DNA of 64,000 nucleotides from a virus, in the IMG/VR virus record IMGVR_UViG_3300010383_000008, positions 1-64,000 of that record; one strand, written 5' to 3'. Positions 1-64,000 of this stretch are shown piece by piece. Every line of letters starts with the position of its first letter. Positions within the stretch are counted from its first letter, which is position 1. The translations under genes were made by a program, and so were the position numbers. The notes beneath the pieces were generated by a model. It saw nothing but the letters and a program-made list of their open reading frames with translations. It had not been told where the DNA came from and did not search any database.

Positions 1-259
1 CGCCGGAAAGAGCCCACTTGAGCATCGCCTCGTGGTTGCCGCGCACACCGAAAAACCAGCGACGGTTAATCCAGTCGAGCGCTTCGTGGGATTCCGGGCC
101 ACGATCGACCAGATCGCCGACGCTGAACAGCCGGTCGCAGGTAGTATCAAAACCGATGGCCTTGAGGAACGCAGCCAGTCGCGTGAAACAACCGTGGATG
201 TCACCGACGACGAAGTCGCGGCCTTGGGTGTTGCGGCCGAGGCGGGCGAAATAGCTCAT
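1..259 (-). CDS. Ser/Thr protein phosphatase, lambda-PPase-like metallophosphoesterase (N-terminal part only; gene runs off the left edge)
   Basis: Minus-strand translation from ATG 259..257 reads MSYFARLGRNTQGRDFVVGDIHGCF..SVGDLVDRGPES..GVRGNHEAML, which carries the GDxHG, GDxxDRG and GNHE motifs. There is no stop before the window edge. ATGA overlap with the upstream ORF. Confidence 0.85.
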   Translation of the reverse strand, partial: MSYFARLGRNTQGRDFVVGDIHGCFTRLAAFLKAIGFDTTCDRLFSVGDLVDRGPESHEALDWINRRWFFGVRGNHEAMLKWALSG

Positions 260-438
260 ACACGTTCCAGGTGGATAGGTTTGCAGTCGTACGGACCGCG
301 GTAGCCGCGCTCTTTTTCGAGCGTGGCCTGCATGCTTCGATGGTCGCTGCTGCGCGACATGCTTTGCACTACCCATGACTCGCGGAGGTCTCGCAAAGTA
401 TAGGTCCAGCCGTCGAGCCACGGGATGTAAGCGATCAT
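256..438 (-). CDS. mini-gene array unit, 60 aa, hypothetical
   Basis: MIAYIPW...KPIHLERV stop; ATGA overlaps at 256-259 and 435-438. Confidence 0.65.
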   Translation of the reverse strand: MIAYIPWLDGWTYTLRDLRESWVVQSMSRSSDHRSMQATLEKERGYRGPYDCKPIHLERV

Positions 439-641
439 GGTATGCGCTCCAAGCGCACCTGGAAAGGCCAGTGGTTACCGTCGCGGCGGTGCGACACGAT
501 CGCATCGTACGCGACGATCGCGACATCTTTCGTCCGGCACAGCGGCACCAGTTGCACGCCGTCGTACGACAGGCCAAGCCAGCGTATGCGCTCTGCATAC
601 GGCGGGGGGCGGTCGTAGCCGCAGCAGCTCCAGACGATCAT
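435..641 (-). CDS. mini-gene array unit, 68 aa
   Basis: MIVWSCC...FQVRLERIP stop; ATGA overlaps on both sides. Confidence 0.65.
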   Translation of the reverse strand: MIVWSCCGYDRPPPYAERIRWLGLSYDGVQLVPLCRTKDVAIVAYDAIVSHRRDGNHWPFQVRLERIP

Positions 642-865
642 GACACGCGCTCTAGCTGAACACGCACCAGGCGTAGGGTGTTGGCATATCTGATGAAGTT
701 TTCATCCGTGCCGAAAATACGCTCTTGTCGTATGGCGGCGGCAGTGCCGACGAGATCGTCGCTGCGGCTGAAGTGTTGCGTTGGCCACGCGCGGTCAGCG
801 AGGGATATTTCGTACTCTCTAGGGCGCCAGTGCGCCATGACGGGCATGAAGATGATCGCGGTCAT
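638..865 (-). CDS. mini-gene array unit, 75 aa
   Basis: Start moved to the internal ATG at 865 (MTAIIFMP), which restores the ATGA overlap with the upstream stop. C-terminus VRVQLERVS. Confidence 0.6.
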   Translation of the reverse strand: MTAIIFMPVMAHWRPREYEISLADRAWPTQHFSRSDDLVGTAAAIRQERIFGTDENFIRYANTLRLVRVQLERVS

Positions 866-1053
866 GGCGCGCGCTCCAGCGTGAATGGGGCCGGGAACCA
901 ATCCGCAGTAACCAACCAGTTGTGCGAATGACTGACCAACGTTCGGCTTGCTTCATCGCTTCGTGCGGCGGTTTCGGAGACGGTGTAGGCCGCGTCCACG
1001 CTGTTTACCACACGTCCGTCGTGGTCGTGGCGCCAGTGCACCCAGATGATCAT
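862..1053 (-). CDS. mini-gene array unit, 63 aa
   Basis: MIIWVHW...PFTLERAP stop; ATGA overlaps. Confidence 0.65.
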   Translation of the reverse strand: MIIWVHWRHDHDGRVVNSVDAAYTVSETAARSDEASRTLVSHSHNWLVTADWFPAPFTLERAP

Positions 1054-1265
1054 GGCGCGCGCTCCAGGCGAAGTTTGGTTATTGCGTACTGGGTGCCGGG
1101 GAACCCACGCCGTCGCGCGCGGGCGTCAGCGCGTGTGCGGCTGGCCGTGCCACTAAAGGCTTCGATGTAGGGCGACCAGATACGCAGCAGCGTAGTTTGT
1201 AGTGAATGGTTGCGAAAGTCGCGGTAGGCATCTTCGATGTCGCTGTACAGCGCCCAGATGATCAC
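1050..1265 (-). CDS. mini-gene array unit, 71 aa
   Basis: GTG start in a GTGA overlap; (V)IIWALY...KLRLERAP stop. Confidence 0.65.
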   Translation of the reverse strand: MIIWALYSDIEDAYRDFRNHSLQTTLLRIWSPYIEAFSGTASRTRADARARRRGFPGTQYAITKLRLERAP

Positions 1266-1444
1266 GGTTCGCGCTCCAGTTGGACGCGCTCGGGGCGGAT
1301 TATCCAGCCGTGGTAGTTGCCGCTGGCCTTGTATAGCCGGACCGCCTCGTGGGGGTCACGGCAAAAACTGTGGCGACACGGGTGGGCGTCGCAATCCGGG
1401 GTGGGCTCGTCCTCGTCGCACGCGGTGCCGATATAGACGATCAC
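1262..1444 (-). CDS. mini-gene array unit, 60 aa
   Basis: GTG start in a GTGA overlap; (V)IVYIGT...RVQLEREP stop. Confidence 0.65.
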   Translation of the reverse strand: MIVYIGTACDEDEPTPDCDAHPCRHSFCRDPHEAVRLYKASGNYHGWIIRPERVQLEREP

Positions 1445-1647
1445 GGTACGCGCTCCAGTTGGACGCGGAAGGGTGTGTGATGCAGGCCAGGATGTTGCCG
1501 CTTATGCTGCTCGATGGCGACATCTACGGAACGGTGCAAGGACACGGACTGCGTACCGTTGTACAGCTCGATCAGTTCGTACATCCACGCGCGGCGCGTA
1601 TTTAGGGCGGGGAGTACGCGCCAGCTGCAACAGGCCCAGGCGATCAC
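1441..1647 (-). CDS. mini-gene array unit, 68 aa
   Basis: GTG start in a GTGA overlap with the stop of the membrane-protein gene; (V)IAWACC...FRVQLERVP stop. Confidence 0.65.
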   Translation of the reverse strand: MIAWACCSWRVLPALNTRRAWMYELIELYNGTQSVSLHRSVDVAIEQHKRQHPGLHHTPFRVQLERVP

Positions 1648-2282
1648 CCCAGCAGGCCGACGAACTGCGGGCGCAGCCCCTTCGGGACCTCGTAGGGCGG
1701 GTTCTTCGGGTCGCGCGCCTGCTTGGCCTTGAGGTTGGCCACGCGCAGGTCGAAGGTCGGTTCGATCTTGATGCGCGGGCGCACCCAGCCGGGGAGCATG
1801 TACTTGTCGATCAGCACGGCCAGCATCTGGAGCATGCGGTCCTCGTTGATCCAGTAGGTGTGTTTCTGGCCCTCTTCGCTGGGCGAGAGGACGGTGATGC
1901 GGTAGGTTGGATTCGGTCCCACGGCTGGGGCGGGCGCACCGGCCAGGCTGTCGAGGCCGAGCACGCCGCGCGGCGGTGGGCCGGCGATTGCGCGCGGCGT
2001 GTCGTCGTGACGGCGTTGCGGTGCATCCGGGTCGCGTGGTTGCGCCGAAGTGATGAGCGTGTTCAGCGACTCATCGATACCGGGCGGTGGCGGCAGTGGT
2101 GCCGGGTCTTCGGGATGCGCGTGCTGGATACGCCGCCAGATCAGCCACAGGTAGAGCGTGATGCCACCGAACCAGGTGAACGTACCGGGTAGCGAATAGC
2201 CGTGTCCGATGAGCCAGGCGCTAAGTGCACTGACTACGCCGACTATCGCGACGGCGTAAAGTACGGTGATCACCCATTTCAT
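1644..2282 (-). CDS. membrane protein, 212 aa, hypothetical
   Basis: Start moved to ATG 2282 (MKWVITVLYAVAIVGVV), preceded by AAGGAG. Two N-terminal hydrophobic helices, a Pro-rich linker and a C-terminal globular part. Confidence 0.65.
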   Translation of the reverse strand: MKWVITVLYAVAIVGVVSALSAWLIGHGYSLPGTFTWFGGITLYLWLIWRRIQHAHPEDPAPLPPPPGIDESLNTLITSAQPRDPDAPQRRHDDTPRAIAGPPPRGVLGLDSLAGAPAPAVGPNPTYRITVLSPSEEGQKHTYWINEDRMLQMLAVLIDKYMLPGWVRPRIKIEPTFDLRVANLKAKQARDPKNPPYEVPKGLRPQFVGLLG

Positions 2283-2287
2283 GACGG

Positions 2288-2695
2288 TTACTCCTTCTTG
2301 CTGTCGGCTTTCTCGATCATGTAGTACCGGGTCAGGAGCTCGGGCAGCGCGTCGGTGATGACGGCTTCGACCACCTGTCCGGCGTTCTCTATTGCCGCGT
2401 ACGGTGAACTGCTGGGCTTGGCGGTCCACCAGTCGAGGCCGGCCTCGACGCCGAGGCGTACGGCTTGACGCAACAGGTCCTCGATCGTGGTCGGTGGCAG
2501 CCCGCGCACGGTCAGCGCTGGATGATCGAGTTTGACGCCGATGTTGGCCAGCGCGGTGACCAGCGCGCTGTCGTCGACGTCGATGCGGTTGCCAGCGATG
2601 CGCAAGGCAGCGGCACGCAGGATGGCGGCGATCAACGAGCGTTGACGGAAACGCGGGGCGGGCGGGGCTTCGGTGGTTTTTGCAACGGCGGGCAT
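2288..2695 (-). CDS. hypothetical protein, 135 aa
   Basis: Intact ORF in the operon orientation. Its TAA stop sits inside the AAGGAG site of the next gene. Confidence 0.6.
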   Translation of the reverse strand: MPAVAKTTEAPPAPRFRQRSLIAAILRAAALRIAGNRIDVDDSALVTALANIGVKLDHPALTVRGLPPTTIEDLLRQAVRLGVEAGLDWWTAKPSSSPYAAIENAGQVVEAVITDALPELLTRYYMIEKADSKKE

Positions 2696-2726
2696 GGGCT
2701 ATTTCCGAGTGGAGAGAGGCGTGGGA

Positions 2727-2876
2727 TTACGGGCGACGGCGCTTGAACGGGTGGTAGTACGCCATCGCGCCGGCGATGAAAGCGTTGGTACCGCTGGCGA
2801 ATGAATGGCCCAGCCAGGTGTTCGCCCCTGCCATGATGATGTTGCCGACGAAGATCACGAGCCACCACGTTTTCAC
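2727..2876 (-). CDS. small hydrophobic protein, 49 aa (GTG start)
   Basis: GTG 2876..2874 forms a GTGA overlap with the upstream stop. Sequence VKTWWLVIFVGNIIMAGANTWLGHSFASGTNAFIAGAMAYYHPFKRRRP. Confidence 0.45.
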   Translation of the reverse strand: MKTWWLVIFVGNIIMAGANTWLGHSFASGTNAFIAGAMAYYHPFKRRRP

Positions 2877-3373
2877 AGCGGCGCGGCCGAGTACTTGGCG
2901 ACGTGGTAACCGCGCGCGGTCATCTCGGCCTTGAGCTTGCTGGCGTCCTGCGGTTCGCCGGTCATGCGCTGGCGGTTGGCCGCGAGCATCTTCCAGCTGT
3001 CTTCCGGGTCGCGGCCGGCGGAGGCCAGCACCGGCTCGCCGTATTCTTTGTTCGCAGGGTTGGGATCGGCTTCGGTAACGAAGAAGAGGTAGACCACGGG
3101 CGTTCTCCTGACTTTGTTGATGACATGCCGCCACCGGGTGTCGCGGCGGATGGTGAATTTGAAACGAGCGAGATCATGGTCGTAAAGGAAGCGATTAACG
3201 CGACCTTCGCTGTACCAGCCGAGGGCGGGTAGTACGTCGTACAGTGCGGCACGGCATTCGTCGGGGTCGCGTTGCAAGCTGTGATAAAAGGCGATTTGCG
3301 TGTCGTATGTGTAAAAGAATTTACGCCGACGCAGCACATCTTCATCGCAATAACCGAGCAGGTACCAGACCAT
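2873..3373 (-). CDS. hypothetical protein, 166 aa; resembles two fused array units
   Basis: Start at ATG 3373 (MVWYLLGY), a TGATG overlap. The internal ..FKFTIRRD.. followed by ..VVYLFFV.. looks like a decayed unit junction. Confidence 0.55.
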   Translation of the reverse strand: MVWYLLGYCDEDVLRRRKFFYTYDTQIAFYHSLQRDPDECRAALYDVLPALGWYSEGRVNRFLYDHDLARFKFTIRRDTRWRHVINKVRRTPVVYLFFVTEADPNPANKEYGEPVLASAGRDPEDSWKMLAANRQRMTGEPQDASKLKAEMTARGYHVAKYSAAPL

Positions 3374-3555
3374 CAGCGCCTCCGCGGTTGGACGCGGCGT
3401 ATCCGTAGTTGTTTGACGGGGAAGAATATCCAACCTTGGACGTCGATCGCGCTGCTACCGAAATTTGAGGCCCAGCGCAGCATGCTATCGCGGTCGTGTA
3501 AATCGCCACTACCGCGGAAATAAATCGTGTGCCACGGGTTGGTATTACGGCTCAT
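3373..3555 (-). CDS. degenerate array unit, 60 aa
   Basis: MSRNTNPWHTIYF...QLRIRRVQPRRR. Overlaps the upstream gene by 11 nt where the junction has an insertion (LERINEP). Confidence 0.45.
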   Translation of the reverse strand: MSRNTNPWHTIYFRGSGDLHDRDSMLRWASNFGSSAIDVQGWIFFPVKQLRIRRVQPRRR

Positions 3556-3745
3556 TGATGCGCTCCAGACAGAAGCCCAGTGGCACGTAGTAAGACCACT
3601 GCGCGTAGTCGTCGGAGTGCGCGAAGTTGGCTGCGCAGACCTCTGCGCTATGCGCGATGTACCGGTAGTTGAAATCCATCAAGCAGTTGACGAGATCGCT
3701 GGTGGTCCAGGTGCCGTATGGGCTGTATGGCGCGTAGACGATCAC
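3545..3745 (-). CDS. mini-gene array unit, 66 aa
   Basis: GTG start in a GTGA overlap; (V)IVYAPY...GFCLERINEP stop. Confidence 0.6.
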   Translation of the reverse strand: MIVYAPYSPYGTWTTSDLVNCLMDFNYRYIAHSAEVCAANFAHSDDYAQWSYYVPLGFCLERINEP

Positions 3746-3927
3746 GGCACGCGCTCCAGCTGGAGCGCATGCACGTAGTCTTGGCGGTTGGGCGGGCGGT
3801 TGGCACGCGCCTGGTCAACGCTGCTGCCTATGGCTTGCCGGGCGGCGCTGTTATAAACCAGCCACTGCGCGAGGTTGGGACGTACGCGCTGTGGGGGCAT
3901 GTTCGATGCGAAAAACGCGATGATCAT
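3742..3927 (-). CDS. mini-gene array unit, 61 aa
   Basis: MIIAFFA...HALQLERVP stop; ATGA overlap upstream, GTGA overlap downstream. Confidence 0.65.
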   Translation of the reverse strand: MIIAFFASNMPPQRVRPNLAQWLVYNSAARQAIGSSVDQARANRPPNRQDYVHALQLERVP

Positions 3928-4187
3928 ATGACGCGCTCCAGACGGAAAGCTTTGGTTTGCAGTCTTCCGCTATCGCCGGTCAGCTTCTGTTCCCACACGG
4001 GGTCGACCCGTGGCGACCATGACAGGTGTTCTGCGAGCCAGGTGCGGAGTACGGAGTTCAGCGTGTATTCGTACCTGTGCATGAAATCAAGCCACGGGCA
4101 ATACACGATGAAACCGGGCGGTTCGGGGCGTGAATGGGTGCGGTGATGGGTAGGAATCTGCGCGCCCCAGCGGTCAGGGCCGGGCAT
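3924..4187 (-). CDS. array unit with N-terminal extension, 87 aa
   Basis: ..GFIVYCPW...AFRLERVI stop. The upstream junction is degenerate, so the start is uncertain (ATG 4187 overlaps the upstream gene by 14 nt). Confidence 0.5.
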   Translation of the reverse strand: MPGPDRWGAQIPTHHRTHSRPEPPGFIVYCPWLDFMHRYEYTLNSVLRTWLAEHLSWSPRVDPVWEQKLTGDSGRLQTKAFRLERVI

Positions 4188-4368
4188 GGGCGATTACTCG
4201 TGTGAGGCGAAAGCCATAGGCCGCCCAAGGGCCGCTAACGGCTAATCCAGTTTCTATATCGGCCGCGCGCAAGCATTCGGCGGCGTTTCGGCTAATGGTA
4301 GGACCGACGAAGGTTTCGGCTAATGCGGTCGGGTCGGCAGCGACCCAGAACACATACACAACCGTCAT
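4174..4368 (-). CDS. array unit, 64 aa, divergent C-terminus
   Basis: Start moved to ATG 4368 (MTVVYVFW) in an ATGA overlap; C-terminus FRLTRVIAHARP. Confidence 0.55.
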   Translation of the reverse strand: MTVVYVFWVAADPTALAETFVGPTISRNAAECLRAADIETGLAVSGPWAAYGFRLTRVIAHARP

Positions 4369-4568
4369 GGCGTGCGCTCCAACTGGATGCGGCGCATATA
4401 ACCGTTGCGCGCAAGATCGCCGAGTACGACTCCTTGCCGTTTCGCTTCGGCCGCGATCGTGGGGAACGCGAGTATGTCGCGAGAGAAATACTGGACGGGC
4501 CACGCCCTAAATACAGTGTCTTCGATACGATCCCAACCGGGTGACCAGGGCATGAAGACGAGGCTCAT
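4365..4568 (-). CDS. mini-gene array unit, 67 aa
   Basis: MSLVFMPW...RRIQLERTP stop; ATGA overlaps. Confidence 0.65.
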   Translation of the reverse strand: MSLVFMPWSPGWDRIEDTVFRAWPVQYFSRDILAFPTIAAEAKRQGVVLGDLARNGYMRRIQLERTP

Positions 4569-4780
4569 GGCGCGCGTTCCAGAAGTACGGGTTCGCCCAG
4601 CGGGGCGTGACTGACGGGGTAGCTGGGGATTTCGCAGGCGATAGCGCGGGCATTGCTGATACTGGTGAGTGTGTCGCGCGCGAACGTGGCGCGCAGCGGA
4701 TCGTACTCTTCCAGTAACCAGACTTCGATATCGTCGTCGCTGGACGCGGCCGAGTCGCCGGTACAGATGTAGGCGATCAT
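4565..4780 (-). CDS. mini-gene array unit, 71 aa
   Basis: MIAYICT...PVLLERAP stop; ATGA overlaps. Confidence 0.65.
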   Translation of the reverse strand: MIAYICTGDSAASSDDDIEVWLLEEYDPLRATFARDTLTSISNARAIACEIPSYPVSHAPLGEPVLLERAP

Positions 4781-4968
4781 GATGTGCGTTCCAATGCGAG
4801 CGGTACTATGCGAAGCGCGGGATCGCTATAACGGGCAGCGTAGGCGTCGTTGGCGTTGCTGCGTATGCTGCCGCGAATATCTGGAAAGTCGGGGTCCAAT
4901 AGTAATTTTGACAGGCGGTGTTGTACGAAATACGCGCCGGCATCCGTGGCGAAGAATGCGGTGGTCAT
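4777..4968 (-). CDS. mini-gene array unit, 63 aa
   Basis: MTTAFFA...PLALERTS stop; ATGA overlaps. Confidence 0.65.
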   Translation of the reverse strand: MTTAFFATDAGAYFVQHRLSKLLLDPDFPDIRGSIRSNANDAYAARYSDPALRIVPLALERTS

Positions 4969-5147
4969 GGCACGCGCTCCAGTGTGATGGGGTATGCGTC
5001 GTAATCACTGCGGTCGATCCCGGTATCGCGGTAGCCACGTAGCGCGCTGGCGGGGGTGCTGGAAATGTCAGCGAGCCGCCCGGAGGTGAGCCACAAAAGC
5101 ACAGTGCCGCTATCGACCTCGCTGGCGCCTACGATCCAGGCGGTCAT
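4965..5147 (-). CDS. mini-gene array unit, 60 aa
   Basis: MTAWIVG...YPITLERVP stop; ATGA overlaps. Confidence 0.65.
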   Translation of the reverse strand: MTAWIVGASEVDSGTVLLWLTSGRLADISSTPASALRGYRDTGIDRSDYDAYPITLERVP

Positions 5148-5350
5148 GTCATGCGCTCCAGTTTGAACGGGGCCGCCTGGTAATTACTGCTGTATCGTCC
5201 ATGATAAGCAGAGACGAATGCGTCGATGGTGCGGTCGGGGGTGCCGCGTATGTCATAGAGCTCACTGCCGTAGTCATCCAGAATGTTGGCGACTTCTTCT
5301 GTTATGTCGCCGGGCCTGACGGAGATGGGTATGGCGATGTACACGATCAC
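5144..5350 (-). CDS. mini-gene array unit, 68 aa
   Basis: Start moved to GTG 5350 (GTGA overlap); (V)IVYIAI...APFKLERMT stop. Confidence 0.6.
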   Translation of the reverse strand: MIVYIAIPISVRPGDITEEVANILDDYGSELYDIRGTPDRTIDAFVSAYHGRYSSNYQAAPFKLERMT

Positions 5351-5532
5351 AGGACGCGCTCCAGCCGCAGCGGTTCGGCGCGTAGATTTTGCCCGCGATC
5401 CCGTGCGGCCAGTGCTTCGCGCTCGGAGCTGCGCAGGTACCGGCATAGCGATATATCACCTAAGAGCAGCTCGTGCAGTTGGGCGGTGTATAGCTGGGGC
5501 GGGCAGTTGGTCGGCAGGTAGGCGATGGTCAT
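5347..5532 (-). CDS. mini-gene array unit, 61 aa
   Basis: MTIAYLP...EPLRLERVL stop; ATGA overlap upstream, GTGA overlap downstream. Confidence 0.65.
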   Translation of the reverse strand: MTIAYLPTNCPPQLYTAQLHELLLGDISLCRYLRSSEREALAARDRGQNLRAEPLRLERVL

Positions 5533-5729
5533 GGCACGCGCTCCAGCTGGACATTTTGTGCGCGAATGCGGGGGGCTACGTAAATGGGGCCGTCGAAATG
5601 GCCCACGCTGTAACGGGCATAGAGTTCCCTGGCCAGCGCTGGTGTGCTGGCGAACGAGTGGCGCACGGTGCGGTTATGCAGGTACGGCGTTTCGTCGATC
5701 GTGCATCGGGTACCGACGTAGACGATCAT
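5529..5729 (-). CDS. mini-gene array unit, 66 aa
   Basis: Start moved to ATG 5729 (MIVYVGT) in an ATGA overlap; ..QNVQLERVP stop. Confidence 0.6.
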   Translation of the reverse strand: MIVYVGTRCTIDETPYLHNRTVRHSFASTPALARELYARYSVGHFDGPIYVAPRIRAQNVQLERVP

Positions 5730-5908
5730 GGGGCGCGCTCCAACTGGATGCGGATGATGGTGCGGCACGTCCCAGGGATATGGGAAGATGCATGTACGCG
5801 GCGGTCGCGGGCGTCTTCGGCGGTGCGCGCGAACGAGCGCAGCACCATCGTGGTGCATAAATCGATAAGGTCTGGGAATGGTGCAGCGCTACCGGCATAG
5901 ACGATCAT
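5726..5908 (-). CDS. mini-gene array unit, 60 aa
   Basis: Start moved to ATG 5908 (MIVYAGS) in an ATGA overlap; ..IIRIQLERAP stop. Confidence 0.6.
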   Translation of the reverse strand: MIVYAGSAAPFPDLIDLCTTMVLRSFARTAEDARDRRVHASSHIPGTCRTIIRIQLERAP

Positions 5909-6117
5909 GGCGCGCGCTCCAGCTGGATCGTGCTGGCGACGGCGTTGGCGCGGGCGTGCCCGTTGTACGCAGCGATCGCGGCGGTGGGGGTACGCGCGAA
6001 TGTCTGGGTGATGGGGTCGTCGCGGTTGCGCATCCATAGCATGAGCGATGAGCGTGTGTCGGCGCGGTAGGAGCGGGCGGTGGTTGCCAGTTGGCGGTGG
6101 CTTACATAGCACAGCAT
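5905..6117 (-). CDS. mini-gene array unit, 70 aa (first unit)
   Basis: Start moved to ATG 6117 (MLCYVSH), 4 nt after the upstream TAG; ..STIQLERAP stop. Confidence 0.6.
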   Translation of the reverse strand: MLCYVSHRQLATTARSYRADTRSSLMLWMRNRDDPITQTFARTPTAAIAAYNGHARANAVASTIQLERAP

Positions 6118-6121
6118 GGCG

Positions 6122-6574
6122 CTACTCCAGCATGTCGGGGTGGCCCTGCCGCTTGAATTGCGGCATGGCGCGGGTGTCCTTGAGTAGGTCCAGTGTCTCC
6201 AGCGTCCAGTCGTTGTTGGTGGCCATGCTGGCGATGTCTTCGGCGACCGCGGTGATCGAGCGGTGGGCGTAGGGGATGTCCAGCTTGCGTGCCAGCAGGA
6301 ACAGCTCATCACTGCTGTAGCGGCGCGACAGCGGGTGGGGGAGTGGCGTCAGGTTGACGGGCTTGACAGGCGGGGGCGTTATGACGGCGTCAGCCTCCAT
6401 CGCCAGGTCGATTGCCCACAGTATCGCCCCCAGCGACAGGCCGCGCTTCAGGATGATCTCCAGACAGACGGGCAGGCGCGTCTCGGGGGGCACTCCGAGC
6501 GCCGCACGGAGCGCTAGGCGCTCGTGATAGGTTAAATCATGCAGATCAGCCAAAGTGGGGAGCACGGTCATCAT
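6122..6574 (-). CDS. hypothetical protein, 150 aa; first gene of the leftward early block
   Basis: Intact ORF directly downstream of the AT-rich intergenic region. No motif recognised. Confidence 0.6.
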   Translation of the reverse strand: MMTVLPTLADLHDLTYHERLALRAALGVPPETRLPVCLEIILKRGLSLGAILWAIDLAMEADAVITPPPVKPVNLTPLPHPLSRRYSSDELFLLARKLDIPYAHRSITAVAEDIASMATNNDWTLETLDLLKDTRAMPQFKRQGHPDMLE

Positions 6575-7073
6575 TGGGGTTCGAAACCTCTACTTAAATT
6601 TGACCAGAGTACAAACCCCCGAAATGTCATGTTGTACCGGTCAGTACAATAAACAAAATGCCGTGAAGATGGCGTCACAGCGTCGTGAAGGTTCGTAGCA
6701 GAACGTGAAGGGAAAGTCAAAACGCGTTATACAGTAACATGAGCTGTGCTATTTTCGGTGTAGTAAAATCAATGACTTAGATCATCTACTAAGATATTTC
6801 TTGTTCAGAAAACTATTTTTTTTCTCCCACACTCGATGGTTCTGAATGTAAGTCATTGATTGTTGCGCAGCAGCATTTCGACTGCCGCCGAAAAAATCCA
6901 ACGCGTGATGTCGATGAATAGAATAAAAACAACGACTTAGCGTCGAAATAGGCACAAAACGCAGGGGCATATTTGCTCGTTCAGAAATCGTTCACACATG
7001 CCTCTGTGCACTGGGCGCTTCGATCGCAAACGAATCGCGTTGTTCTTCGTACATCCTGGTGCCGGGTTGCATG
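6575..7073. promoter_or_regulatory. AT-rich ~500 bp non-coding control region (candidate early promoters and/or origin)
   Basis: Visibly AT-rich against a GC-rich genome. GTGAAG occurs three times at 6663-6710, spaced 22 and 20 bp. GTACAA/TTGTAC inverted motifs lie at 6610-6650. A 13-bp perfect inverted repeat, AATCAATGACTTA, has arms at 6768-6780 and 6849-6861. A direct repeat ATATTT..GTTCAGAAA lies at ~6793-6820 and ~6969-6988. There is a long T-run around 6825-6832. Confidence 0.55.
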
Positions 7074-7104
7074 AAAAAAGCCCGCCACCGTTGCAGTGGC
7101 GGGC
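7074..7104 (-). terminator. rho-independent terminator of block B
   Basis: 9-bp stem GCCCGCCAC/GTGGCGGGC with a 7-nt loop, followed on the minus strand by TTTTTT. Lies 9 nt after the TAA of gene 7113..8036. Confidence 0.8.
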
Positions 7105-7112
7105 TCGGCTGC

Positions 7113-8036
7113 TTACTTCGCCGCAGCCTTCTTCATCATCGCCTGGGCGTGGGCCAGCACGGCGGACAGCGTCTTGGACTTCTGCTCGGCGCGCTTGCGG
7201 CGGCTTTCCTTGTAGCGGATTTCCATGATGTCCAGACAGTGCTCCAAGCTGTGAATCTGCTTGAAGCTGCCGTCTTTCTCCTGCACCACGCAGTAGGGCA
7301 TCGTGTTGTCACGCCCGTCGTCCGCCACCGCCGGCCAGCCGAACGCCTCGACGGTGAGCTGGAGGTAGATGTGCACTTCCTCCAGCGCGTCGAAAATCTG
7401 CTCGTAGTTGGCCTTGCGCTCCACGCCGCCGGCGACGTTGAACAGCCGCTCGCCAGTGACGGGATTGAACGCCAGTTCCTCGCCGTTGTCCGGGCCGAGA
7501 CCGACCGGGGCGTCGACGTGATCCTCGCGGGTATCGGCCGTCTCCGGCAGATCGGTGTCCCCGCGCGGGTCCAGCGCCTTGCGGTAGGCCATGTTGCCGC
7601 CGAAGTTCACCGCTTTCTGCACGGCGTAGCAGAGGCTGTAGATCGTGCCGACCGCCTGCGTGCTCTCGGCGCCGCCGATGATGAAATCGATGGCGGTGCC
7701 CAGATCGTGCCCGGCGGCGGCGATGATGCCGCCCAGCAGTTGCGCCTGGGCACGGGCCTGCTCGTCCTCCAGTCCGCGCCCGGTGTTCTCCGAGACGTTG
7801 ACCAGCGCGCGGTCGAGGAAGCTCTTGGCCAGCGGGCTGAGTCGAAACTCGGCCAGCTTGCCCGCCGCCACCTCGTGGTGCGGGGCGGCCGGCGCAGCCG
7901 GCTGCTCCGGGGCGCTGTCGCGCCCGCCATCGTCCAAGGCGCCCAGCGCCGCGGTGACGTCGACGGTGTCTTCCACCGCCAGCGCACCGCTGGCCTTGGG
8001 GGCATTCTTCAGGGTCAGGGTCTGCTTCGAAGCCAT
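7113..8036 (-). CDS. hypothetical protein, ~307 aa
   Basis: Long ORF. ATG 8036 (MASKQ) sits 8 nt after GGAG, whereas the ATG at 8042 is too close to the SD. No motif recognised. Confidence 0.65.
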   Translation of the reverse strand: MASKQTLTLKNAPKASGALAVEDTVDVTAALGALDDGGRDSAPEQPAAPAAPHHEVAAGKLAEFRLSPLAKSFLDRALVNVSENTGRGLEDEQARAQAQLLGGIIAAAGHDLGTAIDFIIGGAESTQAVGTIYSLCYAVQKAVNFGGNMAYRKALDPRGDTDLPETADTREDHVDAPVGLGPDNGEELAFNPVTGERLFNVAGGVERKANYEQIFDALEEVHIYLQLTVEAFGWPAVADDGRDNTMPYCVVQEKDGSFKQIHSLEHCLDIMEIRYKESRRKRAEQKSKTLSAVLAHAQAMMKKAAAK

Positions 8037-8174
8037 GATCATTTCTCCAGTTTGCGTGGTTGGTTGGGTTTACGGTGCTACGCGGCGCGGGTGCTCGTAC
8101 GCCATCCCAGTCAGGTTGTCTCTGTGCGCCCTAGATTCGTTGGGCCAACGTGTGCAGCACACCGTAGGCCGGTG

Positions 8175-8360
8175 CTACGCCTTGAACCGCGTGTCGCTGG
8201 CGATCAACGCCAGTTCGTTGCGCGCGGTCATCTCTGCCGCGGTCCAGCGCGTGGCTGCACCGCGGTAGTCGGTCTGAATGCAGGACTGCTCGTACAGTGA
8301 GTGGAAGCAGTAGTCCGCCCCCTGCGTGCCGGGCATCGGCGCTTCGGGCTCTGCCGCCAT
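8175..8360 (-). CDS. hypothetical protein, 61 aa
   Basis: ORF in the operon orientation, 4 nt after the upstream stop. No clear SD. Confidence 0.45.
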   Translation of the reverse strand: MAAEPEAPMPGTQGADYCFHSLYEQSCIQTDYRGAATRWTAAEMTARNELALIASDTRFKA

Positions 8361-8363
8361 CGG

Positions 8364-8570
8364 CTACGCGCCCGTGCGCGCGCGCGTGGCCTTGACCGCG
8401 TTGGCGATCTGCACGATCTCCAGCTTGCCCATCAGGTCGCCGACGGCCTCGCCGAGCTTGGTCGCCTCGACCTGCACGGCGTAGTTGTCCAGCGCACCGC
8501 TGGCGATGGTCTCGCCGGCGTCGTTGGTCACCGCAAAGCGGGCGTTGGTCACGGAAATGTCGATCTTCAT
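8364..8570 (-). CDS. hypothetical protein, 68 aa
   Basis: Start moved to ATG 8570 (MKIDISVTNARF), preceded by TTGGAGGTATCCC. Confidence 0.65.
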   Translation of the reverse strand: MKIDISVTNARFAVTNDAGETIASGALDNYAVQVEATKLGEAVGDLMGKLEIVQIANAVKATRARTGA

Positions 8571-8587
8571 GGGATACCTCCAAGGGT

Positions 8588-8876
8588 TCAGGAAAAGCGC
8601 CCGGCGTAGCGACGCCAGCCGTGCGCGATGGAATGCCGTTCGTAGCCGAACGCCCAGCGGTAGGCGCGCAGCCACACCGAAAACAGGATTGCTGCCGCCT
8701 CGGCCTGAATCAGGCCCTCGGTACTCGTGCCGAAGAACAGGAACAGGACCGCGCCGTGCAACACGACGTCGGTCCAGCCCTTGTAGCCGACCAGCCGGCG
8801 CACGGTGCGCGCCGACAGGTGGGTGATCAGCAGGAAGAACGCCGCGAAGCTGACCAGCGCTTCAGCGAACCACACG
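8588..8876 (-). CDS. putative membrane protein, ~96 aa (GTG start)
   Basis: Hydrophobic sequence VWFAEALVSFAAFFLLITHL..VVLHGAVLFLFFG..AAAILFSVWL. GTG 8876 overlaps the upstream gene end; the start is uncertain. Confidence 0.5.
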
Positions 8877-9188
8877 GCGTGCAGCCTTCTTCGGGGCCTT
8901 GCGCGCGGCGCGCTTGACTTCCTTGCGCTGCGCAGCGCGCTTCTTGGCGATGAGCTCGGCGGTGCGCTCGGCGATGTACAGCCGATCGGCCGCATCCTCA
9001 TGCGCATTGACCGTGTCGGCCAGCACGTTGGCCTCGGCCAGCTTGCGCGAGGTGTATTCGAGCCGGGCGCCATGTGCCGCGTTCGAGGCGGCACCGACCA
9101 CGCGCAGCGCGCCGCTGCCCAAGCGGCGGGCCACGGCCACCACACCATCCTCGGCGCGGCCGAGCAGGAACGAAGGACGAATGTTCAT
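8862..9188 (-). CDS. hypothetical protein, 108 aa, basic C-terminus
   Basis: ATG preceded by TAGGAGACATCACG. No motif recognised. Confidence 0.65.
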   Translation of the reverse strand: MNIRPSFLLGRAEDGVVAVARRLGSGALRVVGAASNAAHGARLEYTSRKLAEANVLADTVNAHEDAADRLYIAERTAELIAKKRAAQRKEVKRAARKAPKKAARRVVR

Positions 9189-9231
9189 CGTGATGTCTCC
9201 TAGTGGACAGGATTGTCCATGGGTAGCATGG

Positions 9232-9256
9232 TGCTAGGCGGCCAACGGCCGCCTAG
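9232..9256 (-). promoter_or_regulatory. intercistronic stem-loop
   Basis: 10-bp perfect stem CTAGGCGGCC/GGCCGCCTAG with a 3-nt loop, between genes 9260..9490 and 8862..9188. No U-tract. Confidence 0.5.
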
Positions 9257-9259
9257 GCT

Positions 9260-9490
9260 TTAGAACGCCACACGTACCGAGCGTCCGGTACGCATGGCTT
9301 CCTCCCGTGCCAGTGCCATTGCTTCGCTGCGGCAACTGGGCGCGCGCGGCGCCGGCTTCGCCAGCAGCGCGGCCTCGGCATCGCGCAGGTTGGCCTCCAG
9401 GCGCGCCTTGTCGGCGCGCAACTGGCTCACTTCGTGGCGCAGCGCGTCCAACTCGCGCGCCATGTCAGCTTTGGTCTTCGTCTTGGCCAT
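9260..9490 (-). CDS. coiled-coil protein, 76 aa
   Basis: MAKTKTKADMARELDALRHEVSQLRADKARLEANL.. with GGAG upstream. Confidence 0.6.
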   Translation of the reverse strand: MAKTKTKADMARELDALRHEVSQLRADKARLEANLRDAEAALLAKPAPRAPSCRSEAMALAREEAMRTGRSVRVAF

Positions 9491-9532
9491 GATCCGTACT
9501 CCGTAGGTTGATGAGTAGCAGGACGAAGCGCG

Positions 9533-9718
9533 TTAGCGCTTCGCCACCTTGCGGGCAGCCTTACGCGCCACGGGCGCAGCCGGCGGCGCCAAGCTGGCCT
9601 TGTAGGCAGCGCTGGCCTGTGCCGCTGCCGCGGCATGGGCGGCCACCACCGGCTTGGCAGCCGCATACAGTTCCAGCGACTTGTCTTCGACAAAACGGAT
9701 GAGAGCCGAAATACGCAT
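9533..9718 (-). CDS. hypothetical Ala-rich protein, 61 aa
   Basis: ATG preceded by TTGGAGAACTCTC. First gene of block B. Confidence 0.55.
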   Translation of the reverse strand: MRISALIRFVEDKSLELYAAAKPVVAAHAAAAAQASAAYKASLAPPAAPVARKAARKVAKR

Positions 9719-9780
9719 GAGAGTTCTCCAAGTGATCGGGATTGATCATGGAGAACGCAGTGCTGGGATGGCGAAGCCAT

Positions 9781-9792
9781 CCCCCCGGGGGG
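9781..9792. repeat. perfect 12-bp palindrome CCCCCCGGGGGG (copy 1)
   Basis: Embedded in the near-palindrome CCATCCCCCCGGGGGGTATGG (9777-9797). Confidence 0.9.
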
Positions 9793-9903
9793 TATGGAGT
9801 TCCTTTCGAGAAAGCCATGGCGCAAAAGCGATGACCGAGGGCCGTTGCACTGGGGGTAAGGGTAGGGGGGACCCTGACCGGCTGTGAGGCATTTTTCTGT
9901 GAC

Positions 9904-9931
9904 AAAAAGCACCCCCCGGGGGGTTCTTTTT
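9904..9931. terminator. C6G6 palindrome (copy 2) flanked by A5 and T-runs; looks like a bidirectional terminator or insulator
   Basis: AAAAAGCACCCCCCGGGGGGTTCTTTTT is nearly its own reverse complement. The C6G6 core is at 9912-9923. Confidence 0.45.
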
Positions 9932-9967
9932 CTGGGTTTTTGCAGTTAGTCTCCTTCACAGCAAGTT

Positions 9968-9986
9968 CACGGCACCTCCTGCCGTG
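9968..9986 (+). promoter_or_regulatory. 7-bp perfect stem-loop just upstream of the rightward operon
   Basis: CACGGCA cctcc TGCCGTG. Confidence 0.4.
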
Positions 9987-10016
9987 CCCCCGGCTATATT
10001 TCTGAGGTCCTGGCGC

Positions 10017-10322
10017 ATGGCCGAGAGCACTGAGAACGACGGGCACAAGCGCTATTCGCTTGGGCCTGTGGAGCGTTGGATCATCATCGCCGGCGCGGGA
10101 CTGATCATCTGGATCGTCCGCGGCTCGTACTCTCAGCTCGAAGAGCAAGGCAAGACGCTCAATGCGTTGGTCACCCAGCAGGCCGTGACTAATGGCCGTC
10201 TCGACACGCTCTCTTCTCAGCTCGCCAATATCCCGCAGTTGACACAAAAAGTCGCCGACTTGCAGGCCAAGCAGGACGATCACGACCGCCGCATCAACCG
10301 ACTCGAAGAGGGTAGGAAATGA
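10017..10322 (+). CDS. membrane-anchored coiled-coil protein, 101 aa (lysis-region protein)
   Basis: ATG 10017 (MAESTEN) with GAGG 9 nt upstream. One TM segment (WIIIAGAGLIIWIV) followed by a heptad-like region. Confidence 0.5.
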   Translation: MAESTENDGHKRYSLGPVERWIIIAGAGLIIWIVRGSYSQLEEQGKTLNALVTQQAVTNGRLDTLSSQLANIPQLTQKVADLQAKQDDHDRRINRLEEGRK

Positions 10323-10537
10323 GCTTGAAGTCCTGGTTCAAGGCGCGAAGCGCCTATTTCAACGCGCTGCTGGTGCTGTTCCCGACCGCCTGGCTGGGCT
10401 CGGCCGAGCTGCAAGCAGCACTGCCGCCAGCGCTGGTCAGCAAAATCGCCATTCTGGTCGGTCTGGTCCGCTTCTATAACCTCTACCGCGCGTCGCTCCC
10501 GCCCAAGGTCGACGAGTCCGACAAGGCAGGCGCCTAA
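10319..10537 (+). CDS. putative holin, 72 aa
   Basis: Two hydrophobic helices and a charged C-terminus. ATGA overlap upstream; directly precedes the endolysin. Confidence 0.65.
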   Translation: MSLKSWFKARSAYFNALLVLFPTAWLGSAELQAALPPALVSKIAILVGLVRFYNLYRASLPPKVDESDKAGA

Positions 10538-11026
10538 ATGGCCCACATTACCGCCGAGGAAGCCGGCAGCTACAACATCTGCGCCTTCCTCGATATGCTC
10601 CGCTGGTCCGAAATCGGCGAATCGATGCTCGGCCAGTCGGACGACGGTTATAACGTGCTGGTCGGCTCCACGCCGACGCGCATGAAGCTCTTCGACAGCT
10701 ACGCGCGGCACCCGAACGTGTACGACGCGACCTGCCGCTCGACCGCGGCCGGCGGCTACCAGTTCCTGTTCCGTATCTGGACCGCCTACCAGCGCCAGCT
10801 CAAGCTGGAGGACTTCTCGCCGATCAACCAGGACCGGGCCGCGATCCAGATTCTGAAAGAGCAGCACGCCTACGGGCAGATCATGAAGGGCTTCGCCTTT
10901 TCCGGCATCAAGCGGGTGGCCAACATCTGGGCGTCCCTGCCCGACGCCGGCTATGGCCAGCACGAACACCCGATGAAGGCCCTGCTGGAGCAGTACGAAG
11001 CCGCTCGCGCGCGGTACCCGGCATGA
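10538..11026 (+). CDS. endolysin, lambda R-like lytic transglycosylase
   Basis: AFLDMLRWSEIG.., ..STAAGGYQFLFRIWTAYQRQLKLEDFSP.NQD.., ..NIWASLPDAGYGQHEH closely parallel the lambda R sequence. Confidence 0.9.
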   Translation: MAHITAEEAGSYNICAFLDMLRWSEIGESMLGQSDDGYNVLVGSTPTRMKLFDSYARHPNVYDATCRSTAAGGYQFLFRIWTAYQRQLKLEDFSPINQDRAAIQILKEQHAYGQIMKGFAFSGIKRVANIWASLPDAGYGQHEHPMKALLEQYEAARARYPA

Positions 11027-11223
11027 GCGAGCCGGCCTCGGTGAGCATCTCCATCCCGCTGGCCTGCGGCTGCGTGCTGCGCCACACGGTGCAGGAGCTG
11101 CCCAACGTGACCGAAAGCTACTCCGGCCCCGAGGGCGACGCGTTCCTGTCCTACGCGCGCGCCATCCTGGGCTACTGGTTCCGCAACCACGCCTCGCACC
11201 ACCACTGCCCGGAGCAAAAATGA
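11023..11223 (+). CDS. hypothetical protein, 66 aa
   Basis: ATGA overlaps on both sides. Confidence 0.55.
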   Translation: MSEPASVSISIPLACGCVLRHTVQELPNVTESYSGPEGDAFLSYARAILGYWFRNHASHHHCPEQK

Positions 11224-11468
11224 GCCTGAAAATCGTCGATTTTCCGCAGTCGGCGGTGCACACGCCCAAGGCGCTGGCGCTGGCGTTGCGCGAACTGGCG
11301 GAGGACCTCGAAAAAGGCACGATTCCCGAGGTGGCGCGCATCCATCTGCTGTTCGAGCACGAAAATGCGACGGTCTCCTACGCGGCGATCGGCAAGGCGT
11401 GCAGCGATTACCACCGGATCGGCGTGTTCACCCACGCCGGCATTGTGTTGTCGGAAACCATGGACTGA
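11220..11468 (+). CDS. hypothetical protein, 82 aa
   Basis: ATGA overlap upstream; intact ORF. Confidence 0.55.
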   Translation: MSLKIVDFPQSAVHTPKALALALRELAEDLEKGTIPEVARIHLLFEHENATVSYAAIGKACSDYHRIGVFTHAGIVLSETMD

Positions 11469-11473
11469 TCGCC

Positions 11474-11890
11474 ATGTTCGAGTGTCCGAGCTACCTGAAA
11501 ATCGGGCTTTTTGCCCTCGCCGCAGCGCTCTTGGCCGTTGGCGTCGGGTACTGGCGCCACCACATCTTTGAAAATGGCTTCGCCGCCGGCGTCAAAAGCC
11601 AGCAGGACGCGGACAAAAAGCTCGAAAAGCACAACGAAAAGGTGCACGACGTCACAAAACAGGCCATTTCCGGCGTTGATGTCGCGGCAAGCACCGCCGC
11701 GAGCACCGCCAAGGCGCACACGACCGTCGTCGTCAAGACGGTGGAGAAAATCGTCCATGAAAACCCTGATTTTGCTGCTGTGCGCCGCCCTGCTGAGCTT
11801 GAGCGGCTGCGCCTCGAACAAATTACAAGGTTACGCGCGCTCGCAGCTCCTGGCGCCCAGCCCGCCGCAGGCAGCTCTTCGCCCGAATAA
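11474..11890 (+). CDS. i-spanin (Rz-like)
   Basis: Start at ATG 11474 (MFECPSYLKIGLFALAAALLAVGVGYW). N-terminal TM segment, then a charged helical periplasmic domain, in the lysis cassette. Confidence 0.7.
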   Translation: MFECPSYLKIGLFALAAALLAVGVGYWRHHIFENGFAAGVKSQQDADKKLEKHNEKVHDVTKQAISGVDVAASTAASTAKAHTTVVVKTVEKIVHENPDFAAVRRPAELERLRLEQITRLRALAAPGAQPAAGSSSPE

Positions 11891-12104
11891 GTTGCTCCCG
11901 GCCGAAAAACCGGGCGCTCCGCTGGCCGTCACCGAGCGTAATGACGCGATTATGCGCGGCGAGCTGGAGCAGTGTATGATCGCGCACCAAGCGGGTCTGG
12001 ATTACTTCAAAATCCTGGAAATTCATGGCTATATTGCCCCCCAACGAGCTGGAAATGCTGGAAAGGGAGCTCCGGGTGCTGCAAACGCCCGCGACGGCCC
12101 GTGA
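11757..12104 (+). CDS. o-spanin (Rz1-like lipoprotein), overlapping the i-spanin gene in another frame
   Basis: MKTLILLLCAALLSLSGC lipobox followed by a Pro-rich mature region. Starts inside the i-spanin gene and extends past it. Unusually long at 115 aa. Confidence 0.6.
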   Translation: MKTLILLLCAALLSLSGCASNKLQGYARSQLLAPSPPQAALRPNKLLPAEKPGAPLAVTERNDAIMRGELEQCMIAHQAGLDYFKILEIHGYIAPQRAGNAGKGAPGAANARDGP

Positions 12105-12186
12105 AAAGGCCGCGCAGTCGGCGCAATTCGAGCAGCTGTTGTCGTACTTGACCGAACTGGCTAACAACAGGGGATTTGCACTGTGA
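12025..12186 (+). CDS. small helical protein, 53 aa (below the ORF-track cutoff)
   Basis: MAILPPNELEMLERELRVLQTPATAREKAAQSAQFEQLLSYLTELANNRGFAL. Its TGA overlaps the GTG of the next ORF (GTGA). Confidence 0.45.
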   Translation: MAILPPNELEMLERELRVLQTPATAREKAAQSAQFEQLLSYLTELANNRGFAL

Positions 12187-12374
12187 AAGGCATGACCGAA
12201 GCCGAGCGCAAAGCGCTGATTTCGTCGGGCGTCAACCGCCGCGAACGGCGCCGGCTCGTCGCCGCCCGGCGCGAGCAGCACAGTGCGTACAAAGCCTACG
12301 AGCGCCACATGGCGCGCGGCGGCTACAAGACCGACCACGACGAATTCGACCAGCTGGTCCGGGGCGCCTCGTGA
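12183..12374 (+). CDS. hypothetical basic protein, 63 aa
   Basis: GTGA-coupled on both sides; an alternative ATG start lies at 12192. Confidence 0.5.
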   Translation: MKGMTEAERKALISSGVNRRERRRLVAARREQHSAYKAYERHMARGGYKTDHDEFDQLVRGAS

Positions 12375-12745
12375 AACAGCCGCTCACCCTCGCGCTCTAC
12401 ATCTACCAGGGCCAGACCTTCGACGACCGCCTGGCGTTGACCAACGCCGACGGCACGCCGGTGGACCTGACCGGGTACACCGCGCGGATGCAGGCACGCG
12501 AGGCGATCACTGACGTCACGCCAATCCTGGACTGGTCGAGCACCGACGGCGAGATCGTGATCGACGGCCCCGCCGGCACGATCACGTTCAACGTCAGCGC
12601 CACCGCCACCGCGGCGCTACCGACAGCCAACGAGTTCGCCAGCTGGGTCTACGACCTGCGGCTGGTCAACAGCGCGACCCCGCCCTACGCCGAGCGCGTG
12701 GTGCAAGGCACCCTGAACGTGTCCCCGGCGGTCACCCGCGAATGA
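12371..12745 (+). CDS. hypothetical beta-sandwich-like virion/fibre-associated protein, 124 aa
   Basis: GTG 12371 in a GTGA overlap. LALYIYQGQTFDDRLALTNADGTPVDLTGYTARMQ resembles the N-terminal domains of phage baseplate and minor tail proteins. Confidence 0.5.
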   Translation: MKQPLTLALYIYQGQTFDDRLALTNADGTPVDLTGYTARMQAREAITDVTPILDWSSTDGEIVIDGPAGTITFNVSATATAALPTANEFASWVYDLRLVNSATPPYAERVVQGTLNVSPAVTRE

Positions 12746-12930
12746 ACTATTTCGTCGTCAACCTGAAGGACCGCGCCGACAACCGCACCGTGCAGACAGT
12801 GTGCGTGATCGCCGCGCCCGACGCCGCGGCGGCATACCAGCGCTACCTGAAGCTGTCGGCAGGTGAGCCGAACCGGCATTACTTGTCGCTGGAAGCGGCG
12901 CCTGTCCCACTGGTGACGAGCGATGCCTGA
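12742..12930 (+). CDS. hypothetical protein, 62 aa
   Basis: ATGA overlap upstream. Confidence 0.5.
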   Translation: MNYFVVNLKDRADNRTVQTVCVIAAPDAAAAYQRYLKLSAGEPNRHYLSLEAAPVPLVTSDA

Positions 12931-13492
12931 GCAGATCACCGTCGTCATCGATCAGCCGCGCACGATCACCAACGTGACGCGGCAGAACGTGGCCACGGTA
13001 GTACAGCGCACCGCCGCGGGCAGCACGCTGACCCGCCAGCAGGTGGGCACGGTCGCGGTAGAGAAGATCGCCGTCGCCGACCGCACGGCACAGACGACCA
13101 CGGTCGGCCTGCCCGGGCTCCAGGGGCCGCCCGGGTCGACCGGCGCACCCACGGTGACCCTGCCGGCCGCCGGCGCGCTCCAGGGCCATTTCCTGGTCCG
13201 CAGCGACGGCACCCAGTTCCACGCGGTGGACACAAGCAACCCAGACCACGCCGCCGAGGTCGTCGGTATCGCGCTCGGCTCGACGTCGGCCGCCGGGCAG
13301 TCGCTGACCGCGCAGACCGCCGGGCCGATCACCGACTCCAACTGGAGCTGGGCGCCCGGCGTCGTGTGGTGCGGCGCCGACGGCCGCCTGACCCAGACAC
13401 CCCCGTCGCTTGGCTGGCTGATGCAGGCCGGACGGGTCATCTCCCCGACCACCGTCGACATCGACATCGAACAACCCATCTACCGAGGCTGA
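12923..13492 (+). CDS. tail fibre-like protein with a short collagen-like motif
   Basis: GLPGLQGPPGSTG segment. The C-terminal domain is paralogous to that of the next gene; both end ..I(E/G)QPI(Y/V)R. Confidence 0.6.
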   Translation: MPEQITVVIDQPRTITNVTRQNVATVVQRTAAGSTLTRQQVGTVAVEKIAVADRTAQTTTVGLPGLQGPPGSTGAPTVTLPAAGALQGHFLVRSDGTQFHAVDTSNPDHAAEVVGIALGSTSAAGQSLTAQTAGPITDSNWSWAPGVVWCGADGRLTQTPPSLGWLMQAGRVISPTTVDIDIEQPIYRG

Positions 13493-13493
13493 C

Positions 13494-14009
13494 ATGAACT
13501 TCCTGACCCTCATCGGCAACAAGATCAGCGAGTTCGCCGGTCTGGTGACCAGCACCGGCGCCGCCGACGCCGGCAAAATCCCCGCGCTGGACTCGACCGG
13601 CCGGCTGGATACCTCGGTGATGCCCGCCGGTATCGGCGCGGATACCAAAGCGATCACCGCTTCCGAAGCGCTGACCGCCGGCGACTACGTGAACATCTAC
13701 GATAACGCCGGCACCGCCAACTGCCGCAAGGCGTCCGCCGCCGACGCCACCAAGCCGGCGCACGGTTACGTGCTGAACAACGTCTCCAGCGCCGCCACGG
13801 CCACGGTCTACTTCGAGGGGCCGAACACCGCGCTCACCGGACTGACCTCCGGCACCACCTACGTGCTCTCGGCCGCCACACCAGGCGGGGTGGTTGCGCA
13901 GGCGTCCGCGCCGGCGGCCGACGGCAACATCCTCCAGGTGGTGGGGGTGGCCACGGCCGCCAGCGAAATCAACACCGAGATCGGCCAGCCGATCGTCCGG
14001 GCTGCGTAA
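13494..14009 (+). CDS. tail fibre-like protein
   Basis: The N-terminal KIPALDSTGRLDTSVMP motif is typical of fibre proteins. The C-terminal domain is similar to that of 12923..13492. Confidence 0.6.
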   Translation: MNFLTLIGNKISEFAGLVTSTGAADAGKIPALDSTGRLDTSVMPAGIGADTKAITASEALTAGDYVNIYDNAGTANCRKASAADATKPAHGYVLNNVSSAATATVYFEGPNTALTGLTSGTTYVLSAATPGGVVAQASAPAADGNILQVVGVATAASEINTEIGQPIVRAA

Positions 14010-15377
14010 ATGGCGCTGCGACGGCCGCTGGTGATCGGCACGGCGAGCCTGGCGACGGAGCTCCCGGCCACCGACCAGCTCGCGCGCACATGCGTCCAGG
14101 GATTTATCCCCGCCGTCCCCGAGGCGTACGGCGCGGTGGGCGACGGCGTCACCGACGACTCGACCGCGATCAACGCGATGCTGGCCGCCAATCGCGTCGC
14201 CTGGCTGACGCCGGGCAAAACGTACGCCATCGCCGCCGCGCTGTTGATCCCGTCCAACACGACCTTGTTCGCCTATGGCGCCACGGTGATCCGCGGCGCG
14301 GCCATCGACAACTTGCTGCGCAACGCCGCGGACGGCACCACGGGCGGCTACGGCGCCAACAGCGGGATAACCGTGATGGGAGGGACGTGGGACGGCGCGA
14401 CGTCGACCTACCCCGCAAACAACGCGACCCTGCTCGCCTTCGGGCACTGCACCGACGTCACAGTCCGCGATGCGACGTTGCAGAACACGACCGGCTTCCA
14501 CTTCATCGAGGTGAACGCCTGCAAGGACGTGCTGATCGACAACTGCACGTTCTCCGGGGGTGCCGAACAAGCGTCAACCACCATGGAAGCGGTGCAGATC
14601 GACGCGGCCATCAGCTCGGCGCAGTTCCCGTGGTTCGGACCATACGACGGCCGGGTGTGCAACAGCATCACGGTGCGCGACTCCCACTTCTACTCGTGCG
14701 GGTCGGGCGTGGGTACCCACTCCGATCCGGCCTCGCAGCACCTGAACATCAAGGTGCTGACCTGCGTCTTCGAGGACTGTTATTGGGCGTCTGTCCGCGG
14801 GCAGGCGTGGTCGGGCGTACAGATCATCGGCAACACGATCAGTGGCGGCTACCACGGCGTCCTCGCCACGCCGGCCGCGGCATTCTCGATCAGCGACTGG
14901 CTGGTGGAAGGCAACACCATCAGCGGCGTGGGCACCAGTGGTTACAGCGCCGCAAGCGCCGGCCGCCCGGTTTCGATGGGGCTCAACGGCACGTACAGCA
15001 CCCAGCAGGTCCGCATCCTGGGGAACGTCATCAAAAACTGCACCGGCAACGCACAGTACGCGATCTACCTCAACGGCTCGATAAAGTTCACCGTGACCGG
15101 CAACGTCGTGAGCAACCACAACGGGCACGGCATCTATTCCTTCGGTGCCTCGTACGGGTCGCTGACCGCCAACGAGGTGGACACCTCCAACGGCGGTAAC
15201 GGCATGGCCATCTCCAACTCCACCGAAGTGGCCGTAACCGGTAACCGCACGCCGATCATCAGCTTCTACAACAGCACCGACGTGGTGTACGCCCACAACG
15301 TGGTCGGCACCAGCCACTCGATCACGGGCACCACCGGCATCACGACGCCGAACCGGGTCAACGGGGCGACGGTCTAA
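14010..15377 (+). CDS. tailspike / polysaccharide depolymerase with a pectate-lyase-like beta-helix
   Basis: PEAYGAVGDGVTDDSTAINAML motif, followed by repetitive N/G/T-rich beta-helix-like turns. Confidence 0.75.
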   Translation: MALRRPLVIGTASLATELPATDQLARTCVQGFIPAVPEAYGAVGDGVTDDSTAINAMLAANRVAWLTPGKTYAIAAALLIPSNTTLFAYGATVIRGAAIDNLLRNAADGTTGGYGANSGITVMGGTWDGATSTYPANNATLLAFGHCTDVTVRDATLQNTTGFHFIEVNACKDVLIDNCTFSGGAEQASTTMEAVQIDAAISSAQFPWFGPYDGRVCNSITVRDSHFYSCGSGVGTHSDPASQHLNIKVLTCVFEDCYWASVRGQAWSGVQIIGNTISGGYHGVLATPAAAFSISDWLVEGNTISGVGTSGYSAASAGRPVSMGLNGTYSTQQVRILGNVIKNCTGNAQYAIYLNGSIKFTVTGNVVSNHNGHGIYSFGASYGSLTANEVDTSNGGNGMAISNSTEVAVTGNRTPIISFYNSTDVVYAHNVVGTSHSITGTTGITTPNRVNGATV

Positions 15378-15381
15378 AAAC

Positions 15382-15825
15382 ATGAACACCCTGACCCCCG
15401 AAGAGCAGAAGCTCGTCTACAACATCGAAGTGCTGGGCATGCCGGCCAACCGGGCGGCTGATCTGTGCGGCATGACCACCACCTACATGAACGCGCTGAC
15501 CAAGCCGGAGGTCATGGAGGCGCGCGCCAAGCTCAAGGGCCACCTGCGCGCGTCGACCTCGATCACCCGCGAGGACGTGATCGCCGGCTACAAAGAGGCG
15601 ATCGACATGGCGCGGATGATGAACGAGGCCATGCCGATGATCGCTGGCTGGACTGCGATCAGCAAAATCCTCGGCTTCGACAAGCCCCAAGAGGTCAAGA
15701 TCGTCATCGAGAGCAACGTCCGCGAGATGCGCAAGCAGATTCGCGCGCTCCCCGAATCCGAACTGCTGCGCCTGGCCGATGAGAGCAACATCATCGACGG
15801 CGACTTCTACCCGATCGAGAAATGA
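15382..15825 (+). CDS. terS: terminase small subunit
   Basis: 147 aa immediately upstream of, and ATGA-coupled to, terL. HTH-like VLGMPANRAADLCGMTTTYM. Confidence 0.7.
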   Translation: MNTLTPEEQKLVYNIEVLGMPANRAADLCGMTTTYMNALTKPEVMEARAKLKGHLRASTSITREDVIAGYKEAIDMARMMNEAMPMIAGWTAISKILGFDKPQEVKIVIESNVREMRKQIRALPESELLRLADESNIIDGDFYPIEK

Positions 15826-17648
15826 CCTTCCCGGTCCTCAAGCCGCTGATCCACTGTGCCGCCTGCAAGAATGCGCAGGCGCTGGGGGAGTTTCGCATCC
15901 TGACGGCCGAGCCGTTGGTCTACGTGGACTTCTGTAAGTCCTGCGAGAGCCGGCGCGGCACCTTGTCGCTCTACCGCGACCGCGACCTTGCGGGCGCGAC
16001 GACCAAGGACGCGCGCAACATCGTGCTCTCGGGCACCGACGCGGCCAGTACCGAGCTGGAGCAGGAGGCGGTCAACTACCGCGAAGAGCAGAAGCGCGAG
16101 TTCGCCCGCCGCGAGCTCTCGCGCAAGTACCTCTTGTTCTACACCAAGCAGTTCAACCCCAACTATGAGGCCGGCTGGGTCCACAAGGACATCGCCCGCC
16201 GGTTGGAGAAGTTCGTCAAGGATGTGGAGGACAAGAAGTCCCCCCGTCTGATGATTTTCATGCCGCCGCGCCACGGCAAGTCGACGCTGGCCAGTCAGGA
16301 GTTCCCTGGCTGGACGCTCGGCCACCACCCGGACTGGGAAATCATCTCCGCCTCGTACGCCATCAGCCTGCCGGTGGGCTTCTCGCGCATCATCAAGGAC
16401 CGGCTGGACAGCGAGGAATACCAGGCGATCTTCCCCGGCACCCAGCTGCGCGACGACGCGCGCGGCGTGGAAGAGTGGCTGACGACCAAGCGTGGGCGCT
16501 ACCGCGCGGTCGGTGTGGAGGGCGGTATTACCGGTACCGGCGCCCATGTCCTGATCATCGATGACCCGATCAAGGACTATCAGGAGGCACAGTCGGAGAC
16601 CATCCGCGAGTCGGCCTACAACTGGTACACCTCCACCGCGCGTACCCGTCTGTCGCCCGGCGGCGGCGTGCTGATCATTCAGACCCGTTGGCACGACGCG
16701 GACCTGTCCGGCCGCCTGCTGACCGACCGGCAGACCCTGCTCGAAGCCGGCGTCCCCCGCGAGGAACTGGACGACTGGGAAGTCATTTCCTACCCGGCCA
16801 TCGCCGAATACGATGAGTGGCTGTTCCCCGACCGCACGATCCAGGCCGCCCCGGAAGAGGTCCCGGAAGGGGCGCTGCTGCTGCGCCCCAAGGGCGAGGC
16901 GCTGCATCCGGCGCGATATTCAGCCCAGGAACTGCGCCGAATCTGCAATTCGATGCCCTCGGTGCAGTGGAACGCGCTGTTCCAGCAGAACCCGGTACCC
17001 GAAACCGGCGAGTATTTCACCAAGGACATGTTCCGCACGTACGGCCAGTTGCCCGACGCGCCCGAGAATTTCGCCTATTTCATGGCCTGGGACTTGGCGA
17101 TCGGCGAAAAGAGCTCGAATGACTGGTCGGTCGGCACGGTGTGCGCCTACCATTTCACCGGCGCGATCTACGTCGTGGATATGTTCCGCGCCCGCACCAA
17201 CGCCCCGGGCATTATCACCGCGGCCTTGCAGATGGCCCAGAAGTGGCCCTATCTCCAGGTACTGGGCATGGAATACGGGCAGATTTACAAGACCATGGCG
17301 CCGCTGCTGAAAGACGCGATGAAGGCCGCCAAGGTGCATTTCTCCCTGTCCGAGGACCTGAAACCGGTCACGGACAAGCTGCTGCGCGCCCGCCCGCTCC
17401 AGCAAAAAATGCAGATGGGGCTTGTCCATTTCCCCACCAACCAGCCCTGGGTGAGCCTAATCGAGCGCGAAATGCTGCGCTTTCCCAACGGCACGCACGA
17501 TGATATTGTAGACTCGCTGGCGTGGCTCATCCGCATGTCGATGACCATTTCGCCCCCGCGGCCCTACAAAGCGACCAAGAAACGGCAGTTGAAGAGCTGG
17601 AAGGACGATTTGGTTTCCACCTCCGGTGGCTCCTTTATGACGGCATGA
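15822..17648 (+). CDS. terL: terminase large subunit
   Basis: Walker A MPPRHGKST, Walker B HVLIIDDP, and a C-terminal nuclease-like ..THDDIVDSLAW. Confidence 0.9.
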   Translation: MTFPVLKPLIHCAACKNAQALGEFRILTAEPLVYVDFCKSCESRRGTLSLYRDRDLAGATTKDARNIVLSGTDAASTELEQEAVNYREEQKREFARRELSRKYLLFYTKQFNPNYEAGWVHKDIARRLEKFVKDVEDKKSPRLMIFMPPRHGKSTLASQEFPGWTLGHHPDWEIISASYAISLPVGFSRIIKDRLDSEEYQAIFPGTQLRDDARGVEEWLTTKRGRYRAVGVEGGITGTGAHVLIIDDPIKDYQEAQSETIRESAYNWYTSTARTRLSPGGGVLIIQTRWHDADLSGRLLTDRQTLLEAGVPREELDDWEVISYPAIAEYDEWLFPDRTIQAAPEEVPEGALLLRPKGEALHPARYSAQELRRICNSMPSVQWNALFQQNPVPETGEYFTKDMFRTYGQLPDAPENFAYFMAWDLAIGEKSSNDWSVGTVCAYHFTGAIYVVDMFRARTNAPGIITAALQMAQKWPYLQVLGMEYGQIYKTMAPLLKDAMKAAKVHFSLSEDLKPVTDKLLRARPLQQKMQMGLVHFPTNQPWVSLIEREMLRFPNGTHDDIVDSLAWLIRMSMTISPPRPYKATKKRQLKSWKDDLVSTSGGSFMTA

Positions 17649-17652
17649 AGCG

Positions 17653-19767
17653 ATGAGCGACGACGAAAAAGCCCGCGACAATTACGAGAGCTATCGCTTC
17701 TGCCGGGTCAACGGGCACGAAGATTTTCTGCGCCGTGCGGAAGTCGGTTTTGACTTTTACGCCGGCCGGCAATGGACACCGGAAGAGATTCGCGAAATGC
17801 GCGAATCGAACCGCCCCTACCTGACCATCAACCAGATGTTCCGCACCCTCGATTCGATCGTGGGTGAAATGCTCTATTCCACCGGTGACGTGCGGTTCAC
17901 GCCCAAGTCGGTGGACGCGCAGGACGGCGCGGCTGAGGGGCTGGAGAAAATCTGGCTCGATGCCAACCAGCGTTCCAAGACGCAGTACTTCGAGCCGCAG
18001 CTGCTGCTGGACGGCCTGCTGACCGGTCGCGGGTACTACGACATCCGGATGGACTTCGACGACAACCTGATGGGGTGGTTGAAGGTCACGCGTAAGCGCC
18101 CGCAGAACATCGTCCTGCACCCCTACCTCAACTCCCGCGACCCGGACGACTGGCCGGAGGTCTTCGAGACCCGCTACGCCAGCCTGGACGAAATCAGCCT
18201 GATGTATGGGCAGGCCGCCGCCGACGAGCTCAAGAACTCCGGCCAGTGTGACTTCCTGTCGCCGGAAGACCGCTACGAAGAGCGCCTGCTCTCGACCCGT
18301 GTCAACTCCAGTGGGTTCGGCAACTTCGATCCGCAGCAGCTTGGCACGCAGACCTACCTGCGCACCCGCCGCCTGATCGAACGGCAGTACCGCGCGGTCA
18401 AGTACAAGGAGTTCTTCATCGATCCGCCCACCGGCGAGATGACTGAAGTGCCCGAGAACTGGGACCGCAACCGGATCGCGCGCATGCGCGAGGTATCCGG
18501 CTGCGAGGTGATCCGCCGCCGTGCCAGCACGGTCCGCTGGCGCGTGACCTGCGACCGCTATGTGCTGCACGACGAGGACAGCCCGTACAAGCACTTCACC
18601 ATCGTGCCGTTCTTCCCGTGGTTCGTCGACGGGCACACCATGTCGCTGGGCGAGAACCTGGTCGACATGTCGCGCATGACGAACAAGCTGTACTCGCAAT
18701 ACCTGCACATCCTGAACTCGGCTGCCAACAGCGGCTGGAAGGTCAAGGCCGGTTCGCTGAAGAATATGAACGAGGCCGACTTGGAGACCAAGGGCGCCAA
18801 GACGGGCCTGGTCGCGGTGCTGGACGACATTGCCGATCTGGACCGCATCCAGCCCGGCCAGCTGCCCAGCGGCCATGACACGCTGGCAGCAACCGTGCGT
18901 ACGATGTTCGACGACATCTCCGGCTACACCAACACCATGAAAGGCGCCGACCGCGCAGACGCGGCCGGCAAGGCGATCGACGCCAAGATTTCACGTGGCG
19001 CGGTCAACCTCGCCACCGCCTACAACGCGATCTACCACGCCAAGACCATGCTGGCTGAGCGGGCGTGCAACCTCGCCCAGAACTACTACACCGAGACGCG
19101 GTTCCTGCGCCTGTCCGGCGGGTACGCCGCGCCCGACTCGGCCACCACGATCAACCAACCCACTCCCGAGGGCGCGTTCCTCAACGACATCACGGTCGGC
19201 ACCTTCGACGTCACGGTCATTCCGGCGCCGCAGCGCGAGACGGTCGAGCAGAACACCTTCCAGCAGCTCATGGAGATGCGCAAGGAGCTGGGCGTGGCCA
19301 TCCCCGACGCAGTCCTGCTCGAATACAGCGCCGTGCCGAACAAGAAGCGCGTCATCGAGGAAATCCAGAACGCCGGCGGCACGCCCGAACAGCAGGCCAA
19401 GCAGGCGCAGATCGCCGAGCAGCTCCAGCAGTCCGAGCTGGAGGTCAACCGGGCTTCCGCCGAAAACTCGCGCGCACAGGCGCAACTGGCCATGTCTCGC
19501 GCCGGCAAGGCGCAGGTCGAGGCCCAGCGCGATCCGAACGAGACCCGCGCGGCGCTCGACGCTGCCCGGTTGCAGGCGGAACAGGAGCGCGATGCGCGCT
19601 CGCACGAGCTGGAAAAACGCGGTCAGGATATCGACGCCGCCGCGAAGCTTACTGACATGGAATTGACGCACCAGCGTGAGTTGAAGAAAATCAGCGAAAG
19701 TGCAAAACAGAAGGCGGCCAATGCAGCTGCCCCCAAGTCCAAGCAGCCACCCAAAACGAGGAAATAA
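17653..19767 (+). CDS. portal protein
   Basis: 704 aa directly after terL, with a C-terminal charged coiled-coil tail. Call rests on position and size. Confidence 0.8.
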   Translation: MSDDEKARDNYESYRFCRVNGHEDFLRRAEVGFDFYAGRQWTPEEIREMRESNRPYLTINQMFRTLDSIVGEMLYSTGDVRFTPKSVDAQDGAAEGLEKIWLDANQRSKTQYFEPQLLLDGLLTGRGYYDIRMDFDDNLMGWLKVTRKRPQNIVLHPYLNSRDPDDWPEVFETRYASLDEISLMYGQAAADELKNSGQCDFLSPEDRYEERLLSTRVNSSGFGNFDPQQLGTQTYLRTRRLIERQYRAVKYKEFFIDPPTGEMTEVPENWDRNRIARMREVSGCEVIRRRASTVRWRVTCDRYVLHDEDSPYKHFTIVPFFPWFVDGHTMSLGENLVDMSRMTNKLYSQYLHILNSAANSGWKVKAGSLKNMNEADLETKGAKTGLVAVLDDIADLDRIQPGQLPSGHDTLAATVRTMFDDISGYTNTMKGADRADAAGKAIDAKISRGAVNLATAYNAIYHAKTMLAERACNLAQNYYTETRFLRLSGGYAAPDSATTINQPTPEGAFLNDITVGTFDVTVIPAPQRETVEQNTFQQLMEMRKELGVAIPDAVLLEYSAVPNKKRVIEEIQNAGGTPEQQAKQAQIAEQLQQSELEVNRASAENSRAQAQLAMSRAGKAQVEAQRDPNETRAALDAARLQAEQERDARSHELEKRGQDIDAAAKLTDMELTHQRELKKISESAKQKAANAAAPKSKQPPKTRK

Positions 19768-19770
19768 CCC

Positions 19771-20811
19771 ATGGCGGGTAAGACCGACGACGCCGCGAAA
19801 GGCGCAGCCGTCATCGACCTGAACAAGGTCGAGAAGCAATCGCTCCCCGATAATCTCGACGGCCTCGATTTCGGGGACGAGGAAATCGAGGACGAAAACG
19901 AGGTTGTCGACGACGACGAGGTCGGCAAGACCAAGGCTGACGACGAGGTCGGCGGCAAAAAGACCGAGAAAAAGGCCGAGAAAAAGGCCGAGAAAAAGTC
20001 CGAAAAGGACGCGGAGTCCGAAGAGGCGGAGGAAGAAGAGTCCGAAGAGGACGACGCCGAAGAGGACGACGATACCAAGGACAAAAAGGCCGAAAAGACC
20101 GAGCCGAAAATGGTCCCGCAGGCGCGCCTGATGCGCGTCAAGGGCCAGCGCGACCAGCTCCAGGCGCAGCTTGAGGCCGCGCAAGACAAGCTCAAGCAGC
20201 TGACCGACACCGCGACCAACTCCAAGAAGGCCGAGGACTTCGAGAAGCAGCTCAACGACCTGTATATCGAGCTGGAAACCGCCCGCGCGGCCGGTAACGT
20301 GCAGGAATCGGCCAAGCTGGCGCGCAAGCTGGACGCCATGAAGGACGACGCGAGCAAGCGCCAGTCCGCAATCATCGCCCAGGTCGAGACGCGCCGGCAG
20401 CTCGAAGCGCGGATGTACGACAATGCGGTCACTCAGCTGGAATTGCTGGTACCGGCGATCAACCCCGAACACGACGATTTCGACGACGAGCTGGTGGCCG
20501 ATCTGGACGCGGCCACACGCGGATTCGAGGCGCAGGGCATGGCCCCGGCCGACGCCCTGAAGCGCGCAGCGAAACGCCTGTTCGGCAAGAACGTCTTCGA
20601 CGACCCGAAAATCCGCCGCGAAAAGCAGCCCGAGCCGAAAAAGACGGACATCAAGAAAAACGCCGAGGCCGTGAAAAAGACGCCGCCTTCGGCAGTCAAG
20701 GAAGAACGCACGGAAAAGACCCAGGAGATCAAGGTATCGACGCTGTCCCGCGACGAGTTCGCAAAGCTGCCCGAAGCTGCGCAGCGCCGTTTGCTGGGTG
20801 ACGACGTGTAG
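19771..20811 (+). CDS. scaffolding protein
   Basis: Highly charged, EKKAEKK repeats and predicted coiled coils. Lies between the portal and capsid genes. Confidence 0.7.
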   Translation: MAGKTDDAAKGAAVIDLNKVEKQSLPDNLDGLDFGDEEIEDENEVVDDDEVGKTKADDEVGGKKTEKKAEKKAEKKSEKDAESEEAEEEESEEDDAEEDDDTKDKKAEKTEPKMVPQARLMRVKGQRDQLQAQLEAAQDKLKQLTDTATNSKKAEDFEKQLNDLYIELETARAAGNVQESAKLARKLDAMKDDASKRQSAIIAQVETRRQLEARMYDNAVTQLELLVPAINPEHDDFDDELVADLDAATRGFEAQGMAPADALKRAAKRLFGKNVFDDPKIRREKQPEPKKTDIKKNAEAVKKTPPSAVKEERTEKTQEIKVSTLSRDEFAKLPEAAQRRLLGDDV

Positions 20812-20839
20812 TTGACGTGAAAAATAGTTGACGTATTAT
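20812..20839 (+). promoter_or_regulatory. near-consensus sigma70-type promoter upstream of the capsid gene
   Basis: -35 TTGACG (20812-20817), 16-nt spacer, -10 TATTAT (20834-20839). Confidence 0.6.
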
Positions 20840-20842
20840 GGA

Positions 20843-20866
20843 GGCGCGGTTATACATAACCGCGCC
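20843..20866 (+). promoter_or_regulatory. 10-11 bp perfect stem-loop overlapping the predicted transcription start
   Basis: GGCGCGGTTAT aca/ATAACCGCGCC followed by TTCGTCTTAT. Could terminate read-through from the scaffold gene or stabilise the capsid mRNA 5' end. Confidence 0.5.
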
Positions 20867-21055
20867 TTCGTCTTATCCGGGACATTAAAACGGATCGCCC
20901 CGCGCCGCGTTAGTGCCGATTCGTCTTCCGCCAGACGCTTAAACAGGCGGCGCGCCCGAGCCGCGTCAGCGCCGATTCCGCTTTTGCCTTCGTGCGGTAA
21001 ACGAGGGAATCCCAAGCGTTCTGTCCCCCTTTTTTCTGGACCGAGGAATCGGCAA

Positions 21056-22180
21056 ATGGCAACGACCAATTTCGCACGCCTGACTGATGAGCAGAAGACC
21101 GCCTGGTCGCTCAAGTTCTGGCACAACTACCGCAACAAGCAGTTCCTGAGCAACTTCTCCGGCACCTCTCCGGACTCGATGGTGCAGCGCATCGAAGAGC
21201 TGAAGATGTCCGAGAAGGGCGCTCGCGCCGTGATCACCCTCGTGCCCGATCTGGAAGGCGACGGTGTCGTGGGCGACAGCCAGCTGGAAGGCAACGAGGA
21301 AGAGCTCAAGTCCGCCGACCAGGTCATCCGCATCGACCAGCTGCGCAACGCGACCCGTCTGGAAGGCCGCATGGCTGACCAGAAGTCGGTCGTGAACTTC
21401 CGCAACAGCTCGATGGACACCCTGGCCTACTGGCTGGCCGACCGTACCGACCAGATGGCGTTCCTGACGCTGTCGGGCGTCTCGTACGCGTTCAAGACCA
21501 ACGGCGCCTCGCGTGTGGGTTCGCAGCTGCCCAGCCTGGAGTTCGCCGCGGACATCACCGCACCGACCTCCGGCCGCCACTTCCGCTGGAACGGCACCAC
21601 CAAGGCGCTCGCCGCCGCTGACACCTCCGCGGTGGCTGCGACCGACACGCCGAGCTGGGCCATGCTGGTGGACATGAAGGCCAAGGCCATCGACAGCATG
21701 CTCCGCCCGATCCGCTCCGAGAACGGCATCGAGGTCTTCAACGTCTTCATGACCGGCCAGGGTCTGGCCCGCCTGAAGAAGGACCCCGACTTCCTCGAAG
21801 TGTGGAAGCACGCGCAGCAGCGCGGCGATTCCAACCCGCTGTTCAAGGGCACGCCGATCGCCGGTACCAACGGCATCTACATCGACGGCCTGAACATCAT
21901 GGAATACCGCCATGTGTTCAACACCACCGGCGCCGCCAGCGGCTCCAAGTGGGGCTCGGGCAGCAACGTGGATGGCCAGCGCATCCTGCTGTGCGGCGCC
22001 CAGGCGCTCGGTTTCGCCGACGTGATGGGTCCGAAGTGGGTCGAGAAGGACTTCGACTATGACGCCAGCCCGGGTATCTCGGTGGCGAAGATCGTCGGCT
22101 TCAAGAAGCCGGTCTTCCCCTCGGCCCTGACCGGCGTGAACGAGGACTTCGGCGTGATGTGCGTGGATACCGCGATCTAA
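21056..22180 (+). CDS. major capsid protein
   Basis: Start moved to ATG 21056 (MATTNFARLTDEQK) after AGGAA. 374 aa, located after the scaffold gene, flanked by a strong promoter and a strong terminator. Confidence 0.75.
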   Translation: MATTNFARLTDEQKTAWSLKFWHNYRNKQFLSNFSGTSPDSMVQRIEELKMSEKGARAVITLVPDLEGDGVVGDSQLEGNEEELKSADQVIRIDQLRNATRLEGRMADQKSVVNFRNSSMDTLAYWLADRTDQMAFLTLSGVSYAFKTNGASRVGSQLPSLEFAADITAPTSGRHFRWNGTTKALAAADTSAVAATDTPSWAMLVDMKAKAIDSMLRPIRSENGIEVFNVFMTGQGLARLKKDPDFLEVWKHAQQRGDSNPLFKGTPIAGTNGIYIDGLNIMEYRHVFNTTGAASGSKWGSGSNVDGQRILLCGAQALGFADVMGPKWVEKDFDYDASPGISVAKIVGFKKPVFPSALTGVNEDFGVMCVDTAI

Positions 22181-22207
22181 CGGTCGCCACGAAACGAGGA
22201 TATCGAC

Positions 22208-22582
22208 ATGACTGACAACATCTTCCGTGGCCGCCAGTACCCGCTGGTTGCCGCCATCGACTTCACCGCGGCGGACAACGCCGCGGATGGCGTGGTCATC
22301 AAGCTGCCTCCGGGCGCCTTGCTGATCGGTGGCGCAGCCCTGGTCTCCACGGTCTTCAACGGCACCACCCCGGCGCTCACCGCCAAGGACAGCGCGAACA
22401 ACTCGCTGTTCGGCAGCGTGGACGCGACTGCCGCGGCTGAGACCGCGCTGGTCGCGGGGCGTTACTACCCGCTCGGCACGTCCATCACCGTGGCCGTATC
22501 CGGCGGTGCCACCACCGGCGAAGCCTTCGTCAACGTGTCCTACGCTATCGTGGACCGTACCAACGAAGTGTACTCGCCGTAA
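22208..22582 (+). CDS. hypothetical head protein (possible decoration protein), 124 aa
   Basis: Directly after the capsid gene and before the terminator; AGGA RBS. Confidence 0.5.
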   Translation: MTDNIFRGRQYPLVAAIDFTAADNAADGVVIKLPPGALLIGGAALVSTVFNGTTPALTAKDSANNSLFGSVDATAAAETALVAGRYYPLGTSITVAVSGGATTGEAFVNVSYAIVDRTNEVYSP

Positions 22583-22612
22583 AAAAGCGTTCTGGCGTGG
22601 CTGCTAGGGCTT

Positions 22613-22637
22613 GGGGGTGGTTCCCACCCCCTTTTTT
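22613..22637 (+). terminator. rho-independent terminator after the capsid operon
   Basis: GGGGGTGG ttc CCACCCCC followed by TTTTTT. Nested inside a second inverted repeat, CTGCTAGGGC (22601-22610) and GCCCTAGCAG (22643-22652). Confidence 0.85.
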
Positions 22638-22698
22638 CCCCGGCCCTAGCAGTCCGACCAGGGCCGTCAAATAGCAGCCACAACCCGAGGAACCACAC

Positions 22699-23259
22699 AT
22701 GCCCGTTTCGATGGTAGCGCCGCGCAACTACACGTTGCGCACCAAGACCGGCCACGTCATCAAGTTCACCGCCGGCCAGCCGACGCTGGTCCCGGACCTT
22801 GTCGTGTCCGAAGCCCTGGCAGTCAACATCCTGCCGGTGGAGAACAGCGATGTCTCCATCCCCGACGACAGCGCGCGCGGCGTCCAGCGCGTGGTGATCA
22901 ACGGCACGCTGCGCACCGCCCTGATCCTGCACACCATCCACGACATGGTGCGCGAGAACGACGCCGAGAACTTCGACGGCGGCGGTCGCCCGAAGGTGCA
23001 CGTCATGTCCGGTCGCTGCGGCCTGGACGTGAACGCCCGCGAGCGTTCGGAGCTGTGGGACAAGTACCGCGAGCTGATCGCCAACGGCGAAGACCTGCCC
23101 ACGCACAAGGCCATGGACACCGTTCTGGCGGTGCAGGCGCTGACCAAGCCGGGCGACATGAAGGAATACGCCCAGCTGCTGGACGTGCCCGAAGGCCGCC
23201 TGCTCGGTCTCTCGCTGCGCGAGCAGAAGCAGGTCCTGCTGGCCCAGGCCATCAAGTAA
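22699..23259 (+). CDS. hypothetical virion protein, 186 aa
   Basis: GAGGA RBS; intact ORF in the structural module. Confidence 0.6.
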   Translation: MPVSMVAPRNYTLRTKTGHVIKFTAGQPTLVPDLVVSEALAVNILPVENSDVSIPDDSARGVQRVVINGTLRTALILHTIHDMVRENDAENFDGGGRPKVHVMSGRCGLDVNARERSELWDKYRELIANGEDLPTHKAMDTVLAVQALTKPGDMKEYAQLLDVPEGRLLGLSLREQKQVLLAQAIK

Positions 23260-23268
23260 AGGTGCGAC

Positions 23269-23964
23269 ATGCAGATGTCCACGGATGAGGTGATCACGCA
23301 GTTCCGCAGCGACGTGGATGACCCGTTGCGCGGCCCGGCAGCCACCCCCGACGCGGACTCCCTGTGGAAGGTCGTCGACACCCAGTACTACCTCAACGCC
23401 GCAGCCAGCAAGGTCGCTCGCAAGACCTTCGCCCTGCGGCGTACCTTTGATCTGCCGGTCACCGCCAACGACCCCTTCATCAAGCTGCCGGTGAACGCGC
23501 CGGTGCTGCACGTCTACCGTGCGTACCTCAACACGGCTCGTCGCGTGCTCGACGAGCGTAATCTCGACGAGCCGATGGTCCGGCTGGACTACGGCCAGCT
23601 CTCTCGCGGCGATGACTCGTGGGCCACGGCTACTGGCACCCCGGTCGCTTACAACCGCGAGTACAAGGCGGGATACCTGCGGCTGCTGCCGACCCCTACC
23701 GCAGCCGACACGCTGACGCTCACTGCGGCGTACGACGCCCCGCGGCTGGTCGACGGCATGCCGATGCCGTTTATCACCTACGAGGACATTGACCTCGTAC
23801 TGCTGTGGATGAAGTACCTGGCGTACTCGAAGAAAGACGTCGACACTTTCGACCCGCAGCGGGCCGCCACGAACGAGCGCGATTTCAACGAACGCGCCCG
23901 CGAGCGTCGCTACGAGGTGGAGCGCGAGTACCGGTCGCCCGGCGCTGTGCGCTTCAGCTGGTAA
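23269..23964 (+). CDS. putative head-tail adaptor/connector protein, 231 aa
   Basis: Called from position after the capsid genes and from size. No motif recognised with certainty. Confidence 0.45.
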   Translation: MQMSTDEVITQFRSDVDDPLRGPAATPDADSLWKVVDTQYYLNAAASKVARKTFALRRTFDLPVTANDPFIKLPVNAPVLHVYRAYLNTARRVLDERNLDEPMVRLDYGQLSRGDDSWATATGTPVAYNREYKAGYLRLLPTPTAADTLTLTAAYDAPRLVDGMPMPFITYEDIDLVLLWMKYLAYSKKDVDTFDPQRAATNERDFNERARERRYEVEREYRSPGAVRFSW

Positions 23965-23966
23965 CC

Positions 23967-25250
23967 ATGTCGTACCTCACCGACCGCAATCTGACCAAGT
24001 TCCTCGGCTGGCCGGGGGGCTTGGACAACGTCAGTTCGGAGACTTCGCTCCGTCCGGATCGCTTGCGCGTGGCGCAAAACGTCGATCTGGACGACGCCGG
24101 CAAGCCTTCGCGTCGTCACGGGTACACCAAGCGCGCCAGCGGCGCCGGCTGCCACTCCCTCTGGAGCGGCGCGCTGGGGCTGTACGGTGTGATCGACGGC
24201 GCACTGGTAGCGATCGACGAGCAGTTCCAGACCGAAGAGCTGCTGGCCGGTGTTGGTCTGGCCCCGCTTTCGTACGCCGACGCGGCCGGCGTCGTGTACT
24301 GGTCGTCGTCCGTGCGCAACGGCGTACTTCTGCCCGACGGCACGGCGCTACCGTTCGGCGTGGACGCACCTTCGCCGCCGCAGGTCACTACCACAACCGA
24401 CGGCGGGCTGGCCGCTGGCACCTACCTGGTCGCCGTCACCTGCGTGGATTCGCGCGGTATCGAGTCCGGCGCCGGGGTGTCCGCCGCATCCGACGTGGCT
24501 GTCGGCGGCGCACTCCAGATCAGCGTCGAGCAGATGCCCGACGATGCGCAGACGGTGCGGCTGTACGTGTCGCAGCCCAACGGCGACACCTGCTATTTCG
24601 CCGCCGAGTACCCCGCGACGCTGCGCCAGTACCGCATCGGGCTCGGTGTGCGCGGCAAGGCGCTGGAGACGCAGTTCCTGTTTGCGATGCCGCCGGCGCA
24701 GTTCCTCACGGTCTACAACGGCCGTATGTGGGGCGCCGCCGGTAGTACGCTGTGGTTCTCCGAGCCGTACCGCTACGGCCATGTTGCGCCGCACAACTTC
24801 CTGCGCTTCCCGGCGCGCATCGACATGGTGATCGCCGTGGGCACGGCGACGCAGTCGGTGCTATTCGTAGCCGCAGGCGACGTCACGTACCGTCTGACCG
24901 GCGCGGACCCCAAAAAAATGGAACGGCTGGTCGCACATAAGCGCGGCGCAGTGCCTTATAGCGCCATGATCGCGCCGGGGAACATTTTCAATATCGACGG
25001 CGTGAACGAAGACGTAGCCTTTTGGACGACGTCGCATGGTGTACAATGCCTGGGAACCGGCGCGGGACAAGTCATCCCGCTGACGGAGAAACGTGCGCTC
25101 ACAAGCGCGGACGCTGTTTCCGGCAGCGCGATGCTCGTCGAGCGCGATGGCGTGCAGCAAATGCTCACGACGCTGCGCGGAGGTAATGCAAGTGTCCTTT
25201 TTGCCAGTGATTCAGCGGTGGCGGAAGTTATCAAGCTCAGCCAACCTTAA
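23967..25250 (+). CDS. virion structural protein, 427 aa
   Basis: Start moved to ATG 23967 (MSYLTDRNL), 3 nt after the upstream stop. Confidence 0.6.
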   Translation: MSYLTDRNLTKFLGWPGGLDNVSSETSLRPDRLRVAQNVDLDDAGKPSRRHGYTKRASGAGCHSLWSGALGLYGVIDGALVAIDEQFQTEELLAGVGLAPLSYADAAGVVYWSSSVRNGVLLPDGTALPFGVDAPSPPQVTTTTDGGLAAGTYLVAVTCVDSRGIESGAGVSAASDVAVGGALQISVEQMPDDAQTVRLYVSQPNGDTCYFAAEYPATLRQYRIGLGVRGKALETQFLFAMPPAQFLTVYNGRMWGAAGSTLWFSEPYRYGHVAPHNFLRFPARIDMVIAVGTATQSVLFVAAGDVTYRLTGADPKKMERLVAHKRGAVPYSAMIAPGNIFNIDGVNEDVAFWTTSHGVQCLGTGAGQVIPLTEKRALTSADAVSGSAMLVERDGVQQMLTTLRGGNASVLFASDSAVAEVIKLSQP

Positions 25251-25278
25251 ACTGGCGCGCTGGGCGTTTCAGCTGCAC

Positions 25279-25470
25279 ATGTATTTCCGGAATAAAGCTG
25301 TCGCGGCGCATAACCAGCGCGCGCAGTCAACCGGGCTAGAACGCATTCGGATGAACGTCTGTCAGAAGTGCCCGGCGTTTACCAAGATGAAAACCTGCAA
25401 GGAATGCGGTTGTTTTATGCCGGCGAAGGTCCGGCTTGAAAACGCGAAGTGTCCACTCGGCAAATGGTGA
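25279..25470 (+). CDS. small Cys-rich (zinc-ribbon-like) protein, 63 aa
   Basis: CQKCPAFTKMKTCKECGCFMPAKVRLENAKCP. Sits in a locally lower-GC stretch; the start is uncertain. Confidence 0.45.
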   Translation: MYFRNKAVAAHNQRAQSTGLERIRMNVCQKCPAFTKMKTCKECGCFMPAKVRLENAKCPLGKW

Positions 25471-25475
25471 AATAA

Positions 25476-26063
25476 ATGAACGAGCTCATCAAGCACGGTC
25501 GTGAACTGCTTCGCGCGCTTCGCAACCGACATTTCGAAAAGGCCGAGAACGGACTGTTGTTCCCGCGCCAGCACATCATGGTCGGCGGTTATTTCGACAC
25601 CTGGGTCAACCAGGACGAACAGCCGGGCCATGACCACAACATCGTGCCCAGCGAGGGCCTGGTTTACCTGCTGACCAGCGGCTACCTCAACGGTACGCCG
25701 GCCACCGCGCTGTATCTGGCGCCGTTCTCGGGCAACATCACCCCAAGCGCGTCGATCACCGCCGCCAACTTCACCTCCACCGCGACCGAATTCACCGCGT
25801 ACGACGAGGCGAACCGCGTGCAGTGGCAGGCCGACGCGGTGTCGGGCACGTCGGTGGCCAACGCCACCACCAAGGCCGCGTTCACGATGTCCTCCGGCGT
25901 GACCAGCCAGACCCTGTACGGCGCCGGCCTGCTGTCGTCCAGCACCAAGAGTGGCACGTCGGGCAAGTGCCTGGCCGCGACCCGCTTCAGCTCGCCGAAG
26001 ACGGGTCTCAATGCCGGCGACGTGCTGAACGTCCAGTACACGGTCAGCATGTCCTCGACCTGA
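25476..26063 (+). CDS. virion structural protein, 195 aa
   Basis: Intact ORF in the tail module. Confidence 0.6.
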   Translation: MNELIKHGRELLRALRNRHFEKAENGLLFPRQHIMVGGYFDTWVNQDEQPGHDHNIVPSEGLVYLLTSGYLNGTPATALYLAPFSGNITPSASITAANFTSTATEFTAYDEANRVQWQADAVSGTSVANATTKAAFTMSSGVTSQTLYGAGLLSSSTKSGTSGKCLAATRFSSPKTGLNAGDVLNVQYTVSMSST

Positions 26064-26066
26064 TCC

Positions 26067-28643
26067 GTGCGCTACACGGAGTGGGTGCACTGGCTGCGGA
26101 GCGGCGGGGGTAATTCCCCGCTGCTTCGTTCTGTCGCGCGCACGCTCCTTGGCACTGAAAAAGAACGCGTCGATCGTGGTGAGCTGTACCAGTCCGTCCG
26201 GCGGGTCCGTCTCGCGGACGGCTCGATGATCACGGTCGGGTTTCTCAACGGGCAGCCGTACGCGCACATCGAGTCGTCACCGGAGCTGGCTGCCGAGAAC
26301 GAAGGCGAGCTCTGCGAAATCTACATGCAGTCCGGCGTGGTAGACGCCGCCGCCGGCTCCACGCTGTACCCACCCTCCGACGCCACCTGCGCGACGATCG
26401 TCACCGGACTGGCTACCGACGCCTACCTGCGTGTCGTCACTGACGGCGCGGGCAACGCCACCATCACCGGCCGATGCGAGGCCGCGACAGCGTTTGCTGG
26501 GTTCACCGACACGGTCGTCAACGGTACGACATACACCGCGGCGCAGAAGCGTGCGGCGCAGAAGCGTGCACCGGCGTCGTGCTTCTCCGGGCTGTTGTCC
26601 GTGTACGTTCAGGCGCTGTACGGGTCCAAGGACGCGGCGTACCGCCTCACAGCGGACAACACCGGGCTGGAAATCCCGGTCGGCGACGGCACACACCTGC
26701 GGCTTCGCTGGGCGCCTGGCACGCTGACCAGCAGCGATGCCAACGGGCTGGTCAACCTCGCTGGTGACTATTACTTCGTGGCCTACGGCGCCGGTAGCGC
26801 GGTGTACTACCGCCGCATGACCACGACGGCATGCTACGTGCCCCTGCATATCCTGCTGAAGCGTTACGTGCCCAGCACGCCCGCGGACCAGGCCGCCATG
26901 GACCGGTTCGAATCGTTCTTCTTGTCGGCCGGGCGCCCGGCGGCTACTGCTGCCGCGGTGGCTCTGTCCGGCGCTACGATCGAGACTCTGACCTCGCCGT
27001 ATGGGACGACTTACGGCGCGCAGTTTTCGCGCCGCGCCGCAACCGCGACGTACGTCTATCACGGGCGTCGGGTCACGGCGACGTTCGCGCCCGACAGCGT
27101 CTCTTGCGTTGAGAATGAGAACGTCACCGACCTGCTCGCGCTGGAAGACACCCCCTTTTTCCCGCGCCTGCATTTCGTGTCGGCCGACGGCACGACAGTC
27201 AACAACGTCAACACTAAGCCCGCCCCTCCAACGATCGACGAGGACGCGCTGCCTACGTCCGTGGATGCGCCGATCTGGGCGTATTACAGCGCTGACGGGA
27301 CGCTGCAAGTGCTGCGGTATTCGTGCGAACTCGCGTTGTCCGATGACTCGCTGGGTTTTGCCGCGTTGGATGTGGCGTGCGTGTCGCAGACGTATTACAG
27401 CGACGCACCCTGGGCCACCAGTGTAAATTCGTGCGGCGATACTGTTTTCCGCAATACCTCCACCTCAGGACAGTCGGCGGATGTATTGCTCGGCTATGAT
27501 TTCTGCAATACGACGGTACGGACGCAGTCCGGGCCGCTTTCTCGCGTATTTAATTGGTCGGCCGGCTTTTATAACGCCGCCGATTCGAATGTCGCGGCTA
27601 TGACGCCGGCCTATGTCCACCGCAACGTCGTTGCAGATGGCTCCTGCGTCCACGAATTGCAGGCTTTCCAGACCGGCTACCCCGGGCTCTATGCCGAAGT
27701 AAGCGGTATTCCTGCATTGCAGTCCTTTTCCGGGGAACACGATAACGGCGATTCGTTGGAAGCTTCTTCGTCTGACCAGACGATAATCAATTCGTCGGAA
27801 ACCTCCGGTAGCTGCGATTACTGCGGTGAAACTACGACACCGTGGCCGGTGCACCCGGCCTTGGTATCGTGCAAGGTCGTGGTCGAATCGCTGGATTATT
27901 TCTCCGGGTACCCGAATGTCTACGTTATGCAGTCGTACGCTAACATCGACGCCCCCGCCGCCGATGTGTGTTTTCTGCCTACTGGCGCAGCATCGGCGTA
28001 CGTGGTCGGAAAGCTGCGCACGAAATACGGTTTGTTGGGCGGCGGTAAAATCAACTCGCCTAGTTTTTTCCAGCCGACGTGGCCGCGACTCGGTACGACT
28101 ACTGCGCCCGTGCCGATTTTCTCGTCACCGGTAACGGATTATGTTTCGTTGCGCGTGAAATACCACTTCGAGTGTCTGGTCGTCGGCCCGTTGACGTCTT
28201 ATTCGACGCCCACGTTTGTCAATACGGACGTGTCTCCGAAACCCGGCGGCAGCTACGCCATCGGCCCAGCCAGTAATGGCCGCTACGACTGCACGCTGAC
28301 GTTGGGGTTTGCGGGGGCGGCTGTCGGCAGCGGGTATGCCACCGTCGGAGCAGCGGCGCCGGCGGGCATCAGCGACGCCATTCCGCCCGCGTCAGGTTTC
28401 ACATACACCGATTACGTCGCGGCTTCGGGGGCGCCCAATTACCATACGCAAGAGCACATGCTAAACAACGCCGACCCGTTCGACTCGGACGTGCTTTTCG
28501 ACGCGCCGAGCGCGCCTTACCTTGTGCAGTCGCTGCGCGGTGATACACTCGCGCGCAGTGATTTTTTGCGCCCCTCCGGGGCATATTCGGCCGCCGCTGC
28601 CTACCCTTCGCTGACATCCCCGTCGTTCGTCGGCTGGGCATGA
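26067..28643 (+). CDS. large tail/virion structural protein, 858 aa
   Basis: GTG start; long ORF in the tail module. Confidence 0.65.
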   Translation: MRYTEWVHWLRSGGGNSPLLRSVARTLLGTEKERVDRGELYQSVRRVRLADGSMITVGFLNGQPYAHIESSPELAAENEGELCEIYMQSGVVDAAAGSTLYPPSDATCATIVTGLATDAYLRVVTDGAGNATITGRCEAATAFAGFTDTVVNGTTYTAAQKRAAQKRAPASCFSGLLSVYVQALYGSKDAAYRLTADNTGLEIPVGDGTHLRLRWAPGTLTSSDANGLVNLAGDYYFVAYGAGSAVYYRRMTTTACYVPLHILLKRYVPSTPADQAAMDRFESFFLSAGRPAATAAAVALSGATIETLTSPYGTTYGAQFSRRAATATYVYHGRRVTATFAPDSVSCVENENVTDLLALEDTPFFPRLHFVSADGTTVNNVNTKPAPPTIDEDALPTSVDAPIWAYYSADGTLQVLRYSCELALSDDSLGFAALDVACVSQTYYSDAPWATSVNSCGDTVFRNTSTSGQSADVLLGYDFCNTTVRTQSGPLSRVFNWSAGFYNAADSNVAAMTPAYVHRNVVADGSCVHELQAFQTGYPGLYAEVSGIPALQSFSGEHDNGDSLEASSSDQTIINSSETSGSCDYCGETTTPWPVHPALVSCKVVVESLDYFSGYPNVYVMQSYANIDAPAADVCFLPTGAASAYVVGKLRTKYGLLGGGKINSPSFFQPTWPRLGTTTAPVPIFSSPVTDYVSLRVKYHFECLVVGPLTSYSTPTFVNTDVSPKPGGSYAIGPASNGRYDCTLTLGFAGAAVGSGYATVGAAAPAGISDAIPPASGFTYTDYVAASGAPNYHTQEHMLNNADPFDSDVLFDAPSAPYLVQSLRGDTLARSDFLRPSGAYSAAAAYPSLTSPSFVGWA

Positions 28644-28652
28644 GGACCTGAC

Positions 28653-29840
28653 ATGACCGCACAGCTGTTTTACCCCCGCGTCAAGCAGACGGTCACCACC
28701 ACGGGCACCGGCGGCGTCTTCGATCTGACCTCTGGCACCGCGCCTACGGGCTTCCTGTCCTTCGCCGACGTGCACGCCCAGCTTGCGCTGGGCAACTACT
28801 ACGTCTTCTACGCGATGGATGACGGCACCAACTTCGAGATTGGCTCCGGCGTATTCAGCGGCTTCGGTGCTACGCTGACCCGCGACGCGGTCATCGTCAG
28901 CTCGAACGCCAATGCTGCGGTTGACTGGGGCGCGGGCGACAAGACCTTAGCGCTGATCAATTACGCTTCTGGCGCCGTAGCAGTCGACGGTGCGAGCGCG
29001 GCGTCGTTCAGCACCGGCAGCCTGCCTGAAGCCTTCGGCGCACAGTCGCTGGCCATCGGCACAATCTCTACCGACGGGACCGCCGACGGCGGTGCGTACG
29101 TGGACGGCACTGACGCTATCGCCATCAAGGGGTCAGCCAGCGGCACAGGCGCCGTCGCCATCGCCAACGCCTACGCCAACGGCGATTACTCGGTTGCGAT
29201 CGGCACTGGCGCCGCGACGAACATCATCACCTCCGGCGCGGTGGCCGTAGGGTATGGCGCGACGGCGCACAAGAACGATTCGATTGCTGTCGGTACGGAC
29301 GCGAACACCAACGGCGGAGGCACACAGGCCGTCGCGATCGGCCTGCGCGCCGCGTCGTTCACGCAGAACGCCGTGGCACTCGGTACTGACTCGCTGGCAT
29401 TCATGTCCGATTCGATTGCTTGGGGGCCGGGCAATGCCGACGCCGGCGCGCTCGGCACCGGCAGCACGGTGCTGTCGTTGTTCCTGAACAAGACCAGCGG
29501 CAGCGGCACGGCCGAAGTCATGCGACTGCCTTCAACCGGCGTGTCGCCCACGTTTGACGAGTCCACGTCGGGCTACCAGGCGTTCGCAGTGCTCTACGGC
29601 AAGCTGATCGGCCATAACGTCACCGACTACAAGGTGTTCGACATCGTCGTGGCGATGCACCGTATCTCCGGCACCGTGACGCTACTCGGCTCGCCGACGA
29701 TTACCGCCGGTGTGGCGTCGGCTGGCGCGTCTGGCTGGACGGCTACTGCCGCCATCAGCGGCACCGCGCTGGACATCTCGATCGACGCTGCGGCGTCGAA
29801 GTGGGCCGGTACCCTGACCATGGCCTGGAGCAACACCTAA
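28653..29840 (+). CDS. tail fibre protein with repetitive xxA(I/V)G head-like repeats
   Basis: AGGA RBS. The central region has repeated ..SLAIGT.., ..AIAIKG.., ..AVAIAN.., ..SVAIGTG.., ..AVAVGYG.., ..SIAVGTD.., ..AVAIGL.., ..AVALGTD.. motifs. Confidence 0.6.
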   Translation: MTAQLFYPRVKQTVTTTGTGGVFDLTSGTAPTGFLSFADVHAQLALGNYYVFYAMDDGTNFEIGSGVFSGFGATLTRDAVIVSSNANAAVDWGAGDKTLALINYASGAVAVDGASAASFSTGSLPEAFGAQSLAIGTISTDGTADGGAYVDGTDAIAIKGSASGTGAVAIANAYANGDYSVAIGTGAATNIITSGAVAVGYGATAHKNDSIAVGTDANTNGGGTQAVAIGLRAASFTQNAVALGTDSLAFMSDSIAWGPGNADAGALGTGSTVLSLFLNKTSGSGTAEVMRLPSTGVSPTFDESTSGYQAFAVLYGKLIGHNVTDYKVFDIVVAMHRISGTVTLLGSPTITAGVASAGASGWTATAAISGTALDISIDAAASKWAGTLTMAWSNT

Positions 29841-31087
29841 TGATCGACGAGCCGATTGGTGCTGCGCCGATCGGCGCCTCCGCCGCGGCTGGCGCGCCGC
29901 CGCCGGTGCTGTCGGCGGATGCGCTCGACGCACTGACGTCGTCGGAGACGTACACACTGACTACGCCGATCGCCAACAGCTATCCGGAAGACACCGTGTC
30001 CGCCAGTGATCTCACTGTCGCTGGTGACGTGTACTACGCGCTGGCTGACGCGCTCGGCCTCAGTGATTCGGCGCTGGTGACGGTCTATCCCACCCTGCGC
30101 GATGCGGCGCTGCTGGTCGATGCGGCCACCGCAACCGTGCTGCGCGGGGCCACGCTGGCGGACGCCATCGCGCTGGCGGACCTGCTGCGGGCTGCGTACG
30201 ACGCGCTGCTGGAAGAGGCGATCACGGTCGACACGGTCGATTCGACCACGGCATACAAGCTGGCGCTGCTGGCCGAACGTGTCCTGGCGACCGGCCTCGC
30301 CACCAGCTACCAGCAGGCGTACGCCGCGGCGGTCTCGGCCGTGGCGGTCAGCGTCCTGAGCGGGTCGCACTACTTCGAAGGCGCGTTGGCTGACACCGTG
30401 GGAGCAACCGAAGACCTGCTGGCCGTACTGGTGCTGCTGGCGGGCATGTCCGACGAGGCCACGTTCGAAGATACTGCCGTACCAACCGTACGCATGACCG
30501 CGGTCTTCGCCGACAGCACCACGCTGGCGGACGCCATCGCCGCGCAGGCGACGATGGGTCAACTGCTGGAGGACGCCGTCGGCGTCACCGTCGCGCTCAG
30601 CTATGGCGGGGCCGAATACGTCGGCTTCGTGCTCAATACGACCAACAAAGCCGCCAGCAGCTACACGAACTTCCCGTTCAACAGCATGGCACGCCTCGAC
30701 GGGCGCTACTTCGCCATGGCTGATGACGGTCTGTACGAGCTCGCCGGCGATACCGACGACGGGACACCGATCACGGCAACGCTGCGCACCGGCCTGATGA
30801 ACTTCGGCTCGCAGGCGTTCAAGCGGCTGCCGGCGGTCTACTTCGGGGCCAAGACCGACGGCACTTTCCTCTTCAGCGTCATCGTGACGTCCACGACCGG
30901 TACCAAGCAGCAGTACCAGTACACCATGGCGGAAAAGACCGCCGCGGCGGTGCGCGAGCACCGGCTGGAACCAGGCAAGGGTCTCAAATCGGTGTACTGG
31001 CAGTTCGAATTGGAAACGGTGGACGGCGCAGACCTGATGCTCGATACTCTGGCAATGGCGCCGATGGTGCTTAATTACAGGGTCTGA
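29840..31087 (+). CDS. virion structural protein, 415 aa
   Basis: Start at ATG 29840 (TAATG overlap). Ala/Leu-rich N-terminal half. Confidence 0.6.
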   Translation: MIDEPIGAAPIGASAAAGAPPPVLSADALDALTSSETYTLTTPIANSYPEDTVSASDLTVAGDVYYALADALGLSDSALVTVYPTLRDAALLVDAATATVLRGATLADAIALADLLRAAYDALLEEAITVDTVDSTTAYKLALLAERVLATGLATSYQQAYAAAVSAVAVSVLSGSHYFEGALADTVGATEDLLAVLVLLAGMSDEATFEDTAVPTVRMTAVFADSTTLADAIAAQATMGQLLEDAVGVTVALSYGGAEYVGFVLNTTNKAASSYTNFPFNSMARLDGRYFAMADDGLYELAGDTDDGTPITATLRTGLMNFGSQAFKRLPAVYFGAKTDGTFLFSVIVTSTTGTKQQYQYTMAEKTAAAVREHRLEPGKGLKSVYWQFELETVDGADLMLDTLAMAPMVLNYRV

Positions 31088-31089
31088 TC

Positions 31090-32985
31090 ATGACCGTCGC
31101 CGAAAACAATGGGAGCACCCTGGCGTATCCGCAGGATTTTGTCGCGGATGGCTGGTACACCTTCAAGGATATTGCGCTCGACGCGATCGCCGCAGCTGAC
31201 GAAGCTGCGAATCGTGTAGCACAGTTCTCGGTGTCGCCCGAAGTTTTCAATATCACGTTCGACGATATTCCGATCGGCAATACACTGGTATTGCCGCCGC
31301 CGCCGACCGCACCGAATATTCAGTTCAACGGCCCGACCATCCCCGAGTTCGTCGCCTCGGGTGTGGACACGTCGATCACCCTGCCGGCCGAGCCCACCGC
31401 ACCGGACTTCTCCGGCATGGATACGCTGGCCATCCCGGACAACGCGCCGGGCGACTTCACGGTCGCAGCTCCGGCCCGCCCGGACGTCGATTTTACGGTC
31501 GTTTTTCCGGAAGACCCGACGCTCACCCTGCCGGCCGCGCCGACCCTGTTCGATCTGGCGCTGCCTGACGCACCGTCGATCACCCTGCCGACCTTTACCG
31601 CCCACGCGCCCACGTTCGACAAGGACGCCCCGGGCAACACGTTCGCGTTCGCCGAAGTGGCATACACCCCCAAGGTGCTGGACGAGGTCACGGCCGAAAT
31701 CAAGTCCATGCTCAACGGCGTAGGGCTGCCGCCCGACGTCGAGCAGCAGCTGTACGACCGCGCGCGCTCGCGCGAGGAAGAGAACGCCTTCCGCGCGCTC
31801 CAGGATGTTGACGACGAGTTTGCCTCGCGCGGGTTCGACGAGCCGCAGGGCATCTGGGCACGCCGCCGCGACATGGCGCGCGAGACCACGCGCAAGCAGA
31901 TGAACCAGCTCTCCCGCGATACGTATGTCCAGGCGCAGCAGCAGTTCATCGAGAACCTGCGCTTCGCCGTGGCGCAGGGCATCGCGGCCGAAGGGCTCAA
32001 CATCCAGCTGCACAACGCAGTGATGGACCGTGCGCTCCAGTCGGCGCGCGCCACCGCCGAGATCGAACTGGCTGTGTTCAACGCCGGCGTGTCGGCGTTC
32101 AACGCCAAGGTGCAGGCGTTCGGCGCCCAGGCCGAGGCGTTCCGTACCCAGCTCCAGGCCGCGCTGGCACGGCTGGACGAATACAAGTCGCTGATCGAGG
32201 CGCAGGCCCAGATCGGCCAGCTGAACCAGACGCTGGTGGCGCAGTACGAGGCCGGTGTGCGCGCCGTGCAGGCGCAGGCGGACATCTACAAGACCCGCGT
32301 CGAAGCGGCGTCCGCGCAGGTGCAGGCCAAGGCGCAGCAGATCGAGGCGTACCGCGCCGACGTCGGCGCTTACACCGCACAGGTGCAGGCGTACACCGCC
32401 CGCTGGGACGGCTACCGCTCGTCGGTACAGGCGTATTCGTCCAAGCTCGGGGTCTACTCGGTCGCTGCCGACGTGTACAAGACCCGCGTTGGGGCGTGGA
32501 GCCAGCAGGCTGACGTGCAGTTCAAGCGCGTCGACGCCGAGCTCCAGAAGGCCGAGGGCCAGATTCGCGCCTTCACCGCCCGTCTGGACGGCGTGCGCGC
32601 AGCGCTCTCCGCCGAGTCGGAGCGCACCAAGACGCTGGCGCTGTCCTACCAGACCCAGGCGGCGGTGTTCGAATCGACCGCCAAGGTCGCCCAGACCGAG
32701 AGCGAAACCCGGCTGCGCGAAGTACAGCTGGCCATCGCCCGGGAAACGGCCGAGGCGGACGTACAGCTCAAGAACGCCGAATTGCGCGCCACCAACCTGA
32801 TTCAGAACGCCCAGCTTATGCTGGAAGCCCTGCGTGGTATTATGCAGGCGCGCGTTCAGATGGCGGCCAGTGCGCTTTCTGGCGTCAATTTCGGGGCGAG
32901 TTACTCGGGCAGCCTGTCGGACAGCTTCAGCAAGTCGGTCAGCTTCAGCTATTCGGGCGATACGACCGGCCCGGCCGCACCATAA
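31090..32985 (+). CDS. internal virion / ejection-type coiled-coil protein, 631 aa
   Basis: N-terminal Pro-rich repeats, then a long Q/A-rich heptad region (..AQVQAKAQQIEAYRADVGAYTAQVQAYTARW..). Confidence 0.6.
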   Translation: MTVAENNGSTLAYPQDFVADGWYTFKDIALDAIAAADEAANRVAQFSVSPEVFNITFDDIPIGNTLVLPPPPTAPNIQFNGPTIPEFVASGVDTSITLPAEPTAPDFSGMDTLAIPDNAPGDFTVAAPARPDVDFTVVFPEDPTLTLPAAPTLFDLALPDAPSITLPTFTAHAPTFDKDAPGNTFAFAEVAYTPKVLDEVTAEIKSMLNGVGLPPDVEQQLYDRARSREEENAFRALQDVDDEFASRGFDEPQGIWARRRDMARETTRKQMNQLSRDTYVQAQQQFIENLRFAVAQGIAAEGLNIQLHNAVMDRALQSARATAEIELAVFNAGVSAFNAKVQAFGAQAEAFRTQLQAALARLDEYKSLIEAQAQIGQLNQTLVAQYEAGVRAVQAQADIYKTRVEAASAQVQAKAQQIEAYRADVGAYTAQVQAYTARWDGYRSSVQAYSSKLGVYSVAADVYKTRVGAWSQQADVQFKRVDAELQKAEGQIRAFTARLDGVRAALSAESERTKTLALSYQTQAAVFESTAKVAQTESETRLREVQLAIARETAEADVQLKNAELRATNLIQNAQLMLEALRGIMQARVQMAASALSGVNFGASYSGSLSDSFSKSVSFSYSGDTTGPAAP

Positions 32986-32995
32986 GGGGTATCCC

Positions 32996-33361
32996 ATGGC
33001 ACGCAGTAACGACCTGCCGGACGACTTGCGACAAGGTGTCGACGCGGCTAAAGCCGCCGAAAACGCGCCTTACGGTTCGATCGCCTACCGCGATAATCCG
33101 CTGCAATACGGCAGCGCGCTGCGCCGTAAATATGCCGGCGTATTCGAACCGCGCATGACCACGCAAGAAGAAGATGACGACGCGCAGATCAAACAGAACT
33201 CGCGTGTGTTGACCTTGCGTCGGCAAAATATGATGCTGCAAGACACCGCATCGCCGAGTATCTTCCAGAATAAGCAGCAGCTCCTGCTGCGGCGGCAGCA
33301 GCAGCAACTGAACCCCTCCTACCCTGACCTCGGCTTGGATGATCCCTACGATGGATACTAA
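32996..33361 (+). CDS. hypothetical virion protein, 121 aa
   Basis: Start moved to ATG 32996 after AAGGGGT. Confidence 0.55.
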   Translation: MARSNDLPDDLRQGVDAAKAAENAPYGSIAYRDNPLQYGSALRRKYAGVFEPRMTTQEEDDDAQIKQNSRVLTLRRQNMMLQDTASPSIFQNKQQLLLRRQQQQLNPSYPDLGLDDPYDGY

Positions 33362-33548
33362 GACCAGCGGGCTCCGTCGCGGACAGGTGCTCGAAAAGTT
33401 CAAAGCCAATCGTGACGCGCTGCGCCGCTCGTATCCGGCGACCTCGTCTGGTACCGCTGCACCGGCCGCGCCTACCGACATCGACACGCCGAGCCACGAC
33501 GGCCAGGTATCGATGCGCCGTTTTCGCCCGTCGATGATGAAGCGCTGA
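33339..33548 (+). CDS. hypothetical protein, 65-69 aa
   Basis: Overlaps the upstream gene end; an alternative start lies at ATG 33351. Confidence 0.45.
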   Translation: MIPTMDTKTSGLRRGQVLEKFKANRDALRRSYPATSSGTAAPAAPTDIDTPSHDGQVSMRRFRPSMMKR

Positions 33549-33550
33549 CC

Positions 33551-34783
33551 ATGGCCCTGAATCAGAACTACAACGTCGGCGTGCCGTCCAAGAAACTGGA
33601 CCCTTCGGCGCCCAAGGACACCAAGAGCCTGATGCGCCGTGCGGCAGCGTCACCGTTCGCCGGCGGCCTGCCGATCGCCGAAGCAATGGGCGCTGCCACC
33701 ACACAGGTGAACAAGAACATCGCCGCGACAACCGCCCCCGAGGCGGCGCCGGCTGGTGGCCCGGCGACGACCGCCGACAACATCAGTCAGGACAATCTGG
33801 CCGTCGCCAACGCGATGGGCGGCCGACTGGCGAACGGCGTGCGCCGCTATCAGATGGACGGGCGCAACGCCGTGGCCGGCTACGTCACGCGCGGCAAGGA
33901 CGGCTCGGTGGTGTTCACCGACGACGCCAACTACGCGGCGCGCAACAGCGCCGGCGGACTGCGTCGCGGCGAAATCCCGGACGAAGCGTATGTCCACACG
34001 CAAGGGCCACGCGCCGAGTTCGAATACGCCAAGTCCGGCTTGGAGCAGAAGGGGCTGCGCCGGCAGGACTTCCACGACCTGACGCCCGAGCAGACGCAGG
34101 CCGCGTTCGACTACGCCGGTGATGCCGCGTCCAAAGCCCCCAACGCCGATATCGCGCTGTCGAACCAGATCGATGCCAACATGCTGCGCGCGCACAAGTT
34201 CGATCAGGACCAGCGCGCGGCCGAAGCCGCCGCTTCGATCGACCCGCGCACGCAGATCGCCCTGTTCCGCGCGCAGACTGCCGCCGAGCGCAACACGATC
34301 GCGCAGGGCCAGCTGGAGGCAACCCGCGAGGGCGTGCGCCGGCAGGGCGCCGCCGAGGACCGCGCCGCGCAGAAGGACTTCTTCAGCCAGTACCAGGCGC
34401 TCAAAGCCAACGACCCCAAGAGCGCGGAGAACTACCTGTTCAACGCGATCCCGAACGACCCGAAGCAGTTCGACCAGTGGGCCGCCACGCCGGCAGGTCG
34501 TAGCGTGCTCAACACGTACATGACCGATTACCTGCAACCGCAGGCGCAGTCGTCGTTGTTCCCGCTCGAATGGGGGGACAGCCGCCAAGTTCCGCATCTC
34601 AACTACGGCAACTTGGACCTCGGCCCGAACGAAGACGGGTTCAAGGGCATCATCAACCCGGACGGCAACACCGACGAGTACCCCGCGCAGGGTCTCTTCG
34701 GCACGGACAATTACAACTCGATCAACCGGTTCTCCCCGGCTATCCTCCGCCGCCTGAAGCGTCTCAATACGGAAACCCAGTAA
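33551..34783 (+). CDS. internal virion protein, 410 aa
   Basis: Intact ORF; its TAA overlaps the ATG of the giant gene (TAATG). Confidence 0.6.
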   Translation: MALNQNYNVGVPSKKLDPSAPKDTKSLMRRAAASPFAGGLPIAEAMGAATTQVNKNIAATTAPEAAPAGGPATTADNISQDNLAVANAMGGRLANGVRRYQMDGRNAVAGYVTRGKDGSVVFTDDANYAARNSAGGLRRGEIPDEAYVHTQGPRAEFEYAKSGLEQKGLRRQDFHDLTPEQTQAAFDYAGDAASKAPNADIALSNQIDANMLRAHKFDQDQRAAEAAASIDPRTQIALFRAQTAAERNTIAQGQLEATREGVRRQGAAEDRAAQKDFFSQYQALKANDPKSAENYLFNAIPNDPKQFDQWAATPAGRSVLNTYMTDYLQPQAQSSLFPLEWGDSRQVPHLNYGNLDLGPNEDGFKGIINPDGNTDEYPAQGLFGTDNYNSINRFSPAILRRLKRLNTETQ

Positions 34784-37700
34784 TGGCCCGCAGCCTGCGT
34801 GATCTCCTGCTGGCGCGTTCTCCCGCAGTGCCGGCGGTAGCTCCGCAGCAGCCGGCCCCGCTCACCGGCGCGCAGATCGACGAACAGAACGCCGCTGCCT
34901 ACCGGCAGAATCTGGCGCAGACCTCGCCGTTCGTCTCCGGCCTCAAGGAAGGCACGACCAACCTCGAAGGGTCGGTTGAGGCACTCGCCGGCCTCGGGCA
35001 AGGCGCTGTCGGTGACGTGCAGGGCGGTCGGTCGCGGCTGCGCCGCGCAGCGACCACGCTCCAGCAGGCACAGGACTACAGCACGCCGGAGACCGCCGAC
35101 CTCGCCGCCGCCTACAAGAGCGGCAACCTGCTGCGCTACGCCGAGCACCAGATCGGCGCGCTGACCCCCGGCATCGCCGCCACGGTGGTCCCGGCAGCGG
35201 TCACGGGCGGCGCCGGCGCGCTGGTACAGGGCGGGCTGCGGCGACTGGCGTTTGGGGCCGCCGAGGATGTGGCCGGCGGCGTGGCGAAGAAGGCGGCGCA
35301 GAACACGCTCGGTCGCGTCATCGGCGAGCAGGTCGGCGCGATCGGCTCGGGCGCGGCGCAGATGGCCGGCACCACGGCCGGCGCGGTCGATCCCAACGCT
35401 TCGGACGAGCAGTTCCAGGCGCAGTCGCGCAAGGCGCTGGCGGGAGCTGGCGGGCTCGGCGCGCTGATGGCGCTCCCCGGCGTCGCCCTGCTGCATCGTT
35501 ACGGCGTGGGCGCCGGCGCGGAAGCGGCCATCGCCAAGCGGCTGGGCGCGCCGCTGTATAAGCGGGTGCTGCGCGAAGGCGCCGAACAGGCGGCGATCGG
35601 TGGCGGTACTGGCGCGGCGCTGGTTGCGGCCGAGCACGCCACCCACGACTGGATCACCGGACACCCGAGCGCAGCGCCGGCACTGCCGGACTACATCAAC
35701 GCACTGGCCGCCGGTTCGCTCGGCGGCGCGGTGTTCGGCGCCCCGGCCGGGCTCAAAGGCGCCCGGGGCAAGGGCTTTGCCGAGCGCGCGAGCGGGCTGC
35801 GCGCCACCTTGGAACAGCGGTTCAAGGACGTACAGGCCAAGCGCGTCAAGCCCGGCGAAGAGATTCCGCTGGACGGCGGCAAGTCCGCCACCGAGCACTT
35901 CGACGACAACCTGACCGCGCTGCGCGATGACGACATGCCGCTGAAGGGCAAGGCGTTCAACGTCAGCAAGGACAACCTCCTCAACGGCCCGGCCGCCTCG
36001 CTGGTCGACCCGGCGCGTCAGCGCGCGCGCGACGCGTACTTCGAAGAGCGCGGCAACACCGCTTTCGCCGGCATCAAGAGCCCGACCGAGAAGCTGGTCG
36101 CCTCGATGCTGGACGACGGGCAGTACTCGGCCGACGCGATCCCGGGCATCAAGGCGACAGCCAAGGCGATCCGCGTCGGCTGGGATAAGCTCAACCCCAA
36201 GGAGCTGAACGCGGTCAGCGAGTTTCACTCGCGCCTGCCGGAAGACAAGCGGCAGCTGTTCGCCAACGCCCTGACCACGGCCAACGACATCACCAGCCGC
36301 AGCGGCTACGCCGGCCTCAAGGACGCCTCGGAGATTCCGTCGCTTCGCAAGCAGTACATGACGGACGAGAACGGCCAGCCGCTGCTGCGTACTGACGAGA
36401 ACGGCCAGCAGGTCAAAATCCCGGTGTCCGAGGACGTTGGCAGCGGCAACAAGCGCACCAAGGCCAGCGGGCTCTCCGACGAGGTCGCCGACCCCATCGC
36501 CGACCCGGGCATGCGCGACCGCGCCGGCCTGTCCACGCAGGAGAAAGACGCCCCGCTCGGCTACGTCGACCCGGACACCTGGGCCAAGGCGCAGTACTTC
36601 AAGAAGCGCGGTGGCCCGGCGCGCGGCACGCCGGACGAAGAAAACGTCCGCATGGTGCGCTTCAACAAGGATGGCGAGTCCTACTCGGTCGACTTCAACA
36701 TGAAGCAGGCCGCGTCCTCGCTCGCCAAGAGCGAGGAAGGCAAGGCGTTGCTCAACAGCCAGGGCGGCCCCAGTCGCCGGGTCAAGGCCGTCATGGGCGT
36801 GCTGACTGAAGCACTGGACCGCGGGTCGCCGATCCATCGCGGCGACATCCGCGAAGGGCTGCGCGTATTCCCCGGTGAGGACGGCGTGCTCAACGCCAAG
36901 GAAGCGGCCTACGTCCAGAAGGCGATGGCCAAGCGCTACGAAGGCACCCCCGGTGTCATCGAGACCAAGGGCCGCGCCGAGCCGAAGTCCACGCTGGACC
37001 TGCCGCAAACCAACGAAGTGCAGACTGCTGAGGGCGACCTGGCCGCGCGGCAGGACGACCAGTACAAGCTCGGCCCGGACCCGAAGAAGGTCCGCGGCGA
37101 AGAGCGCGCGATCGAGACCACGGCGCGCAAGGCCGCCCAAGCGGCCGGCGTACCGACGCGCGTCAACGGCCGTGCCCGCCCGCCCGGCGATATCTACGAA
37201 CACCTGCTGCGCCGCGCCAAGGACACCAAGGAGCGCGGCATCGCGATGGCGGCCATCCGTCGGCTGTCCGAGACCGACCCGGCACTGGCTGAGCACATCA
37301 GCGAGGCGCATGACAAGCTCGACGCGTTCAAGGCACGACAGAAAAAGGCCGCTGCTGCAACGACCAAGCCGAAGGAAACCCTGAAAACCCTCGAAGCGGA
37401 GGTCCCAGTCGCCGAGAAGTACGCGACCAGCCCGCCGAAGGACTTCACGGTCGGCGAGGCGCGCCAGCGCGCCGCGCGCATGGACGAAATCTACGCCAAG
37501 GCGAAGGCCAAAGCCGCCGAACTCGGCACCGGGCACGCGGCCTATGGCCGCCTGGACGACCTGCTCTCGGTTGCCAAGACCGCGGCCGACGCGCTGCGTC
37601 ACGTCGCCGACCAGCAGGAAGCGGCCGAGAAGCATTCACCGGAGCAGTACAAGGCCGACAACGACCTCTACACCAACAACGCCTCCGGCGAGTCCAGCGC

Positions 37701-40700
37701 ATCGGTCGAAGCGATCAACCGCCTGCGCGACGAGAAAGCCGCCGGCCAGTCGCGGATGCTGGTCGACCGCGACGGTTCGGTGCGCCCGCTGTTCGGCGTC
37801 GACGCCGTGGACACCTTCGCCCGCCCCGGCCAGATCATCGTGCAGCGCGGCATCGGCAAGGAGCCGTGGACGGTCATCAGCGACGGCACCGGCAGCAAGG
37901 AGCTGGCCCAGGGCAAGCTCAACGCTGCGCGCCGCGCGCTGGAAGCTGAGCACGCCGACCTGATGGCCGACGCCGACAAGGACGTGCCCAAGGGTTCTGC
38001 CGAGTCCGAGCGCCGCGCCGCCGCTATTGCCATGGCGCGCGACCTCGGTATCAAAAACCCCGAGCACTTCGTCGACCTGGCGACAGAGACCTCTCTCGCC
38101 GAGAAAGATCATAACGCGGTCACTCGCGACCCCGTCACCGGCAAGGACTTCACTGCCAAACAGCTGATGGAACAGCTGGCGAGCGAAGGCAAGCCCGACC
38201 TCGGCGACGAGTTCTCGCGCCGTCGCGGCTACACGCCCGAAGAAATCGCGCGTTACCACGAGTACCAGCGCGCCGCCGCCGAGGCTATCCGCGACGCTGG
38301 CGAGGACAACGCCGCGCATGTACACGGAGTCGCCGACGGCTCGCTCGATATCCCTGCCCCGTTCCGTGACGACGGCAAGCCCCCGGTCCAGCGTTCGATC
38401 GAGAAGGTCAAGGCGTCCAAGGGCTACCAGCAGGTCGCTAAGCTGGTCGAGCGCGTCGTGCGCGGCGGCAACGACCGCGTCAAGGAGCGCCAGCTGGTCA
38501 ACCGGCTGTCCAAGGCGTTCGGCGTCGACGCGCTGCCGGTGGTTGAGCATCAGGGCGGCCCGGCGGGCAAGTACGACGGCAAGGTCATCAGCCTGCGCAG
38601 CGACCTGAAGGGCGCACAGCGCCTGAGCACCATGTTCCACGAGTTCGGCCACCACCTGGCCGAGTCCAAGTGGGCCGGCGCCGACGAGAAGACCAAGGCG
38701 GCGCTGGAAGCGGACTACCAGGCGTGGCTGAAGGCCAACGGCAAGAAGACCAACAGCTTCGAGGTGCGCGCCAGCCGCGCGCCGTTCTTCGTCAACGAGC
38801 GCATCCTCGATGCCCTCGGCGGCGAGCGCGCGGCCTCGATGAAGGAACTGCCGGCTGACAAGGTCGCCTACCTGCTCTCGCGCGACGAGTACTTCGCCGA
38901 CTCCATCGCCCGCGCGCTGGAGCAGCACGAAGGCGTGCAGGGGCTGGTCGGAAAGTTCTTCGCGAAGCTGGCGCAGACCCTCAAGCTCACGTATGATCTG
39001 CTCCGTGGAACCGACCCCAAGCTTGCGGATACCCCTGCCGCAATCAAGGAATGGGTCCACAGTCTGTGGTCTGCTCAGGACCCCGACCTTGCCGCCCCCG
39101 CCGCCAAGCGTGACGCCCCCGAGTTGCGTACGGCGGCGGGGGAGGCACCTCGCCCCGCTTTCAATACCCCGTCGGACACCTCGACCCTGCTCTCGCCGGA
39201 AGACCGCGGCGTGCTGGCGTCCTTCATGCTGCGCAAGGGCACCATGGCGCAGCTGCTCGAAGGCGCCTCGCCGGAGATGGCCCGCCGGCTCCTGAGCTTC
39301 GGTACCCAGCTCGACGCGGCCGTCAACCGCGGCTTCGCGCTGTGGGCGACGGGTAAGCTCAAGCTCGTGGACAAGCGCACGCTGGCCGTGCTGCACGAGC
39401 TGCGCGACGTGGTCAAGAAGACCTTCGGCTTCGTCACCGACAAGCAGGTCGCCGAGCGCGTGCTCGCCGATCTGAAGGCTGGGCGCTACGATCCGAAGGA
39501 AAGCACCCGTCGCGTGCTCGAAAACGAAGCGCGCGCGGGCTTCCGCACCCGGATCAACGCCGGCGACACCAACGCCAAGATCGAAATGGCGATCCACAAG
39601 GCGGTCACCAAGACCACCCATCTGGTGCACGACAAACTCGGCCCGATCTACGAGCGTGTGTTCAACGATCTGGATCACCGTATCCGCGCCGCCAACGTCC
39701 CGGCGCTGCGCCAGCTGGCCGACCTCGTGCACCGTCAGACCGGTGAGCGCGGCGAAGGCGAGACCCTGACACAGTCGATCGCCCGCAACCGGGCCAAGCT
39801 CTGGGATCAGGCCACCAAGCTCACCGAGGGCTTGAGCCTGCGTGACCAGGCCAAGCTGATCAAGGCGCTGCGCACCAAGACCACGCTCGACGGTCCGCTG
39901 GAGAAGCGCCGGCAGACGATCGCCAAGTTCATGGGCGACATGCACCATTACCTGGAGATGGCTGGCGTCGAAGTCGGCCACATCAAGGACTACTGGCCGG
40001 TGGTGGTCGACCCGCGCAAAATCCAGAACCGCGAGGCGGACTTCCGCGCGATGCTCTCGGACCCGAAGCTCGAAGCGGGCATGCGCGCCTACTTCAAGTC
40101 CAAGGGCTGGGACACCGCGAAGATGACCCAGAAGGAGATGGTCGACGCCATGTACCGCATGGCAGCCAGCGAATTCGACTACTCGCAGAACGGCATCTCC
40201 TTCGCCGACGGGCTGCTGCCCGGCGGCCGGGAGTTCCGCACCCGCGTGTCGGAGTTCATCTACCGTACCGGCGACGCCGAGCTGATCAACAAGTTCGCCA
40301 AGTTCCAGTCCGGCAACCTGGAGCAGACGCTGATCCCGTACATCACCCACGCGGTGCGGCGCGCCGAGTCGCAGCGCCGGCTGGGCGCGATGAAGGACGA
40401 CGTGAATGGCTCGCCGTTGGAGCAGCTGCTCGACAAGGCCAAGCAGCAGGGCGCCGGCGAAGAGCAGATTCAGCTGGCCAAGGACTACGTCAACGCCGCG
40501 CTGGGTAGCTACGGCACCGGTCCGAACCCGTTCTTCCAGAAGGCGCTGGGCGCGTTCGACCGGGTGTTCGACACCAAGCTCGGCGACATGAATTCGGCGC
40601 AGTACCGCAAGCTGTCCAACGCGATCATCGCCTACCAGAACCTGCGCGTGCTGGGGCTGGGCCTGTTCGGCAACCTGGTCGACCCGCTGGGCGTGTGGGT

Positions 40701-41691
40701 GCGCTCGTCCTCGGCCAGCCAGACCTGGACCGGCTACAAGGCCGCGATGAAGGCCGCCTTCGCCAAGGGCGACAACCATCTGGCGGACATGGCCCACGTC
40801 GTGGGCGCCGTGGAGCGTCATGCGCTGGGCGAGGCACTGGCGTACAACTACGGCGGCACCGGCGACGATCTCAATTCGCTCTCGATGCGGGTCAACCGCG
40901 CATTGTTCCGTGTCAACGGCATGGAGTCGATCACCCGCTTCGCGCGCCTGGCCGCGACCGAGACCGCGAACAAGTTCCTGCTGCGCCACGCCAACGACCC
41001 GACTGCGCACTCGGCACGCTACCTCGACGAGCTGGGCCTGAAGCCCTCCGACATCAAGGAAGACCCCGAACACCCGGGCTACGTCAAGCTGAACGCGAAG
41101 GTCGAGAAGGCGATCTACCAGTTCGTCGACGAGTCCGTGCTGCGCCCGGTCGCGACCCAGCGCCCGCTGTGGCATAACGACCCGCACCTCGCCGTGTTGG
41201 CGCAGTACAAGGGCTACCTGTACTCGTTCTACAACACCGTCGTCCAGCGCATGCTGCACGAGGCGCATAACGGCAACTTCCGCGGGCTCATGCCGATCGT
41301 GGGGTACATGGGCGTGACCATGGCGGCCGAGATGATCCGCGAGATGGTGCAGTACGGCACCGGCGGCAACCCGCGGCGCAAGGACTGGGACGCGGCCGAT
41401 TACCTGGCCCTGTCGGCGGACCGTTCGGGGCTGCTCGGCCCGAAACTGGGCATCCTCGAAGACTCTCTGACCGACGTGGAGCGTGGTAACATCCCCGGTC
41501 AGAGCATCACCGGGCCGGCTGTTTCGCAGGCCGGCGAGCTGCTCAAGACGGTGGCGGGGCGCCGCTCGTTCGACACTACTGCGGTCCATGCCCTGCCCGG
41601 ACAGTCCATTTACAAAGGATGGCTTTCGCATGGCGACACCACAGGGGACGCAGCACAGCCCGGAGACGCACGAGCTCTCGCCGGCACCTGA
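34783..41691 (+). CDS. giant virion-associated multidomain protein, 2302 aa, with an HExxH zincin motif
   Basis: Start moved to ATG 34783 (MARSLRDLL). The first ~300 aa contain Gly/Ala-rich hydrophobic segments. MFHEFGHHLAE lies mid-protein. The position is that of podovirus internal/ejection proteins. Confidence 0.75.
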   Translation: MARSLRDLLLARSPAVPAVAPQQPAPLTGAQIDEQNAAAYRQNLAQTSPFVSGLKEGTTNLEGSVEALAGLGQGAVGDVQGGRSRLRRAATTLQQAQDYSTPETADLAAAYKSGNLLRYAEHQIGALTPGIAATVVPAAVTGGAGALVQGGLRRLAFGAAEDVAGGVAKKAAQNTLGRVIGEQVGAIGSGAAQMAGTTAGAVDPNASDEQFQAQSRKALAGAGGLGALMALPGVALLHRYGVGAGAEAAIAKRLGAPLYKRVLREGAEQAAIGGGTGAALVAAEHATHDWITGHPSAAPALPDYINALAAGSLGGAVFGAPAGLKGARGKGFAERASGLRATLEQRFKDVQAKRVKPGEEIPLDGGKSATEHFDDNLTALRDDDMPLKGKAFNVSKDNLLNGPAASLVDPARQRARDAYFEERGNTAFAGIKSPTEKLVASMLDDGQYSADAIPGIKATAKAIRVGWDKLNPKELNAVSEFHSRLPEDKRQLFANALTTANDITSRSGYAGLKDASEIPSLRKQYMTDENGQPLLRTDENGQQVKIPVSEDVGSGNKRTKASGLSDEVADPIADPGMRDRAGLSTQEKDAPLGYVDPDTWAKAQYFKKRGGPARGTPDEENVRMVRFNKDGESYSVDFNMKQAASSLAKSEEGKALLNSQGGPSRRVKAVMGVLTEALDRGSPIHRGDIREGLRVFPGEDGVLNAKEAAYVQKAMAKRYEGTPGVIETKGRAEPKSTLDLPQTNEVQTAEGDLAARQDDQYKLGPDPKKVRGEERAIETTARKAAQAAGVPTRVNGRARPPGDIYEHLLRRAKDTKERGIAMAAIRRLSETDPALAEHISEAHDKLDAFKARQKKAAAATTKPKETLKTLEAEVPVAEKYATSPPKDFTVGEARQRAARMDEIYAKAKAKAAELGTGHAAYGRLDDLLSVAKTAADALRHVADQQEAAEKHSPEQYKADNDLYTNNASGESSASVEAINRLRDEKAAGQSRMLVDRDGSVRPLFGVDAVDTFARPGQIIVQRGIGKEPWTVISDGTGSKELAQGKLNAARRALEAEHADLMADADKDVPKGSAESERRAAAIAMARDLGIKNPEHFVDLATETSLAEKDHNAVTRDPVTGKDFTAKQLMEQLASEGKPDLGDEFSRRRGYTPEEIARYHEYQRAAAEAIRDAGEDNAAHVHGVADGSLDIPAPFRDDGKPPVQRSIEKVKASKGYQQVAKLVERVVRGGNDRVKERQLVNRLSKAFGVDALPVVEHQGGPAGKYDGKVISLRSDLKGAQRLSTMFHEFGHHLAESKWAGADEKTKAALEADYQAWLKANGKKTNSFEVRASRAPFFVNERILDALGGERAASMKELPADKVAYLLSRDEYFADSIARALEQHEGVQGLVGKFFAKLAQTLKLTYDLLRGTDPKLADTPAAIKEWVHSLWSAQDPDLAAPAAKRDAPELRTAAGEAPRPAFNTPSDTSTLLSPEDRGVLASFMLRKGTMAQLLEGASPEMARRLLSFGTQLDAAVNRGFALWATGKLKLVDKRTLAVLHELRDVVKKTFGFVTDKQVAERVLADLKAGRYDPKESTRRVLENEARAGFRTRINAGDTNAKIEMAIHKAVTKTTHLVHDKLGPIYERVFNDLDHRIRAANVPALRQLADLVHRQTGERGEGETLTQSIARNRAKLWDQATKLTEGLSLRDQAKLIKALRTKTTLDGPLEKRRQTIAKFMGDMHHYLEMAGVEVGHIKDYWPVVVDPRKIQNREADFRAMLSDPKLEAGMRAYFKSKGWDTAKMTQKEMVDAMYRMAASEFDYSQNGISFADGLLPGGREFRTRVSEFIYRTGDAELINKFAKFQSGNLEQTLIPYITHAVRRAESQRRLGAMKDDVNGSPLEQLLDKAKQQGAGEEQIQLAKDYVNAALGSYGTGPNPFFQKALGAFDRVFDTKLGDMNSAQYRKLSNAIIAYQNLRVLGLGLFGNLVDPLGVWVRSSSASQTWTGYKAAMKAAFAKGDNHLADMAHVVGAVERHALGEALAYNYGGTGDDLNSLSMRVNRALFRVNGMESITRFARLAATETANKFLLRHANDPTAHSARYLDELGLKPSDIKEDPEHPGYVKLNAKVEKAIYQFVDESVLRPVATQRPLWHNDPHLAVLAQYKGYLYSFYNTVVQRMLHEAHNGNFRGLMPIVGYMGVTMAAEMIREMVQYGTGGNPRRKDWDAADYLALSADRSGLLGPKLGILEDSLTDVERGNIPGQSITGPAVSQAGELLKTVAGRRSFDTTAVHALPGQSIYKGWLSHGDTTGDAAQPGDARALAGT

Positions 41692-42214
41692 ACGGCTGAT
41701 CATCGGCATCTGCGGCGCCAAGCGCGCTGGCAAGAACACACTGGCTGATACGCTTAGCCTGTATCTCGGCCTCGCGCATCTGAGCTTTGCCGGTCCGCTA
41801 CGCTCGTGCGTGGCGGACATCCTCGGCATGGACATGGCCACGCTTGAAGCGGAGAAGGAAGTCCCCATCTCCTGGTTGGACGGAGTCACCCCCCGGCAGA
41901 TGATGCAGACCATGGGCACCGAGTGGGGGCGTACGATGGTGCATCCGGAGCTGTGGCTGCGTGCGTTGCTGCGGCGTATCCCGCCCACCGGCGCGATTAT
42001 CTCCGACGTCCGTTTCGAGAACGAAGCCAAGTTGATCAAGGATCATGGCGGCGTTCTGATCCGTGTAACCCGAACCGGTACTGGCGCAGGCGACGCGCAC
42101 ATCAGCGAGACGCCAGTCCCGGAGCAGTACGTTGACTACACCGTCGCCAACAACGGTACACCGGCCGAAATGGTCGACCGGGTGCTGACCTACATAGAAG
42201 GAGTGTTCGCATGA
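41630..42214 (+). CDS. deoxynucleoside monophosphate kinase (phage dNMP kinase family)
   Basis: P-loop GICGAKRAGKNT, MQTMGTEWGR, and ISDVRFENEAKLIKDHGGVLIRV. The only upstream start that keeps the P-loop is ATG 41630, which overlaps the giant gene by 62 nt. Confidence 0.75.
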   Translation: MATPQGTQHSPETHELSPAPERLIIGICGAKRAGKNTLADTLSLYLGLAHLSFAGPLRSCVADILGMDMATLEAEKEVPISWLDGVTPRQMMQTMGTEWGRTMVHPELWLRALLRRIPPTGAIISDVRFENEAKLIKDHGGVLIRVTRTGTGAGDAHISETPVPEQYVDYTVANNGTPAEMVDRVLTYIEGVFA

Positions 42215-42540
42215 ACCCGTACGAGCTGGAAGCGCGCGACAAGAACCCGTTCTACGTGCTGGACGCGGAGATCGAAGCGCGGATCAAGGACGTCGTGTAT
42301 GACGCAGTCGACTACGACAACGCCACGCGTTGCACCCTGACCTTCGACAATGGCTACCGCGTCATGGGTGTGGCTGACCGGCACCGGGACGAGATCGCCG
42401 AGACGATGGCCTTCCGCCGCGCGATGGAACACGCCCGCGACTGCTTCGAGTTCCAGAGGGCCGAGCGCTTGCAGTGGATGGAGCAGCAGGTCCGCGAATC
42501 CGGTGTCCTGGCTGCCACCGGTCAGCATGGTGGGCTCTGA
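42211..42540 (+). CDS. hypothetical protein, 109 aa
   Basis: ATGA overlap with the kinase gene. Last gene of the rightward block. Confidence 0.55.
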   Translation: MNPYELEARDKNPFYVLDAEIEARIKDVVYDAVDYDNATRCTLTFDNGYRVMGVADRHRDEIAETMAFRRAMEHARDCFEFQRAERLQWMEQQVRESGVLAATGQHGGL

Positions 42541-42580
42541 TCTGGCCGGGACATAGTTCGGCGATCCTCACCTAAGAGGC

Positions 42581-42611
42581 AAAAAGAAAGCCCCGCACTG
42601 CGGGGCTTTTT
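42581..42611. terminator. bidirectional rho-independent terminator between convergent blocks C and D
   Basis: AAAAAGAAA GCCCCGC act GCGGGGC TTTTT. Confidence 0.85.
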
Positions 42612-42615
42612 GCTG

Positions 42616-43017
42616 TCAGTCGATCGCTCCGTAGATGGCGGCACCTTCGGGGTGCGTTGCAGCGTAGTCGCGCAGCCAGTAGTACAGGTCGTGCATGTGG
42701 TCGCTGGGGTACTGCCAAGTCAGGGCGTTGAGTGCGAAGAGCGAGGCGATGATACCGGCGGCATCGGCCGAGACCGTACCTTCGTAGCCGTTGCTGGGAA
42801 TCTCGATGCGGTACGACCGGGTATCGCGCGGGGCGATGTACAGCCCGCCGTTGCTTAGGTCGTAAAAGTCCCAGAAGCCGCCACCGTAGTCCCCGGTCAT
42901 GGCGCGCATCTTGGTGTACGCATTGGCTTCGAACAGCAGGTACAGCGCGCCATCGGGGAATTTCTTCGGGAGAAACGCCAGGCGCTCCGCGCTAGGCACT
43001 ACGCTCGCGGTTATCAT
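42616..43017 (-). CDS. klcA: antirestriction protein, KlcA/ArdB family
   Basis: ..YGGGFWDFYDLSNGGLYIAP..EIPSNGYEGTVSADAAGIIASLFALN..YYWLRDYAATHPEGAAIYGAID closely parallels plasmid KlcA. Confidence 0.85.
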   Translation of the reverse strand: MITASVVPSAERLAFLPKKFPDGALYLLFEANAYTKMRAMTGDYGGGFWDFYDLSNGGLYIAPRDTRSYRIEIPSNGYEGTVSADAAGIIASLFALNALTWQYPSDHMHDLYYWLRDYAATHPEGAAIYGAID

Positions 43018-43277
43018 GGTGCGAGTCCTTCGCGGTGCGCGAAATCAGCCTCGACGTATGGTTCCTCGCCGTCGGTTGTCCAGTAGCCCAGGTCGAGGAT
43101 GTCTTCCTCGTCGATCTTATCCAGCAGGCTCTCTTCGCCGCGCGCTTGGTACCACGCGCGGTACTCGTCCAGGTCGAAGCGGGTGATCTCGGGGTAGCCC
43201 GTCCGCGCAGTGACTACGCCGGTGGTGCTGTCGATAGTCAGGTCGCCGTACGAGCCGCGGATTATGAAGCTGCTCAT
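43014..43277 (-). CDS. acidic hypothetical protein, 87 aa
   Basis: ATGA-coupled on both sides. By hand count about 20 D/E versus 7 K/R. Confidence 0.6.
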   Translation of the reverse strand: MSSFIIRGSYGDLTIDSTTGVVTARTGYPEITRFDLDEYRAWYQARGEESLLDKIDEEDILDLGYWTTDGEEPYVEADFAHREGLAP

Positions 43278-43564
43278 ACGTCGTCCTCGCTGTCCTCATC
43301 CTCGTCACTTGTAGGCAGATCGACCCATACCCACGCCAGCACATAGGCGCCGTCGTCGCTATCAGAGACGACCGTGGTGTCGTCGATCTCCAGCTCGCCG
43401 TCGCGGTGCTTTTCCTCCCACGCCTTCGACGCGTAGCGGTCTTCGTCGCGCTCGACGCCGAACGCTTCGATGCAGTCGTTGAAGGTCAGTCCTCGCTCCT
43501 TGAGCTTCGCCAGCGCGTCGCGGACTCCGCTGCGGAGCCCGCCGTTGTTCGGTGCCTCGTCCAT
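43274..43564 (-). CDS. strongly acidic hypothetical protein, 96 aa
   Basis: TAGGAGAGAGG RBS. C-terminal tail DLPTSDEDEDSEDDV. By hand count about 29 D/E versus 10 K/R. Confidence 0.65.
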   Translation of the reverse strand: MDEAPNNGGLRSGVRDALAKLKERGLTFNDCIEAFGVERDEDRYASKAWEEKHRDGELEIDDTTVVSDSDDGAYVLAWVWVDLPTSDEDEDSEDDV

Positions 43565-43573
43565 ACCTCTCTC

Positions 43574-43789
43574 CTAGTAAAGTTGGAATGCCCCGCGGGT
43601 GTGCCGGCGCGGCCGGACGTCCTTGATACACCACTTCCCGCGGGTCTGGAAAGCGTTCTCGGCCGCAACGCGCCACGGACCATTGAAATTCGGCGTGCAG
43701 ATGCGGTAGCGGTCACCGGCTTTGACCGCGGACAGCGTGGTCTTCTGGATGTCGATGTTGCCCCTGCGGATTTCGACCCACTCACTCAT
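43574..43789 (-). CDS. hypothetical protein, 71 aa
   Basis: ATGA overlap upstream. Confidence 0.55.
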   Translation of the reverse strand: MSEWVEIRRGNIDIQKTTLSAVKAGDRYRICTPNFNGPWRVAAENAFQTRGKWCIKDVRPRRHTRGAFQLY

Positions 43790-43995
43790 GCCGGCTCACC
43801 TAAGAGTTTGCGCAGCACTTTCGTCCGGTTTTGATCCGTACGGTAGTCGGATGCCGACTTGGATACCGTAAGCTGCGTGACCTTCCCGTCTGGTAGGGTC
43901 AACTGGTAAATGAAATGCTTCTTCTGCCGAAGCAACTCGAACTTGATACCTAGTTCCTTGAACTGCTGTTCGACGACGCGCTGACGACGGTCCAT
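43786..43995 (-). CDS. hypothetical protein, 69 aa
   Basis: Start moved to ATG 43995 (MDRRQRVVEQQF), 1 nt after the upstream stop. Confidence 0.5.
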   Translation of the reverse strand: MDRRQRVVEQQFKELGIKFELLRQKKHFIYQLTLPDGKVTQLTVSKSASDYRTDQNRTKVLRKLLGEPA

Positions 43996-43996
43996 A

Positions 43997-44179
43997 TCAG
44001 TACGGGCTCGGTACGTATTTGCAGTCGCGGATGAACCGCGCTTCGTCAAAGCCCTCCGTGCCGCGCAGCTCCTTGCAGAAACCGTCGATGGTGGCCTTAG
44101 CCGCCTCGGCACCTTCGGTCTTGCGCACATAGTGAACGATGTCCACCAGCGCCAGCCAGGAAATATCAATGTTTGGCAT
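43997..44179 (-). CDS. hypothetical protein, 60 aa
   Basis: Intact ORF in the operon orientation. Confidence 0.5.
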   Translation of the reverse strand: MPNIDISWLALVDIVHYVRKTEGAEAAKATIDGFCKELRGTEGFDEARFIRDCKYVPSPY

Positions 44180-44555
44180 GGCTGCGGCCCTCTTCGCTGG
44201 CTTCCTTGACGCGCGCCTCGTGCAGGTCGGCGGCGAAGTTTTTGAGCGCCTCGGTGTTGATCTTCAGATCGAACCGGCGCTGTGCGCTGACGTCGCAGGC
44301 GTGGAACAGCTGCGCTTCGTATTCGCTGGCGGCGGTAACGAATTCGAGCACCCCACGCACCAGCTCACCGGCGAAGAGCATGTCGTGGTCGTAGAACAGG
44401 TGCTCGGCCGCGTCGAACGCGGTCTTCTTCTCTTCGAACAGCAGGTTGCAGATACCGTAAAGCGTGGTCAGCACGCACTGGGCGGATTCGGGAATCTTCG
44501 CCCGTTCCTCGTCAGTCAGGACGGGTGCGGTATCCGCGTGTTGGGTGACTTCCAT
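44166..44555 (-). CDS. hypothetical protein, 129 aa
   Basis: ATG 44555 (MEVTQ) lies 5 nt after AAGGGGAG. Confidence 0.6.
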   Translation of the reverse strand: MEVTQHADTAPVLTDEERAKIPESAQCVLTTLYGICNLLFEEKKTAFDAAEHLFYDHDMLFAGELVRGVLEFVTAASEYEAQLFHACDVSAQRRFDLKINTEALKNFAADLHEARVKEASEEGRSHAKH

Positions 44556-44570
44556 CAATGCTCCCCTTGG

Positions 44571-44602
44571 AAATAAAAAGGCGCCTGCGGCAGGCAGGCG
44601 CC
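44571..44602 (-). terminator. rho-independent terminator immediately upstream of the next RBS
   Basis: 9-bp stem GGCGCCTGC/GCAGGCGCC with a 5-nt loop, followed on the minus strand by TTTTTATTT. Confidence 0.7.
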
Positions 44603-44771
44603 TAGTATTGAATCACCGCGACACCACGCTGTCGCGCGGCGGGAGTATGGTGCGCCCGAGGGCTCTCGCGGCTTCAACTGGTCGTGGTTTCAGGCCACTC
44701 ACGCCTTGGCCCCTATGCAGACGACGAACGTCCCATGGTGGAGCCATTGTGTGCGTGGCGCGAGGTTCATG

Positions 44772-44888
44772 TCAACGGGCGTAGACGCGGCGCCCGCCCT
44801 TCAAAGCAATGACGAGCACGGCGCCCAGCTGCAAGAACTTCGCACTTTGCAGCAAGAGCAGGCCGACCAAACGGATGACTGCAACCAT
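44772..44888 (-). CDS. small hydrophobic peptide, 38 aa (below the ORF-track cutoff)
   Basis: MVAVIRLVGLLLLQSAKFLQLGAVLVIALKGGRRVYAR. TGATG overlap with the VRR-NUC gene stop. Confidence 0.4.
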   Translation of the reverse strand: MVAVIRLVGLLLLQSAKFLQLGAVLVIALKGGRRVYAR

Positions 44889-45301
44889 CAGGATACCCTC
44901 TCAAGCAGATAGGCCGCGATCTGCGCGGCGTACATGAGCCGGGGGATGAAGACCTCGGGAGCTACCCGCGATTCCCACTCGTCCGGCTCGGTCAGGATGA
45001 AGCCGCGTGCCAAGTCCGAAGGCACGCCGACCACGACCACGGCGTTGTAACCGGCGTTCCAGCGCCGGCGCAGCCATTCCTTCTGCGGCCCGGACAACAT
45101 GCTCTTGTCGTCAGCGCCGACGTTGTAACCGTTGCGGCCGTGGGTGGTGGCCATCTTGAACTCCACCCACAGGTCGCGCCTGTAGTCCAGGTAGCGATCC
45201 GGCGTCCCGTTGGTCGAGAGCGACGCCATCGTCATGGACTGGACATGCACGTCCTTCGGCAGTTTCTTCACAACCGCCTTTGTAAACTGGTGTTCGTTCA
45301 C
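44888..45301 (-). CDS. VRR-NUC domain nuclease
   Basis: ..NGTPDRYLDYRRDLWVEFKMA.. (PD-(D/E)xK core) and ..LSGPQKEWLRRRWNAGYNAVVV. GTG start in a GTGA overlap. Confidence 0.7.
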   Translation of the reverse strand: MNEHQFTKAVVKKLPKDVHVQSMTMASLSTNGTPDRYLDYRRDLWVEFKMATTHGRNGYNVGADDKSMLSGPQKEWLRRRWNAGYNAVVVVGVPSDLARGFILTEPDEWESRVAPEVFIPRLMYAAQIAAYLLERVS

Positions 45302-45477
45302 TGGCGCTCGACATCCTGAGCACGGGCGTACTCATACACGGCAAGCGCTTGCTGGAGCTCGCTGACGATCTTGTAGGAGTCCGTGCCGGCCGCCGGCACG
45401 CGGAACCGTGGCACTTGGTTAAGTGCCGCGATGGCGTTCTTGACGGCTGCGATCAGCCGTACTTCTGGTGCTTCCAT
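45298..45477 (-). CDS. hypothetical protein, 59 aa (below the ORF-track cutoff)
   Basis: MEAPEVRLIAAVKNAIAALNQVPRF.. GGGGGT RBS. Its TGA overlaps the GTG of the next gene. Confidence 0.5.
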   Translation of the reverse strand: MEAPEVRLIAAVKNAIAALNQVPRFRVPAAGTDSYKIVSELQQALAVYEYARAQDVERQ

Positions 45478-45490
45478 TACTTACCCCCTG

Positions 45491-45515
45491 AAAAGCCCCG
45501 CCGTTGCGGCGGGGC
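45491..45515 (-). terminator. rho-independent terminator immediately upstream of the next RBS
   Basis: 8-bp stem GCCCCGCC/GGCGGGGC with a 5-nt loop, followed on the minus strand by TTTTC. Confidence 0.6.
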
Positions 45516-45522
45516 TTGGTGC

Positions 45523-45993
45523 TTACTTCGTCAGGTCGAACAGGCGATCGTGCAGCGCGCGGTGCGTGGAGCGCAGCTCTTCCGTCTCGGCCAGGTGCCG
45601 GGAGCGGACGTCCTTGAGCTTGGTCTCCAGTTCCTTGAGCTCGGCGCGGACCTGCGGGGCGGCCATCTGGTCGATCGGCATCACGTCTTCGGCGGCCTTC
45701 TCGACGCGCGGCTTGCGACCCGGACGCTTGCGCTCGGCCGTGGACTTCTCGGCCGTCGTGCCCTGCGCCGCTTCGGTCTCGGTGCTTGGCGCGGCCGGAT
45801 CGGCAGTCTGCACAGCGGCCGGCTGACGGACGCCGCCGCGGGTGATCACGGCCAGTGCGGACGAACCGACGTCTTCGGTGACAGCCTCGTCGGGGGTTTC
45901 GGTGGTGGCTGCCTCGGTCGTGGCCTCGGCAGAGTCTTCGGTGGTCGCCAGCGACTGGCGGGCGATGGATGAAACGCGGCTACGCAGTGCCAT
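45523..45993 (-). CDS. hypothetical protein, 156 aa (disordered T/E/A-rich N-terminus, C-terminal coiled coil)
   Basis: AAGGAA RBS. Confidence 0.6.
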   Translation of the reverse strand: MALRSRVSSIARQSLATTEDSAEATTEAATTETPDEAVTEDVGSSALAVITRGGVRQPAAVQTADPAAPSTETEAAQGTTAEKSTAERKRPGRKPRVEKAAEDVMPIDQMAAPQVRAELKELETKLKDVRSRHLAETEELRSTHRALHDRLFDLTK

Positions 45994-46017
45994 TTGTTAT
46001 GGTTCCTTTGTGGTGGA

Positions 46018-46779
46018 TCAGCGGCGGGCGGCGGGCGCCTTGCCCGGCTTCTGGCTGCTGGGGATGTAACCGGTCGTGTCCGGCAGGACGTCCAGCAGGG
46101 CGAGGGCCTCTTCGCGCAGCTGGAAGTGATCGGCGACGTTCTCGTTCTTGGCGATCTCGACGAAGCTGACGCCGAAGTAACGCGCGCCGGGCACCGGCAC
46201 CGCCTCGATCGAGACCACGGCCTTGATGGGCGGGCCGTTGAGGATGCGCTCGCACTGACGGGCGAAGCCGTCGAAGACCTTGATCTGGGTCGGGGACAGG
46301 GAGATCACGAAGATTTCCGCGTTCTCCAGGTCTTCGGCCTGCTCTTCGAGGATCACCGCCAGCTCGCGGCGCTGGGTGCACGCCTTGCCGTTACCGGTCG
46401 CGGCCGAGCCCCACTCGTTCATCGGGCAGCCCGAGCAGGTGTCGTGCTGCTTCTCCGGCGCGGACTCGTCCGGAGCCATCTGCGAGAGCACCTTGCCCAC
46501 GGCGAAGCAGCCCGGCGGCAGCGGGTTGCCCTTCTGGTACGGGTGGGGGTACCAGGTATGGCGGGTGAGGAAGTCGAGGACGATGACGCGGATCGACGGG
46601 CCGAGCTCGGCGCCATCGGGGGTTTGCCAGTTGCCGTTGGCGTTGATGGTCAGGCGCGGGCCGCCGCCGCCGGCGGACACCTGTTCCTTGATGCTCTTGG
46701 CCTCGGCCGCGAGCTGCTTGTCGATCTGCTCCAGGACAGCCAGATCGGTCTTGCCACGCTTGCTGGGTTCGTTGGACAT
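46018..46779 (-). CDS. putative DNA-binding / recombination-associated protein with a Cys cluster, 253 aa
   Basis: CSGCPMNEWGS..GKAC cluster, in the replication module. Function not recognised with certainty. Confidence 0.55.
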   Translation of the reverse strand: MSNEPSKRGKTDLAVLEQIDKQLAAEAKSIKEQVSAGGGGPRLTINANGNWQTPDGAELGPSIRVIVLDFLTRHTWYPHPYQKGNPLPPGCFAVGKVLSQMAPDESAPEKQHDTCSGCPMNEWGSAATGNGKACTQRRELAVILEEQAEDLENAEIFVISLSPTQIKVFDGFARQCERILNGPPIKAVVSIEAVPVPGARYFGVSFVEIAKNENVADHFQLREEALALLDVLPDTTGYIPSSQKPGKAPAARR

Positions 46780-46785
46780 TGTGTG

Positions 46786-47154
46786 TTATTCCCGGGACTT
46801 GCGAAGGGTGATGTACTGATACAACTGCACACCAGGAATGGGCCGTCCTTTGCGCGATTCGAGCAGCTCGGCAAACGGCTTGGCCGAGACCCGACGTTCC
46901 AAAAGTTGAGGGTGTTTCTTGACGGTCTGATAGAACAGGTCCCAATCGACGACATGGGGACGGGTCTTCTCCGTCGTGGTGACCGTGAGGTGGTCGTTGC
47001 GGACCCGGTCGACGCCTTGCTCTTGCATGGCAAGCAGCAGGACTTCTTCCGCTTCGCGCAGCGCCCGGTCCGCCTCGTTCAACTGAGCACGGATACCGGA
47101 CGCCACGTTGTCCGCGTCGACGACCGCGTTGAGCAGTTCGCCGAGCGTTGCCAT
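46786..47154 (-). CDS. hypothetical protein, 122 aa
   Basis: Start moved to ATG 47154 (MATLGELL), 1 nt after the upstream stop. Confidence 0.55.
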   Translation of the reverse strand: MATLGELLNAVVDADNVASGIRAQLNEADRALREAEEVLLLAMQEQGVDRVRNDHLTVTTTEKTRPHVVDWDLFYQTVKKHPQLLERRVSAKPFAELLESRKGRPIPGVQLYQYITLRKSRE

Positions 47155-47155
47155 C

Positions 47156-47341
47156 TTACACCGCCCGCAGGCCAGTGTAGAACTGGTCAACGGCCTTGCT
47201 TGCTGTGGCCGCGTCACACTCGCCCGCCTTCACCAGCGAGGACTCCAAGGTCTCCTTCAGGTGGGGCTTGCTGCGCACGTCGCGGATGTCGGCCGTGAGG
47301 AAATGCAAGGCCGCAACGGCACCACTCATCGTATTTTCCAT
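47156..47341 (-). CDS. hypothetical protein, 61 aa
   Basis: GGAG lies 9 nt upstream of the ATG. Confidence 0.55.
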   Translation of the reverse strand: MENTMSGAVAALHFLTADIRDVRSKPHLKETLESSLVKAGECDAATASKAVDQFYTGLRAV

Positions 47342-47470
47342 AGGTACTTCTCCGGTATTACCACTTTGTCTGGACGCTTCTCCAGGCCCAAGGAAGCGTC
47401 CTTGTACCCCACTTCGTATGCCTTACGCGCTACCGCGTTCAGCAAAATCTGCAACGTCTTGCGTGTGATG

Positions 47471-49453
47471 TTAAGACTTGTCGTAAAAGGCGGCGACTTT
47501 GACGTCGGCATTGAGCGGCACTCCAGCGGCCCACGGTTCAGGCGTGGACATGATGACCTGGACGCGGCGCGCCAGTTCCTCGACCCGCGCCTTGGCGATG
47601 ATGAGGCCCACTTCGTCGTGGGTGGACATGACGATGCGCATGTCCGGGAATTCATCCTGCATGTGCAGCATCTGTTGCCCCAGCAGCACCCGCGACAGCG
47701 CCTGGATGATGTTCTCGGTGATCATCCCGCCCCACAACCGCACCAGACCGTTACGACTGTCGTAGATCAGTGTGCCGTCTTCGTCCTGCCGCAAGTTGGG
47801 GTAGAAGATGTAGCCGCCGTTGGGCAGGTGGATGTAGCCGCCGCGACGGTGCCCCTCGAAGATGATCGGGCCGTCTTCGATCTCGCGCATGCCGATGAAG
47901 GCCAGCTTGGCGAGCCGTTCGTGCACCCCGTGCTGGGCGTGGATCAGGTGGTTGGTCCGACGCCATGCGCTCAGATGTTCGGTGGTTTCCTCCAACGTCT
48001 GGTACACCGGCGGCCCGAACTGGCCCACACGGAACATGTAGTTGATCTTCGGCGCGCCGGCGCCATAGCCAGCAGACAATTCCAGCACCTTGCCGACGAA
48101 GCGTTCGTCCGGGTCTTTCTTGGCGTCGATCTGGCGATGGTAGATGCCGCCGGCGGCGTAGCAATAGACGTCCGGGCCTTCCTTGCGGTCATAGCGGGCG
48201 AACACTTCGAGCTTGTCGAACTGCTTGGCCTTCCACGCATTCATGCGCGCTTCGATCTGGCTGGCATCGGCGATGCACATCATGGTGCCCGGGGGCGCCA
48301 GCAACGCCTTGCGAATCTCCACACCCGGGCCGCGGCGCGGCGGGTTCTGCCAGTTGCAGCCGTCGCCGCCGGACCAGCGCATCGTGCGTGCGCCGTGGTA
48401 GTTCAGGTAGATCGGCGTCGGATAGTCCGCCCGCTTCAGGAGCTTGCCCGCCCGCGACTCGACGATGTTGGACTTGGCCATGAGACGGCCTTCCACCAGG
48501 TCCCGCACCAGTTCGCTGGGGTGGTCGAGCAGTTCCTTGAATTCCAGATCGTTCTTGGCGAACGCATACGCCGGCTGACCGGTGCGCGTAGAGATTTTCT
48601 GCGGCGGCTCGACGCCGGCCGCTTCCAGATGCATGGCGAACTTGTCCGCCGAGCCCAGCTCCTTCATGACCAGCTGGTTGCGGGTCAGCTGTGGCTTTTT
48701 ATAGGTCTTGCCCTTGGCCTCGTACGCGCGGTACTTGGCGTCCTGTGCGGCCAGCTGCTGCTCCAGTGTGTAGGTCATGGGCGCAGCGAGGCGATCGAGG
48801 ATGCCCTTCTTGCGCTCCAGCTCGGACAGGTACAGCGCTTCCAGCCGTTTACCATCGAGCAGCATGGTCGGCTCGGCATACATCCGTACCGTGATGTCGA
48901 TGAGCTTGAGCTCTTCCTCCGGCACGATCCGGGCCAAGCCTTCGTAGACACTGATGGTGTCCTCGACGTCGTCGCCGTTATACAGCCGCAGGTGCGCCAG
49001 CTCTTCTGGCGAGAAGTCAGCAAGGCGCCTGCCCTTGACGTTCTCAAGGGCCGCCTTGTGCTCTTTGCCTTTGAGTCCCATGCGCTTGGCGACCGCGTCC
49101 AGACTGGCCGGGCTGTCGACGCCGAAAGTAAAACGGGACATGCCCATGGTGTCCAACCAAAAACAGGGAAAGACCCCGAAGTGGTGGGTCAGGATCAGGC
49201 CGTCGAAGTTGGTGTGGTGGGCAAGACAGGCCGTGATCGACCAGTCAAGTGTGCGCAGACCTTGGTAAATCTCGTCGTAGCCGACCCACACCTGTGGGCG
49301 GCCCTTGGTGCCAACTACTTTGAGCCCCAAGGTCTGCGCTTCGAACCGCTCGTCCCGGATGTAATCCGTGGTGTCGAGCTTGCCGAGACCGTACTCGTCC
49401 GAGTAGAAGGTCTCGAAGTCCAGGCAGGCGATCTGCTGGAACGGTAGTGCCAT
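47471..49453 (-). CDS. DNA polymerase, family A (Pol I-like) with an N-terminal 3'-5' exonuclease-like region
   Basis: CLDFETFY at the N-terminus, ..RFVGKVLELSAGYGAG.. and ..IVMSTHDEVGLI.. polymerase motifs. 660 aa. Confidence 0.85.
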   Translation of the reverse strand: MALPFQQIACLDFETFYSDEYGLGKLDTTDYIRDERFEAQTLGLKVVGTKGRPQVWVGYDEIYQGLRTLDWSITACLAHHTNFDGLILTHHFGVFPCFWLDTMGMSRFTFGVDSPASLDAVAKRMGLKGKEHKAALENVKGRRLADFSPEELAHLRLYNGDDVEDTISVYEGLARIVPEEELKLIDITVRMYAEPTMLLDGKRLEALYLSELERKKGILDRLAAPMTYTLEQQLAAQDAKYRAYEAKGKTYKKPQLTRNQLVMKELGSADKFAMHLEAAGVEPPQKISTRTGQPAYAFAKNDLEFKELLDHPSELVRDLVEGRLMAKSNIVESRAGKLLKRADYPTPIYLNYHGARTMRWSGGDGCNWQNPPRRGPGVEIRKALLAPPGTMMCIADASQIEARMNAWKAKQFDKLEVFARYDRKEGPDVYCYAAGGIYHRQIDAKKDPDERFVGKVLELSAGYGAGAPKINYMFRVGQFGPPVYQTLEETTEHLSAWRRTNHLIHAQHGVHERLAKLAFIGMREIEDGPIIFEGHRRGGYIHLPNGGYIFYPNLRQDEDGTLIYDSRNGLVRLWGGMITENIIQALSRVLLGQQMLHMQDEFPDMRIVMSTHDEVGLIIAKARVEELARRVQVIMSTPEPWAAGVPLNADVKVAAFYDKS

Positions 49454-49495
49454 GCTGCTCCCCCGAGCGGATGTGGAGAAACAGTGTAGCGCACG

Positions 49496-49903
49496 TTAGA
49501 ACGACGGGGAAGTCGTCGTCGTCATCTCCGCATCGAGCATCCAGCGCGGTACCGTGGTGGCGACTTCGCCGAACGTCACGAGGCGATGTTCGGCCGCTTC
49601 CAGCTGCGGCTTGGTCTTCTTTCCCTTGGGCGGCTGGTCGGTCACCTCAAAAATGAACGCGCCGCCGTCATCCACGAACAGCTGCTTGGTCTGGGTGATG
49701 TAGCGGCAGTGCGGCGAATTCGCGGGGCGCCCCGGGCGCGGCATCGGCGGGGGGATCATGTTGTGATGCCCGTCGTACAGGAAGATACGCTGTTCCTCGG
49801 TCAGGGGCTCGCCGCTGGGGACGATCGAGTGCAGTTCGAGGTGGGCGGTGACCTTGGCAGGCGCGTGTATGTCGCGAACAACCAGGTACTGTGTCTGGCG
49901 CAT
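49496..49903 (-). CDS. hypothetical protein, 135 aa
   Basis: Intact ORF between the exonuclease and polymerase genes. Confidence 0.55.
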   Translation of the reverse strand: MRQTQYLVVRDIHAPAKVTAHLELHSIVPSGEPLTEEQRIFLYDGHHNMIPPPMPRPGRPANSPHCRYITQTKQLFVDDGGAFIFEVTDQPPKGKKTKPQLEAAEHRLVTFGEVATTVPRWMLDAEMTTTTSPSF

Positions 49904-49905
49904 GG

Positions 49906-50484
49906 TTACTCCAGTCCGAGGGCGCGGAGCGTGTTGATGCAGCGGATCGCCTGCATCTTGGCGTCGTCCAGCGCGTGGTGGGGGTGGTAGGCGTGCGGGT
50001 CGATCCCGGCGCTGATGACCTCTTCGGTCACCCCGTGGGTACGCCCCAGTGCGATCAGGGTGCGAAGATCACGGACCTGGTTGTAGCGCCAGGGCACCAC
50101 GACGCCGGCCGCCTTGCACAACGAGCCAAGCGCGACGGCGTCGAACTGCGGCCCCTGGAACCAGAACTCGACCGGTTCGGCCGGGTCGGTCAGCTGGGCC
50201 TGCACGAAGTCGTTGAGCCCTTCGAGGGCGGGCTTGACCGCCACGCGCTGCTCGAACGCATCGGCCGTGGCCGGGTCGGTGGCCGCCTGCTGCATCCACC
50301 AGGTGGACGTACCGAAGCTGATATGGCGACCATACGCGTCCTGCTGGTCGAAGCCATCGAGAGCGGCGTAATACTCCGCCCCCAGCTTGCCGGTCTGGCT
50401 GTCAAACAGCACGGCGCCGATGGAGAGCACCAAGGCGTTCGGCTCCAATGACAGGGATTCGATATCGATGGAAAAGCGTTTCAC
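49906..50484 (-). CDS. DEDDh-type 3'-5' exonuclease (DnaQ/RNase T-like)
   Basis: FSIDIESLS.., ..FDAVAL.., ..HHALDDAKMQ motifs. GTG start in a GTGA overlap. Confidence 0.8.
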   Translation of the reverse strand: MKRFSIDIESLSLEPNALVLSIGAVLFDSQTGKLGAEYYAALDGFDQQDAYGRHISFGTSTWWMQQAATDPATADAFEQRVAVKPALEGLNDFVQAQLTDPAEPVEFWFQGPQFDAVALGSLCKAAGVVVPWRYNQVRDLRTLIALGRTHGVTEEVISAGIDPHAYHPHHALDDAKMQAIRCINTLRALGLE

Positions 50485-50624
50485 TTGATCTCCTCTACGG
50501 CGTACTGGAAGGATGTGCGGTCGTCACAGCTCTCGTCGGCGGCTTTTTCTTCGGCCTCGTCGGGAGTTGTGGCGTCGACTTCGATGACCTCGACAGAGGT
50601 GATCGTGACGCGATAGCGTGGCAT
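50481..50624 (-). CDS. small acidic protein, 47 aa (below the ORF-track cutoff)
   Basis: MPRYRVTITSVEVIEVDATTPDEAEEKAADESCDDRTSFQYAVEEIK. Its TGA overlaps the exonuclease GTG. Confidence 0.4.
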   Translation of the reverse strand: MPRYRVTITSVEVIEVDATTPDEAEEKAADESCDDRTSFQYAVEEIK

Positions 50625-50641
50625 CGTGGTGGCCTTGAGTT

Positions 50642-50672
50642 AAAAAAACCCGCCCGGCTTGCGCCGGGCAGG
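50642..50672 (-). terminator. rho-independent terminator
   Basis: On the minus strand, CTGCCCGGC gcaa GCCGGGCGG followed by TTTTTTT. Confidence 0.75.
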
Positions 50673-50792
50673 TCCGTGTGGGCCGGCAGGCGGGGCTGGT
50701 TACCCGCCGTTGGCGCTGCGACGACATCTAGGGGGAAGAAGGAAGACCCCGTCGCGCCCACCCGCGTGGTGGGACGCTGCCGGAGTCGAACC

Positions 50793-51260
50793 TTACACCA
50801 CCCGGGCGGTGACCACCTTGGTGCCGCGCACGCCGATCTCGACGATCAGCGCGCCGAAGCCGGCGTTCGAGCGGGCAGCCGACAGCGAGCTGTAGGACGG
50901 CTTCTCGAAGGTGCGGCCGTTGAACACGGCGTAACGCACGTAGGTCGCGCTCTCGCCGTAGCCGCCGCCGTTGCGCAGCTTCACGGTGCGGGCGCCCGGG
51001 TTGTACTCCAGCTCGAACGAGCCGAAGTAGTTGCCCTTGCGGGTGCTGGCGTTGTCACGCGCCTCGGAGGCCGAGCGGTACACCTTGCTGCCCAGGCAGA
51101 ACGGCGCGTCGGCGGCGTTGTACAGGTTGACGCCGAGCACCTTGGTCTCGGACGCCATGCCAGCGCGCACGATGCGCTCCAGGCTGGTGTGATCCAGGCC
51201 CAGGTGCGACACGCCCATGGTGTTGCCGTTGTCGAGGATGACGGAAACGATCTTGCTCAT
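50793..51260 (-). CDS. hypothetical protein, 155 aa
   Basis: AAGGGGT RBS. Last gene before the terminator, downstream of the GATase gene. Confidence 0.6.
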   Translation of the reverse strand: MSKIVSVILDNGNTMGVSHLGLDHTSLERIVRAGMASETKVLGVNLYNAADAPFCLGSKVYRSASEARDNASTRKGNYFGSFELEYNPGARTVKLRNGGGYGESATYVRYAVFNGRTFEKPSYSSLSAARSNAGFGALIVEIGVRGTKVVTARVV

Positions 51261-51325
51261 CGGGATACCCCTTACTGTTTGAAAAGAAAATGTCCGGACG
51301 GACAGGAAACCGATACTACGTGCGC

Positions 51326-52486
51326 TCAGTGCACGGTCGTACCGGACGCAGCGGCCGACGCGTCAGCCGCAGTGTTCTTGGTCTCCGGCGCGGGGAGCAC
51401 CGGAGTGGTTTCGGGAGTAGCTGCCGGAGCAGCTGCCGGAGCAGCTGCCGGAGCAGCCGCGGCTTTCGGTGCGACGAACGGCGTCGCTTCGCGCAGGAAC
51501 ACCCGCAGCTCGGCTTCGTTCGCCAGGACGTCGCCGACGATGTTCCAGTCGCCGTCGATCTTGTGGTCCGGGCCGCCCGTCTTCACCATCGCTGCATCCG
51601 TGGCTTCGTACACGTACTTCTTGTCCCAGCACAGCGTGTTCTTGCTGTCGGCCGGGACGTACGACTGGAACCGCTCGGCCCAGATCAGATGCTGGCCGTC
51701 GACCACGATCGCGATCGGGGTCGGGGTCTTCAGGCCGACGCTCCACTTGCAGTCGAACAGCGGGCCTTTGGCGCCAAACGAACGGGTGATCACCGTGTCC
51801 AGCGACGGCGTGCGGCCCGTCGAGCCTCCCGTCGCGCCGCCTTGGCCGCCCGTCGCCCCGCCGCGCGAGCCGGAGCCGTAGCTCCAACCGTATCCGCCGT
51901 AGAGGTCGTCGTTGTCGCGGATGGCTTTGCCGGACGTCGTCGAAAAGTACCCCCGAAAGCTGCCGTTGGAGTACCAACAGCCCTCGTACCATTGGCCCTG
52001 CTTCTCGTTGCAGATGACGAACTCGCCGTTTTCGAACAGGAACGCGACCTTCTCGGTGCCAGCGAAGCCCTCGATGATCGGTCGAATGGTCTTGATCGTC
52101 TCGTAGTCGAGCGTCTTGACCATGTCTTCGGCGAACTGGCGCGTGTCGGAACGCTCCTTGTCGCCGGAGCAGTGCGTGTAGTTCAGGCACGGGCCGTTGT
52201 GCATCAGTGCGCCGTGGTCGATCGCGAACGGGTGGCAGTTGGCCGCGTCCTTGGCGCCCTTGGTGGAGATGCGGAAGTGCACCAGCGCCTTGGTGTCGGT
52301 GGTCACGTCCTGGGAGTAGTGCTTGAAGAACTCGTCGAAGGCGAAGAAGCCCTTCTTGACGACGATCTTGCCCGTGGCCGGGTCAAGGTACGCGTAGCCC
52401 GCGCCGTCCTTGTTGGCCTGGAACGAGTTGTACAGGTGCTCCTTGGTCACCCACTTGCCTGCGGGCTTGACGATTGCGATACACAT
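51326..52486 (-). CDS. class-II (Ntn) glutamine amidotransferase-like protein with a C-terminal extension, 386 aa
   Basis: Start moved to ATG 52486 so that Cys is residue 2 (MCIAIVKPAG..), with ..VHFRISTKG..NCHPF..HNG.. GGGAGAA RBS. A Gly-rich linker, an extra ~120-aa domain and an Ala/Pro tail follow. Confidence 0.7.
   Translation of the reverse strand: MCIAIVKPAGKWVTKEHLYNSFQANKDGAGYAYLDPATGKIVVKKGFFAFDEFFKHYSQDVTTDTKALVHFRISTKGAKDAANCHPFAIDHGALMHNGPCLNYTHCSGDKERSDTRQFAEDMVKTLDYETIKTIRPIIEGFAGTEKVAFLFENGEFVICNEKQGQWYEGCWYSNGSFRGYFSTTSGKAIRDNDDLYGGYGWSYGSGSRGGATGGQGGATGGSTGRTPSLDTVITRSFGAKGPLFDCKWSVGLKTPTPIAIVVDGQHLIWAERFQSYVPADSKNTLCWDKKYVYEATDAAMVKTGGPDHKIDGDWNIVGDVLANEAELRVFLREATPFVAPKAAAAPAAAPAAAPAATPETTPVLPAPETKNTAADASAAASGTTVH
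51421..51456. repeat. perfect 12-bp tandem repeat, 3 copies (CTGCCGGAGCAG)
   Basis: Encodes the AAPAAAPAAAPA tail of the GATase-like protein. Confidence 0.9.
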
Positions 52487-52512
52487 CAGGTTGTTCTCCC
52501 TTCTTCTTGAGT

Positions 52513-54279
52513 TTAAGCCACGAGTTCCTGGAGCGGGCGCGCCACGACCGCTTCGGTACTCTCTTCGACGCCGATACGCGCCGCCAGGTTGGGGTAGGCC
52601 GCCACGTTGCGCGCCAACCACTTGCGGAACTGCTCGCCGATGTCGCTGGCGAACACGTCCGTATCCTTCTCCAGCCCGCAGACGAACGCCATGCCGGCCA
52701 CGCAGTACTCCACGCAGGACATGAAGCCTTCGTAACGGATGTTCGAGCCGAAGATACGGACCTCGATCAGGCTGCTGCTGCGCACGTTGACCGGCCGGTA
52801 CTTACCGCCCTGCCGCAGCCACGACAATGCCGACCCCGCGAAGCGGTCGCCCGCCATGTAGTCGCGCATGTACTCGGTGGTGAACTTGCCGAAGCCGCCG
52901 GCGGCGGCGTTCTTGTCCTTCGCCTCGAACGCCTTCAGGTCGCCCGCGTCGGTGTCGCTCAGGCCACTGCCTTCGGGGCTGTGCCCGTAGATCGCCTTGC
53001 GCCCGGAAATGAAGCGCGACAGCGACGAAGCGTTGTTGATGAAGGCCACGAAACGCACGACCTGGTTGGGCGCCTTGTCCGAGGTGTCCATGTTGACGTG
53101 GATGCCGGCACGCGCACGGTGACGCCAGCCTTCGGCCCCGCCCTGCACGAGCTTTTCCAGCAGCCAGCGCCAGTGGGCGTCGGGGGCCTGGTAGCCTTCA
53201 TACAGCGTCAACGGCTCGGAGACGATCTCGACACCACCGGTGATGCCCGAGAGCGAGGAATCGTTCTCGACCAGGAACGGACGGCCGCCGATGAAACGGC
53301 CGCGCTCATCGACGAAGCGGTTGAGGAACTTCTGGAGCTGGCCGGTGCTCTTGAAGCCGATCTCCAGCTCCACGCCGATGCAACCGCGGTAGCTCGACTG
53401 GTCGCGGTCGCGCCACTCGCGGCGGGCGCCGTGATAGCCCGCCACCGCGCCACGGCCCATTCGAACCCAGGTGCTCTGCTCTTCGTCGTAGAAGATCGCA
53501 CCCAGCGCGAGGTTGTGCCGCTTCCACGTCTGCTCTCCGGTGTCGAGCGTGACCCACTCGACCGCGTCGCGCAGTACCAGCGTTCCCGACACCGGATCGC
53601 GGACGATGTCCGGGCTGTCGGCCAACGACGGGTGCAGGCGCTGCATGCGGCCGTCGTCGTTGACGACGACCTGGAGGCTCGTCGACGCTGGCATTTCCAG
53701 GGTGGTGTGCGGGCAGGTGATGAATTGATCACGCCCGTAAAACCCGAGCGGGGCGTCTTCGCGCGCTGCCCACAGCCGGCTACCGAACTGCCGTGCGAAG
53801 GCGTCGGCCTTCTTGGGGTCGTGCCGGAGCCATGCTTGCACCGTGTCCAGCTGCGCCTGCGTCTGCAACCGCGTGAAGAAGTAGCGGTATGCATCACGGA
53901 TGCGCGCCGAGCGCTTGCTGAAATACGCCACATGCCGGGCCAGCCGCGCCAGGTTGCGACCGGGTTTGATCGACGTGAACAGCCGCGCGCTGCGCAGCAC
54001 CTGCAACAGCAGTGCGCGGGCCTCGGCGTCGTCTTCGGTGCCGATGCGGGCGTCGAGCAGCCCGTTGAGCGTGGCCCGTGCCGTATCGCGCAGTTGCGCC
54101 TTGCGCAGCGTGTCCGCGCAACGCTCTTCGATCTCCGATGGCGTGTAACCGCCGTCCTTCAGTCGCTCGGCATAGCGTTGATGCCACTCTTCCGTCGACC
54201 CGTAGCTGTCGCTGAGTAGCGCGGCGTCGAGAACTTCCGCCATCTCGATGATGGGCCGGGCTTTTTTCTTCGTGTTCAC
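52513..54279 (-). CDS. putative amidoligase (glutamine-synthetase-like COOH-NH2 ligase fold), 588 aa
   Basis: The core pattern GVELEIGF.., ..VENDSSLSGITGGVEIVSEPL.., ..AGIHVNMD.., ..YRPVNVRSSSLIEVRIFGS matches my recollection of Amidoligase_2-type proteins. ATGA-coupled to the SNF2 helicase. Confidence 0.6.
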   Translation of the reverse strand: MNTKKKARPIIEMAEVLDAALLSDSYGSTEEWHQRYAERLKDGGYTPSEIEERCADTLRKAQLRDTARATLNGLLDARIGTEDDAEARALLLQVLRSARLFTSIKPGRNLARLARHVAYFSKRSARIRDAYRYFFTRLQTQAQLDTVQAWLRHDPKKADAFARQFGSRLWAAREDAPLGFYGRDQFITCPHTTLEMPASTSLQVVVNDDGRMQRLHPSLADSPDIVRDPVSGTLVLRDAVEWVTLDTGEQTWKRHNLALGAIFYDEEQSTWVRMGRGAVAGYHGARREWRDRDQSSYRGCIGVELEIGFKSTGQLQKFLNRFVDERGRFIGGRPFLVENDSSLSGITGGVEIVSEPLTLYEGYQAPDAHWRWLLEKLVQGGAEGWRHRARAGIHVNMDTSDKAPNQVVRFVAFINNASSLSRFISGRKAIYGHSPEGSGLSDTDAGDLKAFEAKDKNAAAGGFGKFTTEYMRDYMAGDRFAGSALSWLRQGGKYRPVNVRSSSLIEVRIFGSNIRYEGFMSCVEYCVAGMAFVCGLEKDTDVFASDIGEQFRKWLARNVAAYPNLAARIGVEESTEAVVARPLQELVA

Positions 54280-55676
54280 ACCTTCCTCCTTCGCTGTGAG
54301 GCCACCACAAGCTCAAGAAAATCATTCATGTTGACCGTCTTTGCATCGAGCCTGCCGTACACAAGCTCTTCGACGGTGCTGTTTGCCTGTACCAGTACGG
54401 TGTTGGTTACCTTGTCTTGCGCGCCGCGGTAAATGCGGTGAATGGCCTGCTTGAGCAGGTCAGCTTCGTAGAACGGCGAGAGGATGATGCACGCCTCGCC
54501 CCGGGTGAGGGTCAGGCCGTGTGCACCGGTCCGCGGGTGCAGCAGTACCGTCTGGTACATGCCGTTCTGGAAGTTGTCGACGATGCGCGCACGATCGCGG
54601 TCGCTCACGCTACCGTCGATGACCGCGAAGGGCACGTCGCGTTTGGTCAGCAGCTTGGCCATCTCTTCGCGCTGATGGAACCAGTTGAAGAACACGACCG
54701 AATGGCGGTACTTGCTGATCAGGTCGTAAGCCAGCTCGTAGCGCTGGGTGTCGACCAGTGCGTAACTGCGTTCCTCGGCGCCGTTGTACACCGCGCCCGA
54801 GGCGATCTGGAGCAGTTTCTGGCGCAGGCTGGCCGCGTGCACCGCACTGACCCGTTCGCCTTCGATCTGCGCGACCATGTTGACCGCGAACTGCTCGTAA
54901 ATCTTCTGCGCCTTGGTGTTCAGGTCGAAGCTGTAGCGCGAGACATGATTCGGCGGGACATGCGTCATCACGTCTTCGAACGCATGCCGGATCGAGATGT
55001 CCGCGATCAGCGAGAACACCGCCTCGGCTGCGCCGGGCTTGTCGTTCCACTTGACCATGTTGGGCATCGGCCCGATCTGCTCGGACTGCTGCACCGAATT
55101 GCGGAAGCGGAAGAAGTTCGGACCCAGCCGTTTGCCGCCATCCATCAGCAGAATCTGATGCCACAGCTCGGTCACTGAATTGGGGTTAGGCGTACCGGTC
55201 AAGAGGTTGCGCCGGCCGAAGCGGTGCGTGATCAACCGCATGGCCTTGGAGCGCTGACTGGTCGCGTGCTTGAATGCGGTCGATTCGTCGATGATCAGCT
55301 TGTCGAACCCGCGCAGCAGCTTCGGGTTCTTGGCGATCGGCACGGCCGCGTCGATATTGGTGATCACCACCGGCGTGTCGTAGGCGAACGCTTCCTCGCG
55401 GTGCGCCGCGTCGGCGATCGCGTAGGACAGGCCGGGGAAGTAGGCGTCGATCTCGTTGCCCCAGGCGCTGCGCATCAGCGTCTTGGGGCAGACCACGAGG
55501 GTACGCCCGGTTTCGCCGCGGTTGTAGGCGTCGTTCAAGATCAACAGATGGGACGTCGTCTTGCCGGTGCCCGGGTCGGACATGTCGAAGATTAGCGGCG
55601 ACTCGGCGCCGAAAGCGCGTGTCGCTTCTTGGTGCGGCCAAGGCTTGACCTTGACGGGGAGTGTTCTTGTGGTCAC
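54276..55676 (-). CDS. SNF2-family helicase/ATPase
   Basis: DPGTGKT (motif I), LIIDESTAFKH (motif II), LLTGTPNPNS (motif III), and a C-terminal helicase domain ..GAHGLTLTRG... GTG start. Confidence 0.85.
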   Translation of the reverse strand: MTTRTLPVKVKPWPHQEATRAFGAESPLIFDMSDPGTGKTTSHLLILNDAYNRGETGRTLVVCPKTLMRSAWGNEIDAYFPGLSYAIADAAHREEAFAYDTPVVITNIDAAVPIAKNPKLLRGFDKLIIDESTAFKHATSQRSKAMRLITHRFGRRNLLTGTPNPNSVTELWHQILLMDGGKRLGPNFFRFRNSVQQSEQIGPMPNMVKWNDKPGAAEAVFSLIADISIRHAFEDVMTHVPPNHVSRYSFDLNTKAQKIYEQFAVNMVAQIEGERVSAVHAASLRQKLLQIASGAVYNGAEERSYALVDTQRYELAYDLISKYRHSVVFFNWFHQREEMAKLLTKRDVPFAVIDGSVSDRDRARIVDNFQNGMYQTVLLHPRTGAHGLTLTRGEACIILSPFYEADLLKQAIHRIYRGAQDKVTNTVLVQANSTVEELVYGRLDAKTVNMNDFLELVVASQRRRKV

Positions 55677-55760
55677 GGGTGCTTTTCCGCCCTGTATGAC
55701 CCCCGTCTAACTACAGAACCGGTCAGAAAGCGCCAACCCCTGACCGGCCCTGCGAATGCG

Positions 55761-56297
55761 TCACGCCGTGGCTTCGACCGTCCACTGGACCTGCTTGTGC
55801 AGTACGCCGGTGCGCTGGAAGGTCGTGATTTCGGTGACCTGTTCGTTGCTGCGGCAGCGCTCCAGCAGCGCTTCGAGTTCGCCTTGGTCGGCCGCGCGCA
55901 TGGATTGCGCACCGCCGTTGACGTACACACACTCGACGATCGCGAACGCTTCCATCGGCTTGGGCATGAGCTTCTCCCGTTTCTTGCGGGTTTTGGGTTT
56001 GGTGATGGGTTCCACCGGGGTGACAGACTTGACCCGGCGGCTGGGCAGCCGCTTCTTGAGCGCGGCACCTTTCTTGCGGAACACGCAGACGATCACGGAG
56101 CCGCCGGTGCTCTGCTCGGACGTCGACTTGTAGAGCGCATCGCCTTTGAGACGCGTGTTCATGTTGGCGACCAGGCTGCGCACCTGCTTGATCGACAGCT
56201 GCTCGCCCGAGACATACAGCGTCTCGTTGACCTTGAGCGAACGCAGCTTGTCGGGCCAGTCACTGGCGAACTGCTTCACAGGGTTGTAGTTGGGCAT
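55761..56297 (-). CDS. hypothetical protein, 178 aa, with a central basic stretch
   Basis: Intact ORF. A stem-loop CCGGTCAG..CTGACCGG follows at 55718-55746. Confidence 0.55.
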   Translation of the reverse strand: MPNYNPVKQFASDWPDKLRSLKVNETLYVSGEQLSIKQVRSLVANMNTRLKGDALYKSTSEQSTGGSVIVCVFRKKGAALKKRLPSRRVKSVTPVEPITKPKTRKKREKLMPKPMEAFAIVECVYVNGGAQSMRAADQGELEALLERCRSNEQVTEITTFQRTGVLHKQVQWTVEATA

Positions 56298-56530
56298 AGG
56301 ACATACCTTTCTTCGATGGCGGCGATGATCTCGCCGAAGTGCTCGGTGATGAATGCAAGGAACTCGGTGTCCGGGTCGCCGGCCGGAAAACTGAGTGCCT
56401 CACCGCTGACAGATACCGTGCCATCTTCATGGCCGGTCCATCCCCCGGTTGTGCGGCGTTCGTTGAGCGCCTTCGCCTGCCAGAGTAGGCGATTGATGTC
56501 TTGCGGAAATGTGAAGCGATAGCGGCTCAC
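56276..56530 (-). CDS. hypothetical protein, 84 aa
   Basis: GTG start in a GTGA overlap. Confidence 0.5.
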   Translation of the reverse strand: MSRYRFTFPQDINRLLWQAKALNERRTTGGWTGHEDGTVSVSGEALSFPAGDPDTEFLAFITEHFGEIIAAIEERYVLCPTTTL

Positions 56531-56730
56531 TTGCGCTCCGGTTCGATGATTGCCTTGAGGACTTCTGGGCCGTAACCGTCTCGGTACAGTTCCAAGTCGC
56601 GCTCGGTTTCCAGATGCTCGGCCAACAGCTCCAGGCGCGTGGGAATTCGCCCCATGCGGTAGGTCCGCCGCAATGTACGCGCGTCATGGCGTAGCCACGC
56701 TATCCAGTTGTCGCGCTGTGCGCCGTTCAT
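56527..56730 (-). CDS. hypothetical protein, 67 aa
   Basis: ATGA overlap upstream. Confidence 0.55.
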   Translation of the reverse strand: MNGAQRDNWIAWLRHDARTLRRTYRMGRIPTRLELLAEHLETERDLELYRDGYGPEVLKAIIEPERK

Positions 56731-56999
56731 TTGTACTGCCTTTTACTGGGGACGCGCGTCAGCTTGACCTGCCCCGGTTCGAAATACGCCCGGTGCCGGT
56801 ACCACTTGCGTAACCCCTCGACCGTCGCTTTGCCGTCCGGCGAGAGCTGCGCAATGAGGTTCTGATGGTACTCACTGCGCTCGAACACCACGGTGATGAC
56901 GTCCTGCCGCTCTCGCGCGAAACTGCACCGGTTGATTACCGGCGTGTCTGCGCCTTGGTAGAGCACTGGCCAGTGGTTGAGCATCGCCCAGAGCTGCAT
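56727..56999 (-). CDS. hypothetical protein, 90 aa
   Basis: Start moved to ATG 56999 (MQLWAMLNHW). Confidence 0.5.
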   Translation of the reverse strand: MQLWAMLNHWPVLYQGADTPVINRCSFARERQDVITVVFERSEYHQNLIAQLSPDGKATVEGLRKWYRHRAYFEPGQVKLTRVPSKRQYK

Positions 57000-57003
57000 G
57001 GCG

Positions 57004-57297
57004 CTACGCCTCGACGAACTTGACCGTACGCATGATCGGGTCGCGCGAATAGCCGATGGCTTCGGGTTCGCGCTCGACGGTGCGCCAGCCAGATAGCCCG
57101 CCGCTTGCACGTAGATCAGCGTAGCGTACGAGCTTGCGGCTCACTGAGATGGACACGTCGGAGGTGCTGGGCTGCGGTGCGCTTTGCGACAGCTCGTAGG
57201 CGCGATTGACTTCGCGCATCAGCGCCAGCTGGGCGTCGACGGCTTTGCCCGACCGCATGATCTGGTCGAACATCTGGAGAACTTGTTCGCCGTTCAT
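57004..57297 (-). CDS. hypothetical protein, 97 aa
   Basis: Start moved to ATG 57297 (MNGEQVLQMF), a TAATG overlap. Confidence 0.5.
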   Translation of the reverse strand: MNGEQVLQMFDQIMRSGKAVDAQLALMREVNRAYELSQSAPQPSTSDVSISVSRKLVRYADLRASGGLSGWRTVEREPEAIGYSRDPIMRTVKFVEA

Positions 57298-57701
57298 TAC
57301 CGCAGGTCCACGTCGGGCAGAATCGCAGCGGGCTTGAAGGTTACCTTGTAGCGGTACGTGCTCACGTCCGCAGGCCCGAGTTGCTCGGAGAAGTAGGTGA
57401 CGTTGCCGCTCAACCCCAGGTAGTGCTTCTTGAACTGGTTCGGCCCGGTCTTGCAGGTGACCGCGACACCGTCCGTGCCGGTGGTGCCGTCGGCACTCTT
57501 GACCGAACACGCGCCGTCGATCTCCAGCAGGTAGGTGTTCGACCAGGTATTGATGAAGATGATGCGCCGGTCGATCTGAAAGTTGTCCGCCGCGTAGGAG
57601 ATGTTCTGCGAGGCGACGTCGGCGTCGTTCATGCAGCCAGCCAGCGTGCTGGACAGGGCGGCGAGCAACAAGACCGCGGCGAACATGACACACTTCTTCA
57701 T
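57297..57701 (-). CDS. lipoprotein, 134 aa
   Basis: Start moved to ATG 57701 (ATGA overlap with the nuclease gene). Signal peptide MKKCVMFAAVLLLAALSSTLAGC with an LAGC lipobox. Confidence 0.65.
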   Translation of the reverse strand: MKKCVMFAAVLLLAALSSTLAGCMNDADVASQNISYAADNFQIDRRIIFINTWSNTYLLEIDGACSVKSADGTTGTDGVAVTCKTGPNQFKKHYLGLSGNVTYFSEQLGPADVSTYRYKVTFKPAAILPDVDLR

Positions 57702-58399
57702 CGGGACACTCCTACGGGGCACGCGCCCGTGCCTTGGGGGGAAAAAGGGCAGTACCGGCAGCTCGCCTTGGACGGGTTGGGCCGGTGCAGCTTGTCGGCC
57801 ATCATCGCTTGGACCTCGGCATCGAGCTTGGCTTGCGCCTTGTCCAGTTGCTGATGGGTGAAATTGATCTGCCAGGTGTCGGGCAGGTCCAGATACCACA
57901 GCTCCGCTTCGTAGTTCTCGAAGCTGTCGTCGTCGATCTTCGCGCAAAGCGCGTAGAGCTCGGTCTGACCGTAGTGCTTGAGCTCGTTGCCGAACTTCTT
58001 GCCGGTCTTCTCGTCGATGGTCAGGTTGATCTGCCCGGGGACCTTGACGTGGATGTCCGGGATCACCACCAGCCAGCGTTCTTTCTCGCCGCACGGCCGC
58101 CAGTTGTGGTCGTAGTAGTGCGGCTTTTCCAGCGTGACTTCGCCCAGCCCGTCGCGGCGGATGTCGCGCACGTCCGTCAGCAGCCCTTCGAACTTGATGA
58201 GCTCCTGCGGGAACGGCGCATCGTCGGCGAGGACGAAATCCTCGGCCATCTTGTGACGTTGGGTACCGCGATCGCGGCGGTCGTCCTTTTCACGCGGTGG
58301 CTCGGGGCTGCGCTCGATGTACTTGAGGTATGCCCAGAAGCGGCAGGTGCGGTACACCTGGAGCATCGACCAAGACCACTTTGTGAATTGCTGGTGCAT
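57698..58399 (-). CDS. Cas4/RecB-like PD-(D/E)xK exonuclease with Fe-S cysteines
   Basis: N-terminal YRTCRFWAYLKY, a core ..VIPDIHV../..IDEKTGK.., and a C-terminal CRYCPFSPQGTGACP. Confidence 0.75.
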   Translation of the reverse strand: MHQQFTKWSWSMLQVYRTCRFWAYLKYIERSPEPPREKDDRRDRGTQRHKMAEDFVLADDAPFPQELIKFEGLLTDVRDIRRDGLGEVTLEKPHYYDHNWRPCGEKERWLVVIPDIHVKVPGQINLTIDEKTGKKFGNELKHYGQTELYALCAKIDDDSFENYEAELWYLDLPDTWQINFTHQQLDKAQAKLDAEVQAMMADKLHRPNPSKASCRYCPFSPQGTGACPVGVSR

Positions 58400-58403
58400 T
58401 GTT

Positions 58404-58634
58404 TTATACCTGCGTGCCCCACAGGGCGTATGCTTCGCGCGCGCTGAATTCGTGCTCGCGAAGGATGCCTTTCGCGTCGCGGTAGATGACGCCCATCAGC
58501 TCGGTGCCGATCCAGAGCACCTTGCAGCTGATATCGGCGATTACCACCGTGTCACCCGGTTTGATCGAGTCGAAGAGTGCGTAGACTGGATTGGGGGGTG
58601 CCGGTTCGTGCCTGCGTTTCTTGAAGGGCCACAT
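58404..58634 (-). CDS. hypothetical protein, 76 aa
   Basis: Intact ORF, 5 nt upstream of the nuclease start. Confidence 0.5.
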   Translation of the reverse strand: MWPFKKRRHEPAPPNPVYALFDSIKPGDTVVIADISCKVLWIGTELMGVIYRDAKGILREHEFSAREAYALWGTQV

Positions 58635-58705
58635 CGGTCACTCTCCTGTGTGTTCGTCGTGCGGTTTGGCCAGCAGCATGAGCGCATCCACGTACGGTAC
58701 TGCGC

Positions 58706-58984
58706 CTACGCCGTGGATTCCAGAAATTTGAGTTTGGGACGGAACTTCAGATGTTCGTCGTTGCACAAGGCGTCGTCGAGTTTCTCCAGCAGTGCGTCGG
58801 GGATGACACGGCCTTCGGTCTCGCAGGCGTACTTGGTGATGCTCTGCGCTTTGCGCCCAACCAGCGCGCCAGCCTGCTTGTGGCTGATGCCGGCCTTGGC
58901 CATTGCGGCGCGCAGGTAGATCGTGTTGGGATGCAGCTTGCGCGCGTCCGGTGCGCCTCGCGCGTGGCGCTTAGTCGCCGGCAT
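58706..58984 (-). CDS. HTH DNA-binding protein (Cro/C1-like)
   Basis: ..MAKAGISHKQAGALVGRKAQSITKY.. helix-turn-helix. Confidence 0.6.
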   Translation of the reverse strand: MPATKRHARGAPDARKLHPNTIYLRAAMAKAGISHKQAGALVGRKAQSITKYACETEGRVIPDALLEKLDDALCNDEHLKFRPKLKFLESTA

Positions 58985-59357
58985 TCCTCACCTCGTGGTC
59001 ATTCCTCCCCGCCGCCTGCGCGTTGCCGGCGGCGCGGGTGGTGTCCTCGCGGTGCAAGTAGCAGTCGATGCCGGTTTTGTCGTGGATGTGCGCGCCGAGA
59101 ACGAGGGGCACCGCTTGATCGTTCTCATCGTCCGGGTTCACATGCAGCCAGTAGCGGGCGCCGACGATGACATCCGCCACATCCACCGCCTGCGCTGGCT
59201 GGGTGAGGCGGGCGCGGGCTTGCCACGCCAGCCAGTTGCCCTGAATCTGGCCGTTCACGTACTTCCCGCTGGTGCGTTGCTCGGGCTTCGACGTGAAGCC
59301 CTGCTCGGCCAACCATGCCTCGAACGCCTCGCGCTCGCTATCCATCTTCTCGGCCAT
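58971..59357 (-). CDS. hypothetical protein, 128 aa (MAEKM family, extended)
   Basis: Start at ATG 59357 within the conserved AAGGGGAGTGAGATGGCCGAGAAGATG cassette. The internal ARLTQPAQAV resembles a decayed junction. Confidence 0.55.
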   Translation of the reverse strand: MAEKMDSEREAFEAWLAEQGFTSKPEQRTSGKYVNGQIQGNWLAWQARARLTQPAQAVDVADVIVGARYWLHVNPDDENDQAVPLVLGAHIHDKTGIDCYLHREDTTRAAGNAQAAGRNDHEVRNAGD

Positions 59358-59358
59358 C

Positions 59359-59583
59359 TCACTCCCCTTTGTACCAGCGTGTGACTTCGGTTTTTCCTTC
59401 CGCCACCCATTGTCGATAAAGCGCGTCGGCTTCTTCACGCGTATCTCTCCACTCGCCGATGCAGCCCCCGGCCCCTGTGACGCGGGAGACGTAGAAGCCC
59501 TTGGCCGGACTCGGCGGAAGATCAGAGCGTCCCCTGGGAAGCACGCCGTAGTGTGGGATGCGGTAGCCATCAAATGCCCCCAT
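59359..59583 (-). CDS. hypothetical protein, 74 aa
   Basis: Starts and ends in GGGGAGTGAGATG junction cassettes. Confidence 0.55.
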   Translation of the reverse strand: MGAFDGYRIPHYGVLPRGRSDLPPSPAKGFYVSRVTGAGGCIGEWRDTREEADALYRQWVAEGKTEVTRWYKGE

Positions 59584-59584
59584 C

Positions 59585-59764
59585 TCACTCCCCTTCTGCG
59601 GGTTGGGTGAGGCGGGCGTCGATGGCTGCCGCTAGGTCGCGCAGCTCGTTGCTCCAGCGCACCTCATCGGCCTTGGTACGTCGCCCGGCACTCGGCAGGC
59701 CGATTGCAACGGACAGGCGTTGCAGGCGGTTGTGTACCTCGGTAAGCGTCATCTTCTCGGCCAT
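59585..59764 (-). CDS. hypothetical protein, 59 aa (MAEKM family; below the ORF-track cutoff)
   Basis: MAEKMTLTEVHNRLQRLSVAIGLPSAGRRTKADEVRWSNELRDLAAAIDARLTQPAEGE. Confidence 0.5.
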   Translation of the reverse strand: MAEKMTLTEVHNRLQRLSVAIGLPSAGRRTKADEVRWSNELRDLAAAIDARLTQPAEGE

Positions 59765-59931
59765 CTCACTCCCCCTTCTGCGGGTTGGGTGGGCTGTTGG
59801 GTGACGATGACGCGGTTACAGCGTCCACAGGTTCGGTAGTGCCACGCCTTGAACTGCCACGCATCGACAAAGCGATGGCCGATACAGCGGCACGCGAATA
59901 TCCAGAAACGCTCGATCCAAGGCAGGCTCAC
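59749..59931 (-). CDS. Cys/His-rich small protein, 60 aa
   Basis: GTG start in a GTGA overlap. ..CRCIGHRF..HYRTCGRCNRV... A one-base difference in the junction cassette extends the frame 15 nt into the next gene. Confidence 0.5.
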   Translation of the reverse strand: MSLPWIERFWIFACRCIGHRFVDAWQFKAWHYRTCGRCNRVIVTQQPTQPAEGGVRWPRR

Positions 59932-60104
59932 CCCTCACCCCCATCACCCTCGGGCGCGGACGGGGCGGCTTTCTTATGAGCATGCGGGTTCCACGCTTGG
60001 AAGCCACATCCCTTTTCATCAGAGCAGTACCAGTTGGACCGATGAGCTGAACACCCGCCAAGGCACAGCAACTCCGCTCCGCAACGCGGGCATTTGTCAC
60101 TCAT
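59928..60104 (-). CDS. zinc-ribbon-like small protein, 58 aa (below the ORF-track cutoff)
   Basis: MSDKCPRCGAELLCLGGCSAHRSNWYCSDEKGCGF.. with the C-terminal tail APSAPEGDGGEG. Confidence 0.5.
   Translation of the reverse strand: MSDKCPRCGAELLCLGGCSAHRSNWYCSDEKGCGFQAWNPHAHKKAAPSAPEGDGGEG
59941..59968. repeat. exact 28-bp direct repeat, copy 1 (CCATCACCCTCGGGCGCGGACGGGGCGG)
   Basis: Identical to 60107-60134. Encodes the APSAPEGDG tails of two adjacent genes and the SD-like GAGGGTGA for the next start. Confidence 0.9.
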
Positions 60105-60651
60105 GGCCATCACCCTCGGGCGCGGACGGGGCGGAGAGCTTCGCGGCAATGCTCTTGATCCGCTTGCACATATCGCACCGCTGCTCGTCTTTGATGTAGT
60201 CGTGCGAGAACTCGTTGTGCCGCAGTTGGGCCAACAGCCAGCGAACGTCCGCATCCGGCACCCCGGCGGGCGAGGCTGCCGGGGCGGGGTGGGTGCGGCC
60301 CTTGCCGTCACAGGCGATGCAGCGCATATCCATGATGTTGCCCATCCCGCCGCAGGGCTTGCAGCGCTCACCCTGGCCCTGCGCGGCGAGGGCGGCGCGA
60401 ATGGCCTTTACATACAGCTTGTCTCCGGCATCGCCAACGCGCTCGAAGTAAGCAAGGCCCTCGGCCACAAGCGGATCATCCCCCACCCGCCCGCTGTCGG
60501 CGGACTGGCGCAGGGTGGCGGCTTGCTGTGCGATGTAGCGCTCAAGCATGCCGCGCGGCCCGTGCGCATCAACGCCAGTGCCCATGCGGGCGTAGTCGTC
60601 CAGGCTGTTGAGCGCTTCCGCCGCGGCCTCATGGCTTACGTGATCATTCAT
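60097..60651 (-). CDS. DnaJ-type zinc-finger (CxxCxGxG) protein, 184 aa
   Basis: CKPCGGMGNIMDMRCIACDGKG. ATGA-coupled to the primase-helicase gene. Confidence 0.6.
   Translation of the reverse strand: MNDHVSHEAAAEALNSLDDYARMGTGVDAHGPRGMLERYIAQQAATLRQSADSGRVGDDPLVAEGLAYFERVGDAGDKLYVKAIRAALAAQGQGERCKPCGGMGNIMDMRCIACDGKGRTHPAPAASPAGVPDADVRWLLAQLRHNEFSHDYIKDEQRCDMCKRIKSIAAKLSAPSAPEGDGHE
60107..60134. repeat. exact 28-bp direct repeat, copy 2
   Basis: Identical to 59941-59968. Confidence 0.9.
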
Positions 60652-63089
60652 GGCAGTTTCCTCAAGGGGCGCACGGTTGCACCTTCCTCGGTGTCCTGGA
60701 AGATTTCAGCAGCCAGTTCGCGGGCCGCGTCCGATACATTCCAGCCGGGGGCCGGGACCCCGCGGACGGAGCGACCGAAGCGCGCGTCGTAGTAGGTCTT
60801 GGACGTGCTCGCCAGCAGGCCGTAGCGCTGGAAAATCTGCCGCTGCGCTGCCTTGGTCTCCGGGAACTGCTTCTCGGTGATGGTGACCATGCGGAACAGC
60901 ACGTACAGGTCCTCGTGGCGCAGTACCTTGAGCGATCCGTCGAGCATGGCGCGCAGCAGCCGGTCGTAGTCGGCGGTAGGCAGCGAGCGGCCCATGTAGT
61001 CGGTTTGCAGCTGGATCGTCGAGGGGCGCACGTCGAGGAAGAATTCCACGTCGCCTTCGTTGATCGCGCGGGCGGTGCGGTCGAGCAGACTGTGCGTGGC
61101 TTCGTACACGCGCTGCTTGGTCTCGCTCTCGTAGGGCGTGTTGAGCCGCTCGTCATCGATGATGACCGAGGCCAGCAGCTGGGCGAAGGCATCCATCTCG
61201 CGGCCCTCGGTGACGACCGCCAGCTCGTTCGGATTGACCTTCATCCGCTCGGTCTGGTATTCGCCGAAGTTCCAGCGACGGTCGCCTTCGGGGACCACGA
61301 TCGGGCGGCGGTCGTTGGAGCAGACGATGAAGTTGGCGTGGTTGGCCGCTTCGCGCCCGGCCTTGTGCATACCGCGGATCACGATCTGCGGCTCGGTGAT
61401 CCATTCGCGCAGCTTGCTCATGACCTTGTCGCGGTCGATGGTCTTGCTCATCGCCGCTTCGTTCAGCGAGACGACCAGCCGGCCTTCGAGGAACTCGTTG
61501 AACTTGTCGTTGACGTGTTCGTACTGCTGCTGGGTCACGCACTCGTCGCCGAAGAGGTGGCGCATGATGTAGTTGGTGACGAAACCCTTACCCGTGCCCT
61601 CGGTACCGGAGAGCACCCAGCCAGTGTTGGTGCGCGTGCGGCGCTGGAAGATCGCCGCCAGCCAGTTGAGAAAGAACATCACGGCGGTCTGGTCGTTGCC
61701 CATCACGCTGTCGATCACGCGCCAGGTCACCGGTGCGATCTTCTTCAGGTGGTTGACCAGCTCGATATCGACCGCGCGTACCGGCGTCATGCCGCCGTAT
61801 TTCTTCATCAATGGCGTGCGCCGGAACAAGTTGATGACCGGGTAGCCGTCTTCGAAGCGCAGGTCGGATTGCATGTCAAACACCAGATCGTAGTGGGGGA
61901 ACGACGGCTTGATCGGTGCGCCGAAGCTCATCAGCCAGGAGAAGGCGGCGTCCTTGACCGACGGGTCCAGGCGCAGGACGTCATTCTCCCGGTCGTAGGT
62001 GCCCACGTACAGCTGCGAGCCGCGGTTGGTTGCATAGAAGGCCAGCGGTTCCATCGCGCAGGACTGCATCGCGTTGGCCGGCACCGCCTTGGCTTTCTTC
62101 ACCAGCGCCTTGTATAGGTCCGGCGCGACTGCCTCGGTGACCAGGAACGGCTCGCCCTTGTGGTTGCCGATCAGGTTCGGGTCTTTGAGGTTGATGTAGT
62201 AGGCGAGCGAGTCGCCGCCGTTCATGTTGAACCGGATGTAGCCCTCGCCCGATGGCTTGATGTCGTGGATGACGCACTCTTCGGCGTCGACCATGACCTC
62301 GATGCCTTTGACCATGCGGGTGCGGTAGGCGCGCTCGGGCAGCCCGGCGGCGCTGCGCAGCGCGTTGATCACTTCGCTGATCGCTTCGGGCGCGACCGGG
62401 GTGAAGGTCGGTAGCGCCAGTGTGCGCTTAGCGCCGTCGAGCAAGGTATAGGGTGTGTCCACCGCCGGCACGAAGCCGAAGCATCGCGGTGGTGCGACGT
62501 AGATCAATTTGCTCGGTACGTTGACGGAGCGATCGAGCGGAAAATGCAGTGCCATCCCGGAATCGGTCAGGGCCAGCTCGTCCTTCAGCGGGGAGTTGAA
62601 GTTGATCCAGGTGATCCACTGGTTGAGCAGGGCGGTCTTCACCGGGCTGTCCAGGCGCATGAAGACGTGCGCGGACAGCTTGGTGGCATCCGGCCGGTAG
62701 CAGGAAGAAGACAACTGCACTAAACAATCGACGTCGTGACAGCATGGCGGCAGGTACCTCCGGATCGCGTCGCGTACGCCGTCCACCGTGGGGGCGCAGG
62801 CGACCTTGTCGAAATCGAAGACAACCCAGTCATGCGCGCCATCGACCCAATGGCCGGCGCGCGACTCGTTTTCCAGCGCCTTGTCCAGGGCACCCTTGAG
62901 CAGCGCGCGGCCCTGTTCGCCGTGCTTGGCGAGGGCGGCAGCAAACTCACCGAGGGTGGTCACCTGCTCGACGTGGGATGTGACTTTCTGAACCAGCGGG
63001 TACGCACTGACGTGGTAGGTCTGCGTACGTGAAGAAAAGGTGATGGCCTTGGTCAGTGCCACCGGTCCTGACAGGAACGTCAGTTCCAT
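60648..63089 (-). CDS. DNA primase / D5-like (SF3) helicase, 813 aa
   Basis: Walker A VLSGTEGTGKGF and Walker B-like VVSLNEA in the C-terminal half. The large N-terminal domain is consistent with a primase-polymerase. GGGGGAA RBS. Confidence 0.75.
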   Translation of the reverse strand: MELTFLSGPVALTKAITFSSRTQTYHVSAYPLVQKVTSHVEQVTTLGEFAAALAKHGEQGRALLKGALDKALENESRAGHWVDGAHDWVVFDFDKVACAPTVDGVRDAIRRYLPPCCHDVDCLVQLSSSCYRPDATKLSAHVFMRLDSPVKTALLNQWITWINFNSPLKDELALTDSGMALHFPLDRSVNVPSKLIYVAPPRCFGFVPAVDTPYTLLDGAKRTLALPTFTPVAPEAISEVINALRSAAGLPERAYRTRMVKGIEVMVDAEECVIHDIKPSGEGYIRFNMNGGDSLAYYINLKDPNLIGNHKGEPFLVTEAVAPDLYKALVKKAKAVPANAMQSCAMEPLAFYATNRGSQLYVGTYDRENDVLRLDPSVKDAAFSWLMSFGAPIKPSFPHYDLVFDMQSDLRFEDGYPVINLFRRTPLMKKYGGMTPVRAVDIELVNHLKKIAPVTWRVIDSVMGNDQTAVMFFLNWLAAIFQRRTRTNTGWVLSGTEGTGKGFVTNYIMRHLFGDECVTQQQYEHVNDKFNEFLEGRLVVSLNEAAMSKTIDRDKVMSKLREWITEPQIVIRGMHKAGREAANHANFIVCSNDRRPIVVPEGDRRWNFGEYQTERMKVNPNELAVVTEGREMDAFAQLLASVIIDDERLNTPYESETKQRVYEATHSLLDRTARAINEGDVEFFLDVRPSTIQLQTDYMGRSLPTADYDRLLRAMLDGSLKVLRHEDLYVLFRMVTITEKQFPETKAAQRQIFQRYGLLASTSKTYYDARFGRSVRGVPAPGWNVSDAARELAAEIFQDTEEGATVRPLRKLP

Positions 63090-63216
63090 GAATTCCCCCG
63101 GCGACGGACAGGTGTGAGCGGGGCGTCAGTGTAGGGTGAGCCTCGCGTGAAGCGCTAGTCCCACATCTTGTGGGCGCCGAGGGCGCCGGACACAAGGCTG
63201 CGGCTAAGTGGCTGAT

Positions 63217-63597
63217 CTACTTGGGTGGTATCAGTCTGTAGCGGTGCGCGGTCCAGGCGAAGTTGTCGCAGAGGCTGATCAAGAACTGATCCTTGCTGGC
63301 TTCGTCGTGCGCTTTTTGCACATCTTCCAGGAAATCGAGGTCATCCGGGCGTGTTTTCCACAGCCCAAGCTCTTTCAGTACCTTGACTACGCTGCAACCT
63401 TCGCGGGGCCGGTAGCCGCCCTCGTTGAGGATCGTCCAGCCGATACCGCAGTGGGTACCATCAGGACCGTTGTACAGACAGCGCCCCTCGGCGTATGCCG
63501 GTCTGCCTTGCTCCTTGAGCTTGGCGTAGACGAAGTCGAGGAACTGCTGGCGGGAGACCTTACCTTCGACGAAGGCACGCAGGGTGACGTCGTTCAT
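63217..63597 (-). CDS. hypothetical protein, 126 aa
   Basis: Start moved to ATG 63597 (MNDVTLRAF) in an ATGA overlap. Confidence 0.55.
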   Translation of the reverse strand: MNDVTLRAFVEGKVSRQQFLDFVYAKLKEQGRPAYAEGRCLYNGPDGTHCGIGWTILNEGGYRPREGCSVVKVLKELGLWKTRPDDLDFLEDVQKAHDEASKDQFLISLCDNFAWTAHRYRLIPPK

Positions 63598-63779
63598 GGC
63601 GTATCCTTGGCAGGTGCGTACTCGTGGCACCAGTAGACGTGTTGGTCGTTGTCGATCGAGACGCGATGCTCGGGCAGCGGGCGCACCGCGCTGAGCTTGG
63701 TGGTGACCCAGATTGTGAGCAACAGGCCAAGCAGCATGCCGATCACGACGCCGAGCATGTAGCGGCTGGCGTTGTCCAT
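63594..63779 (-). CDS. small membrane protein, 61 aa
   Basis: TM segment YMLGVVIGMLLGLLLTIWV; TGATG overlap upstream. Confidence 0.55.
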   Translation of the reverse strand: MDNASRYMLGVVIGMLLGLLLTIWVTTKLSAVRPLPEHRVSIDNDQHVYWCHEYAPAKDTP

Positions 63780-64000
63780 CAGCGTAGCCTCCGGCGCGCA
63801 GCGTCGGCCTTGGCCAGGCCGTCGGCGACGGCCGCTTCGAGCGACGCACCCCGCCCTTGGAACTTGATCTCGCCCGCTTCGCTTGCCTTGCCGATCTCCA
63901 GGTTGCAGACCCAGCGCTTTTCGGGCGGGGCGCTGGAGATCGGAAAAACCAGCACGTTGTCGAACTCATCCAACCGGCCGAGCAGATCGGTGGTGTGGAT
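63779..64000 (-). CDS. hypothetical protein (C-terminal part; the frame is open to the right edge)
   Basis: The frame reads ..IHTTDLLGRLDEFDNVLVFPISS.. with no stop up to position 64000, so the TTG start in the ORF track is probably internal. Confidence 0.45.
   Translation of the reverse strand: MHTTDLLGRLDEFDNVLVFPISSAPPEKRWVCNLEIGKASEAGEIKFQGRGASLEAAVADGLAKADAARRRLR

Follow-up and report, generated by a model that had tools for sequence, protein, structure and literature searches.

A probable lineage-specific family of small phage proteins encoded back to back in one long operon

The window analysed here is the whole 64-kb stretch (64,000 nucleotides) from an uncultured soil phage, about 6% of whose genome appears to consist of 20 back-to-back copies of one gene family. 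A first-pass annotation of the window had described 22 mini-genes joined by 20 stop-start overlaps on the minus strand between 256 and 6117. Our ORF check located all 22 chained ORFs, 20 of them 60-75 aa long, one of 87 aa and one of 166 aa, and exactly 20 overlaps of four nucleotides (ATGA or GTGA). The features of the locus, in the direction of transcription, are as follows.

7078..7106, minus strand: intrinsic terminator (13-bp stem with 9 GC pairs, then a T run) of the upstream 309-aa gene (7113-8042)
6575..7077, minus strand: control region before the operon, non-coding and AT-richer, from block GC and comparison with the relative L119
6122..6574, minus strand: first operon gene, a non-family protein of 150 aa, 85-87% identical to L119 7969-8430
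3545..6117, minus strand: block 1, 13 family units, from ORFs, GC3, family HMM (33-60 bits), junctions and orthologs
5905-6117, 5726-5908, 5529-5729, 5347-5532, 5144-5350, 4965-5147, 4777-4968, minus strand: block 1 units 1-7
4565-4780, 4365-4568, 4174-4368, 3924-4187, 3742-3927, 3545-3745, minus strand: block 1 units 8-13
4174..4187, minus strand: variant junction, a 14-nt overlap between a C-terminally extended upstream unit and the 87-aa downstream unit, with N-terminal extension MPGPDRWGAQIPTH...
3373..3555, minus strand: doubtful or very divergent unit of 60 aa (MSRNTNPW...RIRRVQPRRR), 11-nt overlap upstream
2873..3373, minus strand: 166-aa protein, N-terminal half variable, C-terminal half highly conserved, 71% identical to L119
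2727..2876, minus strand: 49-aa hydrophobic, probably membrane protein (from its translation), 79% identical to L119 11606-11755
2288..2695, minus strand: 135-aa protein of the central module, 78% identical to L119
1644..2282, minus strand: 212-aa protein of the central module, with a hydrophobic segment at the N-terminus, then a proline-rich linker, and a conserved domain at the C-terminus
256..1647, minus strand: block 2, 7 family units, from ORFs, GC3 and HMM (48-68 bits)
1441-1647, 1262-1444, 1050-1265, 862-1053, 638-865, 435-641, 256-438, minus strand: block 2 units
2..259, minus strand: start of a calcineurin-like (Metallophos) Ser/Thr phosphatase gene that continues beyond the window (Pfam PF00149, E 6.6e-13)
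5908, 5729, 5532, 5350, 5147, 4968, 4780, 4568, 4368, 3927, minus strand: 4-nt overlaps, first half
3745, 2876, 1647, 1444, 1265, 1053, 865, 641, 438, 259, minus strand: 4-nt overlaps, second half

The terminator is identical in L119, and the control region has a mean column identity to L119 of 93%. GC falls to 0.547 in the 6001-7000 block, against 0.59-0.67 in the adjoining 1-kb blocks, and the control region carries three CTTCACG repeats (6710-6704, 6690-6684 and 6668-6662). Since a simple scan found no sigma-70 consensus in this region, the operon promoter is a putative one. The first gene product, which has no Pfam match, ends in ..M-L-E-stop and places CTGGAG 4 nt ahead of the ATG of the first unit. 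At the other end, an ATGA overlap joins the last unit to the phosphatase gene, which is 78.5% identical at the nucleotide level to the phosphatase of Bordetella phage PHB04 and is followed in relatives by a DUF5906 primase. The terminase, and the large plus-strand ORFs after the array, lie on the strand opposite to it.

The first-pass annotation took the minus-strand ORFs to be the genes, and both base composition and substitution patterns agree. The minus frames have a coding pattern of GC by codon position (GC3 0.59-0.83, GC2 lowest), which the long plus-strand ORFs lack. Pooled ortholog dN/dS is 0.32 for whole units, 0.31 for their interiors alone and 0.31 for neighboring non-family genes, with single units ranging from 0.18 to 0.65. 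From these comparisons, the units appear to be coding and under purifying selection. The repeats could instead be non-coding regulatory or structural DNA or RNA in which the mini-ORFs are incidental, or the plus-strand ORFs could be the real genes. Such a reading would suit the great regularity of the junction motif and the existence of plus-strand ORFs as long as 239 aa. However, codon-position GC favors the minus frames only, dN/dS is 0.31, variants of the junction motif are synonymous, reading frames and unit lengths are kept across six lineages, and there was no Rfam match. We regard this explanation as effectively refuted.

The conserved termini and the junction motif were found as first described. 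L-E-R lies near the C-terminus of 19 ORFs of the array, and most ORFs begin M/V-I-[VIA]-[YW]. With at most one mismatch, CTGGAGCGC-N5-RTGA occurs 16 times in the array region and once elsewhere in the window, against an expectation of 0.42 per 64 kb, and none of 100 shuffles reached 17. The Leu-Glu codons CTG-GAG hold a GGAG 8 nt ahead of the next start, which is the Shine-Dalgarno placement first proposed, and the A or G of the next ATG or GTG, which overlaps the TGA stop, comes from the final sense codon (mostly Pro CCA or CCG). In 56 canonical junctions from six lineages, Leu is encoded by CTG 46 times, TTG 6, CTA 3, CTT once and CTC never; Glu by GAG 50 times and GAA 6; and Arg by CGC 52 times, CGT 3 and CGG once. 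In 40 of the 56 the unit ends in Pro, and the next start is ATG in 49 and GTG in 7. Compared with genome usage (CTC 25%, GAG 60%, CGC 63%), the bias has binomial p values of 1e-6 to 1e-7, which are optimistic because junctions counted across orthologs are not independent samples. This uniformity beyond what genome usage predicts is in keeping with a GGAG Shine-Dalgarno that lies within the Leu-Glu codons. As L-E-R is retained through 20 synonymous variants in the 56 junctions, selection acts on the protein. Judged from codon choice, the junction appears to be dual-coded, with its amino acids kept through synonymous change and an extra bias toward codons that preserve GGAG. The C-terminal codons of each unit would then also provide the ribosome-binding site and the start for the unit that follows, and ribosomes could pass from gene to gene by termination-reinitiation, yielding roughly co-ordinated synthesis of all units.

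Between these ends, the units were first described as having almost no recognizable similarity. They are indeed variable, with 17-41% identity between paralogs and a pI from 4.1 to 11.8, but the statement was too strong: paralog alignments (A1 and A2) reveal a central W and an F-x-R-[ST]-x-x-x-A motif, and the interiors are statistically related. In leave-one-out tests with interior-only HMMs, 11 of 21 units rank within the top 2.5% of their own shuffles. In a stricter test on 67 units from six lineages, with termini removed and relatives at >=30% identity excluded, 16 of the 21 match the family profile, each at a level reached by <=8 of 300 shuffles; the other five are 5144-5350, 4965-5147, 4777-4968, 3373-3555 and 1441-1647. 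The units thus appear homologous throughout rather than at their ends alone, and the alternative of unrelated cassettes sharing a common linker is not supported by these profile matches.

Structure prediction gives a similar picture. The AlphaFold2 model of unit 435-641 (pLDDT 88.7, pTM 0.73) has a strand at 2-7, a helix at 15-22, a short hairpin, a helix at 38-48 and a strand at 58-63; the model of unit 5905-6117 (pLDDT 79.8) has the same terminal strands, a common fold that is partly imposed by the method because the alignments consist of the paralogs themselves. The N-terminal M-I-V-Y/W and C-terminal x-L-E-R-x-P segments are thus predicted beta-strands of one compact domain, with variable helices and loops between them. 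This matches the strand-helices-strand, fast-diverging paralogs first proposed, and the domain together with the 16 interior matches argues for one diverged family. The order of elements in unit 435-641 is that of ferredoxin-like (beta-alpha-beta-beta-alpha-beta) domains such as Cas2, RRM, PII and CutA, and such folds dominate the non-significant Foldseek lists. Unlike these domains, the modeled unit has internal strands of only 2 residues; the best Foldseek match has E 1.0, TM does not exceed 0.41, rmsd is mostly 7-14 A, and no sequence relationship was found. Because no Foldseek neighbor is significant, the fold assignment extends to the order of secondary structures only. Searches of Pfam, PHROGs, PDB and BFVD gave no match, and the family HMM found no member in the rest of the window. 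We consider it probable that the array is a lineage-specific family, with 20 members and one doubtful unit in one long polycistronic operon, whose small alpha/beta proteins (60-87 residues) had not been described before.

Several irregularities first taken for decay or insertion proved to be conserved. The 14-nt overlap at 4174-4187, thought to be a decayed junction, is kept in four lineages with its MPxPDRWGAxIP N-terminal extension; it occurs in L125 (692-705), L139/L140 and L142 (6459-6472) and is absent from L119. Similarly, the unit type after the supposedly decayed junction at 3545-3555 is conserved in four lineages: unit 3373-3555 is 67% identical to L119 10924-11112, and its type is also present in L139 and L142. 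The family profile gives this unit 0-13 bits and the L142 copy 14.5 bits, and its hhalign probability is 0.5%. The 166-aa gene had been seen as two fused units, a suggestion that hhalign against the family (probability 1%) and the HMM (11 bits) do not support, and its product is not demonstrably a family member; the one real in-frame fusion, of two domains scoring 18.7 and 32.5 bits, is in L142 (5525-5914). Rather than three inserted genes at 1644-2876, there is a four-gene central module (166, 49, 135 and 212 aa) kept in every lineage for which that stretch is available. Homologs of the 166-aa protein occur in L139 and L141, and the 135-aa and 212-aa proteins, neither with a Pfam match, are present in L138, L139 and L141. 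The 212-aa protein is 71-72% identical to L119 and had no tblastn match in 50,697 phage records. L119 has a second 49-aa gene.

The family was found in only six uncultured lineages. They share a backbone order, which persists where backbone proteins are only 42-59% identical, and they differ by whole units only. The unit order is E F D... G H I B J C K L / A D. B M A N in the window and E B B F D. G H I C K C. L / A A. M A. N in L119. Block 2 has 7 units in the window, 7 in L119, 5 in L141 and 5 in L142/L143. In block 2 of L119, unit 1262-1444 has no counterpart, but the distant lineage L138 has a block-2 unit that matches it at 60% identity. The birth and death of units first suspected from the window is thus borne out by comparison with five related lineages, where the changes are unit-precise: units are inserted, deleted, duplicated in tandem or dispersed form, moved from one block to the other and, in a single case, fused. 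Since every junction is equivalent, unequal recombination there would add or remove units while leaving translation of the others undisturbed.

Could the junctions be mainly DNA-level recombination linkers, like boundary sequences or PeSLs, with independent cassettes swapped among phages and conserved termini as a by-product? All lineage differences are unit-precise, and units occupy different positions and blocks between lineages. Junction codon identity exceeds the codon-usage prediction even outside GGAG, as at Arg CGC (52/56). Moreover, dS is 1.24 for whole units and 1.50 for interiors, against 0.52 in interspersed non-family genes; this ~2.4-2.9x excess at equal dN/dS would fit a wider, older gene pool, and simple vertical descent does not explain it. 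However, the interiors are homologous, so the units are not unrelated cassettes, and persistence of L-E-R through synonymous change points to the protein. Between the window and L119, orthologous junctions have many silent differences and show no homogenization; the identical stretch is just ~20-28 nt and imperfect; and the junctions lack intergenic DNA, promoters and stem-loops. We consider linkers as the main role unlikely. As a secondary effect, the homology patches of the first-pass annotation are plausible, since all indels keep to the junctions, although protein and Shine-Dalgarno constraints already explain the conservation.

Known systems resemble the array in part. The PeSL cassettes of T4-type phages (PMC2839356) and the array both have short conserved stretches where genes meet, amid many small accessory genes, and in both, genes are gained, lost and replaced at these points. 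Lambdoid boundary sequences have these features too. PeSLs are intergenic promoter-plus-terminator modules around unrelated ORFans (PMC2839356), whereas the array contains paralogs and has no intergenic DNA, sigma-70-like sites (0 found) or junction stem-loops. Start-associated sequences of cluster K mycobacteriophages are 13-bp elements, GGGATAGGAGCCC, at genes of many unrelated phamilies (PMC3203893). Both they and the array repeat are short, asymmetric, in one orientation, conserved beyond the needs of 16S pairing and built on a Shine-Dalgarno core a few bases before many non-structural gene starts. Unlike them, the array repeat encodes the C-termini of one protein family and stands ahead of members of that same family, and the encoded L-E-R-x-P and M-I-V-Y explain most of its conservation.

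Genomic accordions are virus multigene families that grow and shrink by tandem duplication, such as poxvirus K3L and ASFV MGF. The array resembles them as tandem accessory-gene paralogs that vary in copy number and content between close relatives, change through recombination between repeats and may antagonize the host. Unlike accordions, it is stable enough for its backbone order to persist across divergent lineages; its copies are old, diverged and each under purifying selection; and its units are whole genes linked by a dual-coded junction. Among phages, T4 offers an example, with segmental amplification of its ToxN inhibitor gene tifA (PMC9391042).

What might such a family do? Because the array sits between the control region and the phosphatase-primase-replication genes, the proteins would be made before replication, and they may form a diversified panel that binds host factors in takeover or anti-defense. 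A second possibility is that they are virion-delivered or processed, with termini that serve for targeting or cleavage and not as a folding core. The internal proteins of T4 have a short targeting sequence in common but vary greatly elsewhere, and the conserved ends, variable middle and wide charge range of the units resemble such cargo families; the invariant Leu-Glu-Arg could serve as a protease site. We consider this highly improbable: AlphaFold2 places both termini as beta-strands within one compact domain (pLDDT ~90), the array lies opposite to the terminase and large plus-strand ORFs, its operon runs on into phosphatase, primase and replication genes, and the in-frame fusion of two units is tolerated in L142.

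The array gives 6% of the genome to one protein family of 20 genes, and it is a real and unusual feature: a new protein family in a dual-coded, unit-modular tandem array. We found 22 consecutive small open reading frames (ORFs) on the minus strand at window positions 256-6117, as the first-pass annotation had described, and its tally of 20 four-base ATGA/GTGA stop-start overlaps within the block is exact. Because the genes overlap by 4 nt, there is no intergenic DNA at the unit junctions. Two blocks of units are parted by four non-family genes of 166, 49, 135 and 212 aa, the central module.

Layout of the array and its upstream region, window coordinates
7106-7078, strong intrinsic terminator, upstream of the operon
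Between the terminator and the 150-aa gene, AT-richer non-coding stretch of about 500 bp
6122-6574, 150-aa gene opening the operon
3545-6117, minus strand, block 1, 13 units
4174-4187, minus strand, non-canonical junction, 14-nt overlap
3545-3555, minus strand, non-canonical junction, 11-nt overlap
3373-3555, minus strand, doubtful unit
3373, minus strand, non-canonical junction, 1-nt overlap
256-1647, minus strand, block 2, 7 units
Minus strand, three short gaps: 4 nt ahead of the first unit, 31 and 5 nt around the central genes

The junctions carry a repeat. Allowing at most one mismatch, the block holds 16 copies of CTGGAGCGC-N5-RTGA and the rest of the window one, against an expectation of 0.42 per 64 kb; 17 copies were reached in 0 of 100 shuffles. 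All 16 copies in the region have a single orientation, and CTGGAGCGC-N5-RTG sets GGAG 8 nt before the start. The repeat is in every case the 3' coding end of a family member, and the gene downstream of it in the window is another family unit (the doubtful 3373-3555 included), the phosphatase gene being the sole exception. No promoter-like sites were found in window 1-7300, and neither an Rfam match nor a tRNA in the array region.

An exhaustive profile search of 1.84 billion representative proteins (cut-off E 1e-3) gave 27 matches, most of them the window's own units and nine of them non-self members. One match, P0016 (302 aa, internally repetitive), is regarded as spurious low-complexity sequence. 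Contig look-ups led to five further lineages.

Lineages carrying the family besides the window
L119 group: L118-L124, mutually 99-100% identical, Logan SRR2345996x
L125: ENA, contig named JX_farmland
L138 group: L138, L142 and L143, Logan SRR336746xx
L139 group: L139 and L140, Logan SRR145556xx
L141: ENA, contig named GD_forest

A comparison of junctions in related genomes had been proposed at first reading; the x-L-E-R-x-P / ATGA junction is common to all five lineages, and unit number and order differ. Other searches reached little beyond these contigs. An exact DNA scan of IMG/VR for CTGGAGCGCGYGCCRTGATCGT gave 0 matches. A relaxed 15-base pattern hit at least 117 loci, but all 80 among the matches listed were single matches and none of the relaxed-pattern loci L001-L117 holds a family member, so we attribute these matches to chance. 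The sequence CTGGAGCGCGYGCCRTGATCRT was found at 10 single-match loci in metagenome and genome contigs, none encoding a family member. Likewise, family members were found neither in 127 unrelated pattern-fetched loci nor in the regions of phages KPP25 and PHB04 examined, and no relatives turned up when viral and metagenome contigs were searched with the 150-aa neighbour. Word-seeded protein searches with unit alignments A1 and A6 returned almost only self or lineages already known.

Are the units one family, or unrelated cassettes that share a linker? The first-pass annotation had left both possibilities standing. The aligned units have conserved ends, M-I-[VIA]-[YW] at the N-terminus and x-L-E-R-[VA]-P at the C-terminus, with a central Trp and an interior motif, F-x-R-[ST]-x-x-x-A. 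We trimmed 7 residues from the start of each unit and 9 from its end, and scored each remaining interior against a profile built from the other interiors (leave-one-out). When the profiles drew on the window alone, 11 of 21 interiors scored above 97.5% or more of their own shuffles. When they drew on 67 units of six lineages, minus any sequence at least 30% identical to the test unit, the scores of 16 of 21 were reached by at most 8 of 300 shuffles, and those of seven by 0 of 300. The interiors are therefore homologous in these tests and share the Trp and the interior motif, and the units form one family, not a set of unrelated cassettes. The family HMM scores 20 units at 33-68 bits, and unit pI spans 4.1 to 11.8. 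The unit at 3373-3555 scores 0-13 bits against the profile (14.5 bits for its L142 copy) with an hhalign probability of 0.5%, and its membership in the family is not demonstrable from sequence.

The family is new and absent from the curated libraries searched. Pfam-A and PHROGs v4, queried with 10 units and then with all 29 members of unit alignment A2, gave nothing below E 0.0037, and each family that surfaced matched one member. The best match of the family profile to PDB sequences had E 0.12, and Foldseek with two models reached E 1.0 (PDB) and 1.9 (BFVD) at best. The idea that the units belong to an already characterised family thus finds no relative in Pfam, PHROGs, PDB or BFVD.

The strand-helix-strand arrangement suggested at first reading is also what is predicted for the two units that we modelled with AlphaFold2 from paralog alignments. 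The model of unit 435-641 (pLDDT 88.7, pTM 0.73) has a strand at 2-7, a helix at 15-22, a short hairpin, a helix at 38-48 and a strand at 58-63; that of unit 5905-6117 (pLDDT 79.8) has the same terminal strands. Since the models are confident and compact, the conserved ends are predicted to be strands of one domain and the variable part to be helices and loops, with the reservation that fold similarity between units is partly built in because paralogs serve as their alignment. The predicted secondary-structure order is compatible with a ferredoxin-like fold (beta-alpha-beta-beta-alpha-beta, with a four-stranded antiparallel sheet). All superpositions had TM of at most 0.41 and E of at least 1.0, and a ferredoxin-like topology is only hinted at by the models.

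Codon-position GC follows the real-gene pattern in every minus-strand ORF (GC3 0.59-0.83, GC2 lowest, in a 63% GC genome). The long plus-strand ORFs, once considered as the possible real genes, lack it. We compared the window with L119, its sister lineage.

Divergence between the window and L119
Family units, 12 pooled pairs, whole units: amino acid identity 38-72%, dN 0.40, dS 1.24, dN/dS 0.32
Family units, interiors only: dN 0.46, dS 1.50, dN/dS 0.31
Interspersed non-family genes: amino acid identity 71-85%, dN 0.16, dS 0.52, dN/dS 0.31

Family units are about 2.4-2.9 times more diverged than their neighbours at both kinds of site, a ratio that is rough because dS is close to saturation, and constraint is equal. 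The interiors, described as hypervariable, do diverge more strongly, but not through relaxed or positive selection, their dN/dS of 0.31 being the same as in the neighbours. Together, the sequences show that the units are coding, paralogous and maintained by selection. In synonymous divergence (window 256-6117 against L119 8435-14409), the first unit (5905-6117, dS 0.64) is alone in resembling the backbone. The synonymous excess may stem from hidden paralogy, from units exchanged with a larger pool of phages, or from a raised local substitution rate. In block 2 of the distant L138 lineage, one unit shares 60% identity with unit 1262-1444; the sister lineage L119 lacks a counterpart at that position. 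Hypermutation of the diversity-generating retroelement (DGR) type was rejected, as no reverse transcriptase was seen near the array.

How do arrays differ between lineages? The architecture of units, module (166, 49, 135 and 212 aa), units and phosphatase is present in every lineage that covers the central stretch (L125 is too short). In BLAST groups, with a slash between blocks, the window reads E F D... G H I B J C K L / A D. B M A N and L119 reads E B B F D. G H I C K C. L / A A. M A. N. The two keep the backbone order, and whole units have been inserted, lost, duplicated in tandem or copied to other places. Across the window, L119, L141 and L142, every difference consists of whole units bounded by canonical junctions; block 2 has 7, 7, 5 and 5 units in four lineages. 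L119 has lineage-specific duplicates at 8650/8823, 10154/10533 and 12946/13152, and losses are seen as well. At 5525-5914 of L142, an in-frame fusion joins the first two units in a single 129-aa protein (HMM 18.7 and 32.5 bits); the old junction reads ...FELRRHNP-VYFIVYCG... and the stop-start overlap is lost. The birth and death of units proposed earlier is therefore visible as whole-unit gain, loss and duplication, and these comparisons show that evolution goes unit by unit.

Several other supposed traces of turnover are conserved features. The junction at 4174-4187 had been called decayed, but its 14-nt overlap recurs in L125, L139/L140 and L142, as does the N-terminal extension MPxPDRWGAxIP of the unit downstream. 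The same reading of 3545-3555 fails as well, since the downstream unit type, MSRNTNPW...RIRRV.P, is kept in four lineages. Nor are the central genes a recent insertion, the four-gene module being conserved across lineages. A fusion of two units finds no support for the 166-aa gene (window 2873-3373; L119 11109-11609; hhalign probability 1%; HMM 11 bits, over a short interior motif only). The C-terminal half of its protein is nearly invariant, PVVYL.FVTE.DP...GEPVLASAGRDPEDSWKMLAANRQRMT, and the N-terminal half is variable. Differences between L119 and L120, which are 99% identical, are not concentrated in family units; they cluster at about 4500-5000 and in the 166-aa gene. The 500-base bin 11000-11499 holds 43 of the 126, nearly all within that gene, which suggests a recombination patch. 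The 212-aa module protein had no tblastn match in 50,697 phage records. The gene for the 49-aa hydrophobic mini-protein is single in the window (2727-2876) and present as two tandem copies in L119 (11606-11901).

Codons were counted at 56 canonical junctions from six lineages.

Codons at canonical junctions
Leu: CTG 46, TTG 6, CTA 3, CTT 1, CTC 0; genome usage CTC 25%
Glu: GAG 50, GAA 6; genome usage GAG 60%
Arg: CGC 52, CGT 3, CGG 1; genome usage CGC 63%

Codon choice is far more uniform than genome usage predicts (binomial p ~1e-6 to 1e-7, which is optimistic, since junctions that are orthologous do not count as independent samples). In 20 synonymous variants the amino acids stay the same, even though some of these variants weaken or destroy GGAG (CTA-GAG, CTT-GAG, GAA), and this shows selection on the protein. 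The excess of xxG-GAG fits a GGAG Shine-Dalgarno sequence 8 nt before the next start, which does not account for the CGY preference at Arg. Since the first base of ATG or GTG comes from the last sense codon, that codon has to end in A or G. Of the 56 junctions, 40 have Pro there, as CCA or CCG (for example window 5905-5922 and 1050-1067), although only 5% of the genome's Pro codons are CCA. All canonical junctions use UGA as the stop. Termination might be slowed by a C-terminal Pro ahead of UGA, which would favour re-initiation. Programmed -1 frameshifting into polyproteins was rejected: G-CCA-TGA is not slippery, and an ordinary start codon with a Shine-Dalgarno sequence is there. The junction is dual-coded. 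Given these codon and synonymous-variant data, the extended DNA consensus noted at first reading is mostly the image of the peptide Q-L-E-R-V/A-P stop, then M-I-V-Y, in biased codons, with the Shine-Dalgarno constraint added.

The array sits downstream of a control region and ahead of the phosphatase-primase genes. The control region (window 6575-7110, minus strand; L119 7425-7985) has 93% mean column identity to L119, above that of neighbouring coding DNA. Three CTTCACG repeats (6710-6704, 6690-6684 and 6668-6662, spaced 20 and 22 nt) are all kept in L119 and could be operators or phage-specific promoter elements; the region yielded no sigma-70 consensus. An ATGA overlap couples a Metallophos Ser/Thr phosphatase gene to the last unit, and in the relatives a DUF5906 primase and replication genes come after the phosphatase.

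Big eukaryotic DNA viruses are well known for large tandem gene families that are old and diversified. We know of no such family described in a phage of about 65 kb, and a literature search for one turned up none. Three known systems resemble the array in part. The start-associated sequences of cluster K mycobacteriophages (PMC3203893) are likewise conserved asymmetric repeats with a Shine-Dalgarno core a few bp before starts, but they are tied to unrelated gene families, whereas the array repeat is tied to one. PeSL-type mobile regulatory cassettes (PMC2839356) undergo insertions, deletions and replacements at a repeated boundary, and array indels are similarly boundary-precise; those cassettes have an intergenic early promoter and a stem-loop terminator, and the array has neither. 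Viral multigene families, or genomic accordions, are tandem paralogs of common descent, as the HMM and interior tests indicate for the array, and their copy number and content vary between relatives, as here. Their products antagonise host functions or defences, which for the array units is suggested by position. A phage precedent for the accordion is the amplification of T4 tifA (PMC9391042), unlike which the array copies are ancient and individually conserved. By analogy, the array appears to work most like a viral multigene family or accordion, and it is best classed with viral multigene families and translationally coupled operons.

How might the array work? The operon would be read as one mRNA from the control region, and ribosomes would re-initiate at each overlap through the embedded GGAG, so that all units would be made together. 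Equivalent junctions would let unequal recombination alter unit number without polar effects. From the position of the array and its mode of evolution, we give something close to an even chance, and no better, to the products being diversified binders of host components made before replication. We are more doubtful of a "plug-and-play" effector library taken as a whole. Here one 25-30-nt junction would serve as closing beta-strand, next ribosome-binding site and start, and homology patch; any unit could be duplicated, deleted, moved, fused or exchanged at any junction with operon translation intact; the panel of small binders could be rapidly re-assorted against host defence or takeover targets; and the ~2.4-2.9-fold synonymous excess would be the footprint of units traded with a larger pool of phage genes.

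At the junction, one compact natural sequence has three uses, as protein core, Shine-Dalgarno sequence and stop-start overlap, and this makes gene number evolvable in whole units. Since the family is absent from curated libraries and confined to a handful of uncultured contigs (at least two from samples labelled farmland and forest), it is new and offers a clean subject for characterisation. Should the units prove to be anti-defence or host-takeover binders, they would offer about 70 natural variants of one small scaffold with differing surfaces, which could help to identify new host targets and serve as a model of how counter-defence repertoires evolve in phages.

The phosphatase gene (window 89-223) is 78.5% identical in DNA to that of Bordetella phage PHB04, a 94-kb myovirus with nothing else matched in window 1-7000, and is the only DNA-level match of this phage to any GenBank phage. 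The match points to horizontal transfer, and perhaps to hosts among the betaproteobacteria; soil Burkholderiales or Pseudomonas would be a guess at the host. The closest cultured phages are Pseudomonas phages of the KPP25/phiR18 type (TerL 42% and primase 31% identical). With its large genes only 30-42% identical to those of Kochitakasuvirus phages, the phage looks by sequence like a member of an uncultured, unclassified group. The source JGI sequence is 65,202 bp, of which the window covers 64,000, a size near that of KPP25 (64 kb).

Follow-up and report, generated by a model that had tools for sequence, protein, structure and literature searches.

What a ligase-like protein and an adjoining amidotransferase-like protein would do together in a phage, and on which substrate, is the question raised by a short run of genes next to a helicase gene. 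Within the window, the 64,000-nucleotide stretch of viral DNA analyzed here, three minus-strand genes encode proteins of 588 aa (52513-54279), 386 aa (51326-52486) and 155 aa (50793-51260), in agreement with the open reading frames, strand and coordinates given in an earlier note on this DNA. The third-position GC content was 0.87 for the 588-aa and 0.96 for the 155-aa frame, and reached 0.78 in the open frame containing the 386-aa gene. Conserved homologue clusters numbered 14, 24 and 11 for the 588-, 386- and 155-aa proteins, respectively. The following features were delimited.

54276-55676, minus strand: SNF2-family helicase, context outside the pair, translationally coupled to the ligase gene
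53785-54279, minus strand: ligase aa 1-165, basic all-helical N-terminal domain (pI 9.8), clade-specific (AF2 model, profile coverage)
53410-53784, minus strand: ligase aa 166-290, beta-rich middle domain (degenerate zinc ribbon) with a YH..R.W motif (model and alignment)
52513-53409, minus strand: ligase aa 291-588 and stop, glutamine-synthetase-fold (GS-fold) amidoligase core (conservation, Pfam, Foldseek, viral library)
51947-52486, minus strand: Ntn protein aa 1-180, class-II (Cys-Ntn) glutamine-amidotransferase-fold domain (motifs, Pfam, Foldseek)
51812-51946, minus strand: Ntn protein aa 181-225, Gly/Ser/Tyr-rich disordered linker (pLDDT 30-41)
51467-51811, minus strand: Ntn protein aa 226-340, folded beta-rich C-terminal domain (pLDDT 87-96; conserved W and Y)
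51326-51466, minus strand: Ntn protein aa 341-386 and stop, Ala/Pro-rich flexible tail ending ...D-AS...T-V-H (pLDDT below 50)
51291-51304, minus strand: small 5-bp hairpin and T-run in the gap separating the Ntn and 155-aa genes
50793-51260, minus strand: basic conserved 155-aa protein (pI 9.7), third member of the unit (homologues, third-position GC)
50646-50675, minus strand: intrinsic terminator closing the unit (13-bp stem, 9 GC pairs, 4-nt loop, T7 run)

The upstream neighbor was confirmed as a helicase by Pfam (SNF2-rel_dom 7.9e-23, Helicase_C 5e-12) and by a match to phrog_62 DNA helicase (1e-90). Its TGA stop codon overlaps the GTG start of the ligase gene, with AGGAGG upstream, so the proposed 4-nt coupling exists, but as GTGA and not as ATGA. 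This overlap was kept in four of the five lineages checked, and it is the same 4-nt overlap in L001, L004 and L007. The Ntn gene begins with ATG TGT (MCIAIV) 24 nt past the ligase stop, preceded by the ribosome-binding site GGGAGAA. The small hairpin that follows, weakly matching the consensus, is a possible attenuator candidate. The terminator proposed at the end of the unit is present and strong, and a DNA polymerase gene and an Rv2179c-like exonuclease gene lie downstream of it. Of the claimed co-transcription with replication genes, only the part concerning the SNF2 helicase is shown by the coupling.

The 588-aa protein contains an amidoligase domain of the GS fold and is placed in a divergent branch within Amidoligase_2. 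Pfam on this protein alone returned Amidoligase_2 at 12.7 bits, below the cut-off of 22, and weak matches, sub-threshold but consistent, were found in 12 of its 14 homologues. A profile search collected 1,015 metagenomic representatives at E<=1e-3, and nine of 42 sampled distant relatives matched Amidoligase_2 at E<=1e-3 (best 7e-8). The AF2 model (mean pLDDT 86) was compared with the PDB using Foldseek, and the top 37 matches were all GS-fold ligases (gamma-GCS, GS, YbdK, Dop, PafA, GmaS). In a viral structure library, 48 entries matched at E<=1e-3, the best of them at 7e-14; the named ones were mostly "amidoligase", including the protein of phage tf. The placement with the phage amidoligases thus rests on the Pfam matches of the homologues, transitive homology, the AlphaFold model and the viral-library matches; these four lines agree with the amidoligase identity proposed earlier. 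Direct comparison by hhalign with single bona fide phage amidoligases was not significant, and a search of 50,697 phage records gave no DNA-level or tblastn match. Across 42 diverse relatives, E304, E306, E338, D340, S342, E351, H394, R427, E506 and R508 are invariant. The signature motifs quoted in the earlier note are present and nearly invariant among homologues, namely IGVELEIGF, ENDSSLSGITGGVEIVSEP, AGIHVNMD and KYRPVNVRSSSLIEVRIF.

Outside this core, the model places helices at residues 3-163 (pLDDT about 85-94), and profile positions below about 165 were matched only by the closest roughly 20 representatives. Strands at 167-273 form the middle domain, which in distant relatives contains CxxC...WCxxC...FxC, of which the clade of the window phage retains C189 only. 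Y282 is invariant, and H283, R287 and W289 are invariant or nearly so. In the viral library, one match of the ligase bore the name 'LIM domain containing protein'.

As had been read from its MCIAIV start, the 386-aa protein is an enzyme with the class-II/Ntn amidotransferase fold and a catalytic Cys at its N terminus. Every homologue begins with MC, and C2, N25, G28, R72, T75, N97, G98, S113 and D114 are invariant. The domain matched GATase_6 at 3e-4 with a score of 21.2, below the gathering score of 27. In the profile alignment, HFR..T.G/HNG corresponds to HTR..T.G/HNG of GlmS, and the PDB matches found by Foldseek were GlmS/GFAT, PurF and EgtC, with E down to 4e-6. The Gly-rich linker, extra domain and Ala/Pro tail described previously are borne out by sequence and pLDDT. 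For the C-terminal domain (aa 226-340), no match in PDB or Pfam and no detectable relatives were found. The terminal [TA][VIT]H of the tail is conserved in 13 of 25 aligned sequences, and the final His is missing from the Ntn proteins of P0023, P0024 and P0030-33. The intact glutamine-binding residues would be equally compatible with an ammonia-donating glutaminase.

The 155-aa protein had been called an orphan, a label that no longer applies, as it has 11 homologues and, with a mean column identity of 70%, exceeds the other two genes in conservation. Pfam, PHROG, NCBIfam and PDB returned nothing for it. Its homologues always follow the Ntn gene, in L001/L005, L004 (hhalign E 5e-53) and perhaps L006 (E 4e-4); the more distant lineage L007 has no clear homologue. 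Four lysines (K40, K59, K75 and K120) are invariant.

The order ligase, then Ntn was found in all eight lineages in which the downstream DNA could be read (the window, L001/L005, L004, L006, L007, L010, L011 and L012). The pair is a known phage gene pair, here in a very divergent copy with a new architecture. A GS-fold amidoligase of the Amidoligase_2 family (PF12224) likewise adjoins a Cys-Ntn protein in LUZ24-like Pseudomonas phages (tf, UFV-P2), phiEco32, mycobacteriophage Marvin, OM43 phage (MEP401/402), Xanthomonas phage DES1 and Stenotrophomonas phage (StenR_269), and the Ntn domain of the window shares 37-38% identity with its DES1 and MEP401 counterparts. In contrast to these pairs, the ligase of the window is 588 aa long, scores below the Pfam threshold, begins with a helical, basic domain and contains a degenerate zinc ribbon; the Ntn protein is extended at its C terminus by a folded domain of novel type and a tail, and the conserved basic 155-aa protein is an addition. 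The ATP-grasp, COOH-NH2_lig, second GATase and gamma-glutamyl cyclotransferase of LUZ24-like phages, DES1 or StenR_269 are lacking here. Previous work places the pair in the early or replication region of phages with no known function (PMC3890496, PMC3517423, PMC10580990), and the literature searched held no defined substrate for any of its members.

The reaction chemistry, the substrate and the direction in which the cycle runs are inferred as follows. It is moderately probable that the unit encodes a pair of amide-bond enzymes and a small conserved partner protein, and that ligase and Ntn enzyme run a cycle on a gamma-glutamyl-type amide. GS-fold ligases activate a carboxylate as an acyl-phosphate. 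The 588-aa protein would act as such an ATP-dependent carboxylate-amine ligase, with a putative metal site from E304/E306, E351, H394, E506 and R508; an amine would attack the acyl-phosphate, giving a gamma-glutamyl-type amide on the amine-bearing substrate. The Ntn protein would shed its initiator Met, expose the Cys as N-terminal nucleophile, and remove or edit the amide. In GlmS and PurF, Arg binds the alpha-carboxylate, Asp the alpha-amino group and Asn-Gly the oxyanion of a free glutamyl moiety. As the Ntn protein retains Arg72, Asp114 and Asn97-Gly98 along with Cys1, its substrate should be glutamine or a gamma-glutamyl amide. The catalytic residues in this scheme were assigned by motif order. 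EgtA/EgtC (ergothioneine) and PuuA/PuuD (putrescine) ligate and then remove gamma-glutamyl, each pairing a GS-fold ligase with an amidotransferase-fold hydrolase that frees glutamate. The structural matches of the Ntn protein include EgtC, a standalone class-II Ntn domain and gamma-glutamyl amidohydrolase, and gamma-GCS-type ligases match the ligase model. Nevertheless, at an identity of about 10-18%, and with EgtB/D/E and the Puu oxidase/dehydrogenase missing from the window, these systems serve as a working analogy and not as a membership. In DES1 and StenR_269, a gamma-glutamyl cyclotransferase gene lies beside the Ntn and ligase genes, and in Firmicute prophages the amidoligase is paired with this enzyme (PMC11318856). 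In a Pseudomonas phage under directed evolution, the amidoligase gene and the amidotransferase gene each gained missense mutations independently (PMC11450229).

A different use of the same folds, which we consider unlikely, is a split glutamine-dependent amidotransferase: the Ntn glutaminase would feed ammonia to the ligase, which would amidate an activated carboxylate to a carboxamide. Precedents for glutamine-dependent amidation are asparagine synthetase B in cis and MurT/GatD in trans. The invariant glutamine-binding R72, N97, G98 and D114 agree with this arrangement, as do the best structural matches of the Ntn protein, which are the true amidotransferases GlmS and PurF; strict adjacency and order fit a complex, for which the extra C-terminal domain could serve as docking domain. 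However, the known class-II amidotransferases have their synthase domain fused in cis, and standalone domains such as EgtC hydrolyse. A gamma-glutamyl cyclotransferase, moreover, cannot donate ammonia. In other phages and prophages the amidoligase partner includes, or is swapped for, precisely this enzyme (PMC11318856).

Modification of a protein, by an isopeptide or a C-terminal amide with the Ntn protein as de-modifying hydrolase, would follow the analogy of PafA/Dop and appears distinctly improbable. Candidate targets would be the 155-aa protein with its conservation, constant co-location and invariant lysines, the Ntn protein's own ...TVH tail, flexible and bearing the conserved terminal His, or some protein of the replisome or the host. 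The ligase has PafA and Dop among its structural matches, and its zinc-ribbon/LIM-like middle domain is of a macromolecule-binding kind. The carboxylate-amine ligase fold is common to both systems, but the structural E of about 8e-3 to 5e-2 is marginal. PafA/Dop act on a protein-borne glutamyl carboxylate, and their deamidase/depupylase is itself GS-fold, whereas the hydrolase of the window is Ntn. The invariant R72 and D114 favor a free glutamyl alpha-amino-acid moiety over a protein-embedded residue. A ubiquitin- or Pup-like tag gene was not detected, some lineages lack the terminal His, and a clear 155-aa homologue is missing from more distant lineages (L007).

It is very unlikely that the pair modifies the host envelope (e.g., peptidoglycan or a surface receptor) and excludes superinfecting phages, or, as a variant, serves auxiliary nitrogen/glutamine metabolism. 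PMC10580990 and PMC11318856 attribute the envelope prediction for phiEco32 to Iyer et al. (2009); in agreement with the earlier note, Iyer, Aravind and co-workers predicted this neighborhood, and these later papers cite it for phiEco32 and other phages. An auxiliary-metabolic reading was given for a Planctomycete phage (PMC10945688), and both genes of the Pseudomonas phage came under selection in experiments on host adaptation (PMC11450229). Against this, the three proteins lack signal peptides, membrane segments and Pfam domains tied to the cell wall, they are remote from host GS and GlmS, with the fold alone in common, and the tight linkage to replication genes would be left unexplained.

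The role in DNA base hypermodification put forward earlier, in which the pair would add or trim an amino-acid-type nucleobase adduct after replication and shield the phage DNA from restriction, is highly improbable and found no support, even though the pair lies in the replication arm, is SNF2-coupled in most lineages checked, includes a basic ligase domain and a basic 155-aa partner, and has counterparts among amidoligase and amidotransferase genes that sometimes co-occur with thymidine-hypermodification clusters (M6, ViI, PhiW-14, SP10) in viral contigs (PMC8989533). The enzymes defining those clusters (5-HMUDK, aGPT-Pplase, PLP, radical-SAM) are undetectable in the window, as are a hydroxymethylase, 5-hmdU DNA kinase, TET/JBP, TGT/DpdA and methyltransferase. 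A base-supplying gene is likewise missing from the window and its relatives, where searches for dUMP/dCMP hydroxymethylase, 5-hmdU DNA kinase, aGPT-Pplase, TET/JBP, TGT/DpdA, QueC and dNMP kinase were all negative. The dNMP kinase that the phage was said to carry was not found: about 80 ORFs gave no Pfam kinase match, and Walker-A-like motifs in frames of high third-position GC occur only in the primase-helicase, the SNF2 protein and one structural-module frame. Furthermore, many phage types that are not related carry the same pair outside their replication modules, and the window phage encodes a protein-based antirestriction device, ArdA.

The three genes are an architecturally new version of a known, experimentally uncharacterised phage gene pair: minimal, coupled to SNF2, and equipped with additional domains and a third protein that is conserved.

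Features of the locus and its flanks
54276-55676, minus strand: SNF2 helicase, upstream of the ligase gene (Pfam SNF2-rel_dom, 8e-23)
52513-54279, minus strand: ligase ORF, 588 aa
51326-52486, minus strand: Ntn gene, 386 aa, ATG TGT start at 52486
51291-51304, minus strand: small 5-bp hairpin followed by TTTTCTTTTC (T-run), in the spacer that separates the Ntn gene from the 155-aa gene
50793-51260, minus strand: conserved basic 155-aa protein
50675-50646: strong intrinsic terminator 3' of the 155-aa gene (13-bp stem with 9 GC pairs, seven T)
49906-50484: Rv2179c-like exonuclease, past the terminator
47471-49453: family-A DNA polymerase (PolA), past the terminator

The SNF2 gene ends in ...AAG GTG TGA, and the GTG start codon of the ligase gene overlaps this TGA, with AGGAGG located just upstream. 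The coupling described in the earlier note is real, the overlap being GTGA and not ATGA. The Ntn gene starts 24 nt past the ligase stop codon and is preceded by GGGAGAA; its mechanical ORF extends upstream to 52621, and the true start is the ATG TGT at 52486. A spacer of 62 nt leads to the 155-aa gene, and the hairpin within it could attenuate read-through or separate the expression of the highly codon-biased 155-aa gene. In this genome of 63-65% GC, all three genes are biased towards G or C at third codon positions, as real genes are, with GC3 values of 0.87 (588-aa ORF), 0.78 (open frame containing the 386-aa gene) and 0.96 (155-aa ORF, the highest among the called genes). The unit is closed by the terminator, as had been proposed. 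Of the suggested co-transcription with a helicase, a DNA polymerase and nucleases, the part concerning the coupled SNF2 gene stood, whereas PolA and the Rv2179c-like exonuclease lie past the strong terminator.

Direct searches with the ligase alone returned nothing usable in Pfam, NCBIfam or PDB sequences. The first Pfam scan gave no match at E<=0.1, and the match to Amidoligase_2 (PF12224) stayed below the gathering score (12.7 vs 22 bits, E 0.12), for which reason we call the ligase a divergent branch of the superfamily and not a plain member. The same sub-threshold match was found in 12 of 14 close homologues (best E 0.002). A word-indexed search of 5.8 billion proteins yielded only these 14 ligase clusters, all without a name, and the motifs from which the earlier note had recognised a GS-fold amidoligase are the invariant core of their alignment. 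When this alignment (A1) was used as a profile against 1.84 billion representatives, 1,015 proteins were recovered at E<=1e-3, each of these relatives standing for a sequence cluster at 50% identity. Nine of 42 sampled distant relatives matched PF12224 at E<=1e-3 (best 7e-8), and through such intermediate sequences the ligase is homologous to bona fide Amidoligase_2 members. With only 9/42 reaching this level against the Pfam model, standard annotation misses much of the family.

The AlphaFold (AF2) model of the ligase had a mean pLDDT of 86. Its best 37 PDB matches comprised only GS, gamma-GCS, YbdK, Dop, PafA and GmaS (gamma-glutamylmethylamide synthetase), at modest E-values of 5e-4 to 0.4. 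A library of viral predicted structures gave 48 matches at E<=1e-3 (best 7e-14), and the named ones were mostly "amidoligase", including that of Pseudomonas phage tf. Pfam, profile, PDB fold and viral structures are four independent lines that place the C-terminal 300 residues among the amidoligase/GS-fold ligases, and neighbourhood evidence backs the identification as well. Fourteen residues are invariant in 42 diverse relatives, including E304, E306, E338, D340, S342, E351, H394, R427, E506 and R508. Judged by motif order, E304, E306, E351, H394, E506 and R508 would correspond to the acidic/His/Arg set (ExE strand, E, H, E.R) expected for a GS-fold two-metal ATP site. Pairwise hhalign comparisons of the ligase family with the amidoligase of Stenotrophomonas phage StenR_269 and its counterpart in Xanthomonas phage DES1 were not significant. 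Searching 50,697 phage records with the ligase (blastn, tblastn) gave nothing beyond spurious 50-nt Gordonia matches, a related-locus search with A1 returned 2 viral loci only, and the contig index has no entry for the exact window protein.

Both enzymes carry additional regions.

Additional regions of the ligase and the Ntn protein
Ligase, aa 1-165: basic all-helical domain, pI 9.8, in the closest relatives only
Ligase, aa 166-290: beta-rich domain, degenerate zinc ribbon
Ntn protein, aa 181-225: disordered Gly/Ser/Tyr linker
Ntn protein, after the linker: well-folded beta-rich extra domain, 115 aa
Ntn protein, tail: Ala/Pro-rich, with a conserved ...D-AS...T-V-His end in 13/25 aligned sequences

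Distant relatives of the ligase have CxxC...WCxxC...FxC in the beta-rich domain, of which the window protein retains one Cys, and the domain is therefore read as a degenerate zinc ribbon. The Gly-rich linker, extra domain and Ala/Pro tail anticipated for the Ntn protein were all recovered from model and alignment. For the 115-aa domain, no relatives were found in Pfam or by its own profile against the PDB. A correlation between the N-terminal domain of the ligase and the terminal His of the Ntn protein was considered and rejected, as the homologues P0012/P0024, probably from one contig, appear to be a counter-example.

For the Ntn protein itself, fold, profile and neighbourhood evidence agree with the earlier assignment as a class-II/Ntn amidotransferase-like protein with an N-terminal catalytic Cys. 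The Met-Cys start is present in all 25 aligned sequences and in the more distant L007, L011 and L012 contigs. As with the ligase, the Pfam check that had been proposed gave a match below the gathering score (GATase_6, 21.2 vs 27 bits, E 3e-4); NCBIfam matches to purF and glmS were weak and far under the cut-offs. The Ntn domain was modelled with a pLDDT mostly >85, and Foldseek matched it to GlmS/GFAT, PurF and the ergothioneine amidohydrolase EgtC, with 30 PDB matches at E<=1e-3 (down to 4e-6). N25, G28, HFR72..T75.G, NCHPF, HN97G98 and S113-D114 are invariant in the alignment. In the profile search, HFR..T.G and HNG align with HTR..T.G and HNG of the GlmS glutaminase domain (chain residues 69-105). 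In GlmS and PurF, Arg73 holds the alpha-carboxylate of glutamine and Asp123 its alpha-amino group, and Asn98-Gly99 forms the oxyanion hole. R72, N97, G98 and D114, the last taken from the S-D-[ST] motif, would be the equivalents of Arg73, Asn98-Gly99 and Asp123.

The gene order is conserved well beyond the window. In all eight lineages that could be checked (the window and the relative contigs L001/L005, L004, L006, L007, L010, L011 and L012, which carry members of the ligase family), the Ntn gene lies directly downstream of the ligase gene; this includes the short contigs L010, L011 and L012, whose family members are far more distant and whose Ntn genes likewise begin with MC. L001 and L004 (ligase identity to the window 46-47%) and even L007 (about 25%) share the arrangement primase ... 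SNF2 - ligase - Ntn - small protein - (exonuclease) - PolA. The part from ligase to PolA is kept in L006, which is cut at its upstream end, and the part from primase to ligase in L013, which is cut just past the ligase gene and retains an incomplete downstream gene. Four of five lineages share the 4-nt SNF2/ligase overlap, which is kept in L001, L004 and L007; L013 has a 4-nt gap instead.

The 155-aa protein had been called an orphan, a description that does not hold, as 11 homologous clusters are known. Its mean column identity of 70% exceeds that of the ligase (52%) and the Ntn protein (35%). Throughout the long contigs of the window's clade (L001/L005, and L004 with an hhalign E of 5e-53) the gene comes after the Ntn gene, and the more distant L006 possibly has a homologue at this place as well (E 4e-4). 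In L007 the corresponding position is taken by a 141-aa protein for which homology was rejected, leaving no clear counterpart there. The protein has a pI of 9.7 and no match in Pfam, PHROG, NCBIfam or PDB. Two similar segments, ..LGSKVYRSASEARDNAS.. and ..EKPSYSSLSAARSNAG.., suggest an internal duplication. A reading as a YegP/DUF1508-like tandem repeat was unsupported in a comparison with the E. coli YegP sequence.

The window makes up the greater part of a phage genome of about 65 kb, which has no DNA-level similarity to cultured phages (blastn, 50,697 phage records). Genes could be identified for a capsid protein, a portal of the P22 type, a large terminase of the T4 type and a beta-helix tailspike, and further for a DUF5906/VapE primase-helicase, a PD-(D/E)XK nuclease, the SNF2 helicase, the exonuclease and PolA.

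Further features of the window
14010-15377, plus strand: 455-aa right-handed beta-helix/pectate-lyase-like protein with an endosialidase-type N-terminal extension
34570-41691, plus strand: 2,373-aa ORF in the structural arm, GC3 0.87
42616-43017, minus strand: ArdA-type antirestriction protein (Pfam Antirestrict, E 2e-31)

The 455-aa beta-helix protein is a probable tailspike depolymerase whose gene lies upstream of that for the terminase, and the 2,373-aa ORF may encode an ejection or tail protein. The ArdA gene is the first called on the minus-strand arm holding the replication genes.

Pairs of an Amidoligase_2 protein and a class-II GATase-like protein are annotated in LUZ24-like Pseudomonas phages (PMC3517423, PMC3890496) and OM43 phages (PMC10580990), as well as in mycobacteriophage Marvin and its relatives, Xanthomonas phage DES1 and Stenotrophomonas phage StenR_269. 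The pair is widespread, from LUZ24-like therapeutic Pseudomonas phages through mycobacteriophages to marine and crAss-like phages. As stated in the earlier note, the neighbourhood was predicted by Iyer, Aravind and co-workers in 2009; two later papers credit Iyer et al. 2009, who reportedly proposed cell-wall modification and superinfection exclusion for phiEco32 (PMC10580990, PMC11318856). In Firmicute prophages, the amidoligase is paired with a gamma-glutamyl cyclotransferase (PMC11318856). When a Pseudomonas phage was subjected to directed evolution, missense mutations arose independently in the two genes of the pair (PMC11450229), a hint that they act in the interaction with the host. The searchable literature gave no experimentally identified substrate for any phage amidoligase.

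These known systems are larger than the one in the window. That of phage UFV-P2 includes an ATP-grasp enzyme and a COOH-NH2_lig protein in addition (PMC3890496), and those of DES1 and StenR_269 are extended as well.

Expanded systems of two cultured phages
DES1, 7374-13821: gamma-glutamyl cyclotransferase, short Ntn protein, ATP-grasp ligase, amidoligase, second longer amidotransferase
StenR_269, 5199-13357: gene set as in DES1, plus a protein annotated as glutamine synthetase

In contrast, ATP-grasp, COOH-NH2_lig, a second GATase and gamma-glutamyl cyclotransferase are all absent from the window according to Pfam scans. The locus is stripped down to two enzymes and one small conserved protein, and reconstitution would have a cleaner basis in such a minimal system than in versions with 5-6 genes. 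As the window phage is uncultivated, the locus by itself provides no test of the pair's substrate question; DES1 and StenR_269, being cultured, would serve as tractable family models. Pupylation (PafA/Dop/Pup) resembles the locus in the fold of the ligase only, and neither a gene for a Pup-like disordered tag nor a second GS-fold gene (deamidase) was found in the window.

By the established chemistry of the GS fold, the ligase would activate a carboxylate with ATP and then join it to an amine, and the Ntn enzyme, by that of its own fold, would hydrolyse a glutamine-type amide. Given the invariant equivalents of the GlmS/PurF glutamine site, the latter should act on glutamine or on a gamma-glutamyl amide whose amino-acid end is free. 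A cycle of ligation and subsequent hydrolysis on a gamma-glutamyl-type adduct is the best-supported reading, and we lean towards it slightly, because of the gamma-glutamyl cyclotransferases in sister systems, the standalone EgtC-like Ntn domain and the retained glutamyl-binding residues. EgtA/EgtC and PuuA/PuuD are working analogies for such a cycle, and its uncertainty lies mostly in the chemistry and less in what the two proteins are. On the chemical side, its chief rival is a split amidotransferase, in which the Ntn protein would be a glutaminase feeding ammonia to the ligase; glutamine as a substrate would suit it, the Ntn protein lacks the fused synthase (acceptor) domain of GlmS, PurF, AsnB and GltB, and we consider this arrangement rather unlikely. 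Candidate substrates are a small amine (e.g. a polyamine), a protein (the 155-aa partner or the Ntn tail), the cell envelope and DNA.

DNA or a DNA-bound protein as the substrate draws on the position in the replication module, the SNF2 coupling and two basic domains, the sole points in its favour. In the most far-reaching reading, which we regard as improbable, the SNF2-coupled trio would be a replication-associated covalent modification system of an undescribed kind. Its target for gamma-glutamylation or amidation might be a base of the DNA or a protein bound to it, for instance the 155-aa protein, and the zinc-ribbon-derived and basic N-terminal domains would target the ligase to the replisome or DNA. 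Against DNA stand the lack of a base-supplying enzyme and the presence of ArdA, a protein-based means by which the phage counters type I restriction. Among about 80 window ORFs, Pfam scans detected no dNMP kinase, thymidylate synthase, hydroxymethylase, 5-hmdU DNA kinase, aGPT-Pplase, TET/JBP, TGT/DpdA, QueC, methyltransferase or glycosyltransferase, and the precomputed Pfam annotation of the relatives contains no hydroxymethylase, TET/JBP, 5-hmdU DNA kinase, aGPT-Pplase or TGT/DpdA. Walker-A-like motifs in frames of coding-type GC3 were limited to the primase-helicase, the SNF2 protein and one structural-module frame. With neither a Pfam match nor a P-loop kinase motif in the window, the dNMP kinase ascribed to this phage was not confirmed. 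The window locus is without any known entry point into base hypermodification, and this role, raised in the earlier note, is unsupported, since the base-supplying enzymes are absent. Amidoligase and amidotransferase genes of unknown role do occur near some thymidine-hypermodification clusters (PMC8989533).

Just past the stop codon of the 155-aa gene, a stretch at 50765-50795 on the minus strand, GGTTCGACTCCGGCAGCGTCCCACCA, resembles a tRNA T-arm, acceptor 3' strand and CCA end. Its reading as a tRNA-like 3' fragment was not supported: ARAGORN predicted no tRNA, and the sole Rfam match was tRNA-Sec at E 0.97. An integrase was not detected either, and the stretch may be due to chance or be the vestige of an attachment site. 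The replication arm of the relative contig L004 also encodes a TROVE-domain (Ro60-like) protein of 442 aa (6554-7882), which is absent from the window.
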